A DNA stretch of 64,000 nt, from contig CAVWAG010000004.1 in NCBI GenBank assembly GCA_963752975.1, positions 87,660-151,659 of the forward strand, in the 5' to 3' direction. Source of the stretch: an uncultured Chloroflexia bacterium (lineage in GTDB: Bacteria; Chloroflexota; Dehalococcoidia; GIF9; UBA5629). The notes below the pieces were generated by a model. That model had not been told where the DNA came from. It was given only the letters and a program-made list of their open reading frames with translations, and did not search any database. This document shows, piece by piece, positions 1-64,000 of this stretch. The position numbers were made by a program, and so were the translations under genes. Every line of letters starts with the position of its first letter. Within the stretch, counting starts at the first letter, position 1.

Positions 1-1
1 G

Positions 2-277
2 GGCAAAATGGACGCCATCCTCTACGGCCACACGCACTCGGCGCGTAACACTATCGAAGAAGGCGTGCTGTTCTTTAACCCCGGCAGCGTGTGCGGAAGG
101 TTCCCGGCCATGCACCGCAGCTACGGCGTCTTAACCGTCGGAGAAGAGCTCAGGGGCGAGATCATCACCATCGAGATCAAGCGCTATTTCTATCTCAACA
201 AATATATCAATCTGGCCAGCAAGGCCATTTCATATTGCTGCGGACTCAACAGCAACCCTCACAGCTTCTTACAATAA
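2..277 (+). CDS. metallophosphoesterase (YfcE/MJ0936-like), C-terminal part; the 5' end lies outside the window
   Basis: The ORF is open to the window edge. It has a GHTH motif followed by FFNPGS, typical of the last metal-binding motifs of small calcineurin-like phosphoesterases. Confidence 0.6.
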   Translation, partial: GKMDAILYGHTHSARNTIEEGVLFFNPGSVCGRFPAMHRSYGVLTVGEELRGEIITIEIKRYFYLNKYINLASKAISYCCGLNSNPHSFLQ

Positions 278-350
278 CAACCACCCTTCCGCAACCCCGA
301 CTGTAAACAGTTTGAATCGTTGACTGCTGCTTGTGTGAAAGGAGATAACA

Positions 351-854
351 GTGATAAAGAGCTTTAACGGCAAGACACCACAAATACACCCCACGGCGTT
401 TGTCAGCGAGACAGCCTATATCGTGGGAGAGGTAACCATCGGCGAGAATGCCAGCATCTGGCCGGGCGCTGTTATACGCGGCGACTTCGGCAGTATCAGC
501 ATCGGCAAGAATACCGCCATCGAGGATAACTGCATCGTGCATTCCTGGGACTGCATAATCGGGGACAATGTGCTGGTGGGGCACGGCGCGGTCATCCACT
601 GCAAATCTATCGGCAACGGCTCCATGGTGGGCATCAACGCCGTAGTGCTGCAGGGCGCCGAGATCGGCGAAAAATGCTTTATCGCAGCGGGCGCATTGAT
701 TACACCCAACACCAGGATACCACCTAATTCGCTGGTCATGGGCAGCCCGGCCAAAGTCAAAGAAAAGCTCAGCCAGGAGAAGCTGTCGATGATGCTGGCG
801 GGCAACGACGCCTACGTTCAACTCGGCCAGCAATACAAGCAGCAGGGGCTCTAA
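351..854 (+). CDS. gamma-class carbonic anhydrase-like / hexapeptide-repeat (LbH) family protein
   Basis: 167-aa ORF with a GTG start 6 nt after AAAGGAGA. Repeated [LIV]-G-x4 hexapeptide pattern (IGENASIWPGAVIRGD, IGKNTAIEDNCIVH, IGDNVLVGHGAVIH), as in YrdA/PaaY-type proteins. Confidence 0.85.
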   Translation: MIKSFNGKTPQIHPTAFVSETAYIVGEVTIGENASIWPGAVIRGDFGSISIGKNTAIEDNCIVHSWDCIIGDNVLVGHGAVIHCKSIGNGSMVGINAVVLQGAEIGEKCFIAAGALITPNTRIPPNSLVMGSPAKVKEKLSQEKLSMMLAGNDAYVQLGQQYKQQGL

Positions 855-873
855 ACCGGCACGATATCGACTA
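851..873. repeat. left copy of the 23-bp direct repeat (CTAAACCGGCACGATATCGACTA) bounding an AT-rich islet
   Basis: 22/23 identical to 2295-2317. It overlaps the TAA stop of the 351-854 gene. Confidence 0.8.
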
Positions 874-881
874 AAACATAG

Positions 882-910
882 TTGACATCGACCTCCGTTT
901 TCAATAAAAT
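882..910 (+). promoter_or_regulatory. near-consensus sigma70-type promoter, TTGACA-17 nt-TAAAAT
   Basis: TTGACA at 882-887, a 17-nt spacer, and TAAAAT at 905-910. It lies in an intergenic region with no downstream plus-strand CDS. Confidence 0.5.
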
Positions 911-916
911 GAATTT

Positions 917-990
917 AATCCGCTAAGCGGAGGTGGATCGCCCGTATGGGCGAGCGTAAGAAGGTCTCGCAAGAGGCCTTTTTATTTTTT
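917..990 (+). ncRNA. candidate small RNA (~70 nt) between the orphan promoter and the intrinsic terminator
   Basis: Three consecutive hairpins: CCGC-TAA-GCGG (920-930), TCGCCC-GTAT-GGGCGA (938-953), and a terminator hairpin (961-980) followed by a U-run. The 5' end is only inferred from the promoter position. Confidence 0.3.
961..990 (+). terminator. Rho-independent terminator
   Basis: 8-bp stem AAGGTCTC/GAGGCCTT (one G.U pair), a GCAA tetraloop, then TTTTTATTTTTT. Confidence 0.7.
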
Positions 991-1824
991 CGGGTAGAGA
1001 ACTATACCATAACCTTCCAACTTATCCGTATAAAGTTGCCTGTTGAATTTATGTTCAATGATTTTCATCAACATTGCCGGAAAAGCCGCCTGGCCATCAG
1101 TTATTAGGCCAAAATGTCTTAACGCCCACATTTTAGCCGGGTGACCAATTAAATCCGCAAGCTGCAATCCCGAAATATTCGCCTTTTTTCCACGCAGTTT
1201 TAGTTGATGGGAGGAAAGCGCAGTTTGAAAAGCTGATGCTGTGGTAACACTCCACGTTCCATATTGATAAACACGTGAGTATGACTCCTTTAGTAATAAA
1301 TCTTCCACACCGCCGCGAGCTTCAGCCATTACATCGCCTATGCGGTTAATGTGATTGAGATAACCAGCAAATCTCTGTAATAAAAATCCCAGACCAAGAT
1401 GATAGGGATGCGCAGCAGATTCACCATAGGACTCGCGTAAGGTTGCTTTGTCAATGACCACGGCGACCACTCTGAATTCAGCACACTGAATTATTTCCAA
1501 TAATTGCTCATCAAATTGGGCACGCTTATTGTCGTCCTGCAAGATTTTAAAAGCTTTACGAGCGTTAATTATATCTTCACGATGCAAGATGACAGGATTA
1601 TCCGGATGGTGATGCAGGTGGCGAACTTTGAAATTCTCCAACTCCTGATGAAATTTCACATAATCGGGATTCTTGAACCAGCAGCCCAGCAGGCACAGAA
1701 AACGATGCGGATCTTCAGTTGTTCGACGGTAAACATGATCGCCTGACTCATCCAGGTAGAGTCTGTAACGGTCTTCAAAGGCTGATGGGCGTGACGGATT
1801 GCCGTTAATAGGAGACTCAGCCAT
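982..1824 (-). CDS. DUF3800 domain-containing protein
   Basis: 280-aa ORF. N-terminal YLDESGD motif and overall pattern typical of DUF3800. Visibly AT-richer than its flanks. Confidence 0.75.
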   Translation of the reverse strand: MAESPINGNPSRPSAFEDRYRLYLDESGDHVYRRTTEDPHRFLCLLGCWFKNPDYVKFHQELENFKVRHLHHHPDNPVILHREDIINARKAFKILQDDNKRAQFDEQLLEIIQCAEFRVVAVVIDKATLRESYGESAAHPYHLGLGFLLQRFAGYLNHINRIGDVMAEARGGVEDLLLKESYSRVYQYGTWSVTTASAFQTALSSHQLKLRGKKANISGLQLADLIGHPAKMWALRHFGLITDGQAAFPAMLMKIIEHKFNRQLYTDKLEGYGIVLYPKK

Positions 1825-1874
1825 CGATTACCTTCCCAGAAAACAAGTATAAATACAATAGCACGCAACAATCT

Positions 1875-1913
1875 CCTTTAGAACATTTGTTTTTATTCTA
1901 AAGGTTTTATTTT
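1875..1913 (+). terminator. terminator-like hairpin (9-bp perfect stem CCTTTAGAA/TTCTAAAGG) followed by TTTTATTTT
   Basis: Perfect inverted repeat at 1875-1904 with a T-rich tail on the plus strand only. It lies just upstream of the DUF3800 start, so it could instead be an operator. Confidence 0.3.
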
Positions 1914-1948
1914 AACTGTCAAGGTCTGGCGTATTTATTGTTTTATTA

Positions 1949-2155
1949 TTACTCGATCTCAAATTCATAGTTTGTAAACTTTAACGTCCGGTAGTTTTCG
2001 GTAACTGTCCGCACTATGTTATCGAGGGTGCCGCTGGGTATCTTTACCTACACATTGAAGCCATGCCAACTTACATCAACCACAGTGACTAAGCCAGATG
2101 GGATCACACCTTTAACAACAGCACCACGTCTCGGATCTTCAAATCTTGCCACCAA
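1949..2155 (-). pseudogene. decayed small ORF with an in-frame TAG (LVARFEDPRRGAVVKGVIPSGLVTVVDVSWHGFNV*VKIPSGTLDNIVRTV...)
   Basis: Reading frame of ~68 codons preceded by AAGGGG and interrupted by TAG at 2048-2050. It weakly resembles Tudor/SH3-like N-termini of helicase-associated proteins; that comparison is from memory only. Confidence 0.25.
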
Positions 2156-2244
2156 TTCCCCTTAACATATGCTTATATGATGTTGGAATTATATAATCAA
2201 AACATGTCGATTACAAATGTGCCTATATTTAGCAGATTGATTAT

Positions 2245-2274
2245 AAAAAAAGGGGCGGGTTTGTTAACCCGCCC
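2245..2274 (-). terminator. Rho-independent terminator downstream of the saccharopine-DH-like gene
   Basis: Stem GGGCGGGTT/AACCCGCCC (2253-2274) with a 4-nt loop. The A-run at 2245-2251 gives a U-run on the minus strand. Confidence 0.65.
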
Positions 2275-2294
2275 TTACTTTACTCTGATATGGA

Positions 2295-2317
2295 CTAAAC
2301 CGGCACGATATCCACTA
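2295..2317. repeat. right copy of the 23-bp direct repeat (CTAAACCGGCACGATATCCACTA)
   Basis: 22/23 identical to 851-873. It encodes the C-terminal VDIVPV* of the minus-strand gene. Confidence 0.8.
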
Positions 2318-3459
2318 TGAATTCGTTCGCTCTATCCGACGGCATGGTCTTGATTGTGGCGAAGCCCTCGCTGAAGGCCTTCATGAAATCCAGCGGGTCG
2401 ATGCAGCCCTCGGGCGCATAAGCGCCCTTAACTTTGACCTGCCCGCCGGCCACCATCTTGGCCACCGTGATCAGCGTGCGCGGCGTCGTTGTCATGCCCT
2501 TGCCCACACCCGAGAAAGTCAGCTTTGTTTTAACACCGCTTCTTCAGGCCGGTAACCTCGATAATCGTGCCGCCGTAGCGGTATTCCCTGCCCTCAACTT
2601 TCCACCTGGCTATCTGCTCCTGCACAAGGTTGAAGGCCATGTGCGACAGGACCTCGATAGGCGCAACCTCGGCGCCGCGGATATTTACCGGCTGCATGAG
2701 GTAGTCCTTAAAGCCCGCTAACGTCCCCATGGATAGCCCCGGGACCTCCGGCCAGGTAGACCCGGCGCAGATCACGTTCTTTACGCCCTTGATATAACGC
2801 GGCAGCGTGAAAGGTTCGGGATGGTCGCAGTACAATAGTTCTACCTTGCCTATCGGCTCACCGAACTCCACCGTAACCTTGCCGTCCAGGTCAAGCAGCT
2901 TGCCGTCAACATACTGGTGCGGGAAAGCAAAACAGTGTATACCGTGGAAATACTGCGCCAGCCCGACCTCACTCAGCGGCGCCACCCAGAGAATATTGAT
3001 ATCCTCAACACTGTCCAACTGGTCGCAGCAGTACTTGGCGAGTATATTGGTCAGGCCGGGGCTGTCTCCCAGTCCGCTAACAATGGTGATCCCCGCTTTC
3101 TTCGCCTCATCGTCGAGAGCCATGGCCTGGCTTACACCGTCGATATCATCGCACACGTCCACGCAGTTTTTACCGGCCGCTATACAGGCTTTATAGACTT
3201 TGCCGGCGTTCCTGTAAAACGGCCCGATAGTGCTGGCCACGACATCGGGGTTTTCCTGTTTGATAAACTTAACAAAGCCGGCGTGGTCGTCGATATCCAG
3301 CTTACACGCCTTGACACGGTCCTTGCCATATTTTTCCGCGACGGCTTCAGCCTTGGCCAGGTCGATGTCCGCATTAATAACTGCTGCATCGCTGTATTTA
3401 ACCAGCTGCCTGACAGCGCCTGCGCCGATAATCCCGCTGCCCAGAACAAGTATTTTCAT
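2295..3459 (-). pseudogene. saccharopine dehydrogenase family protein, interrupted by one frameshift (or a sequencing indel) near 2535-2548
   Basis: The 309-aa ORF (2530-3459, MKILVLGSGIIGAG Rossmann N-terminus) and the 70-aa ORF (2295-2507) together align collinearly with the intact 394-aa paralogue at 6709-7893. The frames differ by 1 nt. Confidence 0.8.
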
Positions 3460-3490
3460 AATTGGCCTCCTGGATTTATTTTCGTGACAT

Positions 3491-3550
3491 GTAGGGGCGT
3501 TGCTTCAGCTGCGCCCGCATTTTCGGGCGGGTTTAAAAACCCGCCCCTAC
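3491..3550. repeat. REP-like nested palindrome (GTAGGGGCG...GGGCGGGTTTAAAAACCCGCCCCTAC)
   Basis: Inner perfect 10-bp stem at 3525-3546, with outer arms GTAGGGGCG/CGCCCCTAC. Related GGGCGG hairpins occur at 2253-2274 and 18803-18861. Confidence 0.6.
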
Positions 3551-3555
3551 AGGTC

Positions 3556-3714
3556 TCATTTTATTTCTATCAGGTAATTGCCGTACCTGGTGATCGATGC
3601 TTTAGAGCCGGGCATGACCAGTATGGTAGTGGTCGGCTCTTCGATAATGGCCGGCGCCACTATACGGTTGCCGGGCTTCAGGTCCGCACCTTTATAAATG
3701 GGCGTATCGACCAT
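3556..3714 (-). CDS. 52-aa ORF matching only the extreme C-terminus of hydantoinase/oxoprolinase A (HyuA-type) proteins; a remnant or a mini-ORF
   Basis: Not in the supplied track (<60 aa). AGGAGG 6 nt upstream of the ATG. The sequence MVDTPIYKGADLKPGNRIVAPAIIEEPTTTILVMPGSKASITRYGNYLIEIK fits the family's C-terminal pattern GPAIIEE..TT.vv.PG....d.yGN. Confidence 0.45.
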   Translation of the reverse strand: MVDTPIYKGADLKPGNRIVAPAIIEEPTTTILVMPGSKASITRYGNYLIEIK

Positions 3715-3813
3715 GCCTCTGCCTCCTATTTTTAATTTTTTATGTGTAAATAAAACTCAACTATCTATCGTAATAAAGTCTGACATTGCAAAAATCAATT
3801 AGCGGTCACTAAT

Positions 3814-5084
3814 TTATCGTGGCTGGCCCGTATCGGCATCTGCAACATAGTATCTGGAGGCTATTAAGTAGCACCCCCCACCGATTACGCCGAAAGCAGA
3901 GGCGATTATCATTGCCGTGCTCAGCCCAGGAGCGCCGCCACCCATGGCATCGGACATGATACCGACTAAATAAGGCCCCCATGCGCCACCCAGCAGGTAC
4001 TCGAAAAACACGGAAAGCCCGAAAGAGAATCCCTTATGCGCTGCCGGGGCACAGTCCTGCGAGATTGCTCCGAAGGCCGGGACCGCCATTACATTGAGGA
4101 TGCCGTACAGCATGCCCAGGACGATGCCCAGCGGGCTGAAACCGGTCAGGATGGCAGCTATAAGCACGACGGCTGCCGCTGCAAGCGTGATGCCCGGCAG
4201 ATAGACCCTGCCCCGCGGATCATGTTTATGCCACACGTCAGCCAGCCAGCCGCCAAGGGGAGCGCCGATAAGCGCCATCAGACCCATGCCACCGACGATC
4301 AGGCCTGCTGTTGACTCGTTAACTTTTAACACACGCATGATCAAGGCGGGTGCCCAGGACATAAATGTCATGAGCATTATTCCTGCCATACCAAGGGCCA
4401 AAAATGCCAGCGTAGCGTGGGGATTTTAATCAGAGTGGTCAATGAAGTCACAATATCCTTGCTCGTATTTTGAGAAGCGTTGGATTCCTCGACTTTATAG
4501 TCCTTCATGAACAGGGCCAGGATGCCCAGGATTATGCCGGGTATGGCAAAGAAAAAGAAGGGCGAACGCCAGCCCATCTTGACCGAAAGCATCCCGCCGA
4601 ATATGCTGCCAATTGCTGCGCCAAGCGGAACACCCAGGGTGAACAGGCCAAGGACAATCCCCCGCTTTTCCTTAGGATAAGCGCCGGAAACCATGGCCGT
4701 CCCACCGGACGAGAACCCCGCTTCACCCACGCCGACCAGCGCACGGGGGATGATGAGGCTGATAAAGCTCGTAGCAAGGCCCGTGCAATAGGTGAATATG
4801 CTCCATAGTATTGCCATGATCGCTATCGGTTTTTTCCTGCTCCAGCGGTCCATCAGGTAAGAAAAAGGGAATGTGAAGAAGGCTACGCCCAGGATAAAAA
4901 TGGTCTGCAACAGGCCGCAATCCGCATCGGTAAGCCCGAGCTCAATCTTCATCGGCTGCAATACTGCGGAAAACACCTGCCTGTCCATGAAATTAACCAT
5001 ATAAAGCAGTGTGCAGATTACTAATATAAAAGCAGCGCTCCTGCCTCCAGTACTATATGCTTGCTTATCATCGTGTAGGGACAT
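3814..5084 (-). pseudogene. MFS transporter, frameshifted (probably at the A5/T5 run 4400-4404)
   Basis: The 237-aa and 195-aa ORFs overlap at 4377-4401 and together align with the intact paralogues at 20734-22017 and 33549-34847. Adding one T to the T5 run restores a collinear protein of the same length. The ATG at 5084 follows AAGGAGG. Confidence 0.8.
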
Positions 5085-5115
5085 GTGCAATAACCTCCTT
5101 TTATTTACGGCATAT

Positions 5116-6678
5116 TTACTTTGTGGATGTGGATTGCAGAGCGCTCACGTTTGTCTCCGGCGCATGGGCGAGATCAGGCAGATCACCTGTTACCTTCCAG
5201 TCCCGCCTGATCACCCTGCCCGATTTTGAACCAGTTAGCTTGCCCTGTTCTACGGCCACGACCCCGCTCACGATAACGTAGGGGATGCCTCGTGAAGGTA
5301 TGCCTGGCTCGAGGTAGCTAGAACCGTTCATGATCGTCTTCGGGTCTAATATGGTTAGATCTGCATCACAGCCTTCCTGTACACGCCCTTTCTTTTTAAG
5401 GCCGAGCCACACTGCAGCCAGGGTTGAGCACTTGGCCACGCCTGTTATCAGGTCGCATACTCCCATCTCGCGGACCCAGTGACCGAGGAAATGCGAAAAG
5501 GTGCCTGCGCCGCGCGGGTGGCCGCCGTATTTGCCGGTGTTAATATCCCAGTATATAGCATCATCGTTTTCGACCATGGTGAAGGGCGCGGAATAGTAAA
5601 GCCAGATAAATTCCGGTTTATGCAGGTGGAATAGTAGCGTCGGTTCAGCTATCGTACCATCACGTACCCGGTCCCGGACAGCGTAAAACTGTTCAAAGCT
5701 GGAGAACCTTTCATTAGCCTTGATGACGGTTTTTCCGTCGATTACCACCGTAGTGGGGCATTCCAGCTCCGACACGTCCACACCCATCATTTTAGCCAGC
5801 GGTTCCATCGGCTGGTTGAAGAACTCACCGCCGATAATGGCTGTGCCGGCGGTAAATGGCGTCTGGTCGGTTACCACTTTCACGCCGTTATAGCGTGCAG
5901 TGGCGATTAACTCCAGCGCGATGCCTGTGTTCCTGCGTGTAACGATGCTGCCTCCCCTGTGAGAGATGGTTAGCGGTATAGAGGATTCACTGGATATACG
6001 TATGGCTTCCTCCACCGCCTCGATATCCTTGGGTGATGGGCCGGCATCCCTGACGTGTATCGAGGCGCCGCCGCCCAGTTTTTCGGCCTGGGCGGCCACA
6101 GCAGTCATTTCTTCGAACGTTGCTCCCGGTGCATAAAACGGGCCGAAGGACATGCCGACGCCACCTGATTCCAACTCCTGTTTAACAAGGCCCAGCATAT
6201 CCTTCAACTGGGAAGGAGTTGCCGGCTTGTTGGCTTCCTTGGCCCCGGCTGCTTCCCGTATCGTGTTATGCCCGATGAATGAACCGGCGTTGATGATCAG
6301 GCCTTCCTCTTCAATGGTCGTGAAGAAATCCTTGATCGGATAATGCGGCCTGTCTTTGACGCCGGCTATCTCGAAAAAAGTGCCTGATTTGCCGCAGTTG
6401 CCGGTGATTTCTGTAGTGATCCCGTCGCGGACGTGGAACTCTGCGCCTACACCTGTTCCACTGTCATGGCCATGGATATTGATAAACCCGGGCGCTACTA
6501 CCAGCCCCGACGCATCTATTTCCTTTTGACCATGTAGTACCTCGTCTTCAGGTGTAATCTGCTCTATCCTGCCGTTGCGAATGCCGACATTCGCCCTCCC
6601 GTAAAACCTGGTGAGCGGATCTATTACTGTACCCCCGTTAATCGCAATATCGTAAGTATCAGTATTACGTTTTATCAT
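5116..6678 (-). CDS. amidohydrolase, N-acyl-D-amino-acid deacylase (D-aminoacylase) family
   Basis: 520 aa. N-terminal DIAINGGTVIDP...GFINIHGHD (HxH metal motif) and overall D-aminoacylase-like architecture. GGAGGT RBS. Confidence 0.75.
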   Translation of the reverse strand: MIKRNTDTYDIAINGGTVIDPLTRFYGRANVGIRNGRIEQITPEDEVLHGQKEIDASGLVVAPGFINIHGHDSGTGVGAEFHVRDGITTEITGNCGKSGTFFEIAGVKDRPHYPIKDFFTTIEEEGLIINAGSFIGHNTIREAAGAKEANKPATPSQLKDMLGLVKQELESGGVGMSFGPFYAPGATFEEMTAVAAQAEKLGGGASIHVRDAGPSPKDIEAVEEAIRISSESSIPLTISHRGGSIVTRRNTGIALELIATARYNGVKVVTDQTPFTAGTAIIGGEFFNQPMEPLAKMMGVDVSELECPTTVVIDGKTVIKANERFSSFEQFYAVRDRVRDGTIAEPTLLFHLHKPEFIWLYYSAPFTMVENDDAIYWDINTGKYGGHPRGAGTFSHFLGHWVREMGVCDLITGVAKCSTLAAVWLGLKKKGRVQEGCDADLTILDPKTIMNGSSYLEPGIPSRGIPYVIVSGVVAVEQGKLTGSKSGRVIRRDWKVTGDLPDLAHAPETNVSALQSTSTK

Positions 6679-6708
6679 GTTCTATACCTCCGGCTATCGG
6701 ATACGTAC

Positions 6709-7893
6709 TTATTTCACCGTGATGCTGTCAGCCGACTCCGTAACCGTTTCGCGCACCCTGGCGTCCTTGCTCAGTACCTCGAAGAACATGGCGGCGTCCA
6801 GAGCTCCCTCAGGGGCCATAACTCCGGCCGCTTTCACTTTCCCGTCCAGTAAGGCCAGCGCAGCCATTACGGCGGGCAAAGCGGTGCTGTGCGCCACATT
6901 ATTTGCCATCAGATCGTAGGTACGGGTCACCTGCTTATTACCCTTCTGCCCGTTGACAACGATTTTGAATGTCCCGGCACAGGCCTCATATTTGCCCAGC
7001 GCATCCTCGAGTATGTCTTTAAAGTACTCCGGCGCGAAGCGCGGCATCGAACGTATTATCCTTACGGCCAACTGTCTGAAGGGCATCGAGACGCTATCAT
7101 TAACCATGAATTCGTCCATGCTGCCGAAACCCGTATCTATCAGCCAGCGGTAAAGCTCCATCATCTTGGGAGGATAAAGAGCACCCTTGATGCTTACGTT
7201 TTTTACGCCTTTGATATACCTGGGCAGCGAGACCGGCTCAGGGTGACCGGTCAGGACCACTTCCAGCTTCCCAATAGGTGGCAGGAATTCGATAACCTCG
7301 GGCTCGGTGAAGCCCTGCTTCTCAACCCATTTTCCATCGACAAATACAGGTACCTTTTCTGCGGTTATATGGAACCAGTGCATCATAGCCGCCGACCCGG
7401 TCGGGTCGATGGCACTCTCCCCCCAGTACAACCGTATCTCATCCGTCCTGTCCATACGGCTGGCGCCCAGCTTGGCAATCAGGTTGGTAACACCAGGGCT
7501 GGCGCCCATACCGATGATGGCAGCTATACCGGCCTTCCTGGCATCCTCATCCAGTGCCAGGCAATCCTTGGTGGCGTCGAAATCGTCATCTATATCGACA
7601 AGGTTTACCCGTGCATCAATTGCAGCTTTAATCACTCCGGCTGCATATTTGTAGAATGGGCCGACCGTGCTGATAACCACGTCAGCGCCTTTGAGCAGCT
7701 TGACCAGCGACTCCCTGTCGTTCACATCAGCGCTTGCGACTTTGACTTTGTTCCCCATCTCAGCTTCAACGCGTTTCAGGCCCTTGACGCTGGCGTCGGC
7801 TACGGTGATCTCCGCGCTCGTCCTCTCCAGTAGCAGTTTCACCACCTCATGACCCATGGTGCCAGCTCCACCCAATACGATGATTTTTTTCAT
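6709..7893 (-). CDS. saccharopine dehydrogenase family protein (NAD(P)-binding)
   Basis: 394 aa with a MKKIIVLGGAGTMG Rossmann motif. Intact paralogue of 2295-3459. Confidence 0.8.
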   Translation of the reverse strand: MKKIIVLGGAGTMGHEVVKLLLERTSAEITVADASVKGLKRVEAEMGNKVKVASADVNDRESLVKLLKGADVVISTVGPFYKYAAGVIKAAIDARVNLVDIDDDFDATKDCLALDEDARKAGIAAIIGMGASPGVTNLIAKLGASRMDRTDEIRLYWGESAIDPTGSAAMMHWFHITAEKVPVFVDGKWVEKQGFTEPEVIEFLPPIGKLEVVLTGHPEPVSLPRYIKGVKNVSIKGALYPPKMMELYRWLIDTGFGSMDEFMVNDSVSMPFRQLAVRIIRSMPRFAPEYFKDILEDALGKYEACAGTFKIVVNGQKGNKQVTRTYDLMANNVAHSTALPAVMAALALLDGKVKAAGVMAPEGALDAAMFFEVLSKDARVRETVTESADSITVK

Positions 7894-7914
7894 AGTGAAC
7901 TTACCCCCTCTTTC

Positions 7915-9537
7915 TTATTTTGAATCAGCTTTTTTCTTTTTTTCAGCTTCGCGTTTTATCTTTACTCCCGCCTTAACCCTGTCCCACGTTTTATCCGTTA
8001 CCTGTTTCAGTTGCTCCTTAACCGGCCTGCCGCTGCCTCCCGTGCGGGGGATGGCCTCAACGAATTCGATATAACGCGGCACCATGAAATAGGCCATACG
8101 CTCGTCACAATAGGCCACCAGTTCAGCCGGATCGATTTGTTTTCCCTCATGGCAGACGATGGCCAGCTTGACCTCCTCACCCCATACCTCGGAATACGCC
8201 GCCACCGCCGCGCATTCCTTGACGGCCGGATGGGACTCTACCACCTTCTCCACCTCCAATGCCGAAACGTTTTCATCGCCGCGCCTTATCATGTCTTTTT
8301 CACGTCCAACGAAGAAAAAATATCCGTCTTCATCCTGGTAAGCCAGGTCACCCGTGTGCCACCACAGGTTACGGAAGGCTTCCAGTGTCTTCTCCGGCAT
8401 CTTGTAATAGCCCTCGAATATGGTATGCGGCTGCTTTGGCCGCAGTACGATCTCGCCCACCTTGCCCCGGGACACCACCCTGTCCATCGAATCGACGAGC
8501 TTTACATCGAAATAGCCGCGTGGTTTGCCCATTGAGCCCGACCTGATATCCTTATAGGTCGCCGCGATAGAACAATCTCCCTCAGTCAGACCGTATGTGT
8601 TGACCAGTTTCACATTGAAGCGCTTCTCGAACGCTTCCTGGCTCTCCGGCGTGATATGCGCCGTCGAAAAAATGCGCATCGGGTTATCCGCATCGTCCGG
8701 CTGCTCGGGCGCCATCAGCAGGATCTTGATCACTACCTCGAACATCCCGGAGGCAGTGCACTTGTATTTCCTGATGTCCTGCCAGAAATCCGCCGCACTG
8801 AAGCTGCGGGTGAGCACGAAGTTGCCCCCGTAAAGCATGGAACCCAGCACCAGCCCGAATTGCGGCGCCTCGTGGAAAAGCGGTATATAGCAATATCCGG
8901 TGTCGTTTCTCTTGACACCTGTTACGTTCACATACTGGCTGGCCACGAAAAATGCCTGGTTATGCGTTATCAGCACGCCCTTGGACGGGCCGGTTGTCCC
9001 GGAGGTGAACATCAGCGCCATGATATCGTTATATTTGACCTCTGCAGTCTGCAGCTTCCCATCTCCCTCCAGCAGCGCAGCGAACGCTATCGTCTCTATT
9101 TTTTTAAAAGGCTTCCCCTTAAACTGCCCCTCGATAATTATCTTTTTTACGTTGCATATCCGGTCCTCCACCGATCTGATCTCGTCAATGAAGCTGCTGC
9201 TGATGACCAGTATCTCGGCATCCGAGTAATTGATAAGGTATTCAAGGATACTTCCCTTATGGAAAGGATTGAAAGGCGCTTCCACAGCGCCCAGCAAAGC
9301 CAGGCCGAACCACGTGTAAATGAATTCGGGGCAATTTTCCATCAGCATTGCTACGTGGCTGCCTTTCTTCACGCCATGGTTAGCAAAACCACGTGCAACC
9401 CGCCGGGACTGCGCGAGCACATCACCATAGCTATGCGGCCTGCCCTCAAACCAGAAATAGGTATCCTCCGGATGCTTCTGCGCCGCCTCTTCCAGCATCC
9501 TGCCCAGTACGTATTTCTCGCCTGTTACAAATCTCAT
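7915..9537 (-). CDS. AMP-dependent synthetase/ligase (acyl-CoA synthetase family)
   Basis: Contains FTSGTTGPSKGV (AMP-binding P-loop), YGLTE and GDLAYQDEDGYFFFVGREKD motifs. The start is placed at the ATG at 9537 after AAGGAGG; the longer track ORF (to 9684) would overlap the TetR gene. Confidence 0.9.
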   Translation of the reverse strand: MRFVTGEKYVLGRMLEEAAQKHPEDTYFWFEGRPHSYGDVLAQSRRVARGFANHGVKKGSHVAMLMENCPEFIYTWFGLALLGAVEAPFNPFHKGSILEYLINYSDAEILVISSSFIDEIRSVEDRICNVKKIIIEGQFKGKPFKKIETIAFAALLEGDGKLQTAEVKYNDIMALMFTSGTTGPSKGVLITHNQAFFVASQYVNVTGVKRNDTGYCYIPLFHEAPQFGLVLGSMLYGGNFVLTRSFSAADFWQDIRKYKCTASGMFEVVIKILLMAPEQPDDADNPMRIFSTAHITPESQEAFEKRFNVKLVNTYGLTEGDCSIAATYKDIRSGSMGKPRGYFDVKLVDSMDRVVSRGKVGEIVLRPKQPHTIFEGYYKMPEKTLEAFRNLWWHTGDLAYQDEDGYFFFVGREKDMIRRGDENVSALEVEKVVESHPAVKECAAVAAYSEVWGEEVKLAIVCHEGKQIDPAELVAYCDERMAYFMVPRYIEFVEAIPRTGGSGRPVKEQLKQVTDKTWDRVKAGVKIKREAEKKKKADSK

Positions 9538-9578
9538 ATCTCCGGCCTCCTTATTCTGTTTGGGTCGTCCCTCACCTG

Positions 9579-10181
9579 TCAGTGTCCGGTGCAGCGAATC
9601 TGCGCCATGATCAAATCGGTCTGCTCCCTGATATACTGCTCCAGCGTATAGCATCCTCTCAGCAGCCACCTGCGAAAAGCCCACATGTCGCAGAGAACAA
9701 CGATGTTGTTGGCGGCCATAACGTGATCTTTGATTTTAAACTCGCCGGACCTGATACCTCTTTCAAGTATCATCCGGAATATCTGTATTGTGTACTCTTC
9801 CTGCAGCTTCAGCGCTTTAAACTGGGCGGGGGTGAGGTTTTTCGCTTCCTGGTACCAGAAGACCGTCAGATCCTGGTACTTTTCCACCCATTGCATGTAT
9901 TTCCGGATAGCGTACTTCAATGCGCGCTGCGGCTCCATGCTGTCAAGCACCGTCTGGTTTTTTTCCGCAAAGAGATTGATGGCACTCATGGTATATTCGT
10001 GAAAAAGGCCGAGTATGCCGTTCTTGGAACCTACATAGTGATACAGCGTGGCCACGTTCATACCGAGTTCACCGGCTATGTCGCGCACCGTGGTGTTCAG
10101 GTAACCCTTCCTGATGAACAAGGCTGCGGCAGCCCTCAAGATCTGCCCTCGCCGGTCAACCGCCAGACTCTTTCGTCCCAT
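9579..10181 (-). CDS. TetR/AcrR family transcriptional regulator
   Basis: 200 aa with the N-terminal HTH signature ILRAAAALFIRKGYLNTTVRDIAGELGMNVATLYHYVGSKNGIL. Confidence 0.9.
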   Translation of the reverse strand: MGRKSLAVDRRGQILRAAAALFIRKGYLNTTVRDIAGELGMNVATLYHYVGSKNGILGLFHEYTMSAINLFAEKNQTVLDSMEPQRALKYAIRKYMQWVEKYQDLTVFWYQEAKNLTPAQFKALKLQEEYTIQIFRMILERGIRSGEFKIKDHVMAANNIVVLCDMWAFRRWLLRGCYTLEQYIREQTDLIMAQIRCTGH

Positions 10182-10316
10182 TCTTTTTCACCACTCTCTC
10201 AACTTAAGTGCAAATCACGCTTATAGATATATCAAGCGCTTGTTTAATATATTATATTGCATCTATATTTTTGTCAATACCACCGGGAGCTGATTTTTTT
10301 GCACGGGCCGTTAGTA

Positions 10317-10345
10317 TTGACTTTACCCATCTCCGATGTTATATT
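10317..10345 (+). promoter_or_regulatory. candidate promoter TTGACT-17 nt-TATATT for the 10393 ligase gene
   Basis: TTGACT at 10317-10322 and TATATT at 10340-10345, in the divergent TetR/ligase intergenic region. The 10-bp palindrome CAAGCGCTTG at 10233-10242 is a possible operator. Confidence 0.45.
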
Positions 10346-10392
10346 GCAGCGTCAGTCGCAAATCAGGCAATTAAACAGGTCAGGAGGTAGCA

Positions 10393-11913
10393 ATGCATCT
10401 TCCGGGAATGCTTGAGGCCAGGGCCTCTTCCATCGGGACACGCCCCGCCATCATCTACAAGGACCAGCCGGTCACCTACAGCCAGCTTCTTTCCAGGTCC
10501 CAGAAATTCGCCCACGCCCTGCAGAAACTGGGAGTAAAGCCCGACGACAAGGTCGCCCTCATGCTGAATAACTGTCCCGAATTCCTGGCGGCTTATTTCG
10601 CCTGCTCCTACATAGGCGCCGTGGCCGTCCCCGTCAACATCTTCTACAAGGAGCGCGAACTGGAATACCTGCTGCGCGACAGCGACTCCGTGGCGCTGAT
10701 AGCCAGCCCGGCCTTCGCCGAACACTTTAGCAAGATCAAAACAAAGCCGCCGCTCTTCAGGTGGCTGATAGTCAACGGCCCATACCGCGAAGGTCTTGAA
10801 TTATCCAAGCTCGAATCGGAAGCGCCCGCAACCCCCTTCAAGGCCTTATGCAGCGAGGAGAGTGTGGCCGAGATTCTCTACACCTCGGGCACCACGGGCG
10901 AGCCCAAGGGTACTATGCTCACGCACGGCAACCTCTTCTTCCATGCCGACGCCATCGTCAACCTGCTCAAGCTCGACGACCACGACCGCGCCATGATGGT
11001 CGTGCCGGCCTTCCACGGCTACGGCATCACCGTTATGCTCTGCTCCTTAGTGACGGGCTCATCGTTCGTGCTGCTCGACCCCTTTAACCCGGTCGAGGTC
11101 TTCCAGCAGATAGAAAAACATAAAGTAACCTTCCTGCCCATGGTGGTGGCCATGTATTTCATGCTTATCAACCACCCCGACCGCAGCAAATATGACCTCT
11201 CCTCCCTGCGCATCGGCATCTCGGGCGCCTCGGCCATGCCGGCCCAGCTTATGAAAGACGCCTCGGCGGCGCTTAACATCAAGATACTGGAGGCCTGGGG
11301 CCTGACAGAATGCTCCGCCTCGGCCACCATGCAGCGCGCCGACCTCACCTACAAGGAGGGCAGCGTAGGACTGGCCTACCCTGGCGTCAAGGTGGGCGTA
11401 ATGGACGAGTCCGGCAAGTTGCTGGATGCCAACCAGGTGGGTGAACTGGTAATCAGCGGCCCGCTGGTGATGAAAGGATATTATAAGAAACCAAAGGAAA
11501 CCGCGGAAGTGCTGCGCGACGGCTGGCTGCACACCGGCGATATGGGTTACTATGACAGCGACGGCTACTTCTTCATGGTTGACCGTAAGAAGGAGCTGAT
11601 CAACGTGGGCGGCGAGAAGGTCTTCCCGCGCGAGGTCGAGGAGGTTATGTACAAGCACCCGGCGGTAGCCGACGCCGTGCTGATTCCGGCGACGGATGCC
11701 AAGCTGGGCGAGATACCCGTGGCCGTGGTGGTGCCCCGCCCGGGAGCAACCGTCTCGGAAAAAGATATCAAAGATTACCTCGGCGAGAGGCTGGCGCGCT
11801 TCAAGGTACCACGCAAGGTCTTCATACTTAACCAGGTCCCGCGCAACCCGATGGGCAAGATACTCAAGAAAGAACTGGTCAAGATGCTGGCCGACGGCCA
11901 GCTTGGTGTCTAA
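10393..11913 (+). CDS. AMP-dependent synthetase/ligase (long/medium-chain acyl-CoA ligase-like)
   Basis: 506 aa with YTSGTTGEPKGT, WGLTE, GDMGYYDSDGYFFMVDRKKELI and PRNPMGKILKKEL motifs. AGGAGG RBS. Confidence 0.9.
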   Translation: MHLPGMLEARASSIGTRPAIIYKDQPVTYSQLLSRSQKFAHALQKLGVKPDDKVALMLNNCPEFLAAYFACSYIGAVAVPVNIFYKERELEYLLRDSDSVALIASPAFAEHFSKIKTKPPLFRWLIVNGPYREGLELSKLESEAPATPFKALCSEESVAEILYTSGTTGEPKGTMLTHGNLFFHADAIVNLLKLDDHDRAMMVVPAFHGYGITVMLCSLVTGSSFVLLDPFNPVEVFQQIEKHKVTFLPMVVAMYFMLINHPDRSKYDLSSLRIGISGASAMPAQLMKDASAALNIKILEAWGLTECSASATMQRADLTYKEGSVGLAYPGVKVGVMDESGKLLDANQVGELVISGPLVMKGYYKKPKETAEVLRDGWLHTGDMGYYDSDGYFFMVDRKKELINVGGEKVFPREVEEVMYKHPAVADAVLIPATDAKLGEIPVAVVVPRPGATVSEKDIKDYLGERLARFKVPRKVFILNQVPRNPMGKILKKELVKMLADGQLGV

Positions 11914-11934
11914 CATGTCATAGGAGTACAAATT

Positions 11935-12041
11935 GTCATTGCGAGCGACTTTTCGTCATTGCGAGCCCGAAGGGCGCGGCAATCTGTCCGCCGGTAACGC
12001 AATGTCCTGGATTGCTTCGTCGCTGCGCTCGTCGCAATGAC
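11935..12041. repeat. GTCATTGCGAG-type palindromic repeat unit with an extra upstream half-site
   Basis: Half-site at 11935. Full unit: left arm 11955-11984 (GTCATTGCGAGCCCGAAGGGCGCGGCAATC), right arm 12010-12041 (GATTGCTTCGTCGCTGCGCTCGTCGCAATGAC). Confidence 0.85.
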
Positions 12042-12076
12042 ATTTGCTCGAGAATAAACAAGAAAAGGAGGTTGGA

Positions 12077-13045
12077 ATGGCGAAGATAAACACGGTGCTT
12101 GGCCCCATTAGCCCCGAGCAGATGGGCCCCACGCTTATGCATGAGCATATGGTACTGGCCTATCCTGGTTGGGATGCAGATGCTCTCTGCGAGCATTTGG
12201 AGTTCAGCGAGCTGGCTAAAATCTGCGCCGATGCGTTCGGCGAAGTCAAGCAATACGGCGTTAAGACCGTAATTGACGCATCCCCCATCGACCTGTGGAG
12301 GAACGTTGAACTGGACAGGGTTGTGGCTGAAAAGACCGGGCTGAACATAATCTGTGCCACGGGGATGTACTACGAGGGGGAAGGCATGCCGGCCTATCTC
12401 AAGTTCCGCAGCCAGGTAATGGACATCGTGACCGAGCTTTATGAAACCTTCATGCGTGAGATAACCGTGGGCATCGGCAAGACCGGCATCAAGGCCGGCG
12501 CCATCAAGGTGGCGACCAGCCACGGTGCTATCACGCCCTACGAAGAAAAAGTGCTCAAGGCGGCGGCCAAAGCACAGAAGGAGACGGGAGTCCCCATACT
12601 CACACACACGCAGCAGGGGACCATGGGACCCGAGCAGGCGGCGCTGCTTATCAGCGAAGGCGCCGATGCTAAAAAGATAGTTATCGGCCATATGTGCGGC
12701 AACGCGAACCTGGAATACCAGATGTCGGTGATCGACAAGGGTGTGTCTGTCGGTTTCGACCGCTGGGGCATCGATTTCCTCTTCCCTGATAACCTGCGCA
12801 GGGCCACCGTGCTGGGGTTGCTGGGACTGGGCTTTGCTGACCGCATCGTGCTGTCGCAGGATTGCAATGCCAAAATACTGGGCAGGCCGCTCGTAATGCC
12901 CGACTTCATCCAGCCGCTGATAGCCAACTGGTCATATACCCACATATTTAAAAATATCATCCCGCAGCTAAAGCAGGCCGGCGTGACCGCAGCACAGGTC
13001 AACCAGATGCTGGTGGAAAACCCCAGGAGGATATTCGGGGGGTAA
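12077..13045 (+). CDS. php: phosphotriesterase-related protein (PHP/PTE amidohydrolase family)
   Basis: Collinear resemblance to E. coli Php recalled from memory: TLMHEHM, ATGMYYE, GIKAGAIKVATS..ITPYEEKVLKAAA, ILTHT, VIGHM, ENPRRIF. The ATG at 12077 follows AAAGGAGG. Confidence 0.9.
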   Translation: MAKINTVLGPISPEQMGPTLMHEHMVLAYPGWDADALCEHLEFSELAKICADAFGEVKQYGVKTVIDASPIDLWRNVELDRVVAEKTGLNIICATGMYYEGEGMPAYLKFRSQVMDIVTELYETFMREITVGIGKTGIKAGAIKVATSHGAITPYEEKVLKAAAKAQKETGVPILTHTQQGTMGPEQAALLISEGADAKKIVIGHMCGNANLEYQMSVIDKGVSVGFDRWGIDFLFPDNLRRATVLGLLGLGFADRIVLSQDCNAKILGRPLVMPDFIQPLIANWSYTHIFKNIIPQLKQAGVTAAQVNQMLVENPRRIFGG

Positions 13046-13053
13046 ACGGACAT

Positions 13054-13238
13054 GTCATTGCAGGTACGTTTTCGTCTTTGCAGGTACGTTTTTGTCAGTG
13101 CGGCGTTTTAATTCGTCATTGCGGTATTTTAATTCGTCATTGCGAGCGGAGCGAAGCAATCTTATGGCCTTCGATGTCGCAACAGGATTGCTTCGTCATT
13201 GCGCTCCTCGCAATGACCGGGACATTTTCCGTCATTGC
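13054..13238. repeat. array of 20-21-bp spaced GTCATTGC half-sites followed by one full palindromic unit
   Basis: Half-sites start at 13054, 13074, 13094, 13115 and 13136. Full unit at 13136-13161 / 13185-13217. A further truncated left arm at 13231 is cut by the IS. Confidence 0.85.
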
Positions 13239-14339
13239 GGGTATATTACTCAAAAAAAGTTGCTAATTTGACGCATTTTGGTAATAACAGTACCAACGAA
13301 TATATTGAATTCTGTGTTCCTTTGTTAAACCTCTATGGCGACGATAGTCTGCCTTAAGCCGCGAATGAAACCCTTCCAGTGCATTGGTTGTAGCGTGTAC
13401 GTTGCTATTGACAAGGTAATGGAACATATCTGACAAGGCGTTGTTTAGTAGTACCACGGTGCGTTGAAGATCCTTATAAGCAATGGTTGTATGAGGCAGA
13501 GACAGGACAAAACTCCCGTATTTTTTAATCCAGTTATCATATATACTGACCCAAGTATCTCGTTCCTGAACGGTCTTGATCCTGCTGAGTTTTGAAATAA
13601 TGTTGCGTAATTCTCTACCTGCCTCGGTTTTGGGATATGTTCTCAACCAGCGCATTCCTTCACGTTGCAAGTGATATAAACACCTTTGGAGTTTTACGTT
13701 CGGCCAAACGAGTTTCATGGCACGTATGATTGATCGTTCACCATCCGTTGTAACAAATACAGGGTCCAATCCCTGGCGCTTCAAGTTCATAAACCAATTA
13801 TACGAATCCCTGAAGCTCTCTTTACGAACATAGGTATGTGCAATTATCTTTTGATTTGTTGCATTCATGAGATTTAGCATGCATCCATCCTTGTGAAAGT
13901 AGGTAGCATCATAAATAACATAAAGGATTTCCTCGTAATTAATACGCTCTTTCGGTATTTGTCCTAGCCAGTAATTTATTATTCTATTGAGTTTGTTCGT
14001 GCTATAACCTGAGAGTTTGCAAAGTAACCTAACAGAACAACTCTCCTTTATCCACAATCTAAACCAATGCTGACGTCGTGCAATGCTATTGTGCTTCGCT
14101 TTCCAGATAAATGTCCTATGACAGTGCAAACACTGAAATCGCTGCTTTTGTAATGCGTCTGTTCCATAGAGTTTAATACCCTCTGATCCACACCGGGGGC
14201 ATTTTTTTATGCATTCTAATTACCTCAATCATTGAAACGGTTGAATGATTGACACTAAAACGATTCCATTTTAAAAAAAATACTCTCAAAATTTACTCGT
14301 TATGAAAATTTCTAGCAACTTTTTTTGAGTAATATGCCC
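13239..14339 (-). mobile_element. IS element (~1.1 kb) with ~23-27-bp terminal inverted repeats, inserted into a palindromic repeat unit
   Basis: Left IR 13243-13265 ATATTACTCAAAAAAAGTTGCTA is the perfect reverse complement of 14313-14335. The flanks repeat ATTGC (13234-13238 / 14340-14344). Single transposase gene, AT-rich relative to flanks. Internal 8-bp IR at 14226-14251 overlaps the transposase RBS. Confidence 0.8.
13263..14214 (-). pseudogene. DDE transposase with N-terminal zinc ribbon; the N-terminus is out of frame at an A7 run (14202-14208)
   Basis: 288-aa ORF (13263-14129) with TDGERSIIRAM...QRCLYHLQRE and TTNALEGFHSRLK, which are IS256/MULE-like signatures. Upstream, a GAGGT RBS plus ATG (14214), then A7. 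The +1 frame encodes CPRCGSEG...QCLHCHRTF, continuous with the ORF. Family assignment is uncertain. Confidence 0.7.
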
Positions 14340-14428
14340 ATTGCGAGCGGAGCGAAGCAATCTTTATAATCAAGGGCGGTTGTCTTCGCTTATAGGGATT
14401 GCTTCGTCACTGCGCTCCTCGCAATGAC
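14340..14428. repeat. GTCATTGCGAG-type palindromic unit (remainder of the IS target)
   Basis: ATTGCGAGCGGAGCGAAGCAATC at 14340-14362 and GGATTGCTTCGTCACTGCGCTCCTCGCAATGAC at 14396-14428. Confidence 0.85.
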
Positions 14429-14477
14429 CCTTATTGAAGATAGCTTTATATAGAATAACAATAGCGGAGGCTGATTC

Positions 14478-16154
14478 ATGACGACTAATCCCTATGCCGC
14501 CAGGCCGTGGCTGAAAAACTACGACGCGCACGTTCCCGCGAACCTCAATTACCCCTGGACGTCCTTCATCGATATGGCCAGGAAATGTTTCAGCGAAGTG
14601 CCCGACCGGGCGGCCATGGTCTACATCGACACTATCATCACCTTTAAAGAGCTCGACAGTCTGTCCAACAAATTTGCCAACTTCCTGCTCGCCAAGGGCG
14701 TAAAGCAGGGCGACGTGGTCGGCCTCAACATGCCCAATATACCCGCCTTCATCATTTCATTTATCGGCGCACAGAAGTTAGGCTGCATTACATCCGGCGT
14801 CAGCCCCCTGCTGACCGAGCACGAGCTGGAATACCAGCTCAACGATTCGGCAGCCACGGTGCTGGTCACATTCGATGTCAACCTGGCCCGCGTTAACGCT
14901 GTAATAGCTAAAACCAGAGTCAAAGCGCTGGTCGTGGCCGGCGTTTTCGACTTCATGGGACCGGTTGACTGGAGCGCGCCCGCCGGCGAGATGAAAAAGG
15001 AGGGCGCCGTCGAAGTCTACAACTACCTTGACGTTCTCAAGAAATACCCTGATAAAGAGGTGGATACCTGGGTGGACCGAGACTCACTCTGCCTGATGCA
15101 GTATACCGGTGGCACGACCGGCCCGTCCAAGGGCGCCGTGTTGACCAACCGTAATATCTCGCACCAGATATCGCAGTGGGTAACCTGGACCGACGGCAAG
15201 GTCGGTGAAGAGGTTGGAGTATCCGCCTTTCCTCTTTTCCACCTGGCCGGCCTGCTCTACTCCTACGTGGGGTTAACCATCGGCATGACACAGGTGCTGA
15301 TCCCGAACCCCCGCGACGTGGCCTTCATCGTAAACCAGATAAAAAAGTACAGGCCTACCATTGTAGCCAACGTCCCCACCATCTTCGTTGAGATGATGAA
15401 GAACGAGGATTTTCAGAAGATGGACCTCTCCTTCGTCAAGTTCTATGCCAGCGGCGCCGCGCCCTTCCCTGCCGAGCTCATCAAGCAGTTCTACGATATC
15501 GTCGGGGACAACAAGCTGGTGGAGGTCTACGGCATGACCGAGACCAGCCCCCTCATTACAGGTCAGCCTTTCCTGGGCAAAAAGAAGATCGGCTCAGTGG
15601 GCCTTCCACTGCCCGACACCGATGTCATACTGGTCGACCCGGCCACCGGCGAGATAGTCAAATTGGGTGAGCCGGGTGAGCTATGCGCACGCGGTCCGCA
15701 GATCATGAGAGGCTATCACAACAAGCCCGAGGAGACGGCCAACTCCATCCGTGAGGGATACATGCACACGGGGGACATCGCGACCATGGACGAGGACGGC
15801 TTCTTCACCATCGTGGACCGGCTCAAGGACATGGTCAGCGTCAGTGGCATGAAAGTCTTCACCCGTGAGCTGGACGAGGTCATCGCACAGCATCCCGACG
15901 TGGCCATGGGAGCATCAATTGGCATCCCCGACCCCAACCGGGCTTTCACCGAGATAGTGGCCTCCGCCATCGTTCTCAAGCCCGGCGTCGCGGCCAACGA
16001 CGCGGCCAAGCAATCGATCATCAGCTTCATGCGCGAGAGGGTCGCGCCTTACAAGGTGCCCAAGCAGATCATCTTCATGGAAACCCTCCCGCTCAGCGCG
16101 GTGGGCAAGATACTCAAGCGCGAGTTGCGCGAGATGCTCAAGCCCAAGGTATAG
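14478..16154 (+). CDS. AMP-dependent synthetase/ligase (long-chain fatty-acid-CoA ligase-like)
   Basis: 558 aa with YTGGTTGPSKGA, YGMTE, GDIATMDEDGFFTIVDRLKDM and SAVGKILKRELR motifs. GGAGG RBS. Confidence 0.9.
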   Translation: MTTNPYAARPWLKNYDAHVPANLNYPWTSFIDMARKCFSEVPDRAAMVYIDTIITFKELDSLSNKFANFLLAKGVKQGDVVGLNMPNIPAFIISFIGAQKLGCITSGVSPLLTEHELEYQLNDSAATVLVTFDVNLARVNAVIAKTRVKALVVAGVFDFMGPVDWSAPAGEMKKEGAVEVYNYLDVLKKYPDKEVDTWVDRDSLCLMQYTGGTTGPSKGAVLTNRNISHQISQWVTWTDGKVGEEVGVSAFPLFHLAGLLYSYVGLTIGMTQVLIPNPRDVAFIVNQIKKYRPTIVANVPTIFVEMMKNEDFQKMDLSFVKFYASGAAPFPAELIKQFYDIVGDNKLVEVYGMTETSPLITGQPFLGKKKIGSVGLPLPDTDVILVDPATGEIVKLGEPGELCARGPQIMRGYHNKPEETANSIREGYMHTGDIATMDEDGFFTIVDRLKDMVSVSGMKVFTRELDEVIAQHPDVAMGASIGIPDPNRAFTEIVASAIVLKPGVAANDAAKQSIISFMRERVAPYKVPKQIIFMETLPLSAVGKILKRELREMLKPKV

Positions 16155-16204
16155 AAAACGTTTGCCTGCGGCGGGGCAGGTAGATTATACTTGCCCTGCT
16201 GCAG

Positions 16205-17116
16205 ATGAAATACCTGATCAGGCCTCACGCTTTCTTTCTCCTATCACTCACACTGGCCGCCGTTTTATTCGCCTGTGCCCAGCAGCCACAGGAGCAGCCC
16301 GCCGCCTTCGAGGTGGTTTCCATAGGCGTCGTGCCGACCCAGGTGCTGGCCGGCCAGGAGGCAACAGTCACGGCGCAGGTGGCCAATACGGGCGGCCAGG
16401 CCGGTAACTACAACGCCGCGCTGACCATGAACGGCGAGCAGGTAGCCAGCCAGGTCATCACCATACAGCCCGAGAAGATCGGCAAGCTTAGCTTCGCTGT
16501 TTCGAGGGATAAGGCCGGCGTATATAAAATCCAGCTCGGCAGCGCCAGCGCCACACTGACCGTAAAGGCCGTGGAAGAGCGGGACGTGGAACTCAAGTAC
16601 GACAACGGCACCTCGCAGGACGCCCTCTGGGCGGGCAACAACAACGGATTCCTCATCAGCTTCACGCCACCGGCCAAACCCTTCGTACTGAAAAAAGTGA
16701 GCATCTGCGGCGGTATCTACGGCGTAGCCTGGGAGGGCAAGACCTTTGAGCTTTCGGTGCTGGATCCTTTTTACACGCCGTTATACAGGCAGGTATATGC
16801 CATCGCTAAGTTCCCCGTCAAGGGGGCCTTCCCCTATCAACCACCTTCCTGGGTGGATTTCGATATCCCGCCAATGAATGTAGAAAATGATTTCCTGGTT
16901 TACCTTTTCACTGGGACCGGCATGCATAAAGGCATACATGTAGGCGTGGACAACAGCGTCACTAACGAGCATTCCGACCTGGCCAGCGGCCACCCGCCAA
17001 ATCTCTCCATTGTTTCCATCGACACCTTCTACAACTCAACCTTCTGGTACAGCGACCGCAGCAAGGTCAACTGGATGATACGTGCGACCGGCAGTGCCCG
17101 CATGCCGGTGGAATAA
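16205..17116 (+). CDS. putative lipoprotein with a CARDB-like Ig-fold domain
   Basis: Signal peptide with lipobox LFAC. The segment VLAGQEATVTAQVANTGGQAGNYNAALTMNGEQV...IQPEK resembles CARDB domains. The C-terminal domain is unrecognised. Confidence 0.5.
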   Translation: MKYLIRPHAFFLLSLTLAAVLFACAQQPQEQPAAFEVVSIGVVPTQVLAGQEATVTAQVANTGGQAGNYNAALTMNGEQVASQVITIQPEKIGKLSFAVSRDKAGVYKIQLGSASATLTVKAVEERDVELKYDNGTSQDALWAGNNNGFLISFTPPAKPFVLKKVSICGGIYGVAWEGKTFELSVLDPFYTPLYRQVYAIAKFPVKGAFPYQPPSWVDFDIPPMNVENDFLVYLFTGTGMHKGIHVGVDNSVTNEHSDLASGHPPNLSIVSIDTFYNSTFWYSDRSKVNWMIRATGSARMPVE

Positions 17117-17234
17117 CGCCCGTGACGGGCGTCGCAAAAACAAATCCTCCAGTTACCTAAAATCCTCCCGGTTTTGTAGCGCCGCGGGCATCGTGTTAGA
17201 ATGCTCTAAATTATTCGCTTGAGGAGGTTGCCCA

Positions 17235-18746
17235 GTGAAGACTTGGGTTAAAGTAGTTCTCTGCATCGTAGGTGTGATCGTTCTGCTGGCCGCGGTTATC
17301 GCCATCAAGACGGCGACGTTTACTTCAAAACAGATAGCCGTCGACAAAAAAGTAAGCTTCCCCGTGGATATGGACAAAGCTGCCGAGCATCTTTCCGGTG
17401 CAATCAAATTCAAGACTGTTTTCAACACTGATACGTCCAAGGTCGATTATACGCAGTTTACCGGCCTTCAGGAATATATCGCGAAATCATTCCCCCTGGT
17501 CAACTCCACACTGGATAAGAAGGTGATCAATGGCTATGGTTTGCTTTACGTATGGCAAGGCAGCGACAGCCAGAAAAAACCCATTCTTCTAATGGCCCAC
17601 CAGGATGTGGTGCCTGCTCCGGCTGAAGGCTGGAAACATGAACCTTTCTCCGGTGACATTGCCGATGGAATCATCTGGGGCCGTGGCGCCATAGATGACA
17701 AAGGCTCTCTGATAAGCATCTTCGAATCAACGGAATACCTGATCAAGGACGGCTTCAAACCGTCCCGCTCGATTTACATTGCTTCGGGTTTCGACGAAGA
17801 AGTCAGCGGGCAACAAGGCGCTGGCAAGATTGCGGCATATCTCAAAGACCAGGGGCTCCAGTTTGAAGCTATATTTGATGAAGGCTTGATCGTAACACAG
17901 GGCGAGGTTCCCGGCGTCAAAACACCGGTAGCCCTTATCGGCACCGCTGAAAAAGGCTTTCTCTCAATAGAGCTTTCGGCAGAGTCCGCAGGCGGCCATT
18001 CTTCCATGCCACCCAAGCAGACCACTGTCGGCATACTGGCTGCTGCAATAGATAAACTGGAGAACAACCCCTTCCCCATTCGTATGACCGGTCCGGCCGC
18101 GGGTTTATTTGAGTATGTGGGACCGGAGATGTCCTTCCCCTATAAAATGATCTTCGCCAATATGTGGCTTTTCGGACCCGTGATAGAGTCGGAACTCGCT
18201 TCATCGCCTGGCACCAACGCTACAATCAGAACTACGACTGCGCCTACTATGTTCGAAGGGAGCCCGGCGGATAACGTACTGCCGGCCAAATCCACAGCCG
18301 TCGTAAATTTCCGCATATTGCCAGGTGATACCATGCAGAGCGTAACCGAACGGGTCAAATCAATTATCAATGACTCCCGGGTCAAGATTCAACCGCTAAC
18401 CGAATCCGCCAATGAACCTGCGCCGGTATCAAGTACCGATAGCTGGAGTTTCGGGATTTTGAACAAGACCATCCGCGAGGTTATGCCTGATGTATTGGTG
18501 TCGCCGATGTTGAATGTTGGCAGCACTGACTCTTTCAAGTATGTTGGACTCTCCCCGAATATCTTCCGGTTCCTGCCGGAGAGGCTGTATGGCGACGATC
18601 TCGATATGATGCACGGCATGAATGAGAGGATACCTATCACTAACCTGGGCGAGATGATCAATTACTATATCCTGTTAGTGCACGACCTCTGCAGACAAAT
18701 TAATAACGTATATTATACGACGCGTCGTGAAATGTTATTATGCTAG
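17235..18746 (+). CDS. M20 family metallopeptidase (carboxypeptidase S-like), N-terminally membrane-anchored
   Basis: GTG start after GAGGAGG, one N-terminal TM helix, and LLMAHQDVVPA, GRGAIDDKG, SGFDEEVSG motifs. Confidence 0.8.
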   Translation: MKTWVKVVLCIVGVIVLLAAVIAIKTATFTSKQIAVDKKVSFPVDMDKAAEHLSGAIKFKTVFNTDTSKVDYTQFTGLQEYIAKSFPLVNSTLDKKVINGYGLLYVWQGSDSQKKPILLMAHQDVVPAPAEGWKHEPFSGDIADGIIWGRGAIDDKGSLISIFESTEYLIKDGFKPSRSIYIASGFDEEVSGQQGAGKIAAYLKDQGLQFEAIFDEGLIVTQGEVPGVKTPVALIGTAEKGFLSIELSAESAGGHSSMPPKQTTVGILAAAIDKLENNPFPIRMTGPAAGLFEYVGPEMSFPYKMIFANMWLFGPVIESELASSPGTNATIRTTTAPTMFEGSPADNVLPAKSTAVVNFRILPGDTMQSVTERVKSIINDSRVKIQPLTESANEPAPVSSTDSWSFGILNKTIREVMPDVLVSPMLNVGSTDSFKYVGLSPNIFRFLPERLYGDDLDMMHGMNERIPITNLGEMINYYILLVHDLCRQINNVYYTTRREMLLC

Positions 18747-18802
18747 TTCATATGATCGTGAACAGGAGAGATAGCCTCGAGCGAATGTTGCCCACAGTGC
18801 AT

Positions 18803-18861
18803 GGGCGGACATGAATGTCCGCCCCTACGTGTAGCAATCGAGCGGGTTTTCAAACCCGCTC
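18803..18861. repeat. pair of REP-like GC-rich hairpins
   Basis: GGGCGGACAT-GA-ATGTCCGCCC (18803-18824, followed by CTAC) and GAGCGGGTTT-TC-AAACCCGCTC (18840-18861). No U-run on either strand. Confidence 0.6.
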
Positions 18862-18866
18862 GTTCT

Positions 18867-19385
18867 CTACTGCATCTTGCCAAGCTGCCGGATTATCTCG
18901 TCCTTATGCTCTGCCACGTATGCGTTGCCGGGCTCGGCTCCGCATTTCCTGCACTTGATGTCGTAGGCCGAGTTAATCGTCCCGCACGAGGGACAGGCAT
19001 AATGCTCCAGCATCCCGGCATACCATTGCTCCGGGCCGGCCTCACGGATGCTCTCCAGTGAACTCCACAGCTCGATCCTGTGCGGCATGGCGCACTGGAA
19101 GTCTTTCAATTCCTGGCAGGGATAATCCGGGCAGCTTCCGCAGAAATCCAGCCCCTTTTCAGCCGCGCATTTATACATCTTGCATAGGTCCCGGCAATAG
19201 AAAGAGCGCACCTTCGCGCGGCAACCCTCGCACCTTACTTCCTCGACTGGCAGTTTGAAAGTTTGCGCCAGGAATTTCAGCCGCTCGGGGTCTTCCTTCG
19301 TCCCGATAAAGAGCGTGCAGGAAGGACAGAAAAGCCCGCAGACTGCTGCTGTCTTTTTATCGTACTTGCCAGCGTCTTTCTTCAC
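18867..19385 (-). CDS. cysteine-rich DUF3795-like protein
   Basis: 172 aa with the CGLFCPSC motif and multiple further CxxC pairs including a C-terminal zinc ribbon (CPSCG...CRKCG). GTG start after AAGGAG. Confidence 0.6.
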   Translation of the reverse strand: MKKDAGKYDKKTAAVCGLFCPSCTLFIGTKEDPERLKFLAQTFKLPVEEVRCEGCRAKVRSFYCRDLCKMYKCAAEKGLDFCGSCPDYPCQELKDFQCAMPHRIELWSSLESIREAGPEQWYAGMLEHYACPSCGTINSAYDIKCRKCGAEPGNAYVAEHKDEIIRQLGKMQ

Positions 19386-19569
19386 GTTAATCTCCTTTGC
19401 AATGCCTGTTCCCCGGCAAATTCCCGAATTCGCTTACGGGCATACAGATGATAAACGAGGCTGACCAGTACCACTTGCCACCAGGGAACGACGTTACACT
19501 GCCGCTCAGGATTGACCTTATCATTTTCCTCCATACACCCCTTGCTAAGATCATTCCATTTTGCCTGCT

Positions 19570-20662
19570 TCATTTTAACAGGTTGCTGACAGATATCTTA
19601 TCACTATTTACCGGGAGGCTGAAAAGCATTCCGTCCTCGCCGATGGTGATAGGCCCTTTATAGTATTTGCCTGCATCGCCGAGGTACATATTATTCAGCA
19701 ACGGGTGAGGTATCGGCGGAGTGATATGGTACAGGACCAATTGTTTGACGCCGGCCTCGCTGGCGGTTTTAGCGGCGCCTTCCGGGGACGAATGATAACT
19801 CGGGAATGTCCGCAGTAATCTTGGCAAGCGATGGAATGGATGATAATCCCGCCTGGTCATGTATCAGCTTGACCATAGACGGCTGCAATGCAGACTGAAA
19901 AAGGATGTCTGCGCCCTGTGATTGTTTTGTTAAAGATTCGCACGGAATTGTATCTCCGCTGATAACCAGCGACCTGCCCTTATAGTCAAAGCGGTAGCCC
20001 ACCGCAGGTGACACCGGGGCATGATTGACTTTGAAGGCCGTAACCTTAAGTCCCCCGTCATCTATAACAACAACCGCTGCGTCTTCGTCGGCAGATAAGC
20101 TGAACGGCCGGGCCGTGCCTCCCGCGCCGGACGGTGGGACTGTCGCGGCGCCATGATGCGCCACACGGTATCCGTCATCAAGGCTGTAGGCCCGGTTAAA
20201 TCCCTCAACCACGGTTTCGACTCCGGTGGGGCCGATGACGTCTAATGGCGTAGTATTTGAGCCGCCCACCCAACGCTGCATCATTATCTCACCCAGGTCG
20301 GCGATGTGATCGGAATGAAAATGCGTAAGCAAAACCGCCTCCACCTTGCCCATTTGAAAGCCCATCAATGCAACATTCCTGGCAGCCCCCTGTCCGGCAT
20401 CTACAATATACAGATGGTCGCCGGCCTTTACGACTATGCAGGGACCGGCCCGTTTAATATCGGGGAAAGGCCCTGCGGTGCCCGCCAGACCGGCATATAA
20501 CCCGTCATCCCACTTCTCGGACTGGCTGATAAACCGCTGCTTTATCATATTGGTTGCCACCGCCGTCAGTATCGGCTTAGAAAAAATTACAGCGGCCAGC
20601 GCTGCGACCGCGATAACAAATACTATTATTATTCCTATAACTATCATTTTCTTTCCTCTCAT
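19570..20662 (-). pseudogene. MBL-fold metallo-hydrolase (RNase Z/ElaC-like) with N-terminal TM helix, frameshifted near 19799-19804
   Basis: The 297-aa ORF carries HFHSDH. The overlapping 96-aa ORF carries the family C-terminus (YHSSPEGAAKTASEAGVKQLVLYHI). The frames differ by 1 nt around CCCGAG. Confidence 0.75.
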
Positions 20663-20733
20663 GCGTGTTCTCCTTTTGTTTTACTCATGGGAGCGCCAAA
20701 AACGGCAGGCCATTTTCCCGCAATACAAATCAA

Positions 20734-22017
20734 TTATCTTTCCGCCATGACTACGTCACTGATCCGGGCGCTATCCCGGGCATAATATCTTGTCATTATC
20801 AGGGTCGTCACCAAGGACAATGCGGCCACGGGTATGGTCCAGAACAACCCGTTTATTATGCCCTGTGCCCCACCGCCGGTGGCATCAGATACAATGCCCA
20901 CAAAGACCGGGCCCAGAACGCCACCACCCAGCTGAGCTACCGTCAGCATGATGCCGACAGCAACAGCGCGCACCGACACGGGTATCACGTCATGCACCAA
21001 TACATTCATTACAGGAGCCATGAATGCCATTATCAGCGCTGTTGCTATATATGCGGGCAGCCAGGCCTGAAATGGTATTTTACCTACTATTAAAATGGAG
21101 ACAAGACAGGCCGCCAGTGAAAAGAAAGTGGCCGCAATTAAAAAGAGTGGCCTTCCGACTTTGTTGCGCACCTGCCAGCGGTCGGCTATTAACCCTCCCA
21201 AAGGAGCGATAAGGTTTAAAAGGCCTATTGCTCCCATGGCTGTACCCACAGTCAGAGGATCCATTTTATAGGAAAGCATGATCAGGGAAGGCACCCATGC
21301 CTGTGTGGCAAATATTAAAAAATACAGGAAGGTTGTACTGATAACGAAAAGCCAGTAGGACTTGATCTTAAACAATTCTCCCCACTGCCTGAAATATGCT
21401 TTGCTCAGGACACCCTCACCCTCCTTTCGCTCAGCCCTGTAATCCGGCAGGAAGAGCACAATAATTGCCGGGATGATGCCAAAGATACCGAATATATAAA
21501 AGGCTATGCGCCAATCATGCGTGGCGTTCAGCACGGCGCCTCCTACGAACAATCCCAGCGCCCCGCCGATCGGCATGCACATCATAAATATGCCCATAAT
21601 CCGTGTCCTTATCTCCTTGGGGAAGGTAAGCCCGAGCCAGGTTTGCCCGGCCGGCTGGTAACCGGCTTCACCTGTGCCCACCATAAATCTTGCCGCGAAC
21701 AGGTGCCATAGCTGAACGGCAAGGCCTGTTGCGATGGTGAATGCACTCCAGATAAGCGACATCACCATGATAACTTTGCGGCGCGCGAACCTGTCAGCCA
21801 GCACCGCCGTTGGGATGAGGAAAACGGCGACGCCTAATTGGAGCAGTGAAGGGAGCATGCCGGCCTGGGCATCGGTCAGGTTGAAAGAGCTCTTGATCGC
21901 CTGGAGCGATATAGCCAAGATGGAGCGGTTGGCCCAATCCGACAGTTGCAGTAAACAAAGGACGATGAGAATGGTGATCGCGGCGCCCCTGCCCACTTGA
22001 TACGTTTTCTCCTGCAT
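20734..22017 (-). CDS. MFS transporter
   Basis: About 12 predicted TM segments and an LADRFARRKV (D-R-x-x-R-R) loop motif. Paralogue of 33549-34847. The ATG at 22017 follows AAGGGGG. Confidence 0.85.
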   Translation of the reverse strand: MQEKTYQVGRGAAITILIVLCLLQLSDWANRSILAISLQAIKSSFNLTDAQAGMLPSLLQLGVAVFLIPTAVLADRFARRKVIMVMSLIWSAFTIATGLAVQLWHLFAARFMVGTGEAGYQPAGQTWLGLTFPKEIRTRIMGIFMMCMPIGGALGLFVGGAVLNATHDWRIAFYIFGIFGIIPAIIVLFLPDYRAERKEGEGVLSKAYFRQWGELFKIKSYWLFVISTTFLYFLIFATQAWVPSLIMLSYKMDPLTVGTAMGAIGLLNLIAPLGGLIADRWQVRNKVGRPLFLIAATFFSLAACLVSILIVGKIPFQAWLPAYIATALIMAFMAPVMNVLVHDVIPVSVRAVAVGIMLTVAQLGGGVLGPVFVGIVSDATGGGAQGIINGLFWTIPVAALSLVTTLIMTRYYARDSARISDVVMAER

Positions 22018-22095
22018 ATTTTCCCCCTTAGTAACCAAATCGTTTAATCAGGATGGTCATCCCCCGCCCTTGAGACGACGGCGCGCTCCTATATA

Positions 22096-22128
22096 GGGTG
22101 TGCGGGTGTCTGAGCGTCCCGCACACCC
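22096..22128. repeat. perfect 11-bp-stem hairpin between the AP-family gene and the MFS gene
   Basis: GGGTGTGCGGG-N11-CCCGCACACCC with no U-run. Probably an intercistronic stabiliser or REP-like element. Confidence 0.5.
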
Positions 22129-22137
22129 CATTACAGC

Positions 22138-24175
22138 TTAATGTCCCTGTCCCTGTGTAAGCGTCTCTTCCATCCTGACCAGTGACTCCTTCAAGTTCTT
22201 CACCCGGTCTGCCGCCAGGTTGGGATTTTCCAGCGCCTGGAAGAGAATGTTGCCCTCAGTATCCGCCGGCACCGGCCAGCTCATCAGGTGGCAGATGGTG
22301 GGGACCACGTCGGTGAGCCCGCATGTCCTCTTGAGCGAAAGGCCTTTCTTGACGCCCGGTCCGTAGTATGCCTCCAGCGCCCTCAGCTTGCCGATGCCCC
22401 ACTCGGTGGTGGGCAGGTGCGGGCCATGCTGCCCGCCGAACTCGGGGTAGATGGCATAGACCACGTCGCCCACGCCATCGCCGTGCAGCCCCAGTATCCT
22501 GGCGTCCTTGTTGGTAAGGGCCAGCGCCACGGGCCGCTTGCCGGTCTTGGGATCAACGTACGAATAGAGTGCATCGATTATCTCCTGCTGGACTTTCTCG
22601 TAGTCGGCGGGATCGACGATGCCTTCCGGGGTCGCGGCCCTTCAGGTTGACATAAACGTAAATTGTGCGCTGCGGGAAAGCCTTAGACCGTTTAATGTCG
22701 GGAGTGTGCAGGTTCAGAGTTCCCAAATCAAGTATCTCGCGTGGCAGTCTGTCGCCTGTCATGGATTTGAACAGTGTTTCAATCTGTTCGGCGCTTTCCT
22801 GGGCTTTCCTGATATCGCGTTCCCCTTCCTGACCTTCCATGGCGCAGAGCCCGTTCTGGATCAGCGGGATATAGGGGTTGAAGACCGCGCCATCGGCCAC
22901 GGCCCCGTGGTCGGAAACGAGCACGAAGAGCGTATCTTCCCCGGCGGCCTCCATGATCCTGCCCAGCATTTTATCCTGGCTTTGCAGCACCTTGAGATGC
23001 ATCTCCCAGGCCCTCTTGTTCAGGTCCTTGCTGGTACAGGTGTTTTCGTCCATCTCGGTAAGGATGGAGTGGTATACCCAGTCGATCGTGTGGATGTGCA
23101 TGAAGAACAGGTCCCATGGGTACTTGGTCATCAGCTTGGTGGCCACGTCAGCCAGGTGTATATCGTGCATCGCGGAGATCTCTTCGTAGGTATCCATCTC
23201 GTAGATGCCCATGGTGTAGCCGATCAAACCTCCCGAAAAGGCAGGGTACCCTTCCTCGCTGGTCAGTTCCCTGGCCACCTCGGGCGGGTTGGTCCAGCCC
23301 TCGACAGGGATAAATGAGCTCACAATAAGTACGAAATCTTCAGCATCCTCCGTCAGTTCCAGCAGCTTGGCCTTAAACGACGCCTCGATCTCCCTGCCGT
23401 CCTGCGTCTTGAACTTGCGGTAAATCTTCTTGCTCCACTCACCCTTGCTTAAGGTGAAGAGAGCGTCCTGCATGTCCTGGGTCGGTGAGATGGTGAGCCG
23501 GTCATAGCCCTTGCCCGCAGACTGCGTAACAAGCACGTACCATGAAAGCGGCGCCATCTGCTCAATGCTCCTATTGAACAAAACTTCGAATTTGGCCCAT
23601 AGAGGATCCTCACAGCCGGCAGGCAGGTTCTTCCAACCCTCAGCGTCCGTCAATTCGACCCTGGTGGCATTCGGGAAAAAACCATTTGTAATCACATGGT
23701 CCATGCCCAGCGGCATGCTTGACTCAAGCCCGGGATGCCCGTTGCGCATCTCGCCGATGGAAAGCCCGGCTCCCATGACCATGATCCCGTTCTTCATCCT
23801 GGAGGGCCAGGCGACCGGGTAGTTGCAAACTATGCATTTCTTGCCCACGGCATCGAGCTTGTCCCAGATGAACTCGGATTTGCAGTTCTCGCTGGAGAAG
23901 GCCTCAAAGATGTTGGCATTCACCTGCGGAGTGCCCTCCGTGTGCAGGTGGAAATCGGTCACCTTGTGCGTGCCCGGCCAGGCGCCCGTGGCTATGGTGG
24001 TCCAGTTGGGCGGTGTAATGGTGGGGTAGGGGGACAGGCAGTTTTCGGCCAACACACCCCCCTCGAAGACCTTCTTGAAGTTGGGCAGGTGACCCTCGGC
24101 AATGTGTTTTTTGATCAGGTGCGGCTCGGCGCAATCGAAGCCGATAACCGCTACCTTTTTAGGAACGTTTGCCAT
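22138..24175 (-). pseudogene. alkaline-phosphatase-superfamily protein (type I phosphodiesterase/NPP-like), paralogue 1, frameshifted near 22636
   Basis: The 540-aa and 130-aa ORFs are collinear with the intact 671/673-aa paralogues. The observed GACCCCGGAAGGC would read DPEG, like the paralogues, if one base were removed. Confidence 0.8.
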
Positions 24176-24218
24176 TTATTCATCTCCTTTGTTATTAAAT
24201 AACCTATTTATTTGCATG

Positions 24219-25598
24219 TTATTTTTCATGTCCCTTTTTCCTGTTTCTGCGTCCTATGACGCCGAGGAACAACGTGGGGGACTTTGCTTCTTTACCGGCC
24301 AATCCGGCTTCAGTGCAGGCCTTTTTAGCCTTTCGCAGGTAAAGCCAGTTCTGCCATACTCCCTTCGGCTCAAATCCGAAGTAGTTCTTCAACCAGAATG
24401 CACCACCGCTGTTCTTCAGCCTTTCACGGCGGCCCAATGTAACATGGTATCTTGACTTCAATTCCCGCGCTTCTTCATAAGTATTCACGCGCACCATCCT
24501 GCCATCAGCCCCCGGGACCACGTACCCGCTGGCTATCAGCATGTCGTATCGTTTTTTCGTCTCGTCGAAATCCGGCCCACACACGAGTGAACACTGGCCA
24601 CAGGTGAGCACGTAGGGGTCTTTCAGCCCTGTTACTCCCATGTGCTCATGGGCAGTGACCAGCAGCCTGCCGATCTCTTCCTCATTGCCAGGCAGGTTTT
24701 CATAATCAGGTATCAGGTCCTCAACGCTTTGCCTTGGGTAGAGAATGGAATTGCCGCGGCGTATAACATCGTATCGCGGCCCGCCATCCCCTGACCTTGG
24801 GCCTTCCCTCATCATCATCATCCTTATCGAGGTCCGATTATCAGGATCAGGCCGATGGTCCGAATATTCTCGTATCCAGTGCCGGCCCCAGTTGGTCCAT
24901 TTTTTATCGGACGAGATACCATGTAGACCGAAACAGGGCATGTTGCACAGGTCCAGGTTATCGCGCTTGCCGCGCGCGTGCAATTCGCCATTTATCAGCA
25001 GGTACTCTTCTTCATCATCACGAAACATCCGCAGTGTGCAGGACTTATCGCAGAGCTTGCAGGTACGGCAACGGTTATCCATGGTGTCACGGGTAGGCAA
25101 TATGGGATCGGATTTTAGCGGCGCATCGGTGATAACTGTGCCCAAATATACGGCAGCTCCATATTGCCTGGTAACTACGTTGCCGGATAGGCCAAATGTG
25201 CCCAGGCCCGCCACCACGGCGCCGAAGCGGTGAGAAAAACTTGGCTGCGGGGTAAACGGGTCAGGGGAGCGCCTGTAGGTGTTATTCGGGGGAACGGGCA
25301 AAGCCTTGTATCCCAATTCGACAATATAATCGGCAAGCTCCTTTGAAATGCGGTGCATGCGCTGGCACGATTTCAACTGTTCCAGGTTGTGAGGCCCATG
25401 GGATTTCTTGGATAGGAAATCGTAGATAGCAGGTACGTTCATCGGCAGTGCCATGGAGACGATCGCCCTGGCGCCCTTCAATGTATATGTGGGGTCGAGA
25501 GATGGCGGGCCGTCGAACCGGCCCTCTCCCGCTATACCAACCAACCCTATACCGGCTTTCCTGGCAAAATCCTTGATTTTCTCTTCATTACTCTGCAT
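24219..25598 (-). CDS. QueG/RdhA-superfamily Fe-S protein (epoxyqueuosine-reductase-like), long form
   Basis: 459 aa. N-terminal IKDFARKAGIGLVGIAG, core SHRFGAVVAGLGTFGLSGNVVTRQYGAAVYLGTVITD and CRTCKLCDKSC resemble B. subtilis QueG (recalled from memory). Paralogue of 43101-44516. Confidence 0.65.
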   Translation of the reverse strand: MQSNEEKIKDFARKAGIGLVGIAGEGRFDGPPSLDPTYTLKGARAIVSMALPMNVPAIYDFLSKKSHGPHNLEQLKSCQRMHRISKELADYIVELGYKALPVPPNNTYRRSPDPFTPQPSFSHRFGAVVAGLGTFGLSGNVVTRQYGAAVYLGTVITDAPLKSDPILPTRDTMDNRCRTCKLCDKSCTLRMFRDDEEEYLLINGELHARGKRDNLDLCNMPCFGLHGISSDKKWTNWGRHWIREYSDHRPDPDNRTSIRMMMMREGPRSGDGGPRYDVIRRGNSILYPRQSVEDLIPDYENLPGNEEEIGRLLVTAHEHMGVTGLKDPYVLTCGQCSLVCGPDFDETKKRYDMLIASGYVVPGADGRMVRVNTYEEARELKSRYHVTLGRRERLKNSGGAFWLKNYFGFEPKGVWQNWLYLRKAKKACTEAGLAGKEAKSPTLFLGVIGRRNRKKGHEK

Positions 25599-25626
25599 TA
25601 GTTAGTCTCCGCTGTAATCCAACCGA

Positions 25627-27303
25627 TCAGGTTCGAAAGCGACCCATGAATATCAGGAATGCCGGCCAGCTCCCTTCCAGGTTTATCTTCCCCTGCTGCA
25701 CCATGGCAGCAGTATCAGCTAATTTCAGCGCCATCATCTTGTACGTGAGCGAATCTGTTGTAACAATTGCCACAGGTGCCGGGGTGCCGGGCAGCGGCTG
25801 TCCTTCCGCAATCTCCGCTACGCCGTTGCGGACAGTGACAGTAAACTGCCTGCTCACGTCCGGGAATATAAAGAGCACGGATTCATATACGCCCCTGGCT
25901 TTGTCGGGGATAAGCCTCGGCTGCAAATTGGTAAATATCAGGTCAACGGGCAACCCCGCCACCAGGTCGGGATCGAGTTTCCCCGGAAAGTCCGGCGGTC
26001 GAGCTTTATCCAGTTCGAGGGCCGATTCCAGTAAATAAGCCCTGCCATTGGTATTAGAGGTATTATCAGCAATCTGCCGGTAGGCCGTGGCCAGCAGGCC
26101 ATCCAGCTTCGTAGCGGTGTCACCCGAGGCCAGGCCGCTGTCTTTCAATTTGGCCAGGAGATGTACCGCCCACTGAGGATCGCCATCCGCCAGGGCTTTG
26201 CCGGCCAGCCCGGCCAATTTTTCGGGCCCGCCCATCAGCTCCACCTCGCGTCTGGCCAACTCATCATGATTCAGCGGATATAGCTTGTCCGCCCTGCCGT
26301 CAAACCAGCCCTCGTTATTTGTGTATATCGCCCGCGCCGACCAGCTCACCTGGCCATACCCCTCCCAGAGGTAAGGCAATTGCGCAAGCTGGGGCGGCAG
26401 TTTGATATTTTCAGCTATCGTATCGATGTCCTGGCCTGCGTTGGCGCGCCTGATCACTTCGTCCCGTACCCACTGTATGGCATCCCGGTAGTTGGTCAGT
26501 ATCTCTTCGATCCGGGCTCTCCCGTTCACCGGGCTTGTATGCGAGGGGACGAGATGCTCCGGTTGCAGCCGCCGCATATCGTCCAGGCTGTTTATCCACC
26601 CGTCGGTCGGGCGCGGGCGGCTCCCGCGTATGGTGTACAGGTTGGGGAAAGCACTGTAGTAATCATCCGCACACAGAAGCGTATTGTCTGCGGGTATCCA
26701 GACGAAGAGAGTATCATCCGTCTCGCCCGGGGCGGTGTGAAGTTCTATTGTCAGGCCACCGATCTCCAGCGACTTCATGCCCGCGAAAGTGTCGGTGGGC
26801 ATAATCGTGCCGGTCTCGGCCAGTTCTTCAAGTGTGTAGGATTTCAGCACAGGCCCGATGGCAGAGCACGGAAGATCCTCGCGTGACAAATGGTATCCGA
26901 ATTGCCTGTAGCCGCGCGCCTTCTCCGCCTGCATGAAGGTGCCGTATTGCTTCACGAAATTGCCAACGAAGTTTTCCTCGGCCCATATGCGCGTACCGGG
27001 TTCCATCCATGCGCTCGTCCCGCCGACATGGTCAATATGGGTATGCGTATATATAATAGCCTTGACCGGTCCGGAAGGCGCGCTTTCGGAAAAGGCTTTC
27101 TTTATCGCTCGTGCGGCCGCCGGGCACTGGGACGTATCGACGATAACGTTACCTTCCTCGGTATGTATCAGCTCCGTATTGGCCAGGTCATAGCCGACGG
27201 CCACCCAAACATGCTCGGACACCTGCTCGACGCGCGGCGGCCCGATGTCATCCCGGCAATGCTGCGTTATGGTCTCAATTGCGCCCACATTCCTGACCCT
27301 CAC
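25627..27303 (-). CDS. MBL-fold alkyl/aryl sulfatase (SdsA1/BDS1 type) with dimerisation and SCP2-like C-terminal domains
   Basis: 558 aa with THTHIDHVGG (HxHxDH), PGETDD and PSH motifs, and a C-terminal SCP2-like segment. The ORF opens with GTG and has no RBS; see 27300-27398. Confidence 0.8.
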   Translation of the reverse strand: MRVRNVGAIETITQHCRDDIGPPRVEQVSEHVWVAVGYDLANTELIHTEEGNVIVDTSQCPAAARAIKKAFSESAPSGPVKAIIYTHTHIDHVGGTSAWMEPGTRIWAEENFVGNFVKQYGTFMQAEKARGYRQFGYHLSREDLPCSAIGPVLKSYTLEELAETGTIMPTDTFAGMKSLEIGGLTIELHTAPGETDDTLFVWIPADNTLLCADDYYSAFPNLYTIRGSRPRPTDGWINSLDDMRRLQPEHLVPSHTSPVNGRARIEEILTNYRDAIQWVRDEVIRRANAGQDIDTIAENIKLPPQLAQLPYLWEGYGQVSWSARAIYTNNEGWFDGRADKLYPLNHDELARREVELMGGPEKLAGLAGKALADGDPQWAVHLLAKLKDSGLASGDTATKLDGLLATAYRQIADNTSNTNGRAYLLESALELDKARPPDFPGKLDPDLVAGLPVDLIFTNLQPRLIPDKARGVYESVLFIFPDVSRQFTVTVRNGVAEIAEGQPLPGTPAPVAIVTTDSLTYKMMALKLADTAAMVQQGKINLEGSWPAFLIFMGRFRT

Positions 27304-27398
27304 CGTGCTCCGGAAGAGCAGCCGGCGCCCTGCAATAAAACCAGGGCCAGCAATAATACTGACAATATACCGCTGAAATTGTTATGCAATCTGTTCAT
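27300..27398 (-). CDS. 32-aa lipoprotein signal-peptide ORF, probably the displaced N-terminus of the sulfatase
   Basis: MNRLHNNFSGILSVLLLALVLLQGAGCSSGAR* ends exactly where the sulfatase ORF begins, in a frame offset by 1 nt. Not in the supplied track. Confidence 0.45.
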   Translation of the reverse strand: MNRLHNNFSGILSVLLLALVLLQGAGCSSGAR

Positions 27399-27442
27399 CT
27401 TTTCCTGACCTCAATTTGATCCTGACTCGATCTGCGAGGCTG

Positions 27443-28276
27443 CTATTTGCCTTTGTTCTTTTTATGTTCTTCAAACCTTTCCCGCAGGTATGGCCAGCCC
27501 GGGGTTATGCCTTCCGTCAGACTCATGGCCATCATGGTGTGCGGAGGTTGCCCGACATTCATATGGCCCCCGGTCAGGAAGAGGTTTTCATCGACCTTAA
27601 ATATCTTCTCCGCCGGCATGCCTATAGCGATCTCAGTTTCATGAGCAGCAGCCACAGAATGGTCACCGAATCCGGGGATCACGATCTGCGGAACACCTGT
27701 GATCCATGGAACAAACCCTCCCTTCTGGCATGACTCTCCAAATCCCGAGAAATCTGATGAGGGGAAATCTTTACCGTCGTATACCATGGCATGGATAAGG
27801 TGCATCACATTAAGGCTGTTGCCGTAGGCCGTGACTGTATCTGGTATTAATTTTGCGTCCTGCAGCGGGGCACACACAAAACCGATATATCCTTTCATTT
27901 TCTCCGGGTAATTTTTACCCCAGCGTTTAATATAGAGGTTCCAGACGCCGGTTTCCGCCTCCAGGTCCTTGTGCCAGCCCTGCAGTATCTGGCTATGAAT
28001 GATCTCATCCGGGGTGGCCTCTTCCCACATATGCCAGGCTGTGGCAGCGGTGCAGAAACAGTCCTTGCCCGTCATGGCGATCGAGAAACCGAACCTCCTG
28101 GCATACGTCAGCGCCTGGCAGAGGCTGGCCTGCTGTCCCATCGCGCTGGGCCTGATGCTCCCTTCAGGTATCTCCGCCTCGCTCTTGATATATTTGATAC
28201 CTATGGGATAGGTAGCCAGGTGCAATTTGTCGTATACGCTTTTGCCCGCCTTCCTGTATTCTTCCAGTGTTCTCAT
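27443..28276 (-). CDS. DUF169 (COG2043-like) family protein
   Basis: 277 aa. The pattern YPIGIKY...SLCQALTYARRFG...C.C resembles DUF169. Paralogue of 46012-46853. Confidence 0.6.
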   Translation of the reverse strand: MRTLEEYRKAGKSVYDKLHLATYPIGIKYIKSEAEIPEGSIRPSAMGQQASLCQALTYARRFGFSIAMTGKDCFCTAATAWHMWEEATPDEIIHSQILQGWHKDLEAETGVWNLYIKRWGKNYPEKMKGYIGFVCAPLQDAKLIPDTVTAYGNSLNVMHLIHAMVYDGKDFPSSDFSGFGESCQKGGFVPWITGVPQIVIPGFGDHSVAAAHETEIAIGMPAEKIFKVDENLFLTGGHMNVGQPPHTMMAMSLTEGITPGWPYLRERFEEHKKNKGK

Positions 28277-28287
28277 AGACTACCTCA

Positions 28288-28866
28288 CTAATCATTATTC
28301 TTGTTCAGTAACGCTTCTTGCAGCATACGCACGGCGGTATCCTCATACCGCGAAATGTCCAGGTTCCGCCACAATAGGCATAATTTGGCAATCCACTGGA
28401 CAAATCCGCCGGTCAACTCCGATGCTATTACCGGTTCGTAATCCTGCATGTCACCGTTAGCAACCCGCTCTCGGAAAAAACGCCGTAAAATTTTCTGTCC
28501 CCTGGGATTCTCAATGGCCGCACCGCCGGCAGCTAATCCCAGGCGCAAATCAAGCAGTTCCAGTAAATCCCGCTCCCGGGAAGCTACGGCTAACGCGGCA
28601 TGCACCGCTTCTTTTATGGCTATGCGCGCGTCAGGATTTTGCATGGCCCGAAGAAGCGCATCAGCCACCATCTCCTGGTAACGGTCGCATAGAGCGTCAA
28701 GCATGGCCTGCTTGGACTCAAAGTAAAGGTACACCGTCCCCTTGGCAACCCCGGCAAGCTGAGCGATCTCTGCTACATGCGCCTTCGCATAGCCATTCTG
28801 CTTGAACACTTCGCGCGCGGCTCGTAATATATCCTCACGCCGGTTGGGATCAGCGAACTTGGCCAT
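28288..28866 (-). CDS. TetR/AcrR family transcriptional regulator
   Basis: 192 aa with ILRAAREVFKQNGYAKAHVAEIAQLAGVAKGTVYLYFESKQAML. Confidence 0.9.
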   Translation of the reverse strand: MAKFADPNRREDILRAAREVFKQNGYAKAHVAEIAQLAGVAKGTVYLYFESKQAMLDALCDRYQEMVADALLRAMQNPDARIAIKEAVHAALAVASRERDLLELLDLRLGLAAGGAAIENPRGQKILRRFFRERVANGDMQDYEPVIASELTGGFVQWIAKLCLLWRNLDISRYEDTAVRMLQEALLNKNND

Positions 28867-28872
28867 GATACC

Positions 28873-29307
28873 TCACTTTACCCGCTTGATGCTGGCCTCG
28901 ACATCTATACCCTCGCGCAGCGAGTACATGGCCAGCGTATCGCGGCTGACGATCTCCAGGCACTCGTCTAAAATCGACTGGTCGGCGTCGCCGATATCCA
29001 CCTCTATCTCTACCTGTATCTCATTAATCCGCGTGCGCAAAACCGAGTCCTTCTCCTTATTTGAGGCGGAACGGCCGGTCAGTGACCGCACATCAGCGCC
29101 GCGTTTGATCAAATCCGATGCCAGCGTGGTAGCCACACAGCACAGGGCAGCCGCGTTTAATATGCGGTTGGCCCAGTGCTTGCGGCCCTCCGGCGAAAGA
29201 TCTTTGTTGCTCACCTGGAACACAGGTACACCATCCGGCGTCATGGTGAAGAGATGGCCATCGCTGCCATCCCTACGGTATTCGACGACACAATCTGTCA
29301 GTTCCAT
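28873..29307 (-). CDS. OsmC/Ohr-family-like protein
   Basis: 144 aa from the ATG at 29307 (AAAGGAGG RBS). Its size and the AAALCCVATTLAS segment resemble OsmC-like proteins. Weak call. Confidence 0.5.
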   Translation of the reverse strand: MELTDCVVEYRRDGSDGHLFTMTPDGVPVFQVSNKDLSPEGRKHWANRILNAAALCCVATTLASDLIKRGADVRSLTGRSASNKEKDSVLRTRINEIQVEIEVDIGDADQSILDECLEIVSRDTLAMYSLREGIDVEASIKRVK

Positions 29308-29365
29308 TGCTCCTCCTTTGGCAGCGGTGCGGCTTACTGGCCGCACCGCCCTTTATCTCAATTCT

Positions 29366-31381
29366 TCAGGCACATTCATGCTTGTCCCAGGGCTGACGTT
29401 CGCCGCGCTGCAGCGCCGTCTCCATCCTGGCCAGGCCTGCCCTCAGCTTGCCTATCTCGTCGGATTTGAAGTCGGGATTTTTAAATAGTTGGTAAAGTAC
29501 CGCGCCATCGACCGTTGAAGGTACAGGCAAATCCATCAGGTAGCAGACGGTCGGAACTATATCGATCAGGTTGCAGGTCCGCTGCAGCCGGTAGCCCTTC
29601 TTGATGCCCGGGCCGGTAAAGGTCAGCAGCGCCTTCAGATTGCCCACGCCCCATTCAGCCGCGGGCAGGATGTTGGCGTGTTGTCCGGAAAACCAGGGGT
29701 AAACCGCGTATACCACGTCGCCCACATGGTCGCCGTAAAGTCCCAGTATGCGTGCGTCCTGCTTGGTCAGCGCCAGTGACACCGGGCGCTTGCCCGTCTC
29801 CGGGTCCACATAGGTCAGCAGCGCATCAATTATCTGCTGCTGCACTGCCTTGTAATCCTTGGGGTCCACGATGCCCTCGGGGTCGCGTCCCTTGAGGTTT
29901 ACGTAGATATATATGGCACGCTGGGGAAAACACTTGGATTTATTAACGTCGGGCGCCTGGAAGGCTACCTTGAACTCCTCTATCAAACCCTGTGCTCTTC
30001 CCTTTATGTCTCCCACGTTGGCGAAATCGATCTGCTTCTCAGACAGCACTGTCAGCCCGGCCGGTCCCAGCATCTTGTACGGATCTATAGCGGGGCCATC
30101 CGGTACCGCGCCGTGGTCGGATACAGTGATGACCAGGGTATCCTTATCCAGCACCCCTAATATCTGTGCCAGCATCTTGTCCTGTGCCTGGTATATCCTC
30201 AGGTGCGCGTCCCAGGCCGCCTTAAGCTTGTCTTTGTCTTTGTTCAGGTCAGGGTCCATCTCGGTCAGTATCATGTGGTAGGCCCAGTCAGGTGCATGCG
30301 CGTGCATGAAGAACATGTCCCATTCATGCTTGGTCATCAGGGCACACGCGCAATCAGCCATGTATTGGGAGTAGAATTCGTTGATCTCCACGAAGGTGTT
30401 CAGATCATACCATTCCAGCGCGTATCCTATGATACCTCCGGAATTTCCGTTGATTCCCTCGGCAGAAACAAGCTCAGCCATGATTTCAGGCGGGTTGCTT
30501 ATTCCGGTCCTGGGGCCGATTGAGCTGATGTATAGCCTGAAGTCCTCGGCATCGTCGCCCAGCTCTATCAGCTTGCAGCGGAAGAAACCCTCCTCCTCCT
30601 TGCCATCATCCAACTTGAGTTTTACATTGATTACAGGGCTCCATTCCCCAACCGCCAGGGTGCAGAAGGCTTCATTGAAATCCCTGGCCGGCGACAGCAT
30701 CGCCCTGTCGTAGCCGTTATCACCCGACTGGCGTGCAAGTACGTACCAAGTGGTTGGAGCAATAGGAGTTTCCGCATCACGGAATACCATTTTGGCCTCG
30801 AGCTCAAGCGGTTCATTTTCTTTCTTTGGCAGGTTTTTCCAGCCCTTGGCCTCGGAAAACTTGCCCTTTATCCCCCGGGGGAAAAAGCCGGATGTGATAA
30901 GCATATCATTGCTTAACCTGGCGCGGTTAAACATAGCCGGCATACCACCGCGATGCTCGCCCAGCGCCAGTCCCCTGCCACCAACCACGATGCCGTTCTT
31001 CATTTTGGAAGGCCAAGAACCAGGGTAGTTGAGTACGATACATTTCTTGCCGGCCTTGTCTGCTGTATCCCACAGGTACTCCGCTTCGCAAAGCTGGCTG
31101 TCGAAGGCCTGGACACAATTGGTGTTGACCGGTGTTGTCCCCGGCATGTGATAGTGGAAATCGGTTATACCGTGCGTTCCCGGCCAGGCGCCGGTGGCGA
31201 TGGAAGCCCAGTTGGGCGGTGTCACGGTCGGGTAGGGAACAAGGCAGTTTTCCGCTATCACGCCGCCATCAATGAGCTTTTTAAATGTCGGCAGGTGGCC
31301 GTCCGCGATATGTTTCTCGATCAGGTGGGGTAATGCGCAATCCAGCCCGATTACCGCTACTTTCTTTGGTACATTTGCCAT
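29366..31381 (-). CDS. alkaline-phosphatase-superfamily protein (type I phosphodiesterase/NPP-like), paralogue 2
   Basis: 671 aa with N-terminal VAVIGLDCA, candidate Thr nucleophile motif PTVTPPNW, and VSDHGA. No signal peptide. AAGGAGG RBS. Confidence 0.8.
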   Translation of the reverse strand: MANVPKKVAVIGLDCALPHLIEKHIADGHLPTFKKLIDGGVIAENCLVPYPTVTPPNWASIATGAWPGTHGITDFHYHMPGTTPVNTNCVQAFDSQLCEAEYLWDTADKAGKKCIVLNYPGSWPSKMKNGIVVGGRGLALGEHRGGMPAMFNRARLSNDMLITSGFFPRGIKGKFSEAKGWKNLPKKENEPLELEAKMVFRDAETPIAPTTWYVLARQSGDNGYDRAMLSPARDFNEAFCTLAVGEWSPVINVKLKLDDGKEEEGFFRCKLIELGDDAEDFRLYISSIGPRTGISNPPEIMAELVSAEGINGNSGGIIGYALEWYDLNTFVEINEFYSQYMADCACALMTKHEWDMFFMHAHAPDWAYHMILTEMDPDLNKDKDKLKAAWDAHLRIYQAQDKMLAQILGVLDKDTLVITVSDHGAVPDGPAIDPYKMLGPAGLTVLSEKQIDFANVGDIKGRAQGLIEEFKVAFQAPDVNKSKCFPQRAIYIYVNLKGRDPEGIVDPKDYKAVQQQIIDALLTYVDPETGKRPVSLALTKQDARILGLYGDHVGDVVYAVYPWFSGQHANILPAAEWGVGNLKALLTFTGPGIKKGYRLQRTCNLIDIVPTVCYLMDLPVPSTVDGAVLYQLFKNPDFKSDEIGKLRAGLARMETALQRGERQPWDKHECA

Positions 31382-31494
31382 ATTGTTCCTCCTTAATTGT
31401 GTTTTCTATGCATATCTGTAAAACTGATTGCTTTCTCAGATTTTGTTCAATGTGTTGATTTCAACGATTGGCATGTGCCATTCCTCTTATGACC

Positions 31495-33516
31495 CTACGG
31501 GGCGTCATCTTTTTTATCCCAGGGCTGGCGCTGGGTGCGTTGCAGCGCTAACTCCATCCTGGCTAAACCCTCTTTCAGCTTGGCAATTTCATCCGGTTTG
31601 AAATTGGGGGTTTTGAAAGTCTGGTAGAGCACGGCGCCCTCGGTTGTCGAAGGCAGCGGCAGGTCCATCAGGTAGCAGATGGTCGGCACTATGTCGATCA
31701 GGTTGCAGGTCCGCTCCAGCCTGTAGCCCTTCTTAATGCCAGGCCCGGTAAAAGTCAACAGCCCTTTGAGAGAACCGATGCCCCACTCCGCTGTAGGCAA
31801 TATGTTGCCATGCTGGCCGGCCACCCAGGGATAGACGGCGTAGATCACGTCACCCACCCAGTCACCGTACAGGCCCAGTATGCGGGCATCCTGCTTGGAT
31901 AAAGCAAGGGACACCGGGCGTTTACCAGTCTTGGGATCAACGTAAGTGAGCAATGCATCGATGATTTGCTGCTGCACTTTTTGGTAATCGGCAGCTTCCA
32001 CGATGCCTTCAGGATCGCGTCCCTTGAGGTTGATGTAAACATACAGTTCCCTCTGGGGGAAACACTTGGATTTACTGACATTGGGCTGCTGGGCAATCGC
32101 CCTGAATGTCTGTATCTCACCCTGGAAGCGGGTCGTGCTTGTTACCGGTATGGATAAAGTATTAACCTGCTTCTCTTCAAGTACCGTCAAGCCCGCCGCG
32201 ATGAGCGGTTTAAAAGGATCGAAGATGACGCCATCGGCAACGGCGCCGTGGTCAGAAACGAGTATGAATAGCGTCTCCTTATCGCAGGCCTGCATTATCT
32301 GCGCCAGCATCCGGTCCTGGGCCTCGTATATCTTCAAGTGTGCATCCCAGGCCGCTTGCCTCTTGATCTCATCCTTGGTCAGGTCAGGGTCCATCTCTGT
32401 CAATATCAGGTGGTATGCCCAATCCGGCGAATGGGCGTGCATGAAAAAAAGGTCCCATTCATTTTTACTCAGCAGCATACTGGCGGCATTGGCCAGCCAC
32501 TTCGTGTAGAAATCGTTGATCTCCACGAAAGTATCCAATTCGTACCACTCGAGTACAAACCCGAGTATGCCTCCCGCGTTTAAAGTATAGCCATCTCTGG
32601 TCTGTAGCTGGCCAGCAATCTCAGGGGGGCTGCTCCAGCCCGATTTGAAGCCGATCTGGGAAATATAGAAACGCAGATCCTCAGCCTCGTCGGATAGTTC
32701 CAGCAGCTTGCAGCGGAAGTCTGCCTCCTGCTCTGTGCCATCATTAAGCTTCAACTTCGTAGTTATGTTAGGGCTCCACTCACCCACTGACAACGTGCAG
32801 AAGGCATCCTTAAAGTCCTTTGTCGGGGATAAGGTGACGCGGTCATAACCGCCGCCGCCTGACTGGCGCGCCAGCAAATACCAGACAGGCTGTATCAAAT
32901 CCGGGTGAGCGCCTACCATGATCAGGCCAGCCTCTATTTCCATCGGGTCTTTTTCCTTGGCAGGCAGGTTTTTCCAACCTGTGGCGGGTTTGAAAGCACC
33001 TTTCACAGCCCTCGGGTAGATACCGGTGGTAATCAGCTGATCAAGGCAACCTTTAACGCTGGAACTCAAACCCATGATCCCATCACGGTTTTCGCCTACC
33101 GAAAGTCCACTGCCGCCAACAGTGATCCCGTGCTTTAGCTTGGCCGGCCATGAACCGGGGTAGTTCAGTACAATACACTTCTTGCCCGCCCGGTCAGCCG
33201 CATCCCAGAGGTATTCAGCCTTGCAACGCTCACTGCTGAACGCCTGGACGATGTTGGCATTGGTGGGGGTAGTCCCGTGAAGGTGTACATGGAAGTCGGT
33301 TATGCCATGTGTACCCGGCCAGGCGCCGGTGGCGATGGAGGCCCAGTTGGGCGGTGTAACGGTCGGGTAGGGGACAAGGCAATTGTCGGCGATGACACCG
33401 CCTTCAATAAGTTTCTTGAAAGTGGGAAGGTGCCCGTCCTTGATATGTTTCTCAATCAGGTGGGGCTCTGCGCAGTCCAGCCCGATTATTGCCACTTTCT
33501 TCGGTACATTTGCCAT
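31495..33516 (-). CDS. alkaline-phosphatase-superfamily protein (type I phosphodiesterase/NPP-like), paralogue 3
   Basis: 673 aa, in tandem with paralogue 2 and carrying the same motifs (IGLDCA, PTVTPPNW, VSDHGA). Confidence 0.8.
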   Translation of the reverse strand: MANVPKKVAIIGLDCAEPHLIEKHIKDGHLPTFKKLIEGGVIADNCLVPYPTVTPPNWASIATGAWPGTHGITDFHVHLHGTTPTNANIVQAFSSERCKAEYLWDAADRAGKKCIVLNYPGSWPAKLKHGITVGGSGLSVGENRDGIMGLSSSVKGCLDQLITTGIYPRAVKGAFKPATGWKNLPAKEKDPMEIEAGLIMVGAHPDLIQPVWYLLARQSGGGGYDRVTLSPTKDFKDAFCTLSVGEWSPNITTKLKLNDGTEQEADFRCKLLELSDEAEDLRFYISQIGFKSGWSSPPEIAGQLQTRDGYTLNAGGILGFVLEWYELDTFVEINDFYTKWLANAASMLLSKNEWDLFFMHAHSPDWAYHLILTEMDPDLTKDEIKRQAAWDAHLKIYEAQDRMLAQIMQACDKETLFILVSDHGAVADGVIFDPFKPLIAAGLTVLEEKQVNTLSIPVTSTTRFQGEIQTFRAIAQQPNVSKSKCFPQRELYVYINLKGRDPEGIVEAADYQKVQQQIIDALLTYVDPKTGKRPVSLALSKQDARILGLYGDWVGDVIYAVYPWVAGQHGNILPTAEWGIGSLKGLLTFTGPGIKKGYRLERTCNLIDIVPTICYLMDLPLPSTTEGAVLYQTFKTPNFKPDEIAKLKEGLARMELALQRTQRQPWDKKDDAP

Positions 33517-33548
33517 TTTAAATCCTCCTCATAAGACTTGCATGCATA

Positions 33549-34847
33549 TCAGCATTCGAAAGTTATTTCTCGGCGTAAACTCGTCAGTACATTTGCACTA
33601 TCGCCGGGGTAATATTTGGTTAAAATCAGGTTGGTTACAATTGAGAGCGCGAAAAACGGAAGTGTCCATATCATCCCCCACTGCAACCCTGAAGCCCCTC
33701 CCCCCAAATAGTCAGAGATAGCCCCGACAGCAACAATGCCCAGCGTAGCCCCCAATAGCTGCGCTATCAGACCGGATATGCCTATGGCCGTCGACCTTAA
33801 ACCCGGAGTTATAACATCATTGATAATGGTTAACCCGACCGGCAGGTTTAATCCGACGAAAACTGTCGCCAGGGCAAGCAATACCATAAACAATATAACT
33901 GATTGACCCAGGCTAAAAAATGCTGCGATATAGAAAATAAGGGCCAGGAAGGCTGTCAAAGCCATGAATAACGGCCTCCCGTTTTGATGGCTCTTCTGCC
34001 AGCGATCGGCTATTACGCCGCCCAGTGGAGCAAGCAGTAACATCAGGGCAACCCAGCCGAACTTCTGCCCTGCTTCAGCAGCATCCATATGATAAGCTCG
34101 CATCAGTAGCGCAGGTGTCCACACACTCATAGCTGTCGTGGTACTCAGGAAAAAAATCCCACCGATAGTCGGCATCCAGTATGAAGGGCATTTGAATATC
34201 TTTGACCAATCCTTGAAATATTTTCTGCTCAGCGCCGCCTCGCCCTTTTCCTTGACCGTTTTATAATCGGGCAGAAAATATACAATCGCTGCGAGGATGA
34301 CACCGGGTATGCCGAACACGTAAAACGGCGTACGCCAATCGCCGGTGGAAGTTATCAGCCAGCCGCCCACGATCAGGCCCACAACCATGCCCAGCTGACT
34401 GCAGGCAAAAAATATTGCTATTATAATGGACCTTATATCCTTGCGGAAAGAAACAGAGAGCCAGGCCTGCCCCACCGGAGAATACCCGGCTTCACCTGCA
34501 CCGACCATGAAACGCGCAGCTAACATTTGAACGATATTGGTACAAAATCCCGTCAACAATGTGGCAGCGCTCCAGATCAGGGCCATAACTGCAACGATCT
34601 TGCGCCGTGCCCACCTGTCGCCCAGTACGGCGGCAGGGATCATCATCACAGCTATACCCGCTGTGACCAGGGCCGCCAGGCTGCCGGCCTGCGCATCGTT
34701 CAATTTAAAATATGCCTTAACCGCCTCCAGCGCCACGGTCATGATGGACCGGTCTGCCATATTGATGAGCCAGAGCAAAGACAGTATGACCAGTATGGTA
34801 ATCGCTGAACCCCTGCCAACCTCGTACTTTTTCTCTTCCAAATTCAT
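33549..34847 (-). CDS. MFS transporter
   Basis: 432 aa, multi-TM, with an LGDRWARRKI loop motif. Paralogue of 20734-22017. Confidence 0.85.
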   Translation of the reverse strand: MNLEEKKYEVGRGSAITILVILSLLWLINMADRSIMTVALEAVKAYFKLNDAQAGSLAALVTAGIAVMMIPAAVLGDRWARRKIVAVMALIWSAATLLTGFCTNIVQMLAARFMVGAGEAGYSPVGQAWLSVSFRKDIRSIIIAIFFACSQLGMVVGLIVGGWLITSTGDWRTPFYVFGIPGVILAAIVYFLPDYKTVKEKGEAALSRKYFKDWSKIFKCPSYWMPTIGGIFFLSTTTAMSVWTPALLMRAYHMDAAEAGQKFGWVALMLLLAPLGGVIADRWQKSHQNGRPLFMALTAFLALIFYIAAFFSLGQSVILFMVLLALATVFVGLNLPVGLTIINDVITPGLRSTAIGISGLIAQLLGATLGIVAVGAISDYLGGGASGLQWGMIWTLPFFALSIVTNLILTKYYPGDSANVLTSLRREITFEC

Positions 34848-34919
34848 ACACTTCTCACTTTAATAACATTCTCATTCAATTTTTAAATGCATCCGCATCC
34901 CCATATTTAGCCCGTGCAT

Positions 34920-35927
34920 TTACGCCTTATTCTTGACCGGTATTCCGGTCGAGCAGGGCACCCCTACCGAGCACAGCCCACAGCCGTAGATGAAGATGTG
35001 ATAATGCTTGTTACAATAAGCCAGCGATTTGGATACCCGCTGATAACAGGTTTCCTTGTTATGTCCATTCTCATCGATAGCCTGAACTGGGCATTTTGCC
35101 GCGCATTTCAGGCACTTCACACCATTATGGTGCAGGCAATTGGCGTGTATGTTTTCCGGCCGCAACCGGTCAGGCTGCAGCCGCAGGTTAACAATGAAGC
35201 TGCCGCAGCGGTGTGCGGCGCCCTTTTCGGTGATGAGGAAGTCGTGCATGCCAAATGTCCCCAGGCCTGCCGCGTAGGCTATATGCCGGTGTGACCAGGG
35301 CGATGCCCAGCCTACCCTAGGGTAACGCTGCTTTCGCATCAGGGGCGTGACATCAGGAGCCACCGCCAGCACACCTCTATCCATCAAATATGACACTATC
35401 TCCCTGACCATGGCCTGGCTGAATATCTCTCCCAGCAAGCGGGTATGCGCCCAGCGCTCGGATGGCCACTCGGTCATGGCCGCGTTCTCCTGCCGGGTCC
35501 TTTCCGTTATCGGCATTACGAAAGATATCACACTCAGGTCAGCGGCCTTCGGTGCAGGGACTCCGTTGTTGGCAGCCTGCCATGCCATCCACTCCTCCGG
35601 TGTCAGGTGGTGAGGCCCGATGATTTTCTTGTATTCCAGGAAAATAGGGTCATCGCCCCGAACAAAGCTGACCAGCGGCTTATCGAATATCTTCTCACCG
35701 GCAAATGGATACTCCATCGCATTCATAGGGTGATTTTCCACTTTCTGCTCGATAGTTTCCCGGAACCATTTTTCGTCAAGAACCGGGGCGCCGGGGGCAG
35801 GGACATAGTCAGCATTGAATTTGGGCTGCCGTGGATGCCCTTTGCCTTTCATCTCGCCAACTGCGTTCTTAATGCCCCTGATATCTGTGATAAAAGATAG
35901 TCTCCGGTAACTATTGCGCACCGTCAT
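34920..35927 (-). CDS. QueG/RdhA-like 4Fe-4S protein, short form
   Basis: 335 aa with SHRHIAYAAGLGTFGMHDFLITEKGAAHRCGSFIV, then CLKCAAKCP and GCGLCSVGVPC cluster motifs. No Tat signal. Confidence 0.6.
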   Translation of the reverse strand: MTVRNSYRRLSFITDIRGIKNAVGEMKGKGHPRQPKFNADYVPAPGAPVLDEKWFRETIEQKVENHPMNAMEYPFAGEKIFDKPLVSFVRGDDPIFLEYKKIIGPHHLTPEEWMAWQAANNGVPAPKAADLSVISFVMPITERTRQENAAMTEWPSERWAHTRLLGEIFSQAMVREIVSYLMDRGVLAVAPDVTPLMRKQRYPRVGWASPWSHRHIAYAAGLGTFGMHDFLITEKGAAHRCGSFIVNLRLQPDRLRPENIHANCLHHNGVKCLKCAAKCPVQAIDENGHNKETCYQRVSKSLAYCNKHYHIFIYGCGLCSVGVPCSTGIPVKNKA

Positions 35928-36037
35928 TTTGCACCTACTTTATATTTTAAATTCCCGTTGTTTTAATTTGCCGCTATGCGCATTGCCTTTTCCAGGTTTA
36001 ATTAGGAATCTGTACTTTCCAACCATCACCTGGTTGA

Positions 36038-36451
36038 TTATTCGGGAAATATTGCTTTGACAGACGACGTTGCCTCGGAAAGTGCACGCGTGGCACCCGT
36101 TGCACGCATCACCTTGGCCATATTGCCGGTGAGCTTGAGTTGCCTGGTCAGCAGCGCCTGGGTCCCGTCAAGTTTCTTTTCATTGATCTTTTTCCACGTG
36201 GACAGATTGCCGGCAATGGTGAATTCCGGCTTGTATTTGTCCTTGTCTTTCTCCTCGATTATTTCAGATTTGCGGCACTTCCCATGCCATAGGTCGAGGT
36301 ACAAATACCTTCTTTCTGTAATCGGGCCGCCCGGTTCCAGTATAAAATAGAAATCACCCTCCCAGTCTTTGGCGGCCTCTTCATATTTCTTGCTCCCATT
36401 GATAGCCTCGACAAAAGCATCGAGCCATCCCTGGCTTGCGAACTCGTACAT
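36038..36451 (-). CDS. SCP2 sterol-carrier-like domain protein
   Basis: 137 aa. The W.DAF..AIN N-terminus and the C-terminal LKLTGNMAKVMR are typical of SCP2 domains. Confidence 0.7.
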   Translation of the reverse strand: MYEFASQGWLDAFVEAINGSKKYEEAAKDWEGDFYFILEPGGPITERRYLYLDLWHGKCRKSEIIEEKDKDKYKPEFTIAGNLSTWKKINEKKLDGTQALLTRQLKLTGNMAKVMRATGATRALSEATSSVKAIFPE

Positions 36452-36498
36452 CTCTCTCCTCCTTACTTATAGTTATCCAAGTCCCGTAGGGATCCCAC

Positions 36499-38097
36499 TT
36501 ATTTCAGTTTGCGCAACTCAGCCCTGAGCATTTTACCCAGTACATTCTTGGGTAGAGCGTCGATAAACTGCACCTGCCTGGGAGTTTTAAACTTTGGCAA
36601 TGATTTGCTGCAATACTCGATGATCTCTTGCTCGCTGTACCTTTCCCCCGGCTTAAGTACCACGAAGGCCTTGATCTCCTCTCCATAAACGCGGTCTGCC
36701 ACTCCGACACAGCACGCTTCAGCCACCCCGGGATGGCTGGATAGGACATCCTCGACCTCTTTGGGAGATATGTTTTCGCCGCCTCGTATAATGAGGTCTT
36801 TTTTACGGTCGGTTATATAGAAATAGCCGTCCTCGTCCCTGTGGCCGATATCACCGGTATGCAGCCAGCCTTTCTTGAGGGTCTCCGCTGTCTCTTCCGG
36901 CAGGTTCCAGTACCCTTTCATAACAGCCGCTCCTTTAATCACCAGCTCACCGGTAGCACCGGCCGGCAGTTCACGGTCATTATTATCGAAGACGCTCATC
37001 TTGTTACAGGCCAGCATGTTTATGCCTATTGAGCCATACTTTGGCGGGGCTGATCCCGGGTTGCCTGACGTGGTAGCCCCCGACTCAGTCATGCCCCAAC
37101 CCTCGTCGATGTGCACACCGACCTTCTCCTTCCACTTGAGGCCGACACCCGGATCAAGCGCGGCGGCACCGCAGGCACAGAACTTGAGCGACGACAGGTC
37201 GTATTTATCCAGGTCCGGGTAGTCCAGCAGGTGTACATACATAGTAGGCACAAAGGCAACATAGCCTATTTTCAGCTCCTGTATCAGCCTCAGGGCTTCC
37301 GCCGGGTTCCACCACTTCATCACGGCGAACCTCCCGCCTATCAGGGCGCCGAAGTTCAGGAAAGCGATACCATACGAGTGGGAAAGAGGTAACACTGCCA
37401 GGAACAGTATATTCCGGTTGGACCCGGTCACCATCTGCTCCTCTTCCACCATCCTGTGAGTTTTTTCATCCATCTGCCGTACTATATTACTCACAGTGGT
37501 GGGTGCACAAAGGAACTGGAAATCGGCAAAGCAGACCGCGTTTATCCAGAGCGTGTAATGGGTGTGCATTACACCTTTGGGATTGCCCGTTGTGCCGGAG
37601 GTATAAATCAGGGCTGCCAGGTCGTCATTATCCATGTCCTCGATGCGGCACTCGCCGCTGCTATCCTTTAGCAGCTTGCTGTAATACAGCGTCTCCGGCA
37701 CGTCGGTTTTATCAATGAGCAAGATATGCTTCAGATCAGGGGCATTTTCCTGGGCAGTGCGGACCCAGGGCAGAAAATCCGAGGTGGTGATGGTCACTTT
37801 GGCGCCGCAGTCCTTGTAAATATATGATATCTGGTCAGGTTTGAGTATAGGATTCATCGGGACTATGACTGCACCTATCCTGTAGACTGCGTTGAATGCC
37901 ACAAATATCTCGATACAATTAGGTAATTGCGTAACTACACGGTCGCCCTTCCTTACGCCCAGCGACTTCAAGGCATTGCCGAGGCGGCTGGCCATCCTGT
38001 TCAATTCTGCATTGGTATACCATCTGCCCTCAAAATAGCAGGCTTCGTATTCCCCGAATTTCCGCAACCCGTCTTCATACAAGTTAGCCAGGTTCAT
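36499..38097 (-). CDS. AMP-dependent synthetase/ligase (acyl-CoA synthetase family)
   Basis: 532 aa with YTSGTTGNPKGV, WGMTE, GDIGHRDEDGYFYITDRKKDLI and KNVLGKMLRAELR motifs. Confidence 0.9.
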   Translation of the reverse strand: MNLANLYEDGLRKFGEYEACYFEGRWYTNAELNRMASRLGNALKSLGVRKGDRVVTQLPNCIEIFVAFNAVYRIGAVIVPMNPILKPDQISYIYKDCGAKVTITTSDFLPWVRTAQENAPDLKHILLIDKTDVPETLYYSKLLKDSSGECRIEDMDNDDLAALIYTSGTTGNPKGVMHTHYTLWINAVCFADFQFLCAPTTVSNIVRQMDEKTHRMVEEEQMVTGSNRNILFLAVLPLSHSYGIAFLNFGALIGGRFAVMKWWNPAEALRLIQELKIGYVAFVPTMYVHLLDYPDLDKYDLSSLKFCACGAAALDPGVGLKWKEKVGVHIDEGWGMTESGATTSGNPGSAPPKYGSIGINMLACNKMSVFDNNDRELPAGATGELVIKGAAVMKGYWNLPEETAETLKKGWLHTGDIGHRDEDGYFYITDRKKDLIIRGGENISPKEVEDVLSSHPGVAEACCVGVADRVYGEEIKAFVVLKPGERYSEQEIIEYCSKSLPKFKTPRQVQFIDALPKNVLGKMLRAELRKLK

Positions 38098-38190
38098 CAG
38101 CTTCCCTCCATAAAAAATTTATATGAAGTAACATCGAACAGCCAGCCTTCACCGAAATCCTCACCCTTTGATTTAAATTATTCATAAATG

Positions 38191-38219
38191 AATAAATGAC
38201 TGACCGCCAGTCATTTATT
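38191..38219. promoter_or_regulatory. AT-rich perfect 12-bp inverted repeat (AATAAATGACTG-N5-CAGTCATTTATT)
   Basis: Lies between the SDR stop and the ligase start on the minus strand. It could be an operator or a weak terminator. Confidence 0.3.
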
Positions 38220-38259
38220 TTAACACCCCGGTGATTTTGTCAAGCCCCCGCCCGTGCTT

Positions 38260-39033
38260 TTATCCAAGTTCTCTGAGCAGCGGTATTGCCCACCACTGCC
38301 ATACGGGCGCTACGTAGCGCCGTTTGGGTCTCTTATCCTCAACAGCTCTGACAATCTGCCGGGCTATGCTGGCCGTATCCTTCAGCTCTGACCTTATGAT
38401 CATAGACTCCGATTTCTTGATAATGTCCATGTGCCCCTTGTAAAGTACGCTGGAATCTATCCATTCGTATTTCTTGCCTATGTTCTTCTGGTTGAAATCT
38501 GTGTGGTAGCCCCCGGGATTGACCATGACAACGTCGATGCCAAACGGTTTCAACTCTGTGCGCAGAGAAAATGCCACGCTCTCAAGCGCGAACTTCGACA
38601 TACCGTAAGGAGCCAGGAAAGGGGTGGGCATGAGCCCGGCCATTGAGCCGATGAATATGATCCTTCCATTTTGCCTCTCAGCCATTCGGGGAATAAATCT
38701 GCGGGTAAGCTCCAGGGCGCCGAAAACGTTTACGTCCAGGACACGTTTGACCCTCTCAAGGTCAATCTCGGCCAGCGGCCCGGAATCGCCGATCGCGGCA
38801 TTATTTATCAGAACGTCTATGTCCCACTGGCCGGCTTTTTGCCTGTCTGCCGCATCCGTAACATCGATCTTCTCGACAGTCACGTTCGCTTTATTTTCCC
38901 CCAACGCGGCCCTGACGCTCTCAATCGACGCCACATTGTGCACGGTTGCATAGATGGTGTGCCCTCTGGCAGCCAGGCGCCGGGCGGCATCAAGCCCGAT
39001 TCCACCCCTGCATCCGGTTATCAATATTTTCAT
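38260..39033 (-). CDS. SDR family oxidoreductase
   Basis: 257 aa with the TGCRGGIG (TGxxxGxG) and NNAA motifs. Confidence 0.85.
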   Translation of the reverse strand: MKILITGCRGGIGLDAARRLAARGHTIYATVHNVASIESVRAALGENKANVTVEKIDVTDAADRQKAGQWDIDVLINNAAIGDSGPLAEIDLERVKRVLDVNVFGALELTRRFIPRMAERQNGRIIFIGSMAGLMPTPFLAPYGMSKFALESVAFSLRTELKPFGIDVVMVNPGGYHTDFNQKNIGKKYEWIDSSVLYKGHMDIIKKSESMIIRSELKDTASIARQIVRAVEDKRPKRRYVAPVWQWWAIPLLRELG

Positions 39034-39217
39034 GTCATTTTCTCCCTCACTCTTTTTTCTACATCAGCCCGGGATATATGCTCGCGTCTTTCCGCAACCG
39101 GCTCATCATGATAGATAAAAGTCCGAACTCCCGCCGTCTTCGATGGGTTTCTTCAATTATAGTTCGCGCTGTTGTCATTTTCGTAATGTTGTACTAAAAT
39201 GATCTCACGTCAGCATA

Positions 39218-39237
39218 TCGAACATTTGATAGATTAG
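39218..39237 (+). promoter_or_regulatory. conserved 20-nt motif TCGAACATTTGATAGATTAG upstream of the 39313 gene
   Basis: 19/20 (18 contiguous) identical to the reverse complement of 42391-42410. It contains the half-site AACATTTG and a possible -35 (TTGATA) followed 16 nt later by TAAATT. Confidence 0.5.
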
Positions 39238-39312
39238 CAATTCCTCTTAAATTGGTCAAGCGGTTCAGTTGGCTTCATATATGCCCAAATAATTTTCAGG
39301 AGGGCCGTTTAT

Positions 39313-40512
39313 ATGGCGAAGAAAGCGTCGGAGCTAAGCGCAATAGACAGGGAAATTTGCACGAATCTCCTGAAATGGATGTGCACATCGTGGTATAGCC
39401 AGCCCATCACCGACAATTCCATCATGATGATTGCCTACCGCTACACCCCTGAGGAAGCAGACTATCTGACGGGCTTCCCTCTCTCGCCAAAAACAGTCGA
39501 GGAGCTTGCCGGTTTCAAGAATACGGGAATTGACGAACTCACGAAAAAAATTGACGAGATGACCAGGAAAGGTCTGCTGTACAGTTTCACGAAAAATGAC
39601 AAGCGTTATTACCTCTTGAACGAAATCTATACGAGCCTGCGCACGTGGGGATGGCCAGGGCCGGCCGCCACTCCTGAAAACAAAGCTTTCGCCACATTGA
39701 TGGAAAGCTGGGGACCGGAGTTCATGGCACCCTGGGAATACGTCAAAGAGAAGGGACTGCGCGTGATACCCATCCAGCAAACCGTGGAAGATGACAGGCG
39801 GATACTGCCCTATGAAGATGTCAAGAAGATGCTCGATTCTTACACATATTTCTGCGTCACGCATTGTGGCTGCCGCGAGCGAAAAAACCTGGCCGAGCAC
39901 ACTCCCGATTGCAAGTACCCGTCGAGTGTCTGCCTGCACTTTGACCGCCTGGCCCATTACATCGTAGAAAACGGCATGGGGCGGGAGATCACCAGGCAGG
40001 AGGCGGCCGATATACTGCGCCAGTGTGCCGACCTTGGCCTGGTGCACGGCATTAGTAACCAGCAGATGGGCACAGACACGATCTGTAATTGCTGCAGTTG
40101 CTGCTGCATGTGGTTTGATGGGTTACGCCAGCTCAAGAATGGCGGGACCATTAACCCTTCGAACTACCGTATCCATACTGAAGATCTTACATGTACCGGC
40201 TGCGGGCTATGCGTGAAACGCTGCCCCATGGACGCACTGAAACTAAAAGATGCTCCCGATGCAAGGGGTAGAAAAACCATGGTGGCCGGAGAAGGCGGGA
40301 AGGAGAAGTCCCTCATCAATAAAACCGGGAAGCTGGCATCTGCTAACACCAACCTGTGCATCGGCTGCGGCGTTTGCGCCTACAAGTGCCCTTCAAAGTC
40401 GTTGACCCTCGTGCGCAACGAGACCGAGCATCATCCGCCCCAAACCGATCGCGACTGGGTAATCCAGTATGTGACCGACACCGCCGGCTTCCGTCACAGC
40501 GACAATACGTGA
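39313..40512 (+). CDS. 4Fe-4S dicluster domain protein with an additional Cys-rich motif
   Basis: 399 aa with two CxxCxxCxxxCP motifs (CTGCGLCVKRCP, CIGCGVCAYKCP) plus HCGCRERK and CNCCSCCC. Confidence 0.7.
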   Translation: MAKKASELSAIDREICTNLLKWMCTSWYSQPITDNSIMMIAYRYTPEEADYLTGFPLSPKTVEELAGFKNTGIDELTKKIDEMTRKGLLYSFTKNDKRYYLLNEIYTSLRTWGWPGPAATPENKAFATLMESWGPEFMAPWEYVKEKGLRVIPIQQTVEDDRRILPYEDVKKMLDSYTYFCVTHCGCRERKNLAEHTPDCKYPSSVCLHFDRLAHYIVENGMGREITRQEAADILRQCADLGLVHGISNQQMGTDTICNCCSCCCMWFDGLRQLKNGGTINPSNYRIHTEDLTCTGCGLCVKRCPMDALKLKDAPDARGRKTMVAGEGGKEKSLINKTGKLASANTNLCIGCGVCAYKCPSKSLTLVRNETEHHPPQTDRDWVIQYVTDTAGFRHSDNT

Positions 40513-40610
40513 TGCATACCTCGGAATAGGACTGCTTGTTAAAAATATGCCTGACGGAGATGGTTTGGGAAACATCCGGTAATAAAACAAAGATACAGAT
40601 AAAGGAGTAA

Positions 40611-40760
40611 ATGATGGCATCAAAATGCGCAACTTGCCCGATGAAGAAGAAAGCCGAGGAGAATCCACAGGCGATCATGAGTAAGATCTGGAAATGGCAT
40701 ACCACCTGGTGCCCGGGATGGAAGGCCTACCAGAAGGAACTGGCCAAAAACGCAAAATAA
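40611..40760 (+). CDS. 49-aa Cys-containing small protein (hypothetical)
   Basis: Not in the supplied track. AAAGGAG RBS. Sequence MMASKCATCPMKKKAEENPQAIMSKIWKWHTTWCPGWKAYQKELAKNAK (CxxC plus WCPGW). Confidence 0.4.
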   Translation: MMASKCATCPMKKKAEENPQAIMSKIWKWHTTWCPGWKAYQKELAKNAK

Positions 40761-40811
40761 GAGTAGCCAAACTTAATCGAAAGCAACGGTAACTCAATAG
40801 ACAGGAGGTGC

Positions 40812-41282
40812 ATGATGAAATTCGTGCCTCTTTTACCTGAAACACAAAATGATTACAAGGGGCATAAAGCAATAATAGTTGTTGCTGCATTGCTTGCTCT
40901 TGTGGCAACTGTCCGTTCTTTGATTCACATATTCTTGCCTGATGGTGGTTCTAATGCGATAGCCGGTCTGGCAATTCCGGGGGATGCCAACAGCGCAGTC
41001 ATCTTCACTTTTGCCTGGACCGGGCTATATCAATTGCTGTTTGCAATCATACTGTGGATCGTTTTAATTCGCTACAGGGCTTTGATTCCTTTAATGATCC
41101 TCTTGCTGTTTTTTGAAGAACTCGGTTTATTCCTCATACCCATATTCAAACCCATTGCATCAAGCTTGTTAACACGAACTCCGCCAGAGGTAATAGGGAA
41201 TAAGGTGTTGCTGCCACTGACACTGATACTATTCTTCGTATCCCTAATTCCTGCACCTGAGCGTAAGAGCAAAGCAGCCTGA
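40812..41282 (+). CDS. hypothetical membrane protein (about 4 TM)
   Basis: 156 aa with hydrophobic segments and an AGGAGGTG RBS. No family recognised. Confidence 0.55.
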   Translation: MMKFVPLLPETQNDYKGHKAIIVVAALLALVATVRSLIHIFLPDGGSNAIAGLAIPGDANSAVIFTFAWTGLYQLLFAIILWIVLIRYRALIPLMILLLFFEELGLFLIPIFKPIASSLLTRTPPEVIGNKVLLPLTLILFFVSLIPAPERKSKAA

Positions 41283-41372
41283 TAGAGGTCCATCAAATGC
41301 TGTGGGCAGACCGATACCATAGGTGCGGATGAATTCGAAGGTAACTTTTATCCCACTCTCCCCGCATTATTG

Positions 41373-42269
41373 CTATAATGGTGTGCGCTCAATGAACTTC
41401 ATTATCTGTTCCGCTACCTCCTCGCCCTTATCTTCCTGCAGGAAGTGCCCGGCATCCTTTATGGTTATTTCGGGCTGATCCTTGGCTGTAGGGATGATGT
41501 GGCGGAAGAATCCGTCCCCACCTGCTGTGACCGGGTCCTTATCGGAGAACATCACCAGCACCGGCTTTTGCCAGGTCTTCAAGATATTTCTGGCATCGTT
41601 CATGATCGCGGCGCCCGGGTCATCACGGCTTATGGGTACCAGCAAAGGCCATTTCGCGGCACCGGCCATGTATTTTTCATCGGGGAAAGGCGCGTAATAC
41701 GCCGCCTTGATTTCAGGCGCTAATTTCTGGGCAAATCCCATACTAAACGAGATATCCAGCAGTTTCTTCGGCTCTTTCTCGCCCATCTTGTCAGCCGCCG
41801 CCCTCCACTGCATAAAAGCGTCGGGAACATTATCGCCGTTGGGCAGGCCGGTATTCATGATCACCAGCCTGACAAAGCGGTCTTTCAAGATAGTGGCAAC
41901 GGGCAACCCGATAAGCCCGCCCCAGTCCTGGCATACCAGTGTAATATTGCGCAGGTCCAGCTTCTCTATGAAGCTCTTCAACGTCTCGAAATGCATTTTA
42001 ACGGAGTATTCATCCCGCTCCGTATATTTATCCGACTTTCCAAAGCCTACGAAGTCCATGGCAACCGCCCTGTGCTTCTTTACAAAGATGTTGATCATCT
42101 TGCGATACAGGTATGACCATGACGGCTCACCGTGGGCACACAAAATGGGGTCGCCTTTACCCTCATCCACATAGTGGATCCGCATCCCCTTTATATCCAT
42201 GTAATGCGGCTTGTATGGATAGCCCGGTAAATTGGTAAACCTTTCGTCCGGTGTCCTGATGACTGGCAT
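41373..42269 (-). CDS. haloalkane dehalogenase, HLD-I / DhlA-like (alpha/beta hydrolase)
   Basis: 298 aa from the ATG at 42269 (AGGAGGT RBS). It matches Xanthobacter DhlA segments recalled from memory: IRTPDERF.NL, HGEPSWSYLYRKMI, GFGKSDK, LDLRNITLVCQDWGG, DAGHF. Confidence 0.8.
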   Translation of the reverse strand: MPVIRTPDERFTNLPGYPYKPHYMDIKGMRIHYVDEGKGDPILCAHGEPSWSYLYRKMINIFVKKHRAVAMDFVGFGKSDKYTERDEYSVKMHFETLKSFIEKLDLRNITLVCQDWGGLIGLPVATILKDRFVRLVIMNTGLPNGDNVPDAFMQWRAAADKMGEKEPKKLLDISFSMGFAQKLAPEIKAAYYAPFPDEKYMAGAAKWPLLVPISRDDPGAAIMNDARNILKTWQKPVLVMFSDKDPVTAGGDGFFRHIIPTAKDQPEITIKDAGHFLQEDKGEEVAEQIMKFIERTPL

Positions 42270-42390
42270 GTTACCTCCTATCCTGTGAGTTAATTTTTCG
42301 CCGGCCCTGCGGGATGAACTGGACCATCCTGTCCATACCACAGATTTTTCACTGCTTTATACTTGCATTTGACTAAATTTTATAAATAGT

Positions 42391-42423
42391 CTAATCTATC
42401 AAATGTTCAATATCTAACATTTG
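42391..42423. promoter_or_regulatory. candidate operator: perfect inverted repeat CAAATGTT-N8-AACATTTG overlapping the conserved 20-nt motif
   Basis: IR at 42400-42423, with motif 42391-42410 matching 39218-39237 in reverse complement. It lies in the dehalogenase/TetR divergent region. Possible TTGACT (42369-42374)-17 nt-TAATCT (42392-42397) promoter. Confidence 0.5.
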
Positions 42424-42441
42424 TTCGATGATAGTAACATT

Positions 42442-43071
42442 ATGAAAACCGGATTGTCAACTGTAAGAACGTTTAGCCCGAATAACGGCCTGGTTGAGGA
42501 GAGGCGCCGACAGATCATCCAGGCGGCTTTCCGTCTTATTGCCGCCAGGGGCATTCAGAAAACCAGCATCAGGGAAATCGCCGCTGCCAGTGAAATGACC
42601 ATCGGCAACCTCTATCACTACATCGGAACACGCGAGGATATTATTTTCCTGGCTATTAACTACGGCCTGGACCAGGTCCGCAAATTGATCAAGGAAATAA
42701 ATGATCTGTGTGAAACCCTTGAGCCGAGGGAAGCGCTCAAGGCTGCTATAGACCGCTACATGAGGTATCACCACGCCAATTGGGAAGGCACCGTTTTTCT
42801 TTATAAAGAGATGGGCAGTTTTTCACCATCCTTGCGCTTGCCTGTGATCGAAGTGAATTCACACATGCACGATGTGTTCATCCGCATCCTGAAGAAGGGT
42901 TGCAAGACCGGTGTGTTTGCAGTAACCGATATTGAGCTGGTGGCCAGCACGATTGTTTCCATGGGTGATATGTGGGCGTTAAAACGCTGGCAATTTAAAA
43001 AGAACTACACGCTGGACAGGTATATAGACAGCTTTACTCAAATGATTCTGGCGTTAATTAGCTGTACTTAA
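42442..43071 (+). CDS. TetR/AcrR family transcriptional regulator
   Basis: HTH signature IIQAAFRLIAARGIQKTSIREIAAASEMTIGNLYHYIGTREDII. The ATG at 42442 is preferred over the TTG at 42421, but the start is uncertain. Confidence 0.85.
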   Translation: MKTGLSTVRTFSPNNGLVEERRRQIIQAAFRLIAARGIQKTSIREIAAASEMTIGNLYHYIGTREDIIFLAINYGLDQVRKLIKEINDLCETLEPREALKAAIDRYMRYHHANWEGTVFLYKEMGSFSPSLRLPVIEVNSHMHDVFIRILKKGCKTGVFAVTDIELVASTIVSMGDMWALKRWQFKKNYTLDRYIDSFTQMILALISCT

Positions 43072-43100
43072 AATAATATATTATCCAGGAGGTCTCTTTA

Positions 43101-44516
43101 ATGCCGAGTTTAGAGGAAAACATCAAGGATTTCGCCAAAAAAGCCGGCGCGGCGCTGGTGGGTGTTGCCGGGCCCGACCGTATGGATGGTCCAGCTTCGC
43201 TCGACCCTGGCTTTATCATGCGTGGCGCTAAATCCATTGTATCCATAGCGCTGCCACTGGATGTCAATGCTATCTACGAATTTTTCGGCAAGATATCCCC
43301 GGTGCCGCATAATATCGACCAGGCCATTAAAAACCAGCGTGCGCACCGTATCGGCACGGAGATCGCCGAATATATTAGCAGCCTGGGATATAAGGCAAAG
43401 GTAGTTCCCCCCAATAATACCTATCGCCGCAGCATAGACCCATTTATGGTAAGGCCCACTTTTTCTCACCGCTTTGGAGGTCTTGTGGCCGGCCTGGGCA
43501 GTTTCGGGCTATCGGGCAACCTGGTTACCAAAGAGTACGGCGCCTGCATCGTACTGGATACGGTTGTTACCAACGCCAAACTCAAATCCGACCCGGTACA
43601 GCCGGCGCGCTTCGTCATGGACAACCGCTGTAAGACCTGCAAGCTATGCGATAAATCATGTACCATGGGCATGTTCAGGGATGATGATGAAGAATACCTG
43701 CTCATCAACGGCGAGTTACATGCCCGGGGCAAGCGCGATAACCTTGATTTCTGCAACGCCCCCTGTTTTGGGTTGCACGCCCTATCCAGGGATAAGAAAT
43801 GGACCAACTGGGGTCAGCACTGGATAAAGGAATGGATGGATGAACAACCTGACCCCAGCAAGAGGGAGGAAATACGGTCAACTTATATGCGGGTGGGCGG
43901 CAGAACCGGCGACAGCACGCTGCGCTTCGATGTCATCAGGCACGTTGCCAGGGACCTCTATCCCAGGGGCAAAGTCGAGGATTTTCTGCCCGATTACCAG
44001 CACCTGCCCAGGGATGAAGAAGGACGCCGGCAGATTATGCTTACTCTCTATGCAAACATGGGGTTCAAAGGGCTGGAAAGAGACCCCAACCTCATAACCT
44101 GCTCGCAATGCATGATGGTCTGCGGTTGGGACTTCGATGAAACCAAGAAACGCTACGACATGCTCACCAGCAGCGGATACGTGGTGCCTGACCCTGACTG
44201 GAAAATGATCCATGTGGATACCTACGAGGAGGCCCTCGCGCTCAAGGAGAAATACAAGCGCCGTGTACACCCGGCGGAGATGATAAAAGACGCACAGGCA
44301 TCAGGCAAGCTGTGGTTCAAGAACTACTTCGGCTATGAGCCCATCGGTGAGTTCAAAGACCTCATCTACCGCATTAAGGTCAAAAATGCCTGTGCCAAGG
44401 CCGGACTGAAGGGCAAGGAGGCGCTGGCGCCCCTATTGATCAATCCTTCGTATCTGTCAGCAATGATACTGCCGCCCAAGAAAAAGAGAAAAAAGAATCC
44501 CGTCACCAGCAGCTAA
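43101..44516 (+). CDS. QueG/RdhA-superfamily Fe-S protein, long form (paralogue of 24219-25598)
   Basis: 471 aa, collinear and highly similar by eye to the 459-aa copy. CKTCKLCDKSC motif and a lysine-rich tail. AGGAGG RBS. Confidence 0.65.
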   Translation: MPSLEENIKDFAKKAGAALVGVAGPDRMDGPASLDPGFIMRGAKSIVSIALPLDVNAIYEFFGKISPVPHNIDQAIKNQRAHRIGTEIAEYISSLGYKAKVVPPNNTYRRSIDPFMVRPTFSHRFGGLVAGLGSFGLSGNLVTKEYGACIVLDTVVTNAKLKSDPVQPARFVMDNRCKTCKLCDKSCTMGMFRDDDEEYLLINGELHARGKRDNLDFCNAPCFGLHALSRDKKWTNWGQHWIKEWMDEQPDPSKREEIRSTYMRVGGRTGDSTLRFDVIRHVARDLYPRGKVEDFLPDYQHLPRDEEGRRQIMLTLYANMGFKGLERDPNLITCSQCMMVCGWDFDETKKRYDMLTSSGYVVPDPDWKMIHVDTYEEALALKEKYKRRVHPAEMIKDAQASGKLWFKNYFGYEPIGEFKDLIYRIKVKNACAKAGLKGKEALAPLLINPSYLSAMILPPKKKRKKNPVTSS

Positions 44517-44572
44517 AATACCGATACGCTAAGACGCGGGGAAAGGTCTTGAGATCTGGTCCCGTTAACTAC

Positions 44573-44581
44573 TGGTATAAT
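44573..44581 (+). promoter_or_regulatory. candidate extended -10 promoter element TGgTATAAT
   Basis: TG at 44573-44574 and TATAAT at 44576-44581, about 55 nt upstream of the 44638 start. No good -35. Confidence 0.35.
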
Positions 44582-44637
44582 TGGCTATCATTACAGGTAA
44601 TTTAATAATTCATTTGTAGCAAGAGGAGGATAAAGTT

Positions 44638-45030
44638 ATGGCAAAGTTGACTGACGCAATGAAGGCAGTGATAACTGGCCAGCAGGCTTGGGTGGCGACC
44701 AGCGGCGCGGACGGCCGGCCCAACCTGGCCCTGAAGGGTACTGCCAAGATACTGGATGATGAGCACATAGCCTATTTTGAACTGTTTGGCAACCGCACCT
44801 GGGCCAATATTCAGCGTAACCCCTGGGTAGCTATCGGGGTAGCCGACTCCACCAAATTCAAGGGCTACCGTTTTGAGGGTAAGGCGGAGATAGTAACCTC
44901 AGGGCCCCTCTATGATGAAGCCGTAAAGTTTGGCGAACTCCTGAAGCTGCCGGCGCCACCCAAGGCTGCCATCAAGGTTAAAATCGAAGAGATCTACAAT
45001 ATCGGCAAGGGCGGGATGAAAGTAGACTGA
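44638..45030 (+). CDS. pyridoxamine 5'-phosphate oxidase-like FMN-binding (split-barrel) protein
   Basis: 130 aa. The pattern AWVATSGADGRPNLALKGT...RNPWVAI is typical of the PNPOx-like family. Confidence 0.7.
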   Translation: MAKLTDAMKAVITGQQAWVATSGADGRPNLALKGTAKILDDEHIAYFELFGNRTWANIQRNPWVAIGVADSTKFKGYRFEGKAEIVTSGPLYDEAVKFGELLKLPAPPKAAIKVKIEEIYNIGKGGMKVD

Positions 45031-45175
45031 ACTCACATTTACCGCCGATTTTACGGCTTAAGCGCATTAAAACGGGGCAGGGATAACTGATCCGGCAAGG
45101 TAGTAAAACAACTTTTTACTCTGACACAATCAATTTCGCAGGCCTTTTCGCAAAGAACAAGGAGGGGTAAAACGC

Positions 45176-45970
45176 ATGATAAATGAAAAAGCCGTAGAAA
45201 ATATTGAAAAATACGGCCCCTGCCATGAGACAGGGGAGGAGAAACGTAAAATCCTGGACGGGATCGGTTTCCCGGTAGGCCGGAAAGCCGAATACGTGAT
45301 CATTGCCGGCTGTTTTCAGCCCGTTGGCATGCCGCATGTACTGAAAGCACTTAAAAATGTGCTCGACCACTATAAGGTCAGCTACACGCTGCTCGAGAAA
45401 GAATATTGCTGCGGCTGGATGCCCATCGGCCAGCCGGCAGTCATGTCTAAAAACGAGGAGGATATCGCCCGTTTCAAGGAGATATCCCGCAAATTGATAG
45501 TCAAGAACTTTGAGCAGGCCAAAAAGCTGGGGGCGAAATCCATAGTCCTTTTCTGTGGCGCCTGTGAACCCAATTACGCCAATGCCATGGACCTCACGGA
45601 CCTCGAGGTAATTTCCTGCAGCGAATTGATCGACCGCTATTTCACGGGCGGGAATCTCGATGCCGAGATAGACTATTATGCCGGATGCTACCGCTTCCGC
45701 CGCAAGGTGACCGACAAGCCGGTGGATGTCCAGTCAGCCGTGCGCGTGCTCAAGAAGATTGAAGGCCTAAGGGTAAATGACCTCGATAACAAGTTCTGCT
45801 GCTATATACCGCCGCACTTGGAACAACTGCTGGGTACAGTCAAGACAGGCACAGTGGTAAATATCTGTACGGGCTGCTACTTCAACCTGAAAAACGGGAT
45901 GGCCAAAGACGGGTCAAAACAGGCCAAGATGCTGCCGGAGGTTGTCTGGGAATCCCTGGGTAAAACATAG
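45176..45970 (+). CDS. cysteine-rich CCG-domain protein (HdrB/GlpC-like)
   Basis: 264 aa with two CCG-type motifs (EYCCGW, KFCCY) and additional CxxC motifs. Confidence 0.6.
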   Translation: MINEKAVENIEKYGPCHETGEEKRKILDGIGFPVGRKAEYVIIAGCFQPVGMPHVLKALKNVLDHYKVSYTLLEKEYCCGWMPIGQPAVMSKNEEDIARFKEISRKLIVKNFEQAKKLGAKSIVLFCGACEPNYANAMDLTDLEVISCSELIDRYFTGGNLDAEIDYYAGCYRFRRKVTDKPVDVQSAVRVLKKIEGLRVNDLDNKFCCYIPPHLEQLLGTVKTGTVVNICTGCYFNLKNGMAKDGSKQAKMLPEVVWESLGKT

Positions 45971-46011
45971 CCCGGGCACTGATCAAATCGAATGTCTGAT
46001 AAGGTGGATTT

Positions 46012-46853
46012 ATGCCTGAATTATCGGATTACTGCAAAGCAGGAGTAGATTTATATGAGAAGCTGCATCTGGCGACCTACCCTGTGGCCATCAAATATAT
46101 ACGGGACGAGTCGGAAATACCGCCCAAAGCCGTAAGGCCTTCACAGGCTAAGCAGCAATGGAGTTTATGCCAGGCATTCACCTATTCGCGCAGGTGGGGA
46201 TGGACCGTTGCCATGACCGCTGACGATAACTTCTGTACCCCTGCCACGGCCTCGCACAGGTGGGTTGAGATATCTGCCGACGACCTGTTGCAGAGCCAGC
46301 TCTTCCAGGCCTGGCATAAGGATGTTGAAGCGGAAAAGAAGCGGCAGAAGCACGGCCTTGACCAGGTCGGCGAGGGCAACCTGCCAAAGCTGAGTCAATA
46401 CTGCGGCTTCATCAGTTCTCCCCTGGCACATGCCCCGCTAATCCCGGACAGCGTCCTGGTTTTGGCAACGGGGAAAATATCAACCATGTAATCCAGGCTA
46501 TCACTTATGAAGGTGAAAACTACCCGACGTCAACCTTCGAGGGTTTCGGGGAAACATGTATAAAAGGCGGCCTCCTGCCCCATATAACCGGGATACCTCA
46601 GATCGTTATACCCGGCATGGGAGACCGTACCTTTTCCGGCGTTTACGACTACGAGATCGCTATCGGCCTGCCTGCCAGCCTGCTCTTCGTCACGGTTCAG
46701 AATCTATTCAAGTCAGGGGGCAGGCTCAATTTGGGCAACCCGGTCAGGACGCTGCTGCCCACAGGCATCACCACAAATATCACTCCCGGCTTTAAATACA
46801 TGCGTCAGAAGATCGACGAGAGCGAAAAGAGAAAATCAGGGAAAAAAGGCTGA
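46012..46853 (+). pseudogene. DUF169 family protein, frameshifted at a T4 run (46460-46463)
   Basis: The 159-aa ORF plus a downstream frame (…ENINHVIQAITYEGENYPTSTFEGFGETCIKGG…) are collinear with the intact 277-aa paralogue. Adding one T restores the frame. Confidence 0.75.
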
Positions 46854-47097
46854 TAGCATAGCTGATGAACCAATTCAGGGACGGCGCCCGGTAGGCCTTG
46901 GCGGGTGAAGCGATTCCAAGCTTGGGTCCACAGGCTTTTACCGGCTTGCAGCCATATGCGTCCCTAACCCAATAGCCAGCGCTGTCTCCTGGCAAACGAT
47001 ACAGTAACACCGGCGAAGCCCTGATTGGCAATTCTGCACGATGTATTTTATACTGTAAGCGCGTTATTGGGGTGGTACTTTGTCTTGCAGGTAAGCT

Positions 47098-49203
47098 ATG
47101 CCATCAAAGTCAAAGCAAAATAAGGTCAAGGGCAGGATGTTGGGGCGGGTGGATTATATAGCTCTGAGCAGGGATCTTGTAGATGCTGTCGAAAGCGGCG
47201 TTTACATCGTTCAGTCCAAGAAATTCGTTTACGTAAACCCTTTCTTAGCGAAATTGACCGGTTATTCACGTGAAGAATTAATCGGTATGCGCTCCCTCAA
47301 ATTAGTACTGCCGCAGGACAGGCCGGCGGTCAGAAAGAAAGCAATCAGGAATCTGAAGAGCCGCCTTGGCCCCAAGCCTTACGAATACAGGTTCATCAAG
47401 AAGGACGGCGAGATCATGTGGGTCATGGAAAAGGTCTCTCCGATCGGATATATGGGACAGAAGGCAGCGCTGGGGAGCTTCGTGGACATTACCGAGCGCA
47501 AGCGGCTGGAAGAGGCCCTTGCACACTCTGAAAAAACGTACCGCACCATCCTGGAGAAGATGTATGACTCTTATTACGAAGTGGACCTCGCGGGCAATTT
47601 CACTTTCGTCAACGATTCTGTGTGCCTCAACCTGGGTTATTCCAGTGAAGAAATGGTGGGGCAGAGCTACCGGTTTACCACCCCGCCTGATGATATCAAG
47701 CCCCTATTTATTGCTTTCAATCAGGTATTCAATACGGGAATCCCCAATATAGGCTTCGCCCACGGAATACTCCGCAAAGACGGCAGCGTGATATTAGTCG
47801 AATCCTCGATTTCCGTGCGGGAAAACGAACAGGGCGAGATTATCGGTTTTCGGTCAGTCAGCCGTGACATTACCGAGCGCAAGCAGCTTGAAGAAGCGCT
47901 TGCACGCTCGGAAGAAAGATACCGCACCATACTTGAGCAAATGCAGGACTCCTACTACGAGGTGGACCTTGCCGGCAATTATACCTTCGTCAGTGAATCC
48001 GCAGGCCATAGCCTCGGTTATTCACGCGAAGAGCTCATAGGCAGTAATTATCGCATTTCGGTGTTTGAAGAGGATACTAGGAATATCTTCGCTGCTTTCA
48101 ACGAAGTATACAGGACAGGAAAACCAAATAAGGGGTTCGCATACAGGGTACGGCACAAGGACGGCAGCATAATATTTTCAGAAGTATCGGTTGATCTTAA
48201 AAAGAATGAGCAGGGAGAGGTTACCGGGTTCAAGTGCGTCAACCGCGACATCACCGAGCGCAAGCGGATTGAGAATGCGCTGAAGGAGAGCGAGGAGCAA
48301 TTCAGGACCGCCCTGGAGAATGCCCCGGACGGCGTCTATATGAACGACTTTGAAGGCAACTTCCTCTATGGCAACCTCAAGTGCGAGGAGATAATAGGTT
48401 ACAAGCGTGAAGAGCTTATAGGCAAGAACTTCCTGGAGTTGAATATCCTCCCTGAAGGCAGCCTTGCCAGGGCTGTAGAGCTGTTACAGGATAATATCAA
48501 TGGCAAATCCACGGGTCCCGATGAGTTAGAGCTTATAGGCAGGGACGGCCACCGCATACCCGTAGAGATCAACACCAGCGTAGTACATCGGGGCGGTCAG
48601 AAAGTCGTGCTGGCTTTTGTCAGGGACGTCACCGAGCGCAAGAAGCTGGAGCAAAAGCTCGTGGAAATGGCGACCCATGACTTCCTAACCGGGTTGCCCA
48701 ACAGGGTATTGCTGCTGGACCGTTTCAGCATGGCGGCATCGCTGGCCCACCGCAATAAGGCGCGGCTTGCCGTCATGTCGCTGGACCTGGACATGTTTAA
48801 ATCCATTAATGACACCCTCGGCCACGACGCGGGTGACCAGGTGCTTAAGGCTGTCAGCAAGCGGCTTGCGGGAACAATACGTGCCAGCGATACATTGGCC
48901 CGCGTGGGGGGAGATGAATTTATACTGGTGATGATGGAGACCAACCACTTTGAAGATGCCACTGCCATAGCCCAAAAGATCCTGGATTCTTTTAGAGAGC
49001 CGCTTTCCATTGACGGACATCAACTACACCTTTCAACCAGCGTAGGTATCGCCATCTACCCTGAAGACGCGGAGGACATAGAGACACTGACTAAGAAATC
49101 CGATGCCGCGATGTATTACTCCAAGGGTCACGGCCGCAACCAGTTCAAGTTTTTCAGCGATGGCGATGTCCGGATTAGCGGAGATCATAAGAGCGCCCCC
49201 TGA
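47098..49203 (+). CDS. sensor diguanylate cyclase: four PAS domains plus GGDEF
   Basis: 701 aa with four PAS units joined by DITERK(R/Q)LEEAL linkers. The C-terminal domain has the GGDEF motif (ARVGGDEFILV). Confidence 0.9.
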   Translation: MPSKSKQNKVKGRMLGRVDYIALSRDLVDAVESGVYIVQSKKFVYVNPFLAKLTGYSREELIGMRSLKLVLPQDRPAVRKKAIRNLKSRLGPKPYEYRFIKKDGEIMWVMEKVSPIGYMGQKAALGSFVDITERKRLEEALAHSEKTYRTILEKMYDSYYEVDLAGNFTFVNDSVCLNLGYSSEEMVGQSYRFTTPPDDIKPLFIAFNQVFNTGIPNIGFAHGILRKDGSVILVESSISVRENEQGEIIGFRSVSRDITERKQLEEALARSEERYRTILEQMQDSYYEVDLAGNYTFVSESAGHSLGYSREELIGSNYRISVFEEDTRNIFAAFNEVYRTGKPNKGFAYRVRHKDGSIIFSEVSVDLKKNEQGEVTGFKCVNRDITERKRIENALKESEEQFRTALENAPDGVYMNDFEGNFLYGNLKCEEIIGYKREELIGKNFLELNILPEGSLARAVELLQDNINGKSTGPDELELIGRDGHRIPVEINTSVVHRGGQKVVLAFVRDVTERKKLEQKLVEMATHDFLTGLPNRVLLLDRFSMAASLAHRNKARLAVMSLDLDMFKSINDTLGHDAGDQVLKAVSKRLAGTIRASDTLARVGGDEFILVMMETNHFEDATAIAQKILDSFREPLSIDGHQLHLSTSVGIAIYPEDAEDIETLTKKSDAAMYYSKGHGRNQFKFFSDGDVRISGDHKSAP

Positions 49204-49329
49204 ATTTGAGAGCTGCCACAGGAAATATCCCGGCTATTTATGCTTCTTTACAAATGTGCTTATAATATTCTAAGATTAAAGGCTGATATTTCAGGCACAT
49301 TTCATATTTAATTCGAAAAGGGGTGCAAG

Positions 49330-50691
49330 ATGAGCGAAACCGCGACTCCCGTCAAGACCGAAAAGAAGAGGGCCATCAACCGGCTTAAAAGCATGTACCC
49401 GCTGCGCAACGTCGTGCAGCAGGATTACATTGATACGCTCAAGGCCAGCAACGAGGGCAAGCCGACCGTCTGGTCGATGTTAAACTATTGGGAAGGGGAC
49501 CTTCCCCTCAAAGCCATGGGGCTGAATATCGTCTACCCGGAGAATTACGCCACCCTGCTGGCCGCTTCCGGCGCCGCCGAACCTTTCCTCGATGCTTCCG
49601 ACTCGGACGGCTTCCCCACCCACATGTGCGGCTATGGCAGGAGCACCATCGGCTATTCTTACCGCATGATGAAAGAGAACGGCGGCAAGATACCGCCCGA
49701 TGCTCCGCTGGGCGGCATGGCCAAGCCGGCCCTGCTGCTGGGCTCCGGCATCATCTGCGACGCGCGCTTCAAGTGGTTCCAGTCGCTGGCCCGCTACTTC
49801 GACGCCCCGGAATGGTGCCTCGAGATGCCGATGATGGCCACCTACGAGGGCTCCGAACCTGATTTGGAGGCCTACCAGGTGAAGTTCCTGGTAAAAGAGC
49901 TTAAGGATTTCATCGCCTTCCTGGAAAAACTTTTCAAGCGGAAAATGGACTGGGCAAAGCTGGAAGAGCTTACCGACCTGGCAGTAAAAATACACGAGAC
50001 TACCTACAAGATAAGCGAACTGCGCCAGTCGATACCCGGTCCCATGCACGCTACTGATTTCTGGAGCAGCATGCCGCCTTCCCTCTTCTTCGCCGGCGAC
50101 ATGAAGGTATCGCTAAGGTGCTACCAGGATATGCTGGACGAGGTGCAGGAGCGGGTTAATAATAAAGTATCGGGCATCAACTACCCTGAGCGCTACCGTC
50201 TCATCTTCGCCGAGCTACCGCCCTGGCATAGCCTGAAGTTCTTCGACAACCTGGCCGAGATGGGCTGGAATTTCGTCTTCGAGAGCTTCGGCTATCACGC
50301 TCCAAAGCCGCCCGACCTCAGCAAGTACAGCGACCCCTGCGAGAAGCTGGCGCGCCTCTCCCGCAATTTCATGTTCAATGTGTTCCCCGAGGCCAAGGCT
50401 GACAACATCCAGAACCCCATCGTCGAGACCTACCTCAAGATCGCCCGCGGCTTTAAAGCGGACGGCTTTTTCATGCACCCTCTAATCTCCTGCCGCGCAG
50501 CCAGTTGCAGCCTGCGCACGGTGCAGCACTGGGAACAGGAGAAATTAGACGTGCCCAGCCTCTGGGTGGAAGGGGATATCATCGACAAACGCGTCTTCAA
50601 CCCGCAGGAGGTGCTGGCCAGGGCCGAGGCTTTCGAACAGACCATGGACCACTACAGGAAGGTCAGGAAGTCCAGGGGGCTCGACTGGTAG
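49330..50691 (+). CDS. 2-hydroxyacyl-CoA dehydratase / benzoyl-CoA reductase B-type subunit family protein
   Basis: 453 aa with an HGD-D-like pattern (VWSMLNYWEGDLPLKAMGLNIVYPENY, HMCGYGRS). Confidence 0.75.
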   Translation: MSETATPVKTEKKRAINRLKSMYPLRNVVQQDYIDTLKASNEGKPTVWSMLNYWEGDLPLKAMGLNIVYPENYATLLAASGAAEPFLDASDSDGFPTHMCGYGRSTIGYSYRMMKENGGKIPPDAPLGGMAKPALLLGSGIICDARFKWFQSLARYFDAPEWCLEMPMMATYEGSEPDLEAYQVKFLVKELKDFIAFLEKLFKRKMDWAKLEELTDLAVKIHETTYKISELRQSIPGPMHATDFWSSMPPSLFFAGDMKVSLRCYQDMLDEVQERVNNKVSGINYPERYRLIFAELPPWHSLKFFDNLAEMGWNFVFESFGYHAPKPPDLSKYSDPCEKLARLSRNFMFNVFPEAKADNIQNPIVETYLKIARGFKADGFFMHPLISCRAASCSLRTVQHWEQEKLDVPSLWVEGDIIDKRVFNPQEVLARAEAFEQTMDHYRKVRKSRGLDW

Positions 50692-50716
50692 CCAATAATT
50701 AAACAGGGAGAATAAA

Positions 50717-51889
50717 ATGGTAACAGCTACGACTAAAGGGCTTTCCAGGGCACACGAGATTTACGCGGACAGAGGCAAGCGTGTGCGCGAGTTGCGCAAG
50801 GCCGGCAAGAAGATAATCGGCTACATCTGCCTCTACCCCCCGATTGAGATAATAACGGCGATGGGCATGGTGCCATTCCGCATTTTCGGCGATATGAGCG
50901 AACCGATCACAGCCGCGGACAAGGTTTCGACTACCGTGGTCTGTCCTTTCCTGCGCAGCATTATCGACCTCGGCATCAAGGGAAAATTCGATTTTCTGGA
51001 CGGCGCCGTGGGCGCGCATACCTGCGATATCGGCATGACCACCATCATTGCCTGGCGTGACTACATTAAAGACGCACCTTTCACACACCTCATCGATGTG
51101 CCCCATACCGATCATGCGCCGGCTGTTGATTACTTTGAGGGACAGATAAATTTCTTTAAACAGCATATCGAGGAATTAGCCGGGGAAAAGCTCAGCGCAG
51201 ACAAGCTTAAAAAGGCCTGTGAGTTGCATAATAAACAGCGCAAGCTGGTCAGGGATCTTTACGACCTGCGCAAATCAGATCCACCCAGGCTCAACTCGAT
51301 GGAGAACCTCGAGGTCATGGTTTCACTTTTCAGCCTGCCGGTGGAAGAGGGCAACGAACTCCTGGAAGCGGTCATCCGGGAAGTCAAAGAGCGCAGCATC
51401 AAGCCGGCCAAGAAGAAGGCCCGCCTGCTGGTGTGGGGCCCTGTTTTCGACAATACGTCACTTTACGAGCTCATAGAGAGCACCGGCGCCGACGTTGTAG
51501 TGGATGACACCTGCGTGGGCACCAGGGCCTTCTGGGCCGACGTTAAAGCCCCTTATAACCTGCATGCGCTGGCGCAGCGCTACCTGGTGGACATCAAATG
51601 CCCGCGCACCTACCGCGATACACAGCATCAAGAGACCGAACGCAGTTACGACAAGGACCTGGATAGCAGGTTCAGCTATATTAAAAAAGCCGTGACCGAC
51701 TGGCACGTTAACGGCGTCATCCTGCAGAGCGTCAAGTACTGCGACACGCACGGCTACGAGGTCCCCAACCTGAGGCATTATCTCGATACCCTGGGCATAC
51801 CCAGCATCTACATAGAGCACGACTACAGCGAGAGGTCTCTGGCCCCGATTAAAACTCGGGTGGAGGCCTTCGTGGAGACCCTGGGCTGA
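50717..51889 (+). CDS. 2-hydroxyacyl-CoA dehydratase / benzoyl-CoA reductase C-type subunit family protein
   Basis: 390 aa with GYICLYPPIEIITAMGMVPFRIFG, CPFLRS, AHTCD and KYCDTHGYE motifs. Confidence 0.75.
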   Translation: MVTATTKGLSRAHEIYADRGKRVRELRKAGKKIIGYICLYPPIEIITAMGMVPFRIFGDMSEPITAADKVSTTVVCPFLRSIIDLGIKGKFDFLDGAVGAHTCDIGMTTIIAWRDYIKDAPFTHLIDVPHTDHAPAVDYFEGQINFFKQHIEELAGEKLSADKLKKACELHNKQRKLVRDLYDLRKSDPPRLNSMENLEVMVSLFSLPVEEGNELLEAVIREVKERSIKPAKKKARLLVWGPVFDNTSLYELIESTGADVVVDDTCVGTRAFWADVKAPYNLHALAQRYLVDIKCPRTYRDTQHQETERSYDKDLDSRFSYIKKAVTDWHVNGVILQSVKYCDTHGYEVPNLRHYLDTLGIPSIYIEHDYSERSLAPIKTRVEAFVETLG

Positions 51890-51909
51890 GGTAAAACAGC
51901 AAGCCCCGC

Positions 51910-52785
51910 ATGGAAAACGCGACTCCAGCTCTTTTCTTCGCCGGCATCGATATAGGCTCCACCATGTCCAAGGCAGTCGTGGTGGACGCACAAGGCGCGA
52001 TGCGCGGCTACGTGGTCGGTCCCACCGGCGCTGAGCACCGCCGCCGCGCCAATAAGGTCATGGAGGACGTCCTTCTCAAGGCAGGGATCACGCTCGACCA
52101 GGTCGCCTACATCATCTCCACCGGCTACGGCCGCGTCAACGTCCCCTTCGCCGATAAGCAGGTCACCGAGCTTACCTGCCACGCCAGAGGGGTAGCCTCC
52201 CTTTTCCCCGATGTGCGAACTGCAATAGACATCGGCGGCCAGGACGCCAAGGTACTCAAGATTAAGAGTGGCAGGCTGACCGACTTCCTCACCAACGATA
52301 AGTGCGCCGCCGGCACGGGCAGGTTCCTGGAGGTGGCAGCGGAGACGCTGGGACTGGAGCTCAACGAGATGGGGCGGATATCACTGCAGAGCGACACGCC
52401 CGTCAAGATAAACAGCCTGTGCACTATCTTCGCCCAGCAGGAGATAATCTCCCGCCTTTCCGAGGGACAGCCTTTGACGGATATACTGGCCGGCGTTTAC
52501 ATCGCCGTAACCACGCGCGTGGTCAAGCTGGCCAGGCAACTCAAGGTAGAGCCGCCCGTGGTCTTCACCGGCGGAGTGGCCAAAAACTCGGGCATGGTCA
52601 AAGCTATGGAGACCGTACTGGGCATGCCCGTCTTGGTCCCGGAAGAGCCTCTCATCACCGGCGCACTGGGCGCCGCCATACTGGCGCGTGACGAGGCTTT
52701 TAAGCTGGTGCAGGACGGCGATTTTAAGATGGCGAAAAAACAGCTCAGCGAAGCTTATATAGAATTCATGGAGAAAGGCCGGTGA
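51910..52785 (+). CDS. BcrA/BadF/HgdC-type ATPase (acyl-CoA reductase/dehydratase activating subunit), copy 1
   Basis: 291 aa with AGIDIGSTMSKAVVVD, DIGGQDAKV, NDKCAAGTGRFLE and SLCTIFAQQE motifs (two cluster Cys). Confidence 0.8.
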   Translation: MENATPALFFAGIDIGSTMSKAVVVDAQGAMRGYVVGPTGAEHRRRANKVMEDVLLKAGITLDQVAYIISTGYGRVNVPFADKQVTELTCHARGVASLFPDVRTAIDIGGQDAKVLKIKSGRLTDFLTNDKCAAGTGRFLEVAAETLGLELNEMGRISLQSDTPVKINSLCTIFAQQEIISRLSEGQPLTDILAGVYIAVTTRVVKLARQLKVEPPVVFTGGVAKNSGMVKAMETVLGMPVLVPEEPLITGALGAAILARDEAFKLVQDGDFKMAKKQLSEAYIEFMEKGR

Positions 52786-53555
52786 CCAACTATTTCCTCG
52801 GTATCGACATCGGCGCGGCAGCCAGCAAGGCCGTAATCATCGACGGCCAAAAGAAGATCATGGGTGCGGGTGTGATACCCTCGGGCACCAACTACGCCAC
52901 CACCGCCGCGGCGGTAAAGGCCGAGGCTTTAAAACAGGCCGGACTTCAACTCGCTGATATCACCTTCAGCGCCGCCACCGGCATCGGCGGGCGCAACGCC
53001 GGCGCCGATAGCTATCATGGCGTGATAATCTGCGACGCCCGAGGCGTGAACCTCACCTTCCCCGGCGTGCGCACTATCATAGATATAGGAGGCCAGGGCA
53101 GCCAGGTCATCACCATGGACGAAAACGGGCGGGTCATCAACTTCAACGTCTCCGAGATATGCGCCACCGGCAGCGCGCGGCTGCTACAGGTCGTGGCCCG
53201 CATATTGCAGATAAGCATCGACGAGATCGGTCCGCTATCCCTAAAAGCCACTAAACCTTCCAGCTTCTCCACCTCCTGCACCGTTTTCCTTGAAACCGAG
53301 GTCATCACACGCATCTCGCAGGGCGATAGCCCCGAGGATATCCTGGCCGGCATCCACCGCTCGATCGCCGATAAGATAAGCGGCATGTCTCGCGGCGTAG
53401 CCCTTGAGAAAGATTTCGCGGTCATCGGCGGCGGCGCGCTCGACATCGGCCTGGTGCAGGCCATCGATGAGAAGCTCGGCATAAAAACCCTCGTACCCGA
53501 AAACCCCCGGCTTATGGCTGCGCTGGGCGCCGCGGTTATCGCCGCTGAGCATTAG
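52782..53555 (+). CDS. BcrD/BadG/HgdC-type ATPase, copy 2
   Basis: 257 aa. The GTG start overlaps the upstream TGA (GTGA). Motifs LGIDIGAAASKAVIID, DIGGQGSQV, SEICATGSARLLQ and TSCTVFLETE. Confidence 0.8.
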   Translation: MTNYFLGIDIGAAASKAVIIDGQKKIMGAGVIPSGTNYATTAAAVKAEALKQAGLQLADITFSAATGIGGRNAGADSYHGVIICDARGVNLTFPGVRTIIDIGGQGSQVITMDENGRVINFNVSEICATGSARLLQVVARILQISIDEIGPLSLKATKPSSFSTSCTVFLETEVITRISQGDSPEDILAGIHRSIADKISGMSRGVALEKDFAVIGGGALDIGLVQAIDEKLGIKTLVPENPRLMAALGAAVIAAEH

Positions 53556-53605
53556 TCCATTATTGGGAGGCTATATTGCTAAAATACCAGAACGGAGGCA
53601 ACGAG

Positions 53606-54628
53606 ATGGAGAAAGCAGAAAGCGCCTGGATAACCGGGGCAAATAAAACGGTCTACCAACCCGGTCAAACAACCGGCCACTACGAAAGTTTTTTCCTGCG
53701 GGCCAACCACCCGTCGCTTCCCCTGGCTTTCTGGATACGGTATACCATCTTCAGCCCGCAGGGCCACCCCGAAAAAGCTATCGGTGAACTGTGGGCGGTC
53801 TATTTCGACGGTCAAAACGTGCTGGATTTTGCCGTTAAGAAAGAGGTGCCTTTCAACCAGTGCTCTTTCAGTTCATCCGGGCTGGATGCAAAGATCGGTG
53901 ATGCCCTGCTAAATACAGGCAAGCTGACTGGAGACGCCTCGGCCCATAACCACGAAATTAAGTGGGATTTGACCTATAGCGGTGATAGCAAACCCCTTTT
54001 CCTGCTGCCACTGAAAATGTATTCAGCTGGCTTTCCCAAAGCTAAAAGCATCGTACCCCTTCCCATGGCTCAATTCAACGGTAGTCTCATCGTGGACGGT
54101 AAAACTGTAAACATAGATAAATGGATCGGCAGCCAGAACCATAACTGGGGCTCCAGGCACACCGATCTCTACGCCTGGGGACAGGTGGCCGGCTTCGACA
54201 ACAACCCGGACAGCTTCCTCGAGGTCGCCACGGCCAGGGTTAAAATCGGTCCCTTTTGGACGCCAAACATGACCCCTGTCGTGCTGCGGCATAAAGGCAA
54301 GGAATATGCCCTTAACAGCATGGCCCAAACCTTGAAAGCCCACGGGCACTTCACTTATTTTGACTGGCAATTCTCCTCGGAGAACGACGTGGTTAGTCTT
54401 GCAGGAATGATAACCGGCGATCGCAACCAGTTCGTGGGACTGAATTATTACAACCCGCCGGGAGGCAACAAGCACTGCCTCAATAGCAAGATAGCCTCCT
54501 GTGACCTGAGGATCACCTACAAGCAGGGCGCAAATAAGGGCTCATCCGACCTGCTGACCACCCGCAACCGCGCAGCCTTTGAGATCCTCACTGATAAAAG
54601 GGACCACGGCATCACCATCCAGGTGTAA
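53606..54628 (+). CDS. hypothetical protein (beta-rich; no family recognised)
   Basis: The ATG at 53606 follows GGAGG. 340 aa. Only a vague resemblance to CrtC/AttH/tocopherol-cyclase-like proteins (GHYESFFLRANHP). Confidence 0.5.
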   Translation: MEKAESAWITGANKTVYQPGQTTGHYESFFLRANHPSLPLAFWIRYTIFSPQGHPEKAIGELWAVYFDGQNVLDFAVKKEVPFNQCSFSSSGLDAKIGDALLNTGKLTGDASAHNHEIKWDLTYSGDSKPLFLLPLKMYSAGFPKAKSIVPLPMAQFNGSLIVDGKTVNIDKWIGSQNHNWGSRHTDLYAWGQVAGFDNNPDSFLEVATARVKIGPFWTPNMTPVVLRHKGKEYALNSMAQTLKAHGHFTYFDWQFSSENDVVSLAGMITGDRNQFVGLNYYNPPGGNKHCLNSKIASCDLRITYKQGANKGSSDLLTTRNRAAFEILTDKRDHGITIQV

Positions 54629-54811
54629 GCACCAAATTGCTTACTGAAAAGGCAATTTGCTGCGCAGAGTAACGGCACTTTTTCATAAAATGATCCTCCT
54701 TTAAGTATATCAATCATCCCACGAAACTAACATCTATCTGGTCCAGTTTTCGGAGCGCAGATCAATTTCCTTGGCCCATAACATTTCAATGAGCCCATTT
54801 CAATAGGCTAA

Positions 54812-54840
54812 TTTGACTTCCGACCAATTCCCCAATATTA
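54812..54840 (+). promoter_or_regulatory. candidate promoter TTGACT-17 nt-TATTAT for arsR
   Basis: TTGACT at 54812-54817 and TATTAT at 54835-54840, about 40 nt upstream of the arsR ATG. Confidence 0.45.
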
Positions 54841-54880
54841 TATTACTACATGCGGATAAACGAATAGAGACAGGTGACAT

Positions 54881-55258
54881 ATGAGGAAATTAGCTAAAAC
54901 ATTTAAGGCATTGTCTGACGAGACCAGACTGAGGATCTTAAACATACTGCTGGAACGTGAGTGCTGTGTCTGTGAGTTAATGCAGGTACTGGATTTAACG
55001 CAATCCAGAACATCACGGCATTTGATCACACTTTGCGATGCGGGCTTTTTAAAGTTCAGGCGTCAGGGCTTGTGGGCCATGTATTCCATCGACTGGGAGA
55101 GTATGGATAAATATCATATTGATTTGGCCGGAATTGTGCGTGAAGCTCTGAAAGATAATCAGACGGCGATTTTTGACAGGCAGAAACTGGCCACTACGGA
55201 AAAGATTGGACTGACAGTCTGCTCAGCTACCGGTAGTAAAAATGGCTGCAACAACTAA
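54881..55258 (+). CDS. arsR: ArsR/SmtB family metalloregulator
   Basis: 125 aa with LSDETRLRILNILLERECCVCELMQVLDLTQSRTSRHL (wHTH with a CVC metalloid-binding motif). Confidence 0.9.
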   Translation: MRKLAKTFKALSDETRLRILNILLERECCVCELMQVLDLTQSRTSRHLITLCDAGFLKFRRQGLWAMYSIDWESMDKYHIDLAGIVREALKDNQTAIFDRQKLATTEKIGLTVCSATGSKNGCNN

Positions 55259-56339
55259 AGTGGAATCCTGCATTTGCGGCATATCAACTCCCCCAAGTGC
55301 TGCACCTAACGGAAAAACCCTTGATAACAGGAAGCTTTATCTGCTGCTGGGCATAGGTCTGGCCTTATGGCTGATCGTATATTATTGGCTTGAAACGGCG
55401 TCCAATTTCCTGACTTTTAACATATTTCATCTGTCTGCGGATAGCCATTTGGGCAGCAGCGTGGCTTTCTTTCTGTACGATGCACCTAAAGTCATCATGC
55501 TCCTGGCAATAATAGTATTCGGCGTCGGAATAATACGCTCATTCTTCACACCGGAGCGGACCAGGCAGATGCTGGCGGGCAAACGTGAATTCGTCGGTAA
55601 CGTTATGGCTGGCGGACTTGGCATTGTCACGCCTTTCTGTTCATGCTCCGCCGTTCCGCTTTTCATTGGATTTGTGGAGACCGGCGTTCCTCTCGGCGTC
55701 ACGTTCACTTTTCTGATCGCAGCGCCGATGATCAACGAGGTGGCCCTCGTCCTCCTCTTCAGCATGTTCGGCTGGAAAATAGCTCTGCTCTACGTGGCAA
55801 CTGGACTATTCATCGCCATCACCGCCGGCTGGGTAATTGGCCGCCTTAAGCTGGAGAGATACATTGAGAGCTGGGTGCATGAAATAAAGATGGGCGAGTC
55901 CGGCGATGCGGCGGGAGACCTTAAATTTGCAGATCGAATTCGGTATGGCCTAACTGCGGTGAAGGAGATCGTAGGTAAAGTCTGGCCCTACGTCCTTGCT
56001 GGAATAGCCGTAGGAGCGATCATACACGGATATGTACCCGAAGGCCTGATGGCGTCATTTATGGGCAAGGACGTCTGGTGGGCAGTCCCTGCGGCCGTGC
56101 TGCTTGGTGTCCCCATGTATTCCAATGCGGCAGGGTTCATTCCAATAATGCAAGCGCTCATGGAGAAGGGCGCAGCCCTGGGCACGACGCTTGCCTTTAT
56201 GATGGCGGTCATAGGCCTATCTCTGCCGGAAACGATAATACTGCGAAAAGTGCTGAAATGGCAGCTCATCGCTGTATTCCTCGGGGTTGTATCCGTCGGC
56301 ATAATCATAATTGGCTATCTTTTTAATGCCATACTCTGA
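55242..56339 (+). CDS. arsP: DUF318-type permease, ArsP-like organoarsenical efflux permease
   Basis: 365 aa, multi-TM. The TPFCSCSAVPLF motif is, as I recall, characteristic of ArsP. Adjacent to arsR. The start is uncertain (overlaps the arsR end). Confidence 0.75.
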   Translation: MAATTKVESCICGISTPPSAAPNGKTLDNRKLYLLLGIGLALWLIVYYWLETASNFLTFNIFHLSADSHLGSSVAFFLYDAPKVIMLLAIIVFGVGIIRSFFTPERTRQMLAGKREFVGNVMAGGLGIVTPFCSCSAVPLFIGFVETGVPLGVTFTFLIAAPMINEVALVLLFSMFGWKIALLYVATGLFIAITAGWVIGRLKLERYIESWVHEIKMGESGDAAGDLKFADRIRYGLTAVKEIVGKVWPYVLAGIAVGAIIHGYVPEGLMASFMGKDVWWAVPAAVLLGVPMYSNAAGFIPIMQALMEKGAALGTTLAFMMAVIGLSLPETIILRKVLKWQLIAVFLGVVSVGIIIIGYLFNAIL

Positions 56340-56365
56340 CATTGCAGCATTTAGCGAACAGATAC

Positions 56366-56609
56366 ATGGATAAACTGATGGGCATTATGAAGGCACTATC
56401 CGATGAAACAGAGGCAACAGGGTAGATTCTCAGTTTATGCGATAGATTGGAAGAGATTTGACTCATGCGGGGCCGACATGCTGAAGGCCATACGCAGGGG
56501 ACTCGAAGGAAACAAGCTGGCTAAGGAAGACTTACGTAAACTGGCCCAGGCCGGGAGCGCCCTGCCTGATGCACACACAAAGCATAAATCTAATTTTATG
56601 GAAAGGTAA
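56366..56609 (+). pseudogene. arsR remnant lacking the HTH/metal-binding core
   Basis: The N-terminal piece MDKLMGIMKALSDET is joined (out of frame by 1) to RQQGRFSVYAIDWKRFD..., matching intact ArsR residues MKALSDETR and RRQGLWAMYSIDWESMD. About 45 codons between them are missing. Confidence 0.65.
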
Positions 56610-56616
56610 TGAACAG

Positions 56617-57096
56617 ATGAAAACTATTATCTTGATGATGACAACGTGTCTTTTGGTACTTTCGACTATGTTGCTGGGTGGGTGCGCAGGTACGCAGCCA
56701 GATTTGCAAACTTCAAAAGCTGACAATGCTGTTACTGACACGGCTAAACCGGACAGTGTCGAACTCATCTATTTTCACACGAAAGTAGCTTGCCATTGCA
56801 TGTCAACTGTGCAAGATAATATCAAGTACGCTGTCGATACATATTTTGCAAATGAAACAGCTACAGGTAAAGTAAAATTGACCATGATTGTCTCGGACGA
56901 TCCGGCGAATGAAGAGCTCGTCAAAAGATATGATGCCCTGCCTTTCGTTCTTTTCATCAAGGAAACACGGGGAAATAAGGCAAGGACCTATCCGGTTAGC
57001 GATATCTGGAATATGACAGGGGACGATAACCGGGACAAGCTGATCAATTTTATCAAGGTGACTGTCACCGACATATTGGATGGGAAGACCTCATAA
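56617..57096 (+). CDS. ArsF-like lipoprotein, divergent copy (CxC instead of CxxC)
   Basis: Lipobox [35 protein letters not shown] aligns with IDVIYFHANQRCVTCLCFEKSINKVIDTYF of the copies at 58601 and 59321. Confidence 0.6.
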
Positions 57097-57139
57097 AAGC
57101 TATGCCGATACAAAAATACAATCAAATGGGGGATTGCAA

Positions 57140-58222
57140 ATGAAGGACGCAGGCCAGTCTTGTACCAGCGAGCAAGGCAGTTTAAAGCTGTCGGTCCTGG
57201 ACCGTTTTCTGACGCTCTGGATTTTCCTGGCAATGGCGTTAGGCGTGGGACTGGGCTACTTCATACCGGGGGTAGCCGATGTCATATCTCTGTTTCAGGT
57301 TGGGACAACATCCATCCCCATTGCGGTAGGACTGATCCTGATGATGTATCCGCCGCTGGCCAAGGTCAAATACGAGGAATTGCCGCTGGTCTTTCGCGAC
57401 TGGAAAATACTCGGACTGTCCTTGGTGCAAAACTGGGTGATCGGGCCGATACTGATGTTCTTGCTGGCAATACTCTTGCTGAGCGGATACCCGGACTATA
57501 TGGTTGGGCTAATTATGATAGGACTGGCGCGCTGCATAGCCATGGTTATTGTATGGAATGAGCTTTGCGGGGGAGATAATGAATATGCCGCGGGCTTGGT
57601 GGCCTTCAACTCGATTTTCCAAATTTTATTTTACTCGGTTTATGCCTACATTTTTATCACTATCCTTCCAGGGTGGTTTGGACTCAAGGGAGTGTCTGTA
57701 AATATAACTATCTGGCAGATAGCGCAGAGCGTTTTGATCTACCTGGGAATACCGTTTTTCGCTGGGATGCTTACAAGATTTGCTTTACTTAAGGCAAAGG
57801 GAAGGAAGTGGTACGACACGAAGTTCATTCCCAAGATCAGTCCTATTACGCTGGCGGCGCTGCTGTTTACAATCGTTGTGATGTTCTCCTTGAAAGGGCA
57901 GATCATCGTCCAACTGCCACTGGATGTGCTGCGCATCGCCTTGCCGCTTCTTATCTATTTTGTGGTTATGTTCCTAGTGTCTTTCTATATGGGGAAGAAG
58001 ATAGGAGCAAACTACCAAAAGACGGCTACGATCGCCTTCACGGCCGCCAGCAACAACTTTGAATTAGCGATAGCTGTCGCCGTGGCTGTATTCGGTATTG
58101 GGTCCGGACAGGCATTTGCCGCTGTTATAGGTCCGCTGGTAGAAGTGCCAGTTTTAATTGGTTTGGTCAACGTATCCCTGTATTTTAAGCGCAAGTTTTT
58201 CGATCGAGCCCTAACCATATAA
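57140..58222 (+). CDS. acr3: ACR3 family arsenite efflux transporter
   Basis: 360 aa from the ATG at 57140. Motifs [26 protein letters not shown] and [13 protein letters not shown] (conserved ACR3 Cys motif). Confidence 0.9.
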
Positions 58223-58239
58223 AGTAATGGAGGTTAACA

Positions 58240-58506
58240 ATGAACATTAAATTATTAGGTCCCGGCTGCGCCAAATGCCAGAACCTGGAAAAAGCAGTGA
58301 AAGAGGTAGTAGCCGCCTTAAAGCTAGACATCAGCGTTGAAGATGTAAGAGACATGAAAAAAATCATGCAGTATCCGATTTTGGCGACACCCGGCCTCGT
58401 AATCAATGAAAAACTCGTAATGAGCGGAAAAGTGCCGTCAAAAGCCGAGGTCGAACAATTAATTATGAATGCCCTGGCTGCTGAGGACAGGGAGAAAAAC
58501 AAATGA
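58240..58506 (+). CDS. small thioredoxin-fold protein (redox-active disulfide protein 2 / TM0996-MTH895 type)
   Basis: 88 aa with MNIKLLGPGCAKCQNLE (CxxC) and ATPGLVINEKLV. GGAGG RBS. Confidence 0.8.
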   Translation: MNIKLLGPGCAKCQNLEKAVKEVVAALKLDISVEDVRDMKKIMQYPILATPGLVINEKLVMSGKVPSKAEVEQLIMNALAAEDREKNK

Positions 58507-58600
58507 TTAGGTCGAGCGGCGCGGAGCAGATTGCGTGTGCAAGAAAAAACGGTAATTAATTCACAATTTATTCACACGAAATTCACATTTCGCTCATAAA

Positions 58601-59248
58601 ATGGACACTACTATGAAAGAAGAAATTGGAACGATCATCTCCAGAGGAGGCACGGAAATTAATACTGTCTTCACCGTTAAGAACCTGGTGATATCTTTTG
58701 TCTATGCGGGACTAATTATGCTGTCTGCGTGCGCAAGCGCGCCCGCTGCACCGGTTGTACAGGCGGATCAGCCGGCCAAACAACCGGCTGCGGCTCAGCC
58801 TCAGGCACCTGCAAATCAGTCACCGGCTCAGCAAGACCCCATAGTGGGGGACGAGAACTCAAGCAATGACAATGCTACTGGAACGAAGACCCCGGCGGCC
58901 CCGGTTAGCAGGATTGATGTCATTTATTTTCATGCAAATCAGCGATGCGTAACATGTCTTTGTTTTGAGAAGAGTATTAACAAAGTCATTGATACATATT
59001 TTTCGGATGAGTTAAATAGCGGGAAATTGACTTATCAGGTGTTAAATCTGCAGCAACCTGAGAATGCGGATATTACTAAGAAATATCAGGCAGTTGGCTC
59101 GCAATTGTTTGTCAACGTGATAATCAAGGGTGTTGACAATATCCAGGACATCCAGAGCATATGGAATTGGAAATGTGTCAATGACCCACATGGCTTTGAG
59201 TTAAAAGTTAAGAATGTTATTCAGGGAGGGCTCAAGCAGCTATCCTGA
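58601..59248 (+). CDS. ArsF-like lipoprotein (nitrophenyl-arsenical nitroreductase subunit ArsF family, as I recall the family name)
   Basis: Lipobox LSAC, a Q/P/A-rich linker, then IDVIYFHANQRCVTCLCFEK...KYQAVGSQLFV. The start codon is uncertain (no clear RBS at 58601). Confidence 0.6.
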   Translation: MDTTMKEEIGTIISRGGTEINTVFTVKNLVISFVYAGLIMLSACASAPAAPVVQADQPAKQPAAAQPQAPANQSPAQQDPIVGDENSSNDNATGTKTPAAPVSRIDVIYFHANQRCVTCLCFEKSINKVIDTYFSDELNSGKLTYQVLNLQQPENADITKKYQAVGSQLFVNVIIKGVDNIQDIQSIWNWKCVNDPHGFELKVKNVIQGGLKQLS

Positions 59249-59320
59249 TGTGGCCGTCAGGTTTATTAATTGGGCGTATATAATCGAATACCGTCCCTTA
59301 AAGGAGGACCACTAAATTTG

Positions 59321-59941
59321 ATGTTCACTAAGATGAAGAATTTCATTTATCTGCCGGTAATAGCAGGGGTCATTGCATTGACAGCGTGCTCAGCGATAAC
59401 TGCTTCTCCACAGCAACCGCCCGTTGAAACACCCGTGCAAACTTCTACTAAGCAGTCTTCCCAGCCGCCGGCGCAATCAAGTACTTTGACGGCTATACAG
59501 CCGAGTGTCCAACCTGTAGCGCAGACACCTGCACAACAAAATTCCGGCTCAGGCTCCATATCGACTACAAACATAGTCACTTCGCCGCCCTTATTGTCCA
59601 ACAGGATTGATGTCGTATATTTCCATGCGAACCTTAGATGTGTGACATGCCTGTGTTTTGAAAAAGAGGTCACTAATATCATAAAAACATATTTTCAAGA
59701 CGCCATAAACAGCGGCAAGCTTACATACAGGGTATTAAATATCCAGGAACCGCAGAATGCTGTCATAGTCAAGAAATACGGCGCCCTCGGATCACAGCTA
59801 TTTATTAATAATGTCATAAACAATTTCGACAATATTGAAGATATTCAAGATATATGGTCCTGGAACTGCGTTGATGATCCCTCCGGCTTTAATGCAAAGG
59901 TGAAGGACGTAATCGAACTCAGACTCAATGGGCAAAGATAA
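59321..59941 (+). CDS. ArsF-like lipoprotein, third copy
   Basis: The ATG at 59321 follows AAAGGAGG. Lipobox LTAC, a Q/P/S-rich linker, then IDVVYFHANLRCVTCLCFEK...KYGALGSQLFI. Confidence 0.6.
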   Translation: MFTKMKNFIYLPVIAGVIALTACSAITASPQQPPVETPVQTSTKQSSQPPAQSSTLTAIQPSVQPVAQTPAQQNSGSGSISTTNIVTSPPLLSNRIDVVYFHANLRCVTCLCFEKEVTNIIKTYFQDAINSGKLTYRVLNIQEPQNAVIVKKYGALGSQLFINNVINNFDNIEDIQDIWSWNCVDDPSGFNAKVKDVIELRLNGQR

Positions 59942-60663
59942 TGGACTTATCGTCTTTAACGTCAAATATAAACATACCTGTGCTATCGGCATTTTTTTTA
60001 GGGCTGATGGCTACCGTCGGGCCGTGTACCATGGCAACCAATATCGCGGCCCTCGCCTATGTAGGCCGAAACCTGACGGACCGTAAATATTCTGTGGTGA
60101 CAGCGGCCCTATATACGCTGGGCCGGATGTTGACCTATACGGTACTGGGCGCACTTATTATTTACCTCGGACTCAGTATCCCGGGAGTGTCTGTAATCCT
60201 GCAGGATGTAGGGGAAAAAGCCCTCGGGCCATTCTTGATAGCAATAGGCGTGTTGATGCTTTTCATAGATAAGATATCTTTCGGTCGCAGCGGCAATAGT
60301 TTATCCAATCTCGGCGGAAAGGTCGCCGACTGGGGTATGATCGGGGGACTTCCACTTGGCGCACTCTTCGCCCTGGCATTCTGCCCATACAGCGCCGTCC
60401 TGTTTTTTGCCGTATTGCTTCCGCTGGCGTTGAAAACCGCCGGCGGTGTGACGTTACCGGCCTTTTTTGCTATTGGGACGGGGTTGCCGGTTTTGCTTTT
60501 CGGTCTACTGCTCTCATTTGGCGTGGCCAGTATCTCGAAGTGGGTTGATGCAATCGGCCGCAGCGAAAAAGTTATCCGTATCGTAATCGCTATTGCCTTC
60601 ATCGTTATCGGGATTTATTACATGATACCCTGGCTAACCAGCCTATTCGTATCAGGCCAATAA
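59941..60663 (+). CDS. ArsG-like / CcdA-DsbD-like integral membrane protein
   Basis: 240 aa with about 6 TM segments and Cys in TM segments (TVGPCTMATN, ALAFCPYSAV), as in CcdA-type thiol-disulfide transporters. The start overlaps the upstream stop (TAATG). Confidence 0.6.
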   Translation: MDLSSLTSNINIPVLSAFFLGLMATVGPCTMATNIAALAYVGRNLTDRKYSVVTAALYTLGRMLTYTVLGALIIYLGLSIPGVSVILQDVGEKALGPFLIAIGVLMLFIDKISFGRSGNSLSNLGGKVADWGMIGGLPLGALFALAFCPYSAVLFFAVLLPLALKTAGGVTLPAFFAIGTGLPVLLFGLLLSFGVASISKWVDAIGRSEKVIRIVIAIAFIVIGIYYMIPWLTSLFVSGQ

Positions 60664-60725
60664 TTTGGAGTGACATGCTTTGAACGGCAATTAGTGATTA
60701 ATAACAGCGATTTATAAAGGAATGA

Positions 60726-61160
60726 GTGAAAATGTCATTTAACAAATTTATGCGGCTATCCGGCAAGGTCCTATTTCTTGTATTGGCTGTGTTCTTGGTA
60801 TTCAACATAAGTTGCTCCGGTGGAACGGACACATATATTGAGAAAGACCTTACAAAAATATCGCTTGATCAGGCTTTACGTAACGGAAAACCCACCCTTG
60901 CAGATTTCGGTTGGAGGAACTGCATTCCATGCAAAATGATGAAACCTGTACTCGAAACGCTGGCAGAGAAGCAACGGGGACAACTTAACGTTTTAATTGT
61001 GGAGGTTTACGAGCATGAGGACCTTACGGACCAGTATGGAATAAAGTCCATCCCAACCCAGATATTATTTGACAGCCAGGGAAAAGAGCTAATGCGTCAC
61101 CTGGGATACTGGGCACCGGAGGAAATGGCGCCGGAACTGAAAAAAATCGGGGTAAATTGA
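60726..61160 (+). CDS. thioredoxin-family lipoprotein (extracytoplasmic, CIPC active site)
   Basis: Signal peptide with lipobox NISC, then FGWRNCIPCKMMKP (WxxCxxC) and IKSIPTQILF (cis-Pro loop). The start is either the GTG at 60726 or the ATG at 60732. Confidence 0.8.
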   Translation: MKMSFNKFMRLSGKVLFLVLAVFLVFNISCSGGTDTYIEKDLTKISLDQALRNGKPTLADFGWRNCIPCKMMKPVLETLAEKQRGQLNVLIVEVYEHEDLTDQYGIKSIPTQILFDSQGKELMRHLGYWAPEEMAPELKKIGVN

Positions 61161-61184
61161 GAATTCCGAAAAAGGAGATACACT

Positions 61185-61621
61185 ATGGCTGAAGAACAAC
61201 AGTGGCAGGCAGGAATAAACACCCACGAAAACGCGATTTTTTCCTGTTTCGGTGGAGCGTCGAATACAGGAATAACCAGTGGGTTGGCCTGTTTGGAGGC
61301 AGTTAAAGAACTTGGCTTGCAGAAGGCGGCCATCATGTGCCTGGGGGGATTGCCAACCTATGTGAAACCGGTATTAGGAAAAACCAGAGCGGCAAAAAGA
61401 TTATCACCGTGGATGGCTGCCCCTTTGAATGCAGCCGGAAGATAGTTGAACAGGCAGGATTCAAGCCGATCAGTATTGTACTTACACGGGATATCGGTAT
61501 GAAAAAGAAGGGGCTCAGCGAGGACATTGGCAGGGAGATCAAAGGGGTCATGGAATATATTTCCGACGGCGAGGTAAAGAAGGCTACAGAACTGATCGTA
61601 AGTACTATTATGAATGAGTAG
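61185..61621 (+). pseudogene. DGC-domain putative zinc-binding protein (ArsE-like), frameshifted at a G6 run (61343-61348)
   Basis: The ORFs 61185-61445 and 61337-61621 overlap. Adding one G joins ...AIMCLGG to IANLCETG...KKIITVDGCPFECSRK (DGC motif). Confidence 0.65.
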
Positions 61622-61658
61622 CTATAGATAAATAAAAATTAAAAAAGGAGGAACAACA

Positions 61659-62258
61659 ATGAATATGGTACCTGAATGGGCGTGGGAGTTTCACGGACAC
61701 AAGTGTCCCTTCATGCCGCTGGGCTATCGCATGGGCAAGCTGGCCATGAAGGAATTAGGGGCTGGGCACGAGCCAGACCACGGGTTTTTCGTCATACCGG
61801 AGCTGGGTATCGGGCATCCGCAGACATGCTTGATGGATGGCATCCAGATAGCTACCGGCGCCACCTACGGCAAGTCATTGATGGAAAAGACATTCTGGGG
61901 AAAGTTGGCTGCTGTGTTTTATCATCCGCAGTATCTCGGAAAGGGTGCAATCCGCCTATACGTTACTAATGAGTTTCAAGATGAGTTCGGCAAACATGAA
62001 TTTTTCGCCTACAGAAAAAAGAAAGTTGAACCTTCAAAGATTCCGGCCGACGTCGCCAAGGCAGCCATAGACTGGGTATATGCCCAGCCGGACGATAAGG
62101 TCTTTAAGATCGATTGGGTACCTGACTATAAATTTGCGCCCGCCAGGGGATCATTCAACAAGGTGAAATGCGTTAAATGCGGTGAATACGTTTTCGAGCG
62201 GTACGTACGCCTGGTCGACAATGAGCCTAACTGCATACCCTGCTCAGGTTACAAATAA
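61659..62258 (+). CDS. FmdE-family protein with a C-terminal zinc ribbon
   Basis: 199 aa with the EFHGHKCPFMPLGYRMG motif and C-terminal CVKCGE...CIPC. Confidence 0.75.
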   Translation: MNMVPEWAWEFHGHKCPFMPLGYRMGKLAMKELGAGHEPDHGFFVIPELGIGHPQTCLMDGIQIATGATYGKSLMEKTFWGKLAAVFYHPQYLGKGAIRLYVTNEFQDEFGKHEFFAYRKKKVEPSKIPADVAKAAIDWVYAQPDDKVFKIDWVPDYKFAPARGSFNKVKCVKCGEYVFERYVRLVDNEPNCIPCSGYK

Positions 62259-62314
62259 AATAATCCGTCGCTTTGCCAACGGAACCGGGGATTGTTGCCC
62301 CCGAGGATAATTAA

Positions 62315-63115
62315 ATGTCTATAATAACTGCAATTATAGCCTGTGTTGCTGTGCTCGTACTTGCCGTGCCATTCTCAATGGTGGGTCAGGGTGGAGGGTC
62401 AACTTATGTGCCTATCTTGCTAATGACAGGCATGGGAATGCATGAGTCTTCCACCACTAGCCTATTCATGATCATGCTGGCGAGCATAGCATCGACCCTG
62501 GTTTTTGGCCGCAAGAAGACAGTAGACTGGAAACTATTATTTGCCATTGTTCCCTTCGCCATTGTCGGTTCTTTCGCCGGCGGCTATGTCGCTCAATGGG
62601 TCAGCTCCATAGCACTGAAAATTATCTTTATCGCGGTGCTTGGAGTTGCTGCATTCTTCATGCTTCGCCCGGCTACGGAGGGCAAGCGTCCGGACTTTAT
62701 GCCGGCCTGGTATTGCTGGGACAGGACCTGCGGGGAACATCAATACCAAATAGCAATGGGGGTTCTTATCCCGGCAACCACCCTGGTCGGATTTATTTCA
62801 GGGCTGATAGGGGTTGGTGGGGGTTTATTTCTTCTGCCAATGCTGATGCTGTTATTCGGCTGTCCGACGCGCGTCGCTATAGGCATTTCCTCTACATACG
62901 TTGGCATCACTGCGCTGCCTGGCTTTCTCGGGCATTTGATGGGTGGCGACCCTTTTAACGTATGGATAGCCTTGCCCTTATCGGCAGCAGCGTTTATCGG
63001 AGCAAGCCTGGGTCCGATTATATCACTCAGGACCGGAGTGCCAAGGCTACGAATAATACTGGCCGTAGTGCTTGTTGCCCTTGCGGCCTGGATGATCCTT
63101 AAATTATTTATTTAA
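62315..63115 (+). CDS. TauE/SafE family sulfite-exporter-like membrane protein
   Basis: 266 aa with about 8 TM segments and a duplicated G-G-G motif (MVGQGGGSTYVP; LIGVGGGLFLLP). Confidence 0.75.
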   Translation: MSIITAIIACVAVLVLAVPFSMVGQGGGSTYVPILLMTGMGMHESSTTSLFMIMLASIASTLVFGRKKTVDWKLLFAIVPFAIVGSFAGGYVAQWVSSIALKIIFIAVLGVAAFFMLRPATEGKRPDFMPAWYCWDRTCGEHQYQIAMGVLIPATTLVGFISGLIGVGGGLFLLPMLMLLFGCPTRVAIGISSTYVGITALPGFLGHLMGGDPFNVWIALPLSAAAFIGASLGPIISLRTGVPRLRIILAVVLVALAAWMILKLFI

Positions 63116-63175
63116 TAGGATGAGGAATGTTTTAGTTTATCTGAAGGTGAATGACTGTTGTTGTTTAATTGAAGT

Positions 63176-63868
63176 TTGGTTATTAATCTGAAGAAGTACA
63201 TTATTGCACCAGTAATCGCCTTATTAATTACATCCTGCACCGGTCCCACCTTTACGACTTTGAAACCGAACAGTAATCCTACAATTGAAACCATATCATA
63301 TGCCAAGGATAGTATGGCTGTAGCGGATAACGAGATAGTGTGCTATGCGAGTGATCCAGATGGCGACAATTTGATATATGCATGGTCTGCGGACGGTGGG
63401 CAAATAACGCCAACAGGTCCAAATGCGCTTTGGATTTCGCCTGGCGTTATGGGAAATTACATGGTTTCTGTAACAGTTAAAGATGGAAAAGGTGGGGAGA
63501 GCGATCGAGACTGTAACATACGTGTGCTGAATAATGCGGATGGGACTACAGCGATGCCGATCATTCTGAAGATGCGCATGCCTTCCGAAGATATTGTCTC
63601 GGAGAATACAACAGTCAAGGTCGGGACAATGACGAAAGTAAGTTGTGCGATAGAAAATTCGGCAGGTAAGAAAATCAGCTATTCATGGGCGGCAACAGGG
63701 GGCAAAATAAAAGGCAAAGGACTGGAGGATGGAACGTGCACATTTGTGTACTGGACGGCCCCGCCCGAGGTCAGGATATATGACTTGTCGATTACTGCCA
63801 GGGACGCCGACGGCAATGAGGCACAGGGCAAGGTATCCTTCGATATTTTCTGTTGCCCCAGAAATTGA
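63176..63868 (+). CDS. putative lipoprotein with two Ig/PKD-like repeats
   Basis: Lipobox ITSC. Repeated D.DGD.L.Y.W.A.GG.I motifs. TTG start, uncertain. Confidence 0.5.
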   Translation: MVINLKKYIIAPVIALLITSCTGPTFTTLKPNSNPTIETISYAKDSMAVADNEIVCYASDPDGDNLIYAWSADGGQITPTGPNALWISPGVMGNYMVSVTVKDGKGGESDRDCNIRVLNNADGTTAMPIILKMRMPSEDIVSENTTVKVGTMTKVSCAIENSAGKKISYSWAATGGKIKGKGLEDGTCTFVYWTAPPEVRIYDLSITARDADGNEAQGKVSFDIFCCPRN

Positions 63869-63889
63869 CAGATTAGAGAGTTATGATAA

Positions 63890-64000
63890 ATGATCAAGAA
63901 ATTTGTAGGGGTAATCATCTGCCTTATTTTTCTGCCCGTGGCCGCATTAAACCTGTCGGGATGCGCAGAAATTCAAGGCAAAGGGGAAATCATCAAGGAT
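63890..64000 (+). CDS. putative lipoprotein, N-terminal fragment (runs off the window)
   Basis: MIKKFVGVIICLIFLPVAALNLSGCAEIQGK... has a signal peptide plus lipobox LSGC and is open to the window end. Not in the supplied track. Confidence 0.5.
   Translation, partial: MIKKFVGVIICLIFLPVAALNLSGCAEIQGKGEIIKD

Follow-up and report, generated by a model that had tools for sequence, protein, structure and literature searches.

Two TetR-linked promoter modules sharing a candidate operator in a dehalogenase gene island of an uncultured Dehalococcoidia bacterium

Introduction

Two AT-rich promoter regions in a Dehalococcoidia genome share an identical 18-nt motif, GAACATTTGATAGATTAG, raising the question of whether the motif is an operator through which a single TetR-family repressor could control both regions. 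To our knowledge, few regulators have been characterized in the Dehalococcoidia. Here we describe the motif, its promoters and its conservation, starting from the window, that is, the whole 64,000-nt stretch of DNA that was analyzed. Coordinates of all features are given in Table 1.

The Shared Motif Is a Unique Inverted Repeat

A sequence-only reading of the window had placed the motif in both promoter regions, and it is indeed found at 39220 to 39237 on the forward strand (site A) and, as an exact reverse complement, at 42391 to 42408 (site B). The match extends beyond the motif to 23 nt, the arms 39215 to 39237 and 42391 to 42413 forming an inverted repeat with 22 of 23 positions identical. 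When the window was searched with up to three mismatches allowed, two matches were obtained, namely the two arms, compared to a mean of 0.05 in 100 dinucleotide shuffles. None of the 100 shuffles yielded two or more matches, in agreement with the earlier statement that a chance match is very unlikely. That both regions consist of AT-rich promoter DNA might favor coincidence, but the shuffles and the conservation of the motif in at least nine genomes make a fortuitous match next to impossible.

A genome-wide search, which the sequence-only reading had recommended, showed that the two arms are all the copies in the assembly, which comprises 2.19 Mb in 18 contigs and is 75% complete. Because the assembly holds two copies only, the repeat is not dispersed, and a reading of it as a dispersed element finds no further copies there. 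Since the assembly is 75% complete, additional operators or an intact copy of the second tetR gene described below (tetR2) could sit in the missing part.

The arms are inverted and flank an accessory gene block, and gene order between the modules differs among relatives, as might be seen if the arms served as recombination substrates bounding a 3.2-kb segment (39215 to 42413) that is mobile or invertible. We rejected this explanation as barely credible. The enclosed genes (Fe-S, small ORF, membrane protein, dehalogenase) include no transposase or recombinase, the assembly contains no more copies, and no target duplication or direct repeat is found at the arms. Moreover, relatives with a single module keep the motif before tetR, no orientation variants were seen, and in G011, the sole relative whose two sites share a contig, gene arrangement and orientation match those of the window.

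An 18-bp Dyad Overlaps a Conserved −10 Box

The repeating unit is an 18-bp dyad, ATCKAACAWWTGTTMGAT, with the half-site ATCKAWCAW, fused to the −10 box TAATCT. Site A contains one such unit and site B two abutting units. The half-site pairs are symmetric at six of nine positions in the site A dyad and at seven of nine in unit B2, making site A the less symmetric. The units are 18 bp long, 6–7/9 symmetric and overlap a conserved −10 box, as expected of a dyad operator (about 15 to 30 bp, over a promoter). In G003, G010, G011 and G014 the site A unit is invariant save for its last base (T or C), and the flanks drift. The inverted repeat CAAATGTT-N8-AACATTTG at 42400 to 42423, which the sequence-only reading had pointed out, is present, but we rejected it as the operator register: site A and G001 hold only one full 18-bp unit, the outer TCGAT/ATC bases are conserved, and the supposed N8 is the junction of two units, the repeat being made of their inner halves.

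A weight-matrix scan scored the three operator units at 23.6 to 28.3 bits, values that are circular, since these same sites went into the matrix, and the next best site in the genome at 18.9, which equals the shuffled-genome maximum (17.7 to 19.3). Three candidates for extra regulon members scored at this shuffle level and were discarded; they lie inside a coding frame (C10:163494), inside an MFS transporter gene (C4:122177, window 34518) and in a GC-rich hairpin loop upstream of a CoA-transferase gene (C17:3796). An Rfam search for an RNA element in the leaders was negative (best match E 0.94).

Table 1. Positions of the genes, putative promoters and candidate operators in the window
Feature	Position	Strand	Description
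Acyl-CoA ligase	36499–38097	− (leftward operon)	Pfam AMP-binding; after SDR, further genes beyond
SDR	38260–39033	−	Pfam adh_short; first intact gene of leftward operon
Pseudo-tetR2 remnant	39059–39178	−	Start codon + 39 codons, frameshift, rest (about 555 nt) deleted
Putative rightward promoter of site A, toward Fe-S operon	39172–39200	+	TTGTCA-17-TAAAAT; consensus scan 10/12
Candidate operator, site A	39217–39234	.	ATCGAACATTTGATAGAT; 18-bp imperfect dyad
Putative leftward promoter of site A (former tetR2 promoter)	39231–39259	−	−35 TTGACC 39259–39254, 17-nt spacer, −10 TAATCT 39236–39231
4Fe-4S protein (399 aa)	39313–40512	+	Large uncharacterized family, 2389 homologues, generic names only
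Small Cys-containing gene (49 codons)	40611–40760	+	Translated copies in relatives
Membrane protein (156 aa)	40812–41282	+	Without family match
HLD-I (DhlA-type) haloalkane dehalogenase, dhlA	41373–42269	−	NF002043 360.6 bits, cutoff 265
Putative tetR1 promoter	42369–42397	+	−35 TTGACT 42369–42374, 17-nt spacer, −10 TAATCT 42392–42397
Candidate operator, site B	42394–42429	.	Abutting units B1 ATCTATCAAATGTTCAAT 42394–42411 and B2 ATCTAACATTTGTTCGAT 42412–42429
Putative leftward promoter of site B, toward dhlA	42431–42460	−	TTGACA 42460–42455, 18-nt spacer, TACTAT 42436–42431; scan 10/12
TetR1, proposed repressor	42442–43071	+	PF00440 + PF17932 (TetR_C_24)
RdhA/QueG-like Fe-S protein (471 aa)	43101–44516	+	Weak TIGR02486 + TIGR00276 matches; 30 nt after tetR1

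The motif had also been said to embed promoter-like hexamers, and TAATCT is present as a putative −10 box in both arms and conserved in relatives. Because a consensus scan by itself does no better than shuffles (5 promoter-like sites versus 6.2), the case for these hexamers, which are consensus matches with putative transcription starts, comes from their conservation. Both hexamers of the tetR1 promoter are invariant across 10/10 aligned modules, and the spacer is variable. The leftward promoter of site A shares with it the TTGAC(T/C)-N17-TAATCT architecture, is kept in G010 and in metagenome contigs, and has a −10 box that overlaps the operator by 4 nt. In the promoter facing dhlA, which abuts unit B2, TTGACA sits inside tetR1 codons and TACTAT carries a TG extension; orthologues keep TGTCAA and TAnnAT, even at synonymous positions. 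The rightward promoter of site A is kept in five genomes and in metagenome contigs. Here the operator lies at about +10 to +27 from the putative start, and this downstream location is a weaker geometry for repression. A possible alternative rightward promoter is TTGATA-16-TAAATT at 39226 to 39253 (9/12 consensus).

Taken in order, a module would comprise a −35 TTGAC(T/C), a 17-nt spacer, the −10 TAATCT, one or two dyads ATCKAACAWWTGTTMGAT, and an opposite-strand −10 and −35, the latter falling within the opening codons of tetR. The modules would be bidirectional ("face-to-face").

Site A Is Followed by the Remnant of a Second tetR Gene

Downstream of the leftward site A promoter lies a tetR2 pseudogene, which tblastn detected with 63% identity across 27 aa (window 39146 to 39066, E 3.5e-4). 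Compared to the intact tetR2 promoter and 5′ end in metagenome contig L075 (Ga0247842_10144426), 168 of 207 nt are identical in the window, after which the deletion begins. The product of the intact tetR2 in metagenome relatives shares 56% identity and the same recognition helix with TetR1. In addition, the site A flank is 74% identical (37/50) to the 5′ flank of tetR1, with an alignment score that was reached by 0 of 6000 random genomic windows. From the remnant and the intact tetR2 of relatives we infer that sites A and B are paralogous, self-regulated tetR promoters. We refined a plain inverted duplication of the tetR1 promoter to this form, since in metagenome contigs the site A module is followed by an intact tetR2.

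The presence of the remnant, and the single, less symmetric dyad of site A, might instead mean that site A is an evolutionary scar, the unbound promoter/operator of the dead tetR2, which would leave site B as the sole working operator and no shared regulon. This is improbable. In tetR2-less loci (G000, G003, G010, G011, G014 and contigs L073, L074 and L077 to L079) the site A −35, −10 and dyad are essentially invariant, whereas the neighboring DNA erodes, the remnant and the 16 nt adjoining the dyad having diverged or been further deleted. Likewise, the core of sites A and B is 22/23 identical versus 74% in the flank, and no other obvious promoter for the SDR operon lies between the remnant and the SDR start codon.

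The Modules Are Conserved Upstream of tetR Genes

Conservation in relatives, suggested earlier as a check, was found for both the promoter and the dyads. TTGACT-N17-TAATCT and the dyads are kept before tetR in 8/8 close relatives (genomes or MAGs), and the spacer and flanks drift. The tetR1 orthologues in this footprint, of 77 to 97% identity, were those of G014, G024, G001, G011, G006, G029, MFD148 and MFD168, together with the truncated G010 locus. Among 61 related genomes the motif (≤2 mismatches) occurs in nine, in every case either ahead of tetR1 or between the divergent SDR and Fe-S genes. With SDR orthologues as an unbiased starting point, the operator module was present upstream in 8/8 relatives that have the SDR, and the operator was found upstream of every tetR orthologue and paralogue detected.

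Metagenome contigs were recovered by exact motif match and are thus biased toward conserved operators. In these contigs the −10/operator precedes an intact tetR2 (56 to 57% identity) and then SDR (L060, L071 and L075), a 69% tetR paralogue and then an RdhA-like gene (L085), or a 61 to 64% tetR paralogue and then, in one operon with it, a 65 to 66% 4Fe-4S homologue (L066 and L080). A 4Fe-4S homologue (57 to 66%) is directly divergent from the tetR1 orthologue in G029, MFD168 (L056), L062 and L067; in MFD168 the Fe-S, dhlA, small-Cys, SDR and ligase genes stand in one row divergent from tetR, with a single module ahead. The RdhA-like gene, which follows the tetR1 orthologue in 8/8 relatives checked, is the most constant partner of tetR. 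Translated copies of the small Cys gene in relatives are 72 to 98% identical and change position, and homologues of the membrane protein (74 to 84% identity) occur in G011 and metagenome contigs. Of the 29 metagenome matches, about 13 were set aside as unrelated AT-rich chance matches without promoter context or island genes. Two short contigs, L068 and L084, have the promoter context and few or no matched genes.

TetR1 and Its Proposed Regulon

The gene at 42442 had been called a TetR, and its product matches PF00440 (helix-turn-helix domain, residues 25 to 68) with 39.6 bits (cutoff 24) and PF17932 (TetR_C_24), a C-terminal, all-helical ligand/dimerization domain, with 50 bits (cutoff 26.4); it also matches solved TetR proteins over its full length. 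The assignments of a 4Fe-4S gene at 39313, now a 4Fe-4S dicluster protein, and of a haloalkane dehalogenase at 41373 to 42269 on the reverse strand were likewise upheld (Table 1). The TetR1 recognition helix, MT(I/V)GNLYHY(I/V)GTRED, is invariant in seven orthologues, and TetR1 is the sole protein in the assembly carrying a GNLYHY helix. The tetR1 and dhlA genes are divergent, with a gap of 172 bp, an arrangement classic for the TetR family.

Another regulator could in principle bind the dyad: the missing 25% of the genome might encode a TetR2, and the Fe-S protein might bind through its N-terminal part, given that one JGI name for an Fe-S homologue mentions a "predicted transcriptional regulator". 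We regard this as highly improbable, as the operator persists in G001 and G006, whose examined loci show no Fe-S gene, a tetR homologue or remnant adjoins each copy that lies in a promoter context, and tetR2 was not found at >41% identity in the genomes of 60 relatives.

The proposal that two promoter regions share an operator of the local TetR is consistent with all in silico tests (uniqueness, tetR linkage, footprint and −10/−35 overlap). Specifically, we consider it likely that the repeat is a TetR-family −10 box plus operator in two paralogous bidirectional modules, that tetR2 was lost, and that TetR1 occludes four promoters. The regulon originally suggested, consisting of tetR, the dehalogenase and the 39313 to 41282 genes, agrees with the in silico data but appears too small: the −10 box of site A is predicted to point left, at the SDR/acyl-CoA ligase operon, with the opposite-strand promoter serving the Fe-S operon. 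This box is followed by the tetR2 remnant. The proposed regulon was enlarged by the SDR/acyl-CoA ligase operon, and the RdhA-like gene was included as well. The units under TetR1 would most likely be tetR and the RdhA-like gene; dhlA; the Fe-S, small Cys and membrane protein genes; and SDR and the ligase. Since the recognition helix is shared with TetR2 and the site A operator is intact, TetR1 most likely occludes all four promoters.

In such a mechanism, site B, with two dyads, would serve dhlA on its left and, on its right, tetR1 with the RdhA-like gene. Site A, with one dyad, would originally have served tetR2 and then SDR and the acyl-CoA ligase leftward, and would serve the Fe-S, small-Cys and membrane protein genes rightward. 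One TetR1 dimer at site A and two at site B would occlude the −10/start regions, and a ligand would release them. The anatomy, uniqueness and conservation of the sites, their linkage to tetR and the pseudogene are shown by the sequence data, and binding and repression are predictions, as are the transcription starts, which would lie near 39207 and 42404 on the forward strand and near 39224 and 42424 on the reverse strand. As a mechanism this is textbook, an ordinary kind of switch, and it is the history that is instructive, the tetR2 remnant being a clear snapshot of regulon rewiring upon loss of a paralogous repressor.

A doubtful extension is that paralogue loss fused two regulons. In relatives the two TetR paralogues would each head their own operon, presumably sense different ligands and cross-talk on each other's operators; deletion of tetR2, with its promoter/operator kept, may have left TetR1 as the one sensor for both the Fe-S operon and the SDR/CoA-ligase/RdhA-like supercluster. 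If true, one ligand-controlled anaerobic program would combine hydrolytic (DhlA) and putative reductive (RdhA-like) dehalogenation, and the promoter-operator-tetR-start module of roughly 100 bp would be a copyable unit that recruits cargo genes between two copies.

In the main reading, the DhlA-type dehalogenase, the uncharacterized RdhA/QueG-like enzymes, 4Fe-4S family, 49-aa Cys peptide and CoA-activation operon would make up one proposed co-regulated unit, and ATCKAACAWWTGTTMGAT and TetR1 provide a concrete candidate operator and cognate repressor for this uncultured freshwater, peat and soil lineage. Knowing which ligand TetR1 binds would indicate the substrate on which the island as a whole acts and help to assign functions; that this ligand is an acyl-CoA or a halogenated/hydrophobic pathway intermediate is a speculative possibility.

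Relation to Known TetR-Family Systems

TetR/tetO of Tn10 and QacR/IR1 of Staphylococcus are archetypal TetR-family repressors, with a divergent target and dyads between or over divergent promoters. Like them, the system described here has a regulator divergent from its predicted target and candidate dyad operators, with tandem operators or a dimer pair as at site B. Unlike them, its predicted targets are catabolic/redox genes rather than an efflux pump, and a further site, some distance away, was left by a paralogue that has been lost.

Among PDB sequences, TetR1 gave its best matches, covering both domains with E values of 3e-17 to about 3e-5, to 3vpr (PfmR of Thermus; top match, E 3.1e-17), 5k7f (AibR), 4w97 (KstR2), and 5gp9, 3whb and 3ang (FadR). 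The similarity to these acyl-CoA-sensing TetRs is modest; against the NCBIfam Bacillus FadR model TetR1 scored 46 bits, with a cutoff of 200. An AMP-forming CoA ligase in the proposed regulon is a further likeness to this group. The PaaR/PfmR operator is a ACCGACCGGTCGGT-type box, and ATCKAACAWWTGTTMGAT appears unlike it.

A search of a literature collection gave no relevant paper joining a haloalkane dehalogenase with a TetR operator. Poelarends et al. in 2000 reportedly described DhaR, a TetR-type regulator adjoining the haloalkane dehalogenase gene dhaA in Rhodococcus, with inducible expression. We know of no DhaR operator that matches the dyad found here. In both systems a TetR-family gene adjoins a haloalkane dehalogenase gene, but the enzyme there is of the HLD-II type, from an aerobic actinomycete, and here of the HLD-I type.

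A similar organization is found in MbdR of Azoarcus sp. CIB, a TetR-family repressor of an anaerobic 3-methylbenzoate cluster, which recognizes an 18-bp dyad at four promoters, its own and that of a CoA ligase among them, with the operator spanning the −10 and start region; its binding and its inducer, 3-methylbenzoyl-CoA, were shown experimentally (PMC4424350). The operators of the two systems (ATAC-N10-GTAT for MbdR, ATCKAACAWWTGTTMGAT here), their phyla and their pathways differ. MbdR is released by a pathway intermediate, as the repressor described here may be. In both systems an 18-bp dyad lies over the −10/start region, and further copies of it stand at other promoters within a single catabolic cluster, those of the regulator and of the CoA ligase among them.

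Two Divergent Promoter Modules Share a Predicted Operator

The sequence-only reading had noted an 18-nt motif common to two promoter regions, the second copy being a reverse complement. This observation is confirmed: the 18-mer GAACATTTGATAGATTAG lies at 39220–39237 (+), 5′ of the Fe-S gene (site A), and at 42391–42408 (−), in the divergent region between the haloalkane dehalogenase gene dhlA and tetR1 (site B), and the repeat stretches to 23 nt with one mismatch (39215–39237 versus 42391–42413). With three mismatches allowed, the window held only these two copies, while 100 dinucleotide shuffles of it gave a mean of 0.05 copies and never two. Searching all 18 contigs of the 75% complete, 2.19-Mb assembly returned the same two alone. 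A chance match, already judged improbable, is thus excluded. Profile matches also showed the three gene calls (TetR, dehalogenase, 4Fe-4S protein) to be right.

The repeat is an 18-bp imperfect dyad, ATCKAACAWWTGTTMGAT, with the half-site ATCKAWCAW, and the shared bases outside it form a −10 box. The inverted repeat CAAATGTT-N8-AACATTTG noted at 42400–42423 is present and consists of the inner halves of units B1 and B2. At site B, the TAATCT −10 box overlaps B1 by 4 nt, and the TTGACA-18-TACTAT promoter adjoins B2, with its −35 box within tetR codons 5 and 6. Site A reads as the site B module in reversed orientation. A stretch of 30 nt (site A) or 33 nt (site B) that holds the dyad(s) separates the opposed −10 boxes. 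The overall arrangement is standard for the TetR family; TetR/tetO and QacR are archetypes for overlapping divergent promoters with two dimers per site. An RNA-family search of the leaders gave no match, which disfavors an RNA element. A role as termini of a transposon or invertible segment is also disfavored: no recombinase, further copy or target duplication occurs, and the orientation is the same in G011, the sole related genome that carries the two sites so arranged on a single contig.

Features of the two promoter modules and associated genes (window positions unless a fetched locus, L, is named)
Feature	Position	Strand	Details
TetR (TetR1)	42442–43071		PF00440 + TetR_C_24
HLD-I haloalkane dehalogenase (dhlA)	41373–42269	−	NF002043, 360.6 bits vs cutoff 265
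4Fe-4S protein	39313–40512
Site A operator	39217–39234		single dyad unit
Site B operator unit B1	42394–42411
Site B operator unit B2	42412–42429		abuts B1
Site B promoter, tetR1-ward	42369–42374, 42392–42397	+	−35 TTGACT, 17 nt, −10 TAATCT
Site B promoter, dhlA-ward	42460–42431	−	TTGACA-18-TACTAT; scan 10/12, TG extension
Site A promoter, SDR-ward	39259–39254, 39236–39231	−	TTGACC, 17 nt, TAATCT, then dyad; SDR from 39033 downward
Site A promoter, Fe-S-ward	39172–39200	+	TTGTCA-17-TAAAAT; scan 10/12
Copies of the 49-codon Cys ORF	L023 1067–1207; L025 8467–8610; L056 3604–3747; L074 428–571, 1186–1278

We scanned the genome with a symmetrised weight matrix built partly from the three units, whose high scores (23.6–28.3 bits) are therefore by construction. 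The next best site scored 18.9 bits, not above shuffled-genome maxima of 17.7–19.3. Borderline matches were rejected as further operators, being coding or in a hairpin loop; the weak dyad-like ATTTATCATCTGATAGAT at position 3796 of assembly contig C17, with a noise-level score, is the loop of a GC-rich hairpin, GCGGGCAGC...CTGCCCGTGC, that lies ~100 nt 5′ of a family III CoA-transferase-like gene. In the 75% of the genome that is assembled, the predicted regulon is these two loci.

The Putative Operator Is Conserved with tetR

Orthologs of tetR at 77–97% identity were found in 6 of 60 related genomes (next best matches ≤41%), and two more were taken from named MAG records. Dyads lie directly 5′ of tetR in all of these. 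TTGACT, TAATCT, the dyads, a TAnnAT box and TGTCAA within the tetR codons are kept in the alignment, while the 17-nt spacer and all sequence further upstream drift. The TetR recognition helix, MT(I/V)GNLYHY(I/V)GTRED, is invariant among the orthologs. With up to two mismatches, TAATCTATCAAATGTTCGAT was found in 9 of 61 genomes (a contig end truncates tetR in G010, and G003 contributes a site A contig only), every match being either 5′ of tetR or within the SDR/Fe-S divergent region. Binding of the dyad by a regulator other than TetR1 is disfavored, because a tetR gene adjoins every copy and the operator persists in two genomes whose fetched loci lack the Fe-S protein.

The G011 TetR (L024 6094–6720) is 83% identical to that of the window versus 94–98% for its neighbors (Fe-S 97%, RdhA-like 98%, dhlA 94%), a gap that points to either recombinational allelic replacement or faster evolution of the regulator; the recognition helix is unchanged. 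In MFD148 (L055, CAWJIA010000022.1), the second dyad is degenerate, ATATGACATTGATTCGAT, and the gene divergent from tetR (5545–5796) is a short fragment resembling a DUF169-type N-terminus.

Site A Retains the Remnant of a Second tetR

The Fe-S-side flank of site A and the tetR1 5′ flank of site B are identical at 37 of 50 positions (alignment score 13.5 versus 3.35 ± 1.73 for shuffles), a score reached by 0 of 6000 random genomic windows. An exact-motif metagenome scan yielded 29 contigs, ~14 with the TTGAC(T/A)-N17 context and island genes; the short contigs L068 and L084 show the promoter context but match few of the genes or none, and ~13 were discarded as unrelated AT-rich matches. In L060, L071 and L075, an intact paralog, tetR2, follows a site A-type module and precedes the SDR and ligase genes. 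Its ~218-aa product shares 56% identity with TetR1 over 204 aa and has the same recognition helix, MTIGNLYHYIG. Paralogs with the same −10/operator head the Fe-S gene in L066 and L080 (61–64%), and one heads the RdhA-like gene in L085 (69%).

The window holds a tetR2 remnant (−) behind the same promoter, with an ATG at 39178 and 39 codons ending at 39059. It matches L075 at 168 of 207 nt from the −35 box to about codon 38. It carries a 1-nt frameshift, and ~555 nt are then lost up to the SDR ribosome-binding site; tblastn recovered it independently (39146–39066, 63% over 27 aa, E 3.5e-4). The 75% complete assembly contains no intact tetR2, and TetR1 is its only protein with the GNLYHY helix. 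In other tetR2-less genomes the remnants are still shorter, with the −35 box, −10 box and dyad unchanged. That the module stays conserved as the remnant decays contradicts the view of site A as a dead scar and argues that it is probably still under selection, hence still bound.

The Modules Lead a Common Set of Genes

An unbiased test started from the SDR protein rather than the motif: orthologs occur in eight genomes, and the operator module precedes the SDR gene in all eight, directly behind a site A module in five (G000, G003, G010, G011 and G014) and in a gene row divergent from tetR in three (G001, G006 and G029). In MFD168 (L056), the Fe-S-like, dhlA, small Cys, SDR and ligase genes are arrayed leftward in one row after a single module. 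Which gene comes first behind the module varies among relatives (dhlA, Fe-S or small Cys gene). Such module-led rows in varied orders indicate that, in the different lineages, the genes act as a single regulatory unit. Its most constant member is the 471-aa RdhA/QueG-like gene (43101–44516; homologs in L023–L028, L055, L056), next after tetR1 in 8/8 relatives at a gap of ~30–120 nt.

We infer that TetR1 dimers would occupy the single dyad of site A and both dyads of site B. Each of these overlaps the −10 box and predicted start of the TAATCT promoter and would also lie at or just past the start of the opposite one; therefore, one repressor would shut four units: tetR1 with the RdhA-like gene and possibly further genes; dhlA; the Fe-S, small Cys and membrane genes; and pseudo-tetR2, SDR, acyl-CoA ligase and following genes. 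The shared-operator reading is supported, with a putative local TetR regulon larger than first proposed. A ligand would free TetR1 from DNA. The best PDB matches of TetR1 are acyl-CoA sensors (3vpr, AibR [5k7f], KstR2 and FadR), and with a CoA ligase in the regulon, an acyl-CoA, hydrophobic or halogenated intermediate is a reasonable guess, though only a guess, for the inducer.

A literature search of partial coverage turned up no description of this operator or regulon. Among described systems, MbdR of Azoarcus is the nearest in logic: there, four promoters of a single anaerobic catabolic cluster carry an 18-bp dyad, and the inducer is an acyl-CoA (PMC4424350). The history of pseudo-tetR2 and a handle on uncharacterized Dehalococcoidia enzymes add somewhat to a modest interest.

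Gene Content Varies Around the Modules

In some relatives the tetR operon is extended, by a second SDR copy (78%; G029, L026 7114–7875) or a second RdhA-like paralog (52–53%; L079 2050–3420). The Fe-S-like (4706–5874) and RdhA-like (6687–8092) genes of MFD168 (L056) each match in two frames by split tblastn, as either frameshift pseudogenes or sequencing errors. The 49-codon Cys-containing ORF at 40611–40760 is a real conserved gene (72–98% translated identity) whose place shifts in relatives (downstream of dhlA, or ahead of SDR or the membrane gene); L074 carries it twice, on opposite strands. Between the modules (window 39238–42390; L079 6187–10447; L074; L076; L056), content and orientation differ in nearly all relatives, with the Fe-S gene missing from some, the small Cys and membrane genes flipped, and a dhlA fragment in L079. 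The segment is a rearrangement hotspot flanked by the paralogous modules.

What the first reader, a model, noticed from the sequence alone, without database searches (positions are those of the whole stretch)
49330..54628. Four-gene benzoyl-CoA-reductase-like cluster with two different ATPase subunits plus an unknown fifth gene
Two HGD-D/BcrB-BcrC-type subunits (453 and 390 aa; Cys motifs HMCGYG, CPFLRS, AHTCD, KYCDTHGYE) are followed by two distinct BcrA/BcrD-type ATPases (291 and 257 aa). Each ATPase has the two Cys expected to ligate a bridging [4Fe-4S] cluster (KCAAGTG/SLCT and EICATGS/TSCT). The second ATPase is translationally coupled through a GTGA overlap.

A heterodimeric ATPase module is the hallmark of class I ATP-dependent aryl-CoA reductases. 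2-hydroxyacyl-CoA dehydratases instead use a separate homodimeric activator.

The subunit order (B, C, then the two ATPases) and the short 291-aa A-type subunit differ from the Thauera and Azoarcus prototypes as I recall them. A 340-aa protein of unrecognised family follows directly. With four acyl-CoA ligases in the window, this may be a novel ATP-dependent CoA-ester reductase or dehydratase.
Basis: partly seen in the sequence, partly recalled or inferred. Interest (0 to 1): 0.7.

Follow-up and report, generated by a model that had tools for sequence, protein, structure and literature searches.

The report
Uncharacterised ATP-driven benzoyl-CoA-reductase-like enzyme operon
This is a real five-gene operon from a Dehalococcoidia bacterium that encodes an ATP-powered iron-sulfur enzyme built like a benzoyl-CoA reductase, but it belongs to a widespread, untested lineage whose substrate is unknown, so the usual "aromatic degradation" label is not proven.

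Summary
Five co-directional genes lie at 49330-54628: two HGD-D subunits (453 and 390 aa), two different BcrAD/BadFG ATPases (291 and 257 aa, with a GTGA overlap), and a 340-aa protein.

All predicted cluster ligands align with solved structures. The alpha subunit has the three Cys of BzdO/HadB. The beta subunit has all six Cys of the [8Fe-9S] double cubane of BzdN/DCCP, which HadC and MbdN lack. Each ATPase has the two bridging-cluster Cys.

No subunit reaches any curated equivalog cutoff. Alpha is only 21-23% identical to BzdO, MbdO or HadB, and BzdO residues H131, Q274 and Y298 are replaced.

The alpha-beta-Q-P order is conserved in about 50 Dehalococcoidia MAG loci. The two ATPases are an ancient, asymmetric pair; the 257-aa one has degenerate phosphate motifs.

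The fifth protein has an AttH/tocopherol-cyclase-like double-barrel fold and is only variably linked to the cluster.

Best reading: a class-I-BCR-like, ATP-dependent reductase for an unidentified acyl-CoA. It is a new variant of a known kind. MAG studies of Dehalococcoidia call BCR-like genes benzoyl-CoA reductase. No dienoyl-CoA pathway genes are nearby. Interest is moderate.

The parts
49330..50691 (+). Alpha (catalytic, BzdO/HadB-like) subunit, 453 aa. Predicted [4Fe-4S] ligated by C100, C143 and C388. E71, Y102, D144, R146 and R389 are invariant in the family.
   Evidence: Pfam HGD-D E=7.9e-41. Best NCBIfam hits are HadB at 113 bits (cutoff 750) and BzdO at 67 bits (cutoff 449). Conservation over 78 sequences is. 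AF2 model pLDDT is 82.8, with TM 0.78 to HadB, 0.78 to BzdO and 0.73 to MbdO.
50717..51889 (+). Beta (electron-storage, BzdN/DCCP-like) subunit, 390 aa. It carries the six Cys of a double-cubane [8Fe-9S] site: C38, C76, C103, C266, C295 and C342.
   Evidence: Pfam HGD-D E=3e-84. NCBIfam double_cubane 211 bits and BzdN 172 bits, both below cutoff. The Cys-by-Cys alignment to BzdN and DCCP holds, while HadC and MbdN lack three of the six. Five Cys are invariant in the family and C103 is C in 55 and S in 10 of 65 sequences.
51910..52785 (+). Q-type ASKHA ATPase, 291 aa. Canonical motifs DIGST, DIGGQD, NDKCAAGTGRF and TGGVAKN. C132 and C171 would ligate the bridging [4Fe-4S].
   Evidence: BcrAD_BadFG E=8e-63. 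TIGR00241 273 bits, above its cutoff of 125. MbdQ 243 bits, HadI 241 bits and HgdC 202 bits, with both Cys aligned. All motifs are invariant in 52 sequences.
52782..53555 (+). P-type, divergent ASKHA ATPase partner, 257 aa, with a GTG start overlapping the Q stop (GTGA). C127 and C166 are retained. The phosphate motifs are degenerate (DIGAA, GGQG).
   Evidence: BcrAD_BadFG E=1.6e-46. It is 37% identical to the Q subunit. Both Cys are invariant; phosphate-1 is DIG[S/A][A/V] and the phosphate-2 Asp is replaced by S/G in the family. MbdP also lacks this Asp, reading GGQT. The P family is monophyletic and long-branched. The overlap is shown.
53606..54628 (+). Fifth gene, 340 aa (alternative TTG start at 53576). 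A cytoplasmic all-beta protein with an AttH/tocopherol-cyclase/25-phosphosteroid-lyase-like double-barrel fold. Putative lyase, hydratase or cyclase accessory enzyme.
   Evidence: Weak Tocopherol_cycl hit E=0.0018 and Rv3169_fam hit E=9e-7. About 4000 'hypothetical' homologues. AF2 pLDDT 88.5. Foldseek: AttH 2ich E=4.7e-10, 25-phosphosteroid lyase 9fzn E=4.5e-8, Diels-Alderases CghA/Fsa2/Phm7. It lies directly downstream of P in L005, L034, L021, L022 and L031, and within about 5-10 kb in L086-L088.
10393..11913 (+). Acyl-CoA ligase (506 aa), inferred to be the cognate substrate-activating enzyme. It is displaced 37 kb from the cluster in this genome.
   Evidence: Its close orthologues (962-996 bits, or 620 on a truncated contig) lie immediately upstream of the alpha gene in L001, L008-L011, L027, L029 and L041. 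NCBIfam PRK06187 at 507 bits, above its cutoff of 476. Best solved relatives are feruloyl-CoA synthetase (292 bits) and 4-coumarate-CoA ligase (273 bits); benzoate-CoA ligase scores only 173 bits. The link to the cluster is an inference from synteny in relatives.

Best explanation
The operon encodes a four-subunit, ATP-driven, low-potential iron-sulfur enzyme of the BCR/HAD radical-enzyme superfamily. It works like a class I (Bzd-type) aryl-CoA reductase.

Proposed mechanism:
- The Q (291 aa) and P (257 aa) ATPases form an asymmetric heterodimer that holds one bridging [4Fe-4S] cluster on four Cys.
- This cluster is reduced by a ferredoxin-type donor. ATP hydrolysis then drives the electron uphill into the six-Cys double-cubane [8Fe-9S] cluster of the beta subunit, which stores electrons.
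- The electrons pass to the three-Cys [4Fe-4S] cluster of the alpha subunit, which has an open, water- or substrate-binding Fe. There a CoA thioester is reduced, with E71 as the proton relay.

The substrate is not established. The alpha active site differs from BzdO at the benzoyl-binding and catalytic positions and carries family-specific invariant D144, R146 and R389. I therefore read the substrate as an acyl-CoA other than plain benzoyl-CoA, possibly a substituted aromatic, phenylpropanoid-derived or alicyclic acid activated by a feruloyl/4-coumarate/FadD-type ligase.

The 340-aa AttH-fold protein is an accessory lyase, hydratase or cyclase acting before or after this step in some lineages.

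Shown here: gene content, ligand conservation, family placement and synteny. Inferred: cluster types, electron path, reductase chemistry and substrate class.
For: 1. Architecture: two HGD-D subunits plus two BcrAD_BadFG subunits in one operon.
2. The alpha ligands C100, C143 and C388 align with BzdO C95, C128 and C380. W54 aligns with W46, E71 with E65 and Y102 with Y97 (residue roles from PMC11971306). The three Cys, E71 and Y102 are invariant in 78 family sequences; position 54 stays aromatic (W/Y/F in 77 of 78).
3. Beta has all six double-cubane Cys of BzdN/DCCP. It also keeps the equivalents of BzdN R53, R267 and H330 (from the alignment). No known dehydratase has these six Cys; HadC has three (PMC11971306 Discussion).
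4. The two ATPases are 37% identical and each has both bridging-cluster Cys. The Q and P families are each monophyletic across both family clades and a Bacillota locus, so the heterodimer is ancient and maintained. P has lost the phosphate-2 Asp, as has MbdP.
5. The alpha-beta-Q-P order is conserved in about 50 of 78 genome loci.
6. A CoA-ester substrate is supported by an acyl-CoA ligase immediately upstream of alpha, or of solo alpha paralogues, in many loci, and by neighbouring ACAD, ECH, thiolase and 3HCDH genes.
Against: - No biochemical data exist for any member of this family.
- Alpha scores slightly better against HadB (100-113 bits) than against BzdO or MbdO (55-67 bits).
- BzdO catalytic H131 is Arg here, and thioester-binding Q274 and Y298 are Leu and Phe.
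- MbdN, from a genuine reductase, has only three Cys. The six-Cys site is therefore not a universal reductase marker, and its presence is suggestive rather than decisive.
- No ferredoxin or ferredoxin-reducing enzyme is adjacent to the cluster.
- No neighbour family is shared by more than 13 of 78 loci, so no pathway context fixes the substrate.
- Reference sampling for the trees was limited to sequences with solved structures.
Confidence: 0.6

Rival explanations
1. It is a genuine benzoyl-CoA reductase (class I), as MAG studies assume for Dehalococcoidia. [quoted passage not shown]
For: It has the same four-subunit architecture. It has a Bzd-like six-Cys beta, and BzdO W46, E65 and Y97 are conserved in alpha. 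BzdO and MbdO are themselves only 22% identical, so low identity alone does not exclude aryl-CoA reduction. Sources name homologues 'benzoyl-CoA reductase subunit B'. The literature infers BCR in Dehalococcoidia.
Against: All four subunits score far below the Bzd and Bcr equivalog cutoffs, as do the 67 nearest 50%-identity cluster representatives of alpha. BzdO H131, Q274, Y298, L302 and E381 are replaced by R, L, F, S and R, which are invariant or nearly so in the family. No Dch, Had or Oah equivalog was found in the window or among recurrent neighbours. The linked ligase is closer to feruloyl/4-coumarate/FadD-type ligases than to benzoate-CoA ligase. Several alpha paralogues per genome, each with its own ligase or transporter, argue for several different substrates.
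Confidence: 0.15
2. It is a 2-hydroxyacyl-CoA dehydratase-type (HAD-like) radical dehydratase whose activator gene was duplicated. ATP would be used only catalytically to inject one recycled electron.
For: Alpha's best sequence and profile hit is HadB. P's best solved hit is the HadI activator, and Q scores equally to HadI and MbdQ. An acryloyl-CoA-reductase-like ACAD and an ECH occur near some loci, including L005 and L034.
Against: Beta carries six double-cubane Cys, which HadC lacks. Known HAD activators are homodimers encoded by one gene (PMC7317905), whereas here two anciently diverged, asymmetric ATPases are co-conserved. No CoA-transferase or 2-hydroxyacid dehydrogenase was seen among the neighbours, and AMP-forming ligases are linked instead. 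Alpha falls outside the HadB/BzdO/MbdO group in the NJ tree, though with weak support. HadB and HadC equivalog scores are 113 against a cutoff of 750 and 160 against 700.
Confidence: 0.15
3. It is a DCCP-like reductase acting on a small non-CoA molecule (of the acetylene, azide or hydrazine type), or a non-catalytic or maturation complex.
For: Beta's best NCBIfam profile is 'double_cubane' at 211 bits. The physiological role of DCCPs is itself unknown.
Against: DCCPs are homodimers with a double cubane in each subunit and a homodimeric reductase. Here alpha has lost the second sub-cluster's ligands, as BzdO and HadB have, and retains the Trp that fills that space in BzdO. The repeated ligase-alpha adjacency points to CoA esters.
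Confidence: 0.05

Closest known systems
Bzd-type class I benzoyl-CoA reductase BzdNOPQ (Aromatoleum sp. CIB; BzdNO structure 8S02, PMC11971306)
   Same: Four subunits of similar sizes (447, 379, and about 270-300 aa each for the ATPases). The beta/N subunit has all six [8Fe-9S] Cys plus the equivalents of R53, R267 and H330. The alpha/O subunit has three Cys plus the equivalents of W46, E65 and Y97. Two different ASKHA ATPases each carry two Cys. Beta's best solved hit is BzdN (167 bits).
   Different: Alpha is only 22% identical to BzdO, and beta is 28-29% identical to BzdN. H131, Q274, Y298, L302 and E381 are replaced. The gene order is O-like, N-like, Q-like, P-like rather than N, O, P, Q. 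All equivalog scores are far below cutoff. No benzoyl-CoA lower-pathway genes are nearby.
3-methylbenzoyl-CoA reductase MbdONPQ (Thauera chlorobenzoica structures 9G87/9GAI; mbd operon of Azoarcus sp. CIB, PMC4424350)
   Same: The operon starts with the O-type catalytic subunit. The Q-type ATPase is Q291's best solved match (243 bits, 45% identity). The second ATPase (MbdP) also lacks the phosphate-2 Asp.
   Different: MbdN has only three of the six beta Cys. Alpha is 21% identical to MbdO. P257 is not orthologous to MbdP (29% identity, separate branches).
(R)-2-hydroxyisocaproyl-CoA dehydratase HadBC with activator HadI (3O3M, 4EHT)
   Same: Same fold: alpha model TM 0.78 to HadB. HadB is alpha's best sequence hit (100 bits). 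Both have a three-Cys catalytic cluster and a Glu in the YPEN motif. The ATPases are 38-46% identical to HadI.
   Different: HadC has three Cys and a [4Fe-5S] cluster, not six Cys. The activator is a single-gene homodimer used catalytically. The pathway uses a CoA-transferase and a 2-hydroxyacid dehydrogenase, neither of which is seen here.
Double-cubane cluster protein DCCP with DCCP-R (6ENO, 7YYL)
   Same: Beta shares the six ligating Cys, with comparable spacing, and 29% identity. NCBIfam double_cubane is beta's top profile.
   Different: DCCP is a homodimer with one ATPase gene. Beta lacks the seventh, non-ligand Cys of the DCCP motif. Here a three-Cys alpha partner and two ATPases are present.
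AttH / tocopherol cyclase / CrtC / 25-phosphosteroid lyase / decalin-forming Diels-Alderase double-barrel fold (for the fifth gene)
   Same: The predicted all-beta double-barrel fold matches. Foldseek probability is 1.0 with TM about 0.5 to 2ICH, 9FZN, 6KAW and 7E5T. There are weak Pfam Tocopherol_cycl and NCBIfam Rv3169_fam hits.
   Different: Sequence identity is 8-12%, and TM is only 0.45-0.56. Catalytic residues were not compared. The family has its own invariant motif, WxGSQNHNWGxxHTDxYAWGQV. No function is known for any member.

Membership tests
Class I benzoyl-CoA reductase (Bzd/Bcr/Mbd types) | Heterotetramer genes: two HGD-D-type subunits plus two different BcrA/BcrD-type ATPases | tested here: met
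   Pfam and NCBIfam domain hits. The ATPases are 37% identical and form separate conserved families.
Class I benzoyl-CoA reductase (Bzd/Bcr/Mbd types) | Catalytic subunit with a three-Cys [4Fe-4S]-OH2 site and the conserved Glu proton donor (BzdO C95, C128, C380, E65) | tested here: met
   C100, C143, C388 and E71 align with these residues and are invariant in 78 sequences.
Class I benzoyl-CoA reductase (Bzd/Bcr/Mbd types) | Benzoyl- and thioester-binding and catalytic residues of BzdO (H131, Y97, Q274, Y298, L302) | tested here: not met
   Only Y97 (Y102) is kept. H131 is R146, Q274 is L296, Y298 is F315 and L302 is S319. MbdO also lacks H131, so this set may be specific to the Bzd type.
Class I benzoyl-CoA reductase (Bzd/Bcr/Mbd types) | Scores above the curated equivalog cutoffs (BzdN/O/Q, BcrA/B/C/D) | tested here: not met
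   Best scores against cutoffs: BzdO 67 vs 449, BcrB 51 vs 487, BzdN 172 vs 454, BcrC 138 vs 421, BzdQ 186 vs 380, BcrA 160 vs 578, BcrD 127 vs 313.
Class I benzoyl-CoA reductase (Bzd/Bcr/Mbd types) | Genomic association with dienoyl-CoA hydratase, 6-hydroxycyclohexenoyl-CoA dehydrogenase, the ring hydrolase Oah/BamA, and benzoate-CoA ligase | tested here: not met
   None was found in the 64-kb window or among recurrent neighbours in 78 loci. The ligases are PRK06187/FadD/4CL-like. The whole genome could not be searched.
Class I benzoyl-CoA reductase (Bzd/Bcr/Mbd types) | Stoichiometric ATP hydrolysis coupled to two-electron reduction of an aryl-CoA | not testable with these tools
   This requires enzyme assays.
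Bzd-type BCR specifically | N/gamma subunit with six Cys ligating an [8Fe-9S] double cubane | tested here: met
   C38, C76, C103, C266, C295 and C342 align with the BzdN and DCCP ligands and are conserved in the family. Cluster identity itself is inferred.
2-hydroxyacyl-CoA dehydratase (Had/Hgd/Fld/Lcd) | Beta subunit with a three-Cys [4Fe-4S]/[4Fe-5S] cluster | tested here: not met
   Beta has three additional conserved Cys at the positions where HadC has P, A and no aligned ligand.
2-hydroxyacyl-CoA dehydratase (Had/Hgd/Fld/Lcd) | Single-gene homodimeric activator | tested here: not met
   Two distinct ATPase genes are co-conserved in about 50 loci.
2-hydroxyacyl-CoA dehydratase (Had/Hgd/Fld/Lcd) | Equivalog-level similarity to HadB/HadC; neighbouring CoA-transferase and 2-hydroxyacid dehydrogenase | tested here: not met
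   HadB scores 113 against a cutoff of 750 and HadC 160 against 700. No such neighbours were seen. Hgd, Fld and Lcd sequences themselves were not available for comparison.
Double-cubane cluster protein (DCCP/YjiM) | Homodimer in which every subunit carries the 6/7-Cys motif, plus one DCCP-R ATPase | tested here: not met
   Alpha has only three ligand Cys. There are two ATPases. Beta scores 211 against a cutoff of 350 for NF040772.
AttH / tocopherol cyclase superfamily (fifth gene) | Double beta-barrel fold | tested here: met
   AF2 pLDDT 88.5. Foldseek E=4.7e-10 to 2ICH and 4.5e-8 to 9FZN, with TM about 0.5.
AttH / tocopherol cyclase superfamily (fifth gene) | Pfam PF14249 above the gathering score; shared catalytic residues | tested here: not met
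   17.9 bits against a cutoff of 26.6. Catalytic residues were not compared.

The most novel reading that the evidence does not exclude
Dehalococcoidia carry a modular, ATP-driven 'super-reducing' platform. One beta-Q-P electron-charging module (a double cubane plus an asymmetric ATPase heterodimer with one degenerate nucleotide site) would serve several paralogous alpha catalytic subunits. Each alpha is encoded next to its own acyl-CoA ligase, transporter and regulator.

This would let these strict anaerobes reduce a range of non-benzoyl CoA esters, for example lignin- or humic-derived phenylpropanoid, substituted aromatic or alicyclic acids. The AttH-fold protein and a HemN-like radical SAM enzyme would act as dedicated accessory steps. 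It would be a fourth functional type in the BCR/HAD superfamily.
Probability: 0.2. Interest if true: 0.75.

Novelty: new variant of a known kind. Interest (0 to 1): 0.5.

Why it matters
Class I BCR-type enzymes are among the few biological systems that push electrons to about -1 V. Only a handful have been characterised: Bcr, Bzd, Mbd, the Had/Hgd/Fld/Lcd dehydratases, and DCCP.

This cluster belongs to a large, uncharacterised lineage centred on Dehalococcoidia from lake sediments, peat and groundwater. Environmental genomics papers infer aromatic-compound degradation in Dehalococcoidia from BCR-like genes such as bzdQ.

The analysis shows the label is not justified at the level of the catalytic subunit. 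The active site is different, no lower pathway is present, and the ligase type is different. The electron-delivery machinery, however, is reductase-like.

If the substrate were identified, it would add a new reaction to this radical-enzyme family. It would also change how carbon-cycling potential is inferred for a very abundant subsurface group. As it stands, this is a solid candidate for biochemistry rather than a surprise.

Tried and rejected
- An exact-sequence look-up of the alpha protein found no contig. The source was instead approximated by L005 and L034, which are about 94% DNA-identical over 46992-54633.
- The promoter/terminator scan gave nothing beyond chance. The Rfam scan of the window found no RNA family, and no tRNAs were found.
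- I searched for a conserved pathway context by clustering all neighbour ORFs in 78 loci. No family occurs in more than 13 loci. I therefore rejected any context-based substrate assignment.
- I tested whether the two roughly 670-aa proteins at 29366-33516 were FadH- or OYE-type dienoyl/naphthoyl-CoA reductases. They are alkaline-phosphatase-superfamily proteins.
- A first bootstrapped tree with Biopython timed out and a second failed on saturated distances. It was redone with capped Kimura distances. Deep nodes have only 46-78% support, so I claim only 'separate lineage', not a sister group.
- I considered using H131 of BzdO as a BCR marker and rejected it, because MbdO has Phe there. I considered the six-Cys beta as a universal BCR marker and rejected that too, because MbdN has three Cys.
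- The literature search for the Mbd structure paper and for 'mbdONQP' found nothing in the library. Only 'the operon starts with mbdO' could be verified.
Only NCBIfam profiles for Bcr were available.

Full report
**What is there.** The + strand between 49330 and 54628 carries five tightly packed genes.
- A 453-aa and a 390-aa protein, both PF06050 HGD-D (E=7.9e-41 and 3e-84).
- A 291-aa and a 257-aa protein, both PF01869 BcrAD_BadFG (E=8e-63 and 1.6e-46).
- A fifth ORF that most likely starts at ATG 53606 (340 aa). A GGAGG lies 6 nt upstream, and homologues are about 340 aa.

The second ATPase starts at a GTG that overlaps the stop of the first (GTGA at 52782-52785). Gaps are 25, 20, -4 and 50 nt, and no terminator-like site lies on the + strand in the gaps between the genes.

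**Origin.** The closest relatives are metagenome-assembled Dehalococcoidia from lake sediment, peat and groundwater. L005 (CAIMUM010000033.1) and L034 are about 94% identical at the DNA level over window 46992-54633. That stretch includes the upstream PAS-GGDEF gene, the four enzyme genes and the fifth gene.

**Placement in the superfamily.** No subunit reaches any curated NCBIfam equivalog cutoff.

| Subunit | Best profile scores vs cutoff |
|---|---|
| alpha | HadB 113 vs 750; BzdO 67 vs 449; BcrB 51 vs 487 |
| beta | double_cubane 211 vs 350; BzdN 172 vs 454; HadC 160 vs 700; BcrC 138 vs 421 |
| Q | BzdQ 186 vs 380 |
| P | BcrA 145 vs 578; BcrD 127 vs 313 |

Against solved structures, alpha hits HadB (100 bits), BzdO (55) and MbdO (55). 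Beta hits BzdN (167), HadC (124), DCCP (119) and MbdN (88).

I rebuilt the aligned parts of these reference sequences from the HMMER output. With them, alpha is 21-23% identical to each of HadB, BzdO and MbdO, and beta is 27-29% identical to BzdN, HadC and DCCP.

In neighbour-joining trees the alpha and beta families each form their own branch outside the references. Deep nodes have only 46-78% bootstrap support. BzdO and MbdO, both genuine aryl-CoA reductase subunits, are themselves only 22% identical. Sequence distance therefore cannot decide function.

A full HMMER scan of 1.84 billion cluster representatives found 103 relatives at E<1e-30, the nearest at 44% identity. None of the 67 nearest full-length representatives approaches a HadB, BzdO or BcrB equivalog (best E-values 1e-89, 2e-47 and 1e-50). 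The AF2 model of alpha (pLDDT 82.8) superposes equally well on HadB (TM 0.78), BzdO (0.78) and MbdO (0.73).

Conclusion: this is a separate, uncharacterised deep lineage of the BCR/HAD family.

**Cofactor-ligand test.** I used the BzdNO structure paper (PMC11971306) as the key.
- In alpha, C100, C143 and C388 align with the BzdO [4Fe-4S]-OH2 ligands C95, C128 and C380.
- W54 aligns with W46, the residue that fills the space of the lost sub-cluster. E71 aligns with the proton donor E65, and Y102 with Y97.
- The three Cys, E71 and Y102 are invariant in 78 family sequences. Position 54 varies but stays aromatic (W in 41, Y in 29, F in 7 of 78).
- BzdO H131, Q274, Y298, L302 and E381 correspond to R146, L296, F315, S319 and R389. 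D144, R146 and R389 are invariant in this family.
- The iron-sulfur chemistry is therefore retained, but the substrate pocket is different. Two invariant arginines next to the cluster suggest an anionic or strongly polarised group. This is an inference.

In beta, C38, C76, C103, C266, C295 and C342 align one-to-one with the six ligands of the [8Fe-9S] double cubane of BzdN and DCCP. HadC lacks three of them, and so does MbdN. Five are invariant in the family and C103 is Cys in 55 and Ser in 10 of 65 sequences. The spacing fits the DCCP motif minus its seventh, non-ligand Cys (PMC7317905). The double cubane is known only from reductases (BzdN, DCCP). Because MbdN lacks it, it is not a universal reductase marker.

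**The ATPases.** Both carry the two Cys that bind the bridging [4Fe-4S] cluster in HgdC, HadI and MbdQ.
- Q291 has fully canonical motifs (DIGST, DIGGQD, NDKCAAGTGRF, TGGVAKN), invariant in 52 sequences.
- P257 has DIG[S/A][A/V] and GGQ[S/G] (no Asp), while both Cys are invariant.
- MbdP, the second ATPase of 3-methylbenzoyl-CoA reductase, also lacks that Asp (GGQT).
- Q and P are 37% identical.
- In a tree with HadI, HgdC, MbdQ, MbdP and DCCP-R, the Q sequences and the P sequences each form one clade. These clades span both Dehalococcoidia sub-clades and a Bacillota locus. P is long-branched and is not orthologous to MbdP.

The heterodimer is thus ancient, maintained and asymmetric. It is not a recent activator duplication.

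**Comparative genomics.** Of 78 genome loci, about 50 show the complete order alpha-beta-Q-P. This holds in the 80-99% clade and in a clade about 52% identical. Syntrophales and Spirochaetota loci have only alpha-beta.

The orthologue of window ligase 10393-11913 lies directly upstream of alpha in L001, L008-L011, L027, L029 and L041. In the window it is 37 kb away, near a Mutator-type transposase fragment.

Several genomes have extra 'solo' alpha paralogues with no beta or ATPase genes beside them. Each sits next to a ligase or a TetR regulator and an MFS transporter (L001, L008, L010 and L027; L002-L004; L024-L026). This suggests that alpha is the substrate-specific module.

No neighbour family is shared by more than 13 loci. 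Recurrent neighbours are:
- a HemN-like radical SAM protein (12 loci; PRK08629 at 405 bits, above its cutoff of 355);
- acyl-CoA dehydrogenase and enoyl-CoA hydratase;
- in the 52% clade, a biotin carboxylase plus carboxyltransferase.

No dienoyl-CoA hydratase, Had or Oah equivalog appears. The window's ligases are PRK06187-type. Ligase 10393-11913 is closest to feruloyl-CoA synthetase (292 bits) and 4-coumarate-CoA ligase (273 bits), against 173 bits for benzoate-CoA ligase.

**The fifth gene.** It belongs to a family of about 4000 'hypothetical' proteins in Chloroflexota and Syntrophales. Its only profile hits are weak ones, to tocopherol cyclase (E=0.0018) and Rv3169_fam.

The AF2 model (pLDDT 88.5) is an all-beta double barrel. 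Foldseek matches AttH NE1406 (E=4.7e-10, TM 0.54), 25-phosphosteroid lyase (4.5e-8) and the decalin-forming Diels-Alderases CghA, Fsa2 and Phm7. These proteins bind hydrophobic substrates and catalyse elimination, hydration or cyclisation.

It directly follows P in L005, L034, L021, L022 and L031. In L086-L088 it lies in an island downstream of the cluster's beta-Q-P genes (the fetched loci begin inside the beta gene). That island reads: PadR, ligase, (solo alpha), MFS, (DUF35 plus thiolase), MFS, radical SAM, the fifth-gene homologue, ECH. In Syntrophales its context is unrelated, next to pst/pho genes. It is a plausible but facultative accessory.

**Interpretation.** The best-supported model (confidence 0.6) is a Bzd-like, ATP-dependent reductase.
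- The Q-P heterodimer, probably with one catalytically weakened site, energises electrons.
- These go into a double-cubane store in beta.
- Alpha then reduces a CoA ester at an open-Fe [4Fe-4S] cluster.

The substrate is unidentified and probably not plain benzoyl-CoA. The rivals are a genuine benzoyl-CoA reductase (0.15), a HAD-type dehydratase with two activators (0.15) and a DCCP-like non-CoA reductase (0.05).

**Comparison and novelty.** The machinery is known in kind: class I BCR, Bzd type. The lineage, the alpha active site and the independently diverged ATPase pair are not characterised. The gene order starts with the O-like subunit, as in the mbd operon. The Q subunit's length is normal for Bzd/Mbd types.

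MAG studies of Dehalococcoidia already label BCR-like genes as benzoyl-CoA reductase. I rate this a new variant of a known kind, of moderate interest.

**Limits.**
- There is no biochemistry for this family.
- The trees use few references and simple distance methods.
- Cluster types are inferred from ligand conservation.
- The source genome could not be searched for lower-pathway genes.
- The mbdONQP order beyond 'mbdO first' rests on my memory.

Noticed in passing
window 43101-44516 (+) and 24219-25598 (-): Two proteins of about 460-470 aa have no Pfam hit. Both give weak NCBIfam hits to reductive dehalogenase TIGR02486 (E=4e-8 and 2.5e-10, far below cutoff). One also hits QueG weakly. They may be divergent RDH/QueG-like Fe-S proteins in a Dehalococcoidia genome.
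   Followed up: no
window 3814-5090 (-): An MFS transporter is split into two overlapping ORFs, 4377-5090 and 3814-4401. This looks like a frameshift, a pseudogene or an assembly error.
   Followed up: no
window 13263-14129 (-), with ligases at 10393-11913 and 14478-16154: A Mutator-family transposase fragment lies among the ligase genes. In related genomes the orthologue of ligase 10393-11913 is directly upstream of the alpha gene. Its 37-kb separation here looks like a rearrangement.
   Followed up: partly
window 22553-24175, 29366-31381, 31495-33516, 25627-27303 (all -): Three paralogous Phosphodiest (alkaline-phosphatase-superfamily) proteins lie with an MBL-fold alkyl sulfatase, MFS transporters and a TetR regulator. 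This may be an organosulfate or phosphoester utilisation island.
   Followed up: no
window 46012-46491 (+) and 27443-28276 (-): DUF169 is present twice. One copy is full-length. The other is 159 aa and covers only profile positions 2-131 of 209, next to a CCG-domain (HdrD-like) protein at 45176-45970.
   Followed up: no
window 47098-49203 (+): A four-PAS plus GGDEF diguanylate cyclase sits directly upstream of the operon. It is collinear with the operon in the two closest genomes (L005, L034) but not in other relatives.
   Followed up: partly
window 54881-63115 (+): Downstream of the operon lies a run of ArsR, an ArsP-type permease, an SBF symporter, DsbD_2, FmdE-domain and TauE/SafE genes. 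It looks like a metal/metalloid or sulfur-anion handling block unrelated to the cluster. The first part (to about 57645) is collinear in L034.
   Followed up: no
L001 16709-18085; L002-L004; L008, L010, L024-L027: 'Solo' alpha paralogues (76-80% identical to the window alpha) have no adjacent beta or ATPase genes. Each sits next to a ligase or TetR regulator and an MFS transporter. In L001, L008, L010 and L027 they lie about 5 kb downstream of a complete alpha-beta-Q-P cluster.
   Followed up: partly
L002 5920-20538: The solo alpha in L002 is flanked by xanthine-dehydrogenase-family molybdoenzyme genes (two 818-aa MoCo subunits, Fer2_2, FAD_binding_5, XdhC) and NuoE/F-like genes. The arrangement is reminiscent of 4-hydroxybenzoyl-CoA-reductase-type enzymes, which hints at aromatic metabolism.
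   Followed up: no
PDB 9G87 chain B (MbdN) aligned to window 50717-51889: The gamma subunit of 3-methylbenzoyl-CoA reductase has only three of the six double-cubane Cys. It has Gln, Phe and a gap at the positions of C38, C266 and C295. The [8Fe-9S] site is therefore not common to all class I reductases.
   Followed up: yes
L006, L007, L012, L013, L015, L017, L019, L021-L023, L025, L031; L086-L088: A HemN-like radical SAM gene (PRK08629 family) recurs just downstream of the alpha-beta-Q-P cluster. It is often adjacent to the AttH-fold gene. It is absent from the window.
   Followed up: partly
window 50001-54000: G+C of the enzyme genes (0.56-0.58) is higher than that of the flanks (0.49-0.53 upstream, 0.44-0.49 downstream). 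This was not analysed further.
   Followed up: no

Follow-up and report, generated by a model that had tools for sequence, protein, structure and literature searches.

The 64,000-nucleotide stretch of DNA analyzed here (the window), from an uncultured Chloroflexota bacterium (Dehalococcoidia-like), carries a horizontally acquired arsenic-resistance island in which known ars genes are joined by a pair encoding an FmdE-like zinc protein and a TauE/SafE-type transporter. Dozens of species, bacterial as well as archaeal, carry this pair within their arsenic operons, and it is a promising candidate for a new ars determinant. The best explanation overall, which we consider probable, is an acquired island that would be controlled by ArsR and built from three modules, with a thiol-disulfide relay of ArsE, ArsG and ArsF and a recruited FmdE–TauE pair.

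The foreign origin is indicated by base composition, since the GC content of the island is 0.472 as opposed to 0.529 in the rest of the window (where the lowest value of any other 9.2-kb stretch is 0.503), and GC3 is reduced in each island gene. The initial annotation had described a composite ars island with an expanded arsEFG-like set, ending at 63115. All twelve genes that it listed were found on the plus strand in the order given, each with the support of a family model, and these models place the genes as it had proposed (Table 1). The island reaches further, at least to 63868, and its downstream boundary is not seen because the lipoprotein gene starting at 63890 runs past the window end. 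Genes outside the classical set make up about two thirds of the island. None of arsC, arsM, arsA and arsD was found in the whole 64 kb window; the earlier statement that the first three are missing thus holds for the window, while for the island it cannot be judged, as the window ends inside it. In relatives, arsD-arsA(-arsC) follows at the very position where the window stops. Promoter-like sites occur in the region at chance level, and only the position of one of them before arsR is suggestive.

Table 1. Features of the island and its surroundings, with positions in the window.
Feature	Position	Strand	Evidence and remarks
Promoter-like site TTGACT-17-TATTAT	54813..54841	+	~40 nt 5' of arsR; 10/12 consensus positions
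arsR, intact ArsR/SmtB repressor	54881..55258	+	NF033788, 88.8 bits (cut-off 55); PF01022
arsP-type permease (ArsP_1/DUF318)	55242..56339	+	PF03773, 235.8 bits, 7.9e-70; FCSCS motif
arsR remnant (pseudogene)	56366..56609	+	Comparison with intact ArsR relatives
arsF1, divergent ArsF-like lipoprotein	56569..57096	+	NF040494, 55.9 bits, just under cut-off 60
acr3, arsenite efflux permease	57080..58222	+	TIGR00832 equivalog, 457.9 bits (cut-off 282.8)
arsE, cytoplasmic MTH895/ArsE-family thioredoxin-like protein	58240..58506	+	TIGR00412, 98.7 bits (cut-off 62)
arsF2 lipoprotein	58601..59248	+	NF040494, 91.1 bits; lipobox MLSAC
arsF3 lipoprotein	59270..59941	+	NF040494, 83.6 bits; lipobox ALTAC
arsG, CcdA/DsbD_2-type membrane protein	59941..60663	+	NF040495 equivalog, 250.4 bits (cut-off 200); PF13386
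Thioredoxin lipoprotein, extracytoplasmic	60726..61160	+	PF00085; CxxC = Cys66, Cys69
DGC-domain protein	61185..61621	+	PF08859 on second half only; split into 61185-61445 and 61337-61621
FmdE-like cytoplasmic zinc protein	61659..62258	+	PF02663, 86 bits; C-terminal zinc ribbon; PDB 2GVI, E 2e-49
TauE/SafE (TSUP) anion transporter	62315..63115	+	PF01925, 148 bits, full length
PKD/Ig-domain lipoprotein	63176..63868	+	Also after tauE in close relatives
Further lipoprotein gene, start (MIKKFVGVIICLIFLPVAALNLSGC...)	63890..64000	+	Truncated by window end

The first module would be arsR-arsP, that is, a CCVC thiolate repressor and a permease of the organoarsenical-exporter family with a Cys-x-Cys motif. 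The repressor carries the cysteine cluster ERECCVCE in helix α3, and the CCVC motif is also present in orthologues located beside FmdE modules. The start of arsP overlaps the end of arsR. In its product, Cys133 and Cys135 are kept in 34 of 35 homologues, and the SaoE and SO_0444 models match it far below their cut-offs.

The second module would be a decayed operon composed of the arsR remnant, arsF1 and acr3, whose product would export arsenite. The remnant retains the N-terminal 16 codons MDKLMGIMKALSDETE, followed by a stop and an out-of-frame C-terminal third (...YAIDW...EDLRKLAQA); the loss amounts to about 44 codons and takes in the helix-turn-helix and the CCVC metal site. It shares 40–52% identity with the ArsR proteins heading arsE-F-G-acr3 or arsP operons in relatives, the nearest intact ones being those of loci L141, L007, L009 and L011, versus 36% with the ArsR of the window itself. 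Judged by these identities, it derives from a second arsR lineage, other than that of the intact copy. In locus L090 an intact arsR lies directly 5' of the arsF1-acr3 unit, and the remnant therefore marks the junction of two operons, in agreement with the fusion suggested in the initial annotation. The product of arsF1, with a likely start at 56617 (MKTIILMM...LLGGC), has a CHC motif where CxxC is expected and only 22% domain identity to ArsF2; it is orthologous to the first-set ArsF of L009 and L090.

The DGC gene is likewise interrupted. The frameshift noticed earlier is present and comes from the loss of a single base in the A-run 61394-61398, but a sequencing error in this homopolymer may account for it. 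Intact 145-residue orthologues in L007, L008 and L011 have one base more at this A-run, and Cys21, Cys52, Cys79 and Cys83 of the protein are conserved. Together with the dead arsR copy and the loss of arsE and arsG from the arsF1-acr3 unit as compared with relatives, this frameshift could be taken to mean that part of the island is decaying, or even that the whole is a largely non-functional relic. The latter is very improbable: the thirteen remaining genes are uninterrupted, lie close together and have conserved key residues, and the only frameshift falls in a homopolymer, similar split genes being found in related long-read assemblies (L001 versus L002).

The third module would comprise arsE-arsF2-arsF3-arsG-trx-DGC-fmdE-tauE, followed by the PKD lipoproteins. 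The gene annotated before as a small thioredoxin-fold protein does encode that fold and can now be identified as arsE, which makes the arsE-arsF-arsG set complete. Its CxxC (Cys10, Cys13) is kept in 65–66 of 69 homologues. Among the three proposed ArsF proteins, the second and third pass the family model, as does ArsG, whereas the first falls slightly short. ArsF2 is composed of a Pro/Gln-rich linker and a thioredoxin-fold domain bearing CVTCLC, and ArsF3 is its paralogue with 62% identity in the domain. The AlphaFold model of the ArsF2 domain (pLDDT 96.3; strand-helix-helix-strand-helix-strand-strand-helix-helix) places the CxxC at the start of helix 1, and its best PDB matches in Foldseek are thioredoxins and PDI domains. 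ArsG has two cysteines only, Cys29 and Cys148, located in or at the end of the hydrophobic segments 10-28 and 142-160 and kept in 21/22 and 22/22 homologues, respectively. The cysteines of the thioredoxin lipoprotein are invariant (24/24 homologues). This protein and ArsF1–3 each have a single N-terminal hydrophobic segment followed by the lipobox cysteine; no hydrophobic segment was found in ArsE, DGC or FmdE. Moreover, Bacteroidota plasmids also bear ArsR-Trx-ArsF-ArsG-permease blocks, one of which adjoins ArsC and Acr3.

Given the thioredoxin fold of ArsF and the two conserved membrane cysteines of ArsG, the three proteins look like a CcdA-type transmembrane thiol-disulfide relay. In the direction of electron flow that we infer, the cytoplasmic CxxC of ArsE would reduce the two membrane cysteines of ArsG, which would in turn keep the CxxC(xC) sites of four outer-face thioredoxin-fold lipoproteins, ArsF1–3 and the thioredoxin lipoprotein, reduced; extracellular arsenicals would then be bound or reduced at these sites. 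A different assignment comes from Shewanella putrefaciens 200. According to PMC9144182, with reference to Chen, Zhang and Rosen 2019 (Environ Sci Technol 53:6182), ArsG is an efflux transporter and ArsE/F confer organoarsenical resistance; there, and in the NCBIfam names, the function given for ArsE/F is the reduction of nitro groups and that for ArsG is efflux rather than electron transfer. Applied to the window, ArsE and ArsF would be the reductases for the nitro group of roxarsone or nitarsone, ArsG would export the aminophenyl arsenical, and the island would serve chiefly as a defence against aromatic-arsenical drugs. The NCBIfam models named from that work do match ArsG, ArsE, ArsF2 and ArsF3 above cut-off. 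However, the island proteins contain no flavin or nitroreductase domain, ArsF is an extracytoplasmic lipoprotein and ArsE is cytoplasmic, so that they cannot form a single soluble enzyme, and the DsbD_2 match and two conserved cysteines of ArsG are typical of CcdA-type electron carriers. In addition, the hosts are uncultured anaerobes of sediment, groundwater and sludge, for which selection by synthetic feed additives is not an obvious factor. We therefore regard this role as unlikely. The "organoarsenical" label of the initial annotation rests on the published ArsEFG and ArsP names, while sequence and fold point to the thiol-disulfide relay.

As noted earlier, the FmdE-like and TauE genes are no part of the described arsEFG system. 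Neither their linkage to it nor the multiplication of arsF is peculiar to this island, as both are found again in many relatives: close ones share the arsE-F-F-G-trx-DGC-fmdE-tauE block, and the architecture is not unique. A relative of the FmdE-like protein is encoded in 459 species genomes, and loci were counted for the best 80 of these 459, i.e., the closest relatives of the query only. Among these 80, TauE lies within 300 nt of FmdE, in either order, in at least 48 loci, and the family counts are 47 for ArsR, 45 for ArsE, 35 for Acr3, 29 for ArsP, 20 for ArsC, and 11 each for ArsD and ArsA. At least two more of the best 80 loci contain a divergent TauE gene that escaped this count. In the metagenome loci centred on the TauE clade of the window, FmdE lies directly upstream of TauE in 42 of 43, and ArsC-Acr3 often comes next after the pair. 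The ArsR proteins adjoining FmdE–TauE have a CxC in helix α3. The usual flanks are Acr3, ArsC, ArsD/A, ArsP or ArsR; LMWP-type ArsC directly 3' of TauE, ArsD/ArsA and ArsM recur in the loci of relatives.

Where at least 8 kb were available on each side, Acr3, ArsC, ArsA, ArsD or ArsM was present in 26 of 42 FmdE loci and some ars-cluster family in 38. Clusters free of arsenic genes, which the initial annotation would have read as a sign of another function, account for the other four. Furthermore, Citrobacter IncHI2A plasmids carry a 37%-identical FmdE–TauE pair with no listed ars neighbour. Therefore, the pair is not intrinsically tied to arsenic.

These few pairs without ars neighbours could also fit a locus for the general homeostasis of soft metals or thiol redox state (Cd, Zn, Cu, Hg, sulfide stress), in which Acr3 would be a passenger and FmdE–TauE would act on a metal or sulfite. 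In ArsR/SmtB proteins, CxC sites of helix α3 can respond to Cd, Pb and Zn as well. Regulators of this family are also found in Cd, Zn and Cu systems, as are ArsP_1 permeases, whose relatives include SaoE and the SO_0444 Cu/Zn exporters. In the JCSG paper, metal-ion transporters adjoin most FmdE homologues. Nevertheless, the recurring partners are arsenic-specific (Acr3 in 35 of the best 80 of 459, LMWP-type ArsC, ArsD/ArsA, ArsM), and the Pfam-annotated neighbours checked included no determinant for Cd, Zn, Cu or Hg (P-type ATPase, CDF, Mer), which leaves a soft-metal role with little probability.

The FmdE-like protein has a His2Cys2 site (H12, H14, C16, C57) and a C-terminal four-Cys treble-clef finger, and none of the four zinc ligands of PDB 2GVI varies. 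[quoted passage not shown] This is highly unlikely, since FmdE modules nearly always bear their own ArsR, and the ligands of the solvent-exposed His2Cys2 site, like many residues around them, do not vary between bacteria and archaea at an overall identity of ~65%, a pattern seen more typically in catalytic or ligand-binding sites. The homologue alignment revealed no conserved cysteine in TauE, which therefore fits an oxyanion rather than a thiol-bound trivalent substrate. FmdE–TauE would thus be a fixed pair taken into ars operons, most likely binding or converting an arsenic species and exporting it as an anion outside the range of Acr3 and ArsP; candidate substrates would be pentavalent arsonates (sulfonate analogues) and thioarsenates. 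No description of the pair as an arsenic gene was found in a literature search.

Compared with known systems, the window shares with S. putrefaciens 200 the three ArsEFG families (TIGR00412, NF040494, NF040495), adjacent in an ArsR-controlled ars cluster, but it has three ArsF copies (one divergent, with CxC), an extra thioredoxin lipoprotein, appended DGC, FmdE, TauE and PKD genes, and a Chloroflexota MAG as host; its sequence and fold evidence favours a thiol-disulfide relay over a nitroreductase plus permease. The CcdA-ResA/CcmG and DsbD pathways likewise lead from a thioredoxin-like donor in the cytoplasm through a DsbD-superfamily membrane protein, whose two membrane cysteines are essential and which ArsG resembles by family and conserved cysteines, to extracytoplasmic thioredoxin-fold CxxC acceptors. 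Unlike in those pathways, cytochrome c maturation genes are absent nearby, the acceptors are the distinct ArsF family with a third cysteine (CxxCxC), and the locus is under ArsR and adjoins Acr3. A thiolate-site ArsR and an Acr3 exporter are common to the canonical arsR-arsC-acr3 and arsRDABC operons, whose arsC, arsA, arsD and arsM are missing within the window, whereas relatives add LMWP ArsC, ArsD/ArsA and ArsM. ArsP of Campylobacter jejuni (TCDB Organo-Arsenical Exporter family), a methylarsenite efflux permease as cited in bioRxiv 10.1101/2022.07.06.499078, shares PF03773 and the membrane Cys-x-Cys with the window permease, which differs in an additional N-terminal CxC and for which there is no equivalog model. 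Ta1109 of Thermoplasma acidophilum (PDB 2GVI) has the same two domains and all the His2Cys2 and treble-clef zinc ligands of the window FmdE but lacks its subfamily-invariant motif GHPQxC; structure 3D00, the "tungsten FmdE" of Syntrophus, matches only marginally (E 0.0056). While FmdE occurs in fmd operons of methanogens (PMC2954224), that of the window has no formylmethanofuran dehydrogenase genes nearby and lies in an ars operon with TauE as partner. Finally, PF01925 is common to the window TauE and the TauE/SafE (TSUP) sulfite/sulfonate transporters, but the former has no sulfonate-degradation genes nearby and is an obligate partner of FmdE inside ars clusters.

The arsenic island at the 3′ end of the window is real, and the initial annotation interpreted it essentially correctly. 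Far from being a singular construct, it is typical, if somewhat decayed, of a family of ars islands that recurs among uncultured Chloroflexota. Two things make it stand out: an ars-linked FmdE–TauE module without prior description, for which strong comparative evidence was obtained, and evidence for a disulfide relay formed by ArsE, ArsG, and ArsF. From 54.8 to 64.0 kb, the genes form an unbroken co-directional series in which NCBIfam and Pfam models back every gene originally listed, in the same order.

Genes of the arsenic island with the models or features that identify them (window coordinates)
Feature	Position	Strand	Evidence
ArsR	54881-55258	+	NF033788 88.8 bits (cut-off 55); motif ERECCVCE
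ArsP_1 permease	55242-56339	+	PF03773 235.8 bits; motif FCSCS
arsR remnant	56366-56609	+	N-terminal piece, stop, out-of-frame C-terminal piece
ArsF-like lipoprotein 1	56569-57096	+	NF040494 55.9 bits, slightly below cut-off 60
ACR3	57080-58222	+	TIGR00832 equivalog 457.9 bits (cut-off 282.8)
ArsE (MTH895/ArsE thioredoxin-like)	58240-58506	+	TIGR00412 98.7 bits (cut-off 62)
ArsF 2	58601-59248	+	NF040494 91.1 bits (cut-off 60)
ArsF 3	59270-59941	+	NF040494 83.6 bits (cut-off 60)
ArsG	59941-60663	+	NF040495 equivalog 250.4 bits (cut-off 200); Pfam DsbD_2 (PF13386) 77.6 bits
Thioredoxin lipoprotein	60726-61160	+	PF00085
DGC-domain gene	61185-61445 and 61337-61621	+	Two frames; PF08859 39.4 bits, second half only
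FmdE-like protein with zinc ribbon	61659-62258	+	PF02663 86 bits (cut-off 22.9)
TauE/SafE transporter	62315-63115	+	PF01925 148.1 bits (cut-off 32.6)
PKD lipoprotein	63176-63868	+	PF00801 (PKD) 35.7 bits
Further lipoprotein gene	start 63890, truncated at window end (64000)	+	

The protein first described only as a small thioredoxin-fold protein keeps that fold and is refined here to ArsE, so that the window holds a complete arsE-arsF-arsG set. Its arsE-arsF2-arsF3-arsG block lies immediately 3′ of acr3 and downstream of arsR, and the same type of block is found in the related loci L007, L008, L137, and L142 as well as on Bacteroidota plasmids. The expectation that the ArsF, ArsG, and DGC genes would match their family models was borne out for ArsF2, ArsF3, and ArsG, whereas ArsF1 stayed below its cut-off and the DGC model covered only half of the gene. 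Within the conserved domain, ArsF2 and ArsF3 share 62% identity, compared with only 22% between ArsF1 and ArsF2. The first copy also carries CHC instead of CxxC and, given its model score as well, is best called ArsF-like. The ArsR protein is predicted to be of the As(III)-responsive ArsR/SmtB type by its family model and the cysteine cluster ECCVCE in helix α3. The permease likewise appears to belong to the organoarsenical exporters of the ArsP family, judging from its PF03773 match and the membrane cysteine pair Cys133 and Cys135, which is kept in 34 of 35 homologues. Its start overlaps the cysteine-bearing C-terminus of ArsR, and an N-terminal cytoplasmic CxC (Cys10, Cys12; window 55242-55300) occurs in only 7-8 of the 35 homologues.

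Both genes first reported as damaged are interrupted in the window sequence. The arsR remnant reads MDKLMGIMKALSDETE up to a stop codon and continues in the next frame as RFSVYAIDW...LEGNKLAKEDLRKLAQA; what remains of an ArsR are its first 16 residues and some 55 at the C-terminal end, while the helix-turn-helix and the CCVC site are deleted. Its nearest intact relatives are the ArsR proteins of the related loci L141, L007, L009, and L011 (40-52% identity), compared with only 36% identity to the window's own ArsR. When aligned with its orthologues in L007, L008, and L011, which are intact, the DGC gene proves to lack a single base in the A-run 61394-61398; this is the site of the frameshift, and the window copy thus has no intact frame with the DGC motif and conserved cysteines. 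The same alignment ruled out the G-run 61343-61348 as the site. Since the related assemblies include long-read MAGs with comparable split genes (as in L001 versus L002), a homopolymer sequencing error is as likely an explanation as a true mutation.

The island differs from its surroundings in composition, with a GC content of 47.2% versus 52.9% in the remaining window, where the lowest 9.2-kb stretch still has 50.3%; GC3 is lower in each island gene. The genes upstream are unrelated. At 49330-53555, two HGD-D (2-hydroxyacyl-CoA dehydratase D-component-like) genes precede two BcrAD/BadFG-type activase ATPase genes; with its two activators, the cluster is of a radical dehydratase or benzoyl-CoA-reductase-like type (GC3 0.71-0.80, far above the island). 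Between this cluster and the island lies the gene of a 350-aa protein (53576-54628) with sub-threshold matches only (Rv3169 family, 28 bits; tocopherol cyclase, 18 bits). A 12-nt inverted repeat (54629-54663) follows its stop codon as a possible terminator; it is the sole inverted repeat upstream of arsR, where no operator-like repeat for ArsR was found. Promoter and terminator scans gave site counts no higher than chance. The reported absence of arsC, arsM, and arsA holds for the 64-kb window, in which no homologues of these genes or of arsD were found. It cannot be asserted for the whole island, which runs past the window end, because arsD-arsA(-arsC) come after the PKD gene in the closest relatives. 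Among genomes, the MAG ‘uncultured Chloroflexia bacterium MFD01476.bin.c.5’ comes nearest (93% FmdE identity); further near matches are Chloroflexota and Dehalococcoidia MAGs.

Other parts of the window deserve a brief description. Three paralogues starting with MANVPKKVA(V/I)IG(F/L)DCA (22553-24175, 29366-31381, and 31495-33516) lie within 20734-34847, the first of them matching type I phosphodiesterase/nucleotide pyrophosphatase. Interspersed among the paralogues are two MFS transporters, an alkyl-sulfatase-like metallo-β-lactamase (25627-27303), a DUF169 gene, and a TetR-like gene, and the region may be a sulfate- or phosphate-ester catabolic cluster. Two paralogues of about 460 aa (24219-25598 and 43101-44516) share N-termini of the form ...EEKIKDFA(R/K)KAG..LVG(I/V)AG...DGP.SLDP, and each has a DUF169 gene in its neighbourhood (27443-28276 and 46012-46491); no Pfam match was found for the 24219-25598 protein. 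A large cytoplasmic signalling protein at 47098-49203 combines four PAS domains with a GGDEF diguanylate cyclase domain. Finally, GC drops to 0.418 in two 1-kb bins, 1001-2000 and 13001-14000. These patches, with open reading frames at 982-1824 and 13263-14129 (GC3 0.41-0.42), one of them encoding a DUF3800 protein, may be foreign insertions.

The organization of the island is mosaic. The block from arsF2 to tauE (arsF2-arsF3-arsG-trx-DGC-fmdE-tauE, 58.6-62.9 kb) is collinear with the metagenome contigs L137 and L142 at 84-85% DNA identity, and with L008 at 91%, except for a PKD gene inserted in the latter. Elsewhere, module order varies: in L090, arsF1-acr3 directly follows an arsR that, together with its promoter region, is homologous to the intact one of the window, and arsP lies further downstream, and in L007, L009, and L038 arsP diverges from an arsR-arsE-arsF-arsG-(arsC)-acr3 operon. 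The ars modules have thus been shuffled among near relatives. In the window, an arsR-arsP unit was joined to an arsR-arsF1-acr3 unit whose arsR decayed afterwards, which lends support to the earlier idea of an operon fusion. The triplication of arsF and its linkage to FmdE and TauE genes are present as first described; neither is singular, as several arsF copies are frequent in the lineage (L094, L099, L137, L142) and the FmdE–TauE pair recurs in relatives.

FmdE is the most conserved gene of these clusters. Over the 62 loci in which it is less than 70% identical to the window copy, mean identities are 65.5% for FmdE, 61.7% for Acr3, 54.6% for ArsP, 41.6% for ArsE, and 31.0% for TauE; across Chloroflexota, Proteobacteria, and Archaea, FmdE stays at about 65% while its partner TauE falls to about 30%. 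More than 1000 relatives exist at the 90% cluster level. None of the best 120 falls below 63% identity, and their sources are Chloroflexota, Bathyarchaeia, Micrarchaeota, KSB1, Aminicenantales, and others. The 50%-identity representatives include, among the matches listed, a single full-length high-scoring FmdE (302 bits), other top matches being mostly fragments or more distant, which reflects a tight subfamily. In some Anaerolineae and related genomes (L030, L035, L067, L075, L076, L082, L084, L086), the conserved copy forms a tandem with one or two extra, distant paralogues (29-35% identity).

Aligned with each other, 17 diverse members show a mean column identity of 70% and share the invariant residues H12, H14, C16, H41, H53, C57, D60, C171, C174, C192, and C195. 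[quoted passage not shown] Among solved structures, Ta1109 of Thermoplasma acidophilum (2GVI, E 2e-49) comes closest, and the zinc-site residues of the window protein align with its ligands. In 2GVI, the equivalents of H12, H14, C16, and C57 hold a zinc ion at the base of a solvent-exposed groove, and a treble-clef finger binds another; the authors of the structure noted that most members of the family adjoin metal-ion transporters and that only 13 of 208 adjoin fmd genes (PMC2954224). No fmd or fwd catalytic subunit gene was found in the 150 related loci compared, nor among those upstream genes of the window that were annotated. Since the neighbours are instead ars genes and TauE, the protein should not be called formylmethanofuran dehydrogenase subunit E.

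FmdE and TauE form a fixed two-gene unit. A scan of one genome per species found FmdE relatives in 459 genomes, and the neighbourhoods (±10 kb) of the best 80 of these loci were searched with the window proteins and with ArsC, ArsM, ArsD, and ArsA from the related locus L002. TauE was the most frequent neighbour (52 loci), followed by ArsR (47), ArsE (45), Acr3 (35), ArsP (29), ArsC (20), the thioredoxin lipoprotein (19), ArsG (13), DGC (13), ArsF (12), ArsD (11), and ArsA (11). In 48 of the 80, no more than 300 nt separate TauE from FmdE, with FmdE first in 31 and TauE first in 17, and in at least two apparent exceptions a divergent TauE-like gene adjoins FmdE after all. In the reciprocal direction, a metagenome scan centred on the window TauE returned 56 loci, 43 of them with at least 700 nt upstream, and FmdE is directly upstream in 42 of these 43.

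In this FmdE subfamily, the unit is a regular part of arsenic operons under ArsR control, in Bacteria and Archaea alike, and usually stands next to Acr3, ArsC, or ArsP. Minimal units of the form arsR-fmdE-tauE(-arsC-acr3) recur in Dehalococcoidales and Micrarchaeota, and of the form arsR-arsE-arsP-tauE-fmdE in Anaerolineae; the adjacent ArsR proteins carry a helix α3 CxC (ECCVCE, GEKCACE, GEACVCH, EELCLCD). The initial annotation had proposed a comparison of synteny with other ars islands, and the pair does recur inside the ars clusters of relatives. It had also held that homologous clusters free of arsenic genes would indicate another function. Of the loci, 42 are flanked by 8 kb or more on each side; Acr3, ArsC, ArsA, ArsD, or ArsM occurs in 26 of these and any ars-cluster family in 38. 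On conjugative Citrobacter IncHI2A plasmids, a TauE gene likewise comes after a 37% identical FmdE gene, and the listed neighbours include no ars gene. The pairing is therefore older and more widespread than its employment in ars islands. On one such plasmid, p112298-catA of Citrobacter freundii (L146), the FmdE gene (37.5% identity) and the TauE/SafE gene directly after it occupy 6983-8356, with a second TauE gene and a LysR gene 2-3 kb upstream; the FmdE match is shared by 21 of 23 matching plasmid records (Citrobacter, Klebsiella, Kosakonia, Enterobacter).

Further genes accompany the unit in individual loci. In the Bathyarchaeia loci L005 and L006 (5037-8810), acr3, a glycine-cleavage-H-like gene, two DGC-domain genes, OsmC, and XdhC lie divergently upstream of fmdE-tauE, and DsrE/TusA and heterodisulfide-reductase-like genes downstream. 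The DGC proteins seem to be a further recurrent, uncharacterized ars-linked family.

From its context we infer that the FmdE–TauE pair handles an arsenic species. Members of the TauE/SafE family carry sulfite and sulfonates. No sulfonate genes were found near TauE, and the transporter has no conserved cysteine, only H207 and D71 being widely kept. Given this lack of cysteine and the substrates of the family, an anion (arsonate or thioarsenate) is a more plausible substrate than thiol-bound As(III), and FmdE could act as a chaperone or as an enzyme preparing the substrate. Arsenic in anoxic sediments, aquifers, and paddy soils consists largely of thiolated and methylated species, against which microbial genes are, to our knowledge, poorly known. 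In the searchable library, no literature tying FmdE, TauE, or DGC proteins to arsenic resistance was found. The matches were incidental: in Acidiplasma transcriptomics an FmdE gene is down-regulated alike on sulfur, pyrite, and arsenopyrite, and another match was a TauE on a Listeria plasmid. Haft's SAO paper mentions the ArsP family and none of FmdE, TauE, or DGC.

The second distinctive part of the island concerns ArsE, ArsF, and ArsG. According to PMC9144182, which cites the original work, and to the NCBIfam names, ArsE/F is a nitroreductase for aromatic arsenicals and ArsG an efflux permease. The anatomy of the window proteins points to a CcdA/DsbD-type reducing pathway, in which electrons would pass from a cytoplasmic donor, ArsE, through a membrane carrier, ArsG, to the extracytoplasmic acceptors ArsF and Trx. 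ArsE, like DGC and FmdE, has no hydrophobic segment; it carries no signal peptide, and its CxxC (Cys10/Cys13) is kept in 65-66 of 69 homologues. ArsG, a DsbD-superfamily protein, has two cysteines only, Cys29 right after the hydrophobic segment 10-28 and Cys148 inside segment 142-160, conserved in 21 and 22 of 22 homologues, respectively. ArsF1-3 and Trx each have a single N-terminal hydrophobic segment (signal peptide) ending in a lipobox cysteine, and the CxxC of Trx is invariant (24/24). An AlphaFold model of the ArsF2 domain (alignment of 36 sequences, mean pLDDT 96.3) has only thioredoxins or PDI domains as top PDB matches and puts the motif C-V-T-C-L-C at the beginning of helix 1, the place of the CxxC in thioredoxins; the Bacteroidota ArsF have RCxTC and the ArsF1 type CHC at this motif. 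Judging from these sequence and model features, a disulfide relay appears to be the better-supported mechanism for the window proteins than a nitroreductase with a permease. In L002 (13848-15155), a secreted 195-aa protein without cysteines, between an ArsR gene and a third DsbD_2 gene, aligns poorly with ArsF (19% identity) and may represent a different acceptor family for an ArsG-like protein.

Taken jointly, the two parts lead to a tentative proposal, which we regard as possible rather than probable: FmdE–TauE would be a new, widespread arsenic-detoxification determinant of anaerobic Bacteria and Archaea, and ArsE/G/F a membrane-spanning disulfide relay. The role of FmdE would be to bind an arsenic species lacking any known resistance gene, or to convert it chemically, and TauE would expel the anionic product; candidates under anoxic conditions are thioarsenates and arsonates, the latter methylated or aromatic. 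The relay, instead of serving as nitroreductase and pump, would arm extracellular CxxCxC arsenic-binding lipoproteins. Given the ArsR/Acr3/ArsC/ArsP context, the unusual conservation of FmdE, and the lack of a literature link to arsenic in our search, the pair is a concrete, clonable, and testable candidate for a new ars gene pair, and such a role would give the FmdE family its first functional context outside methanogenesis. Should the relay reading be correct, thousands of genome annotations (“nitroreductase subunit”, “efflux permease”) would need rereading: the published ArsEFG system of Shewanella putrefaciens 200 (Chen, Zhang and Rosen 2019, as cited in PMC9144182) is described as a nitroreductase with an efflux permease, whereas the ArsE/G/F proteins of the window have the anatomy of a CcdA/DsbD-type system.
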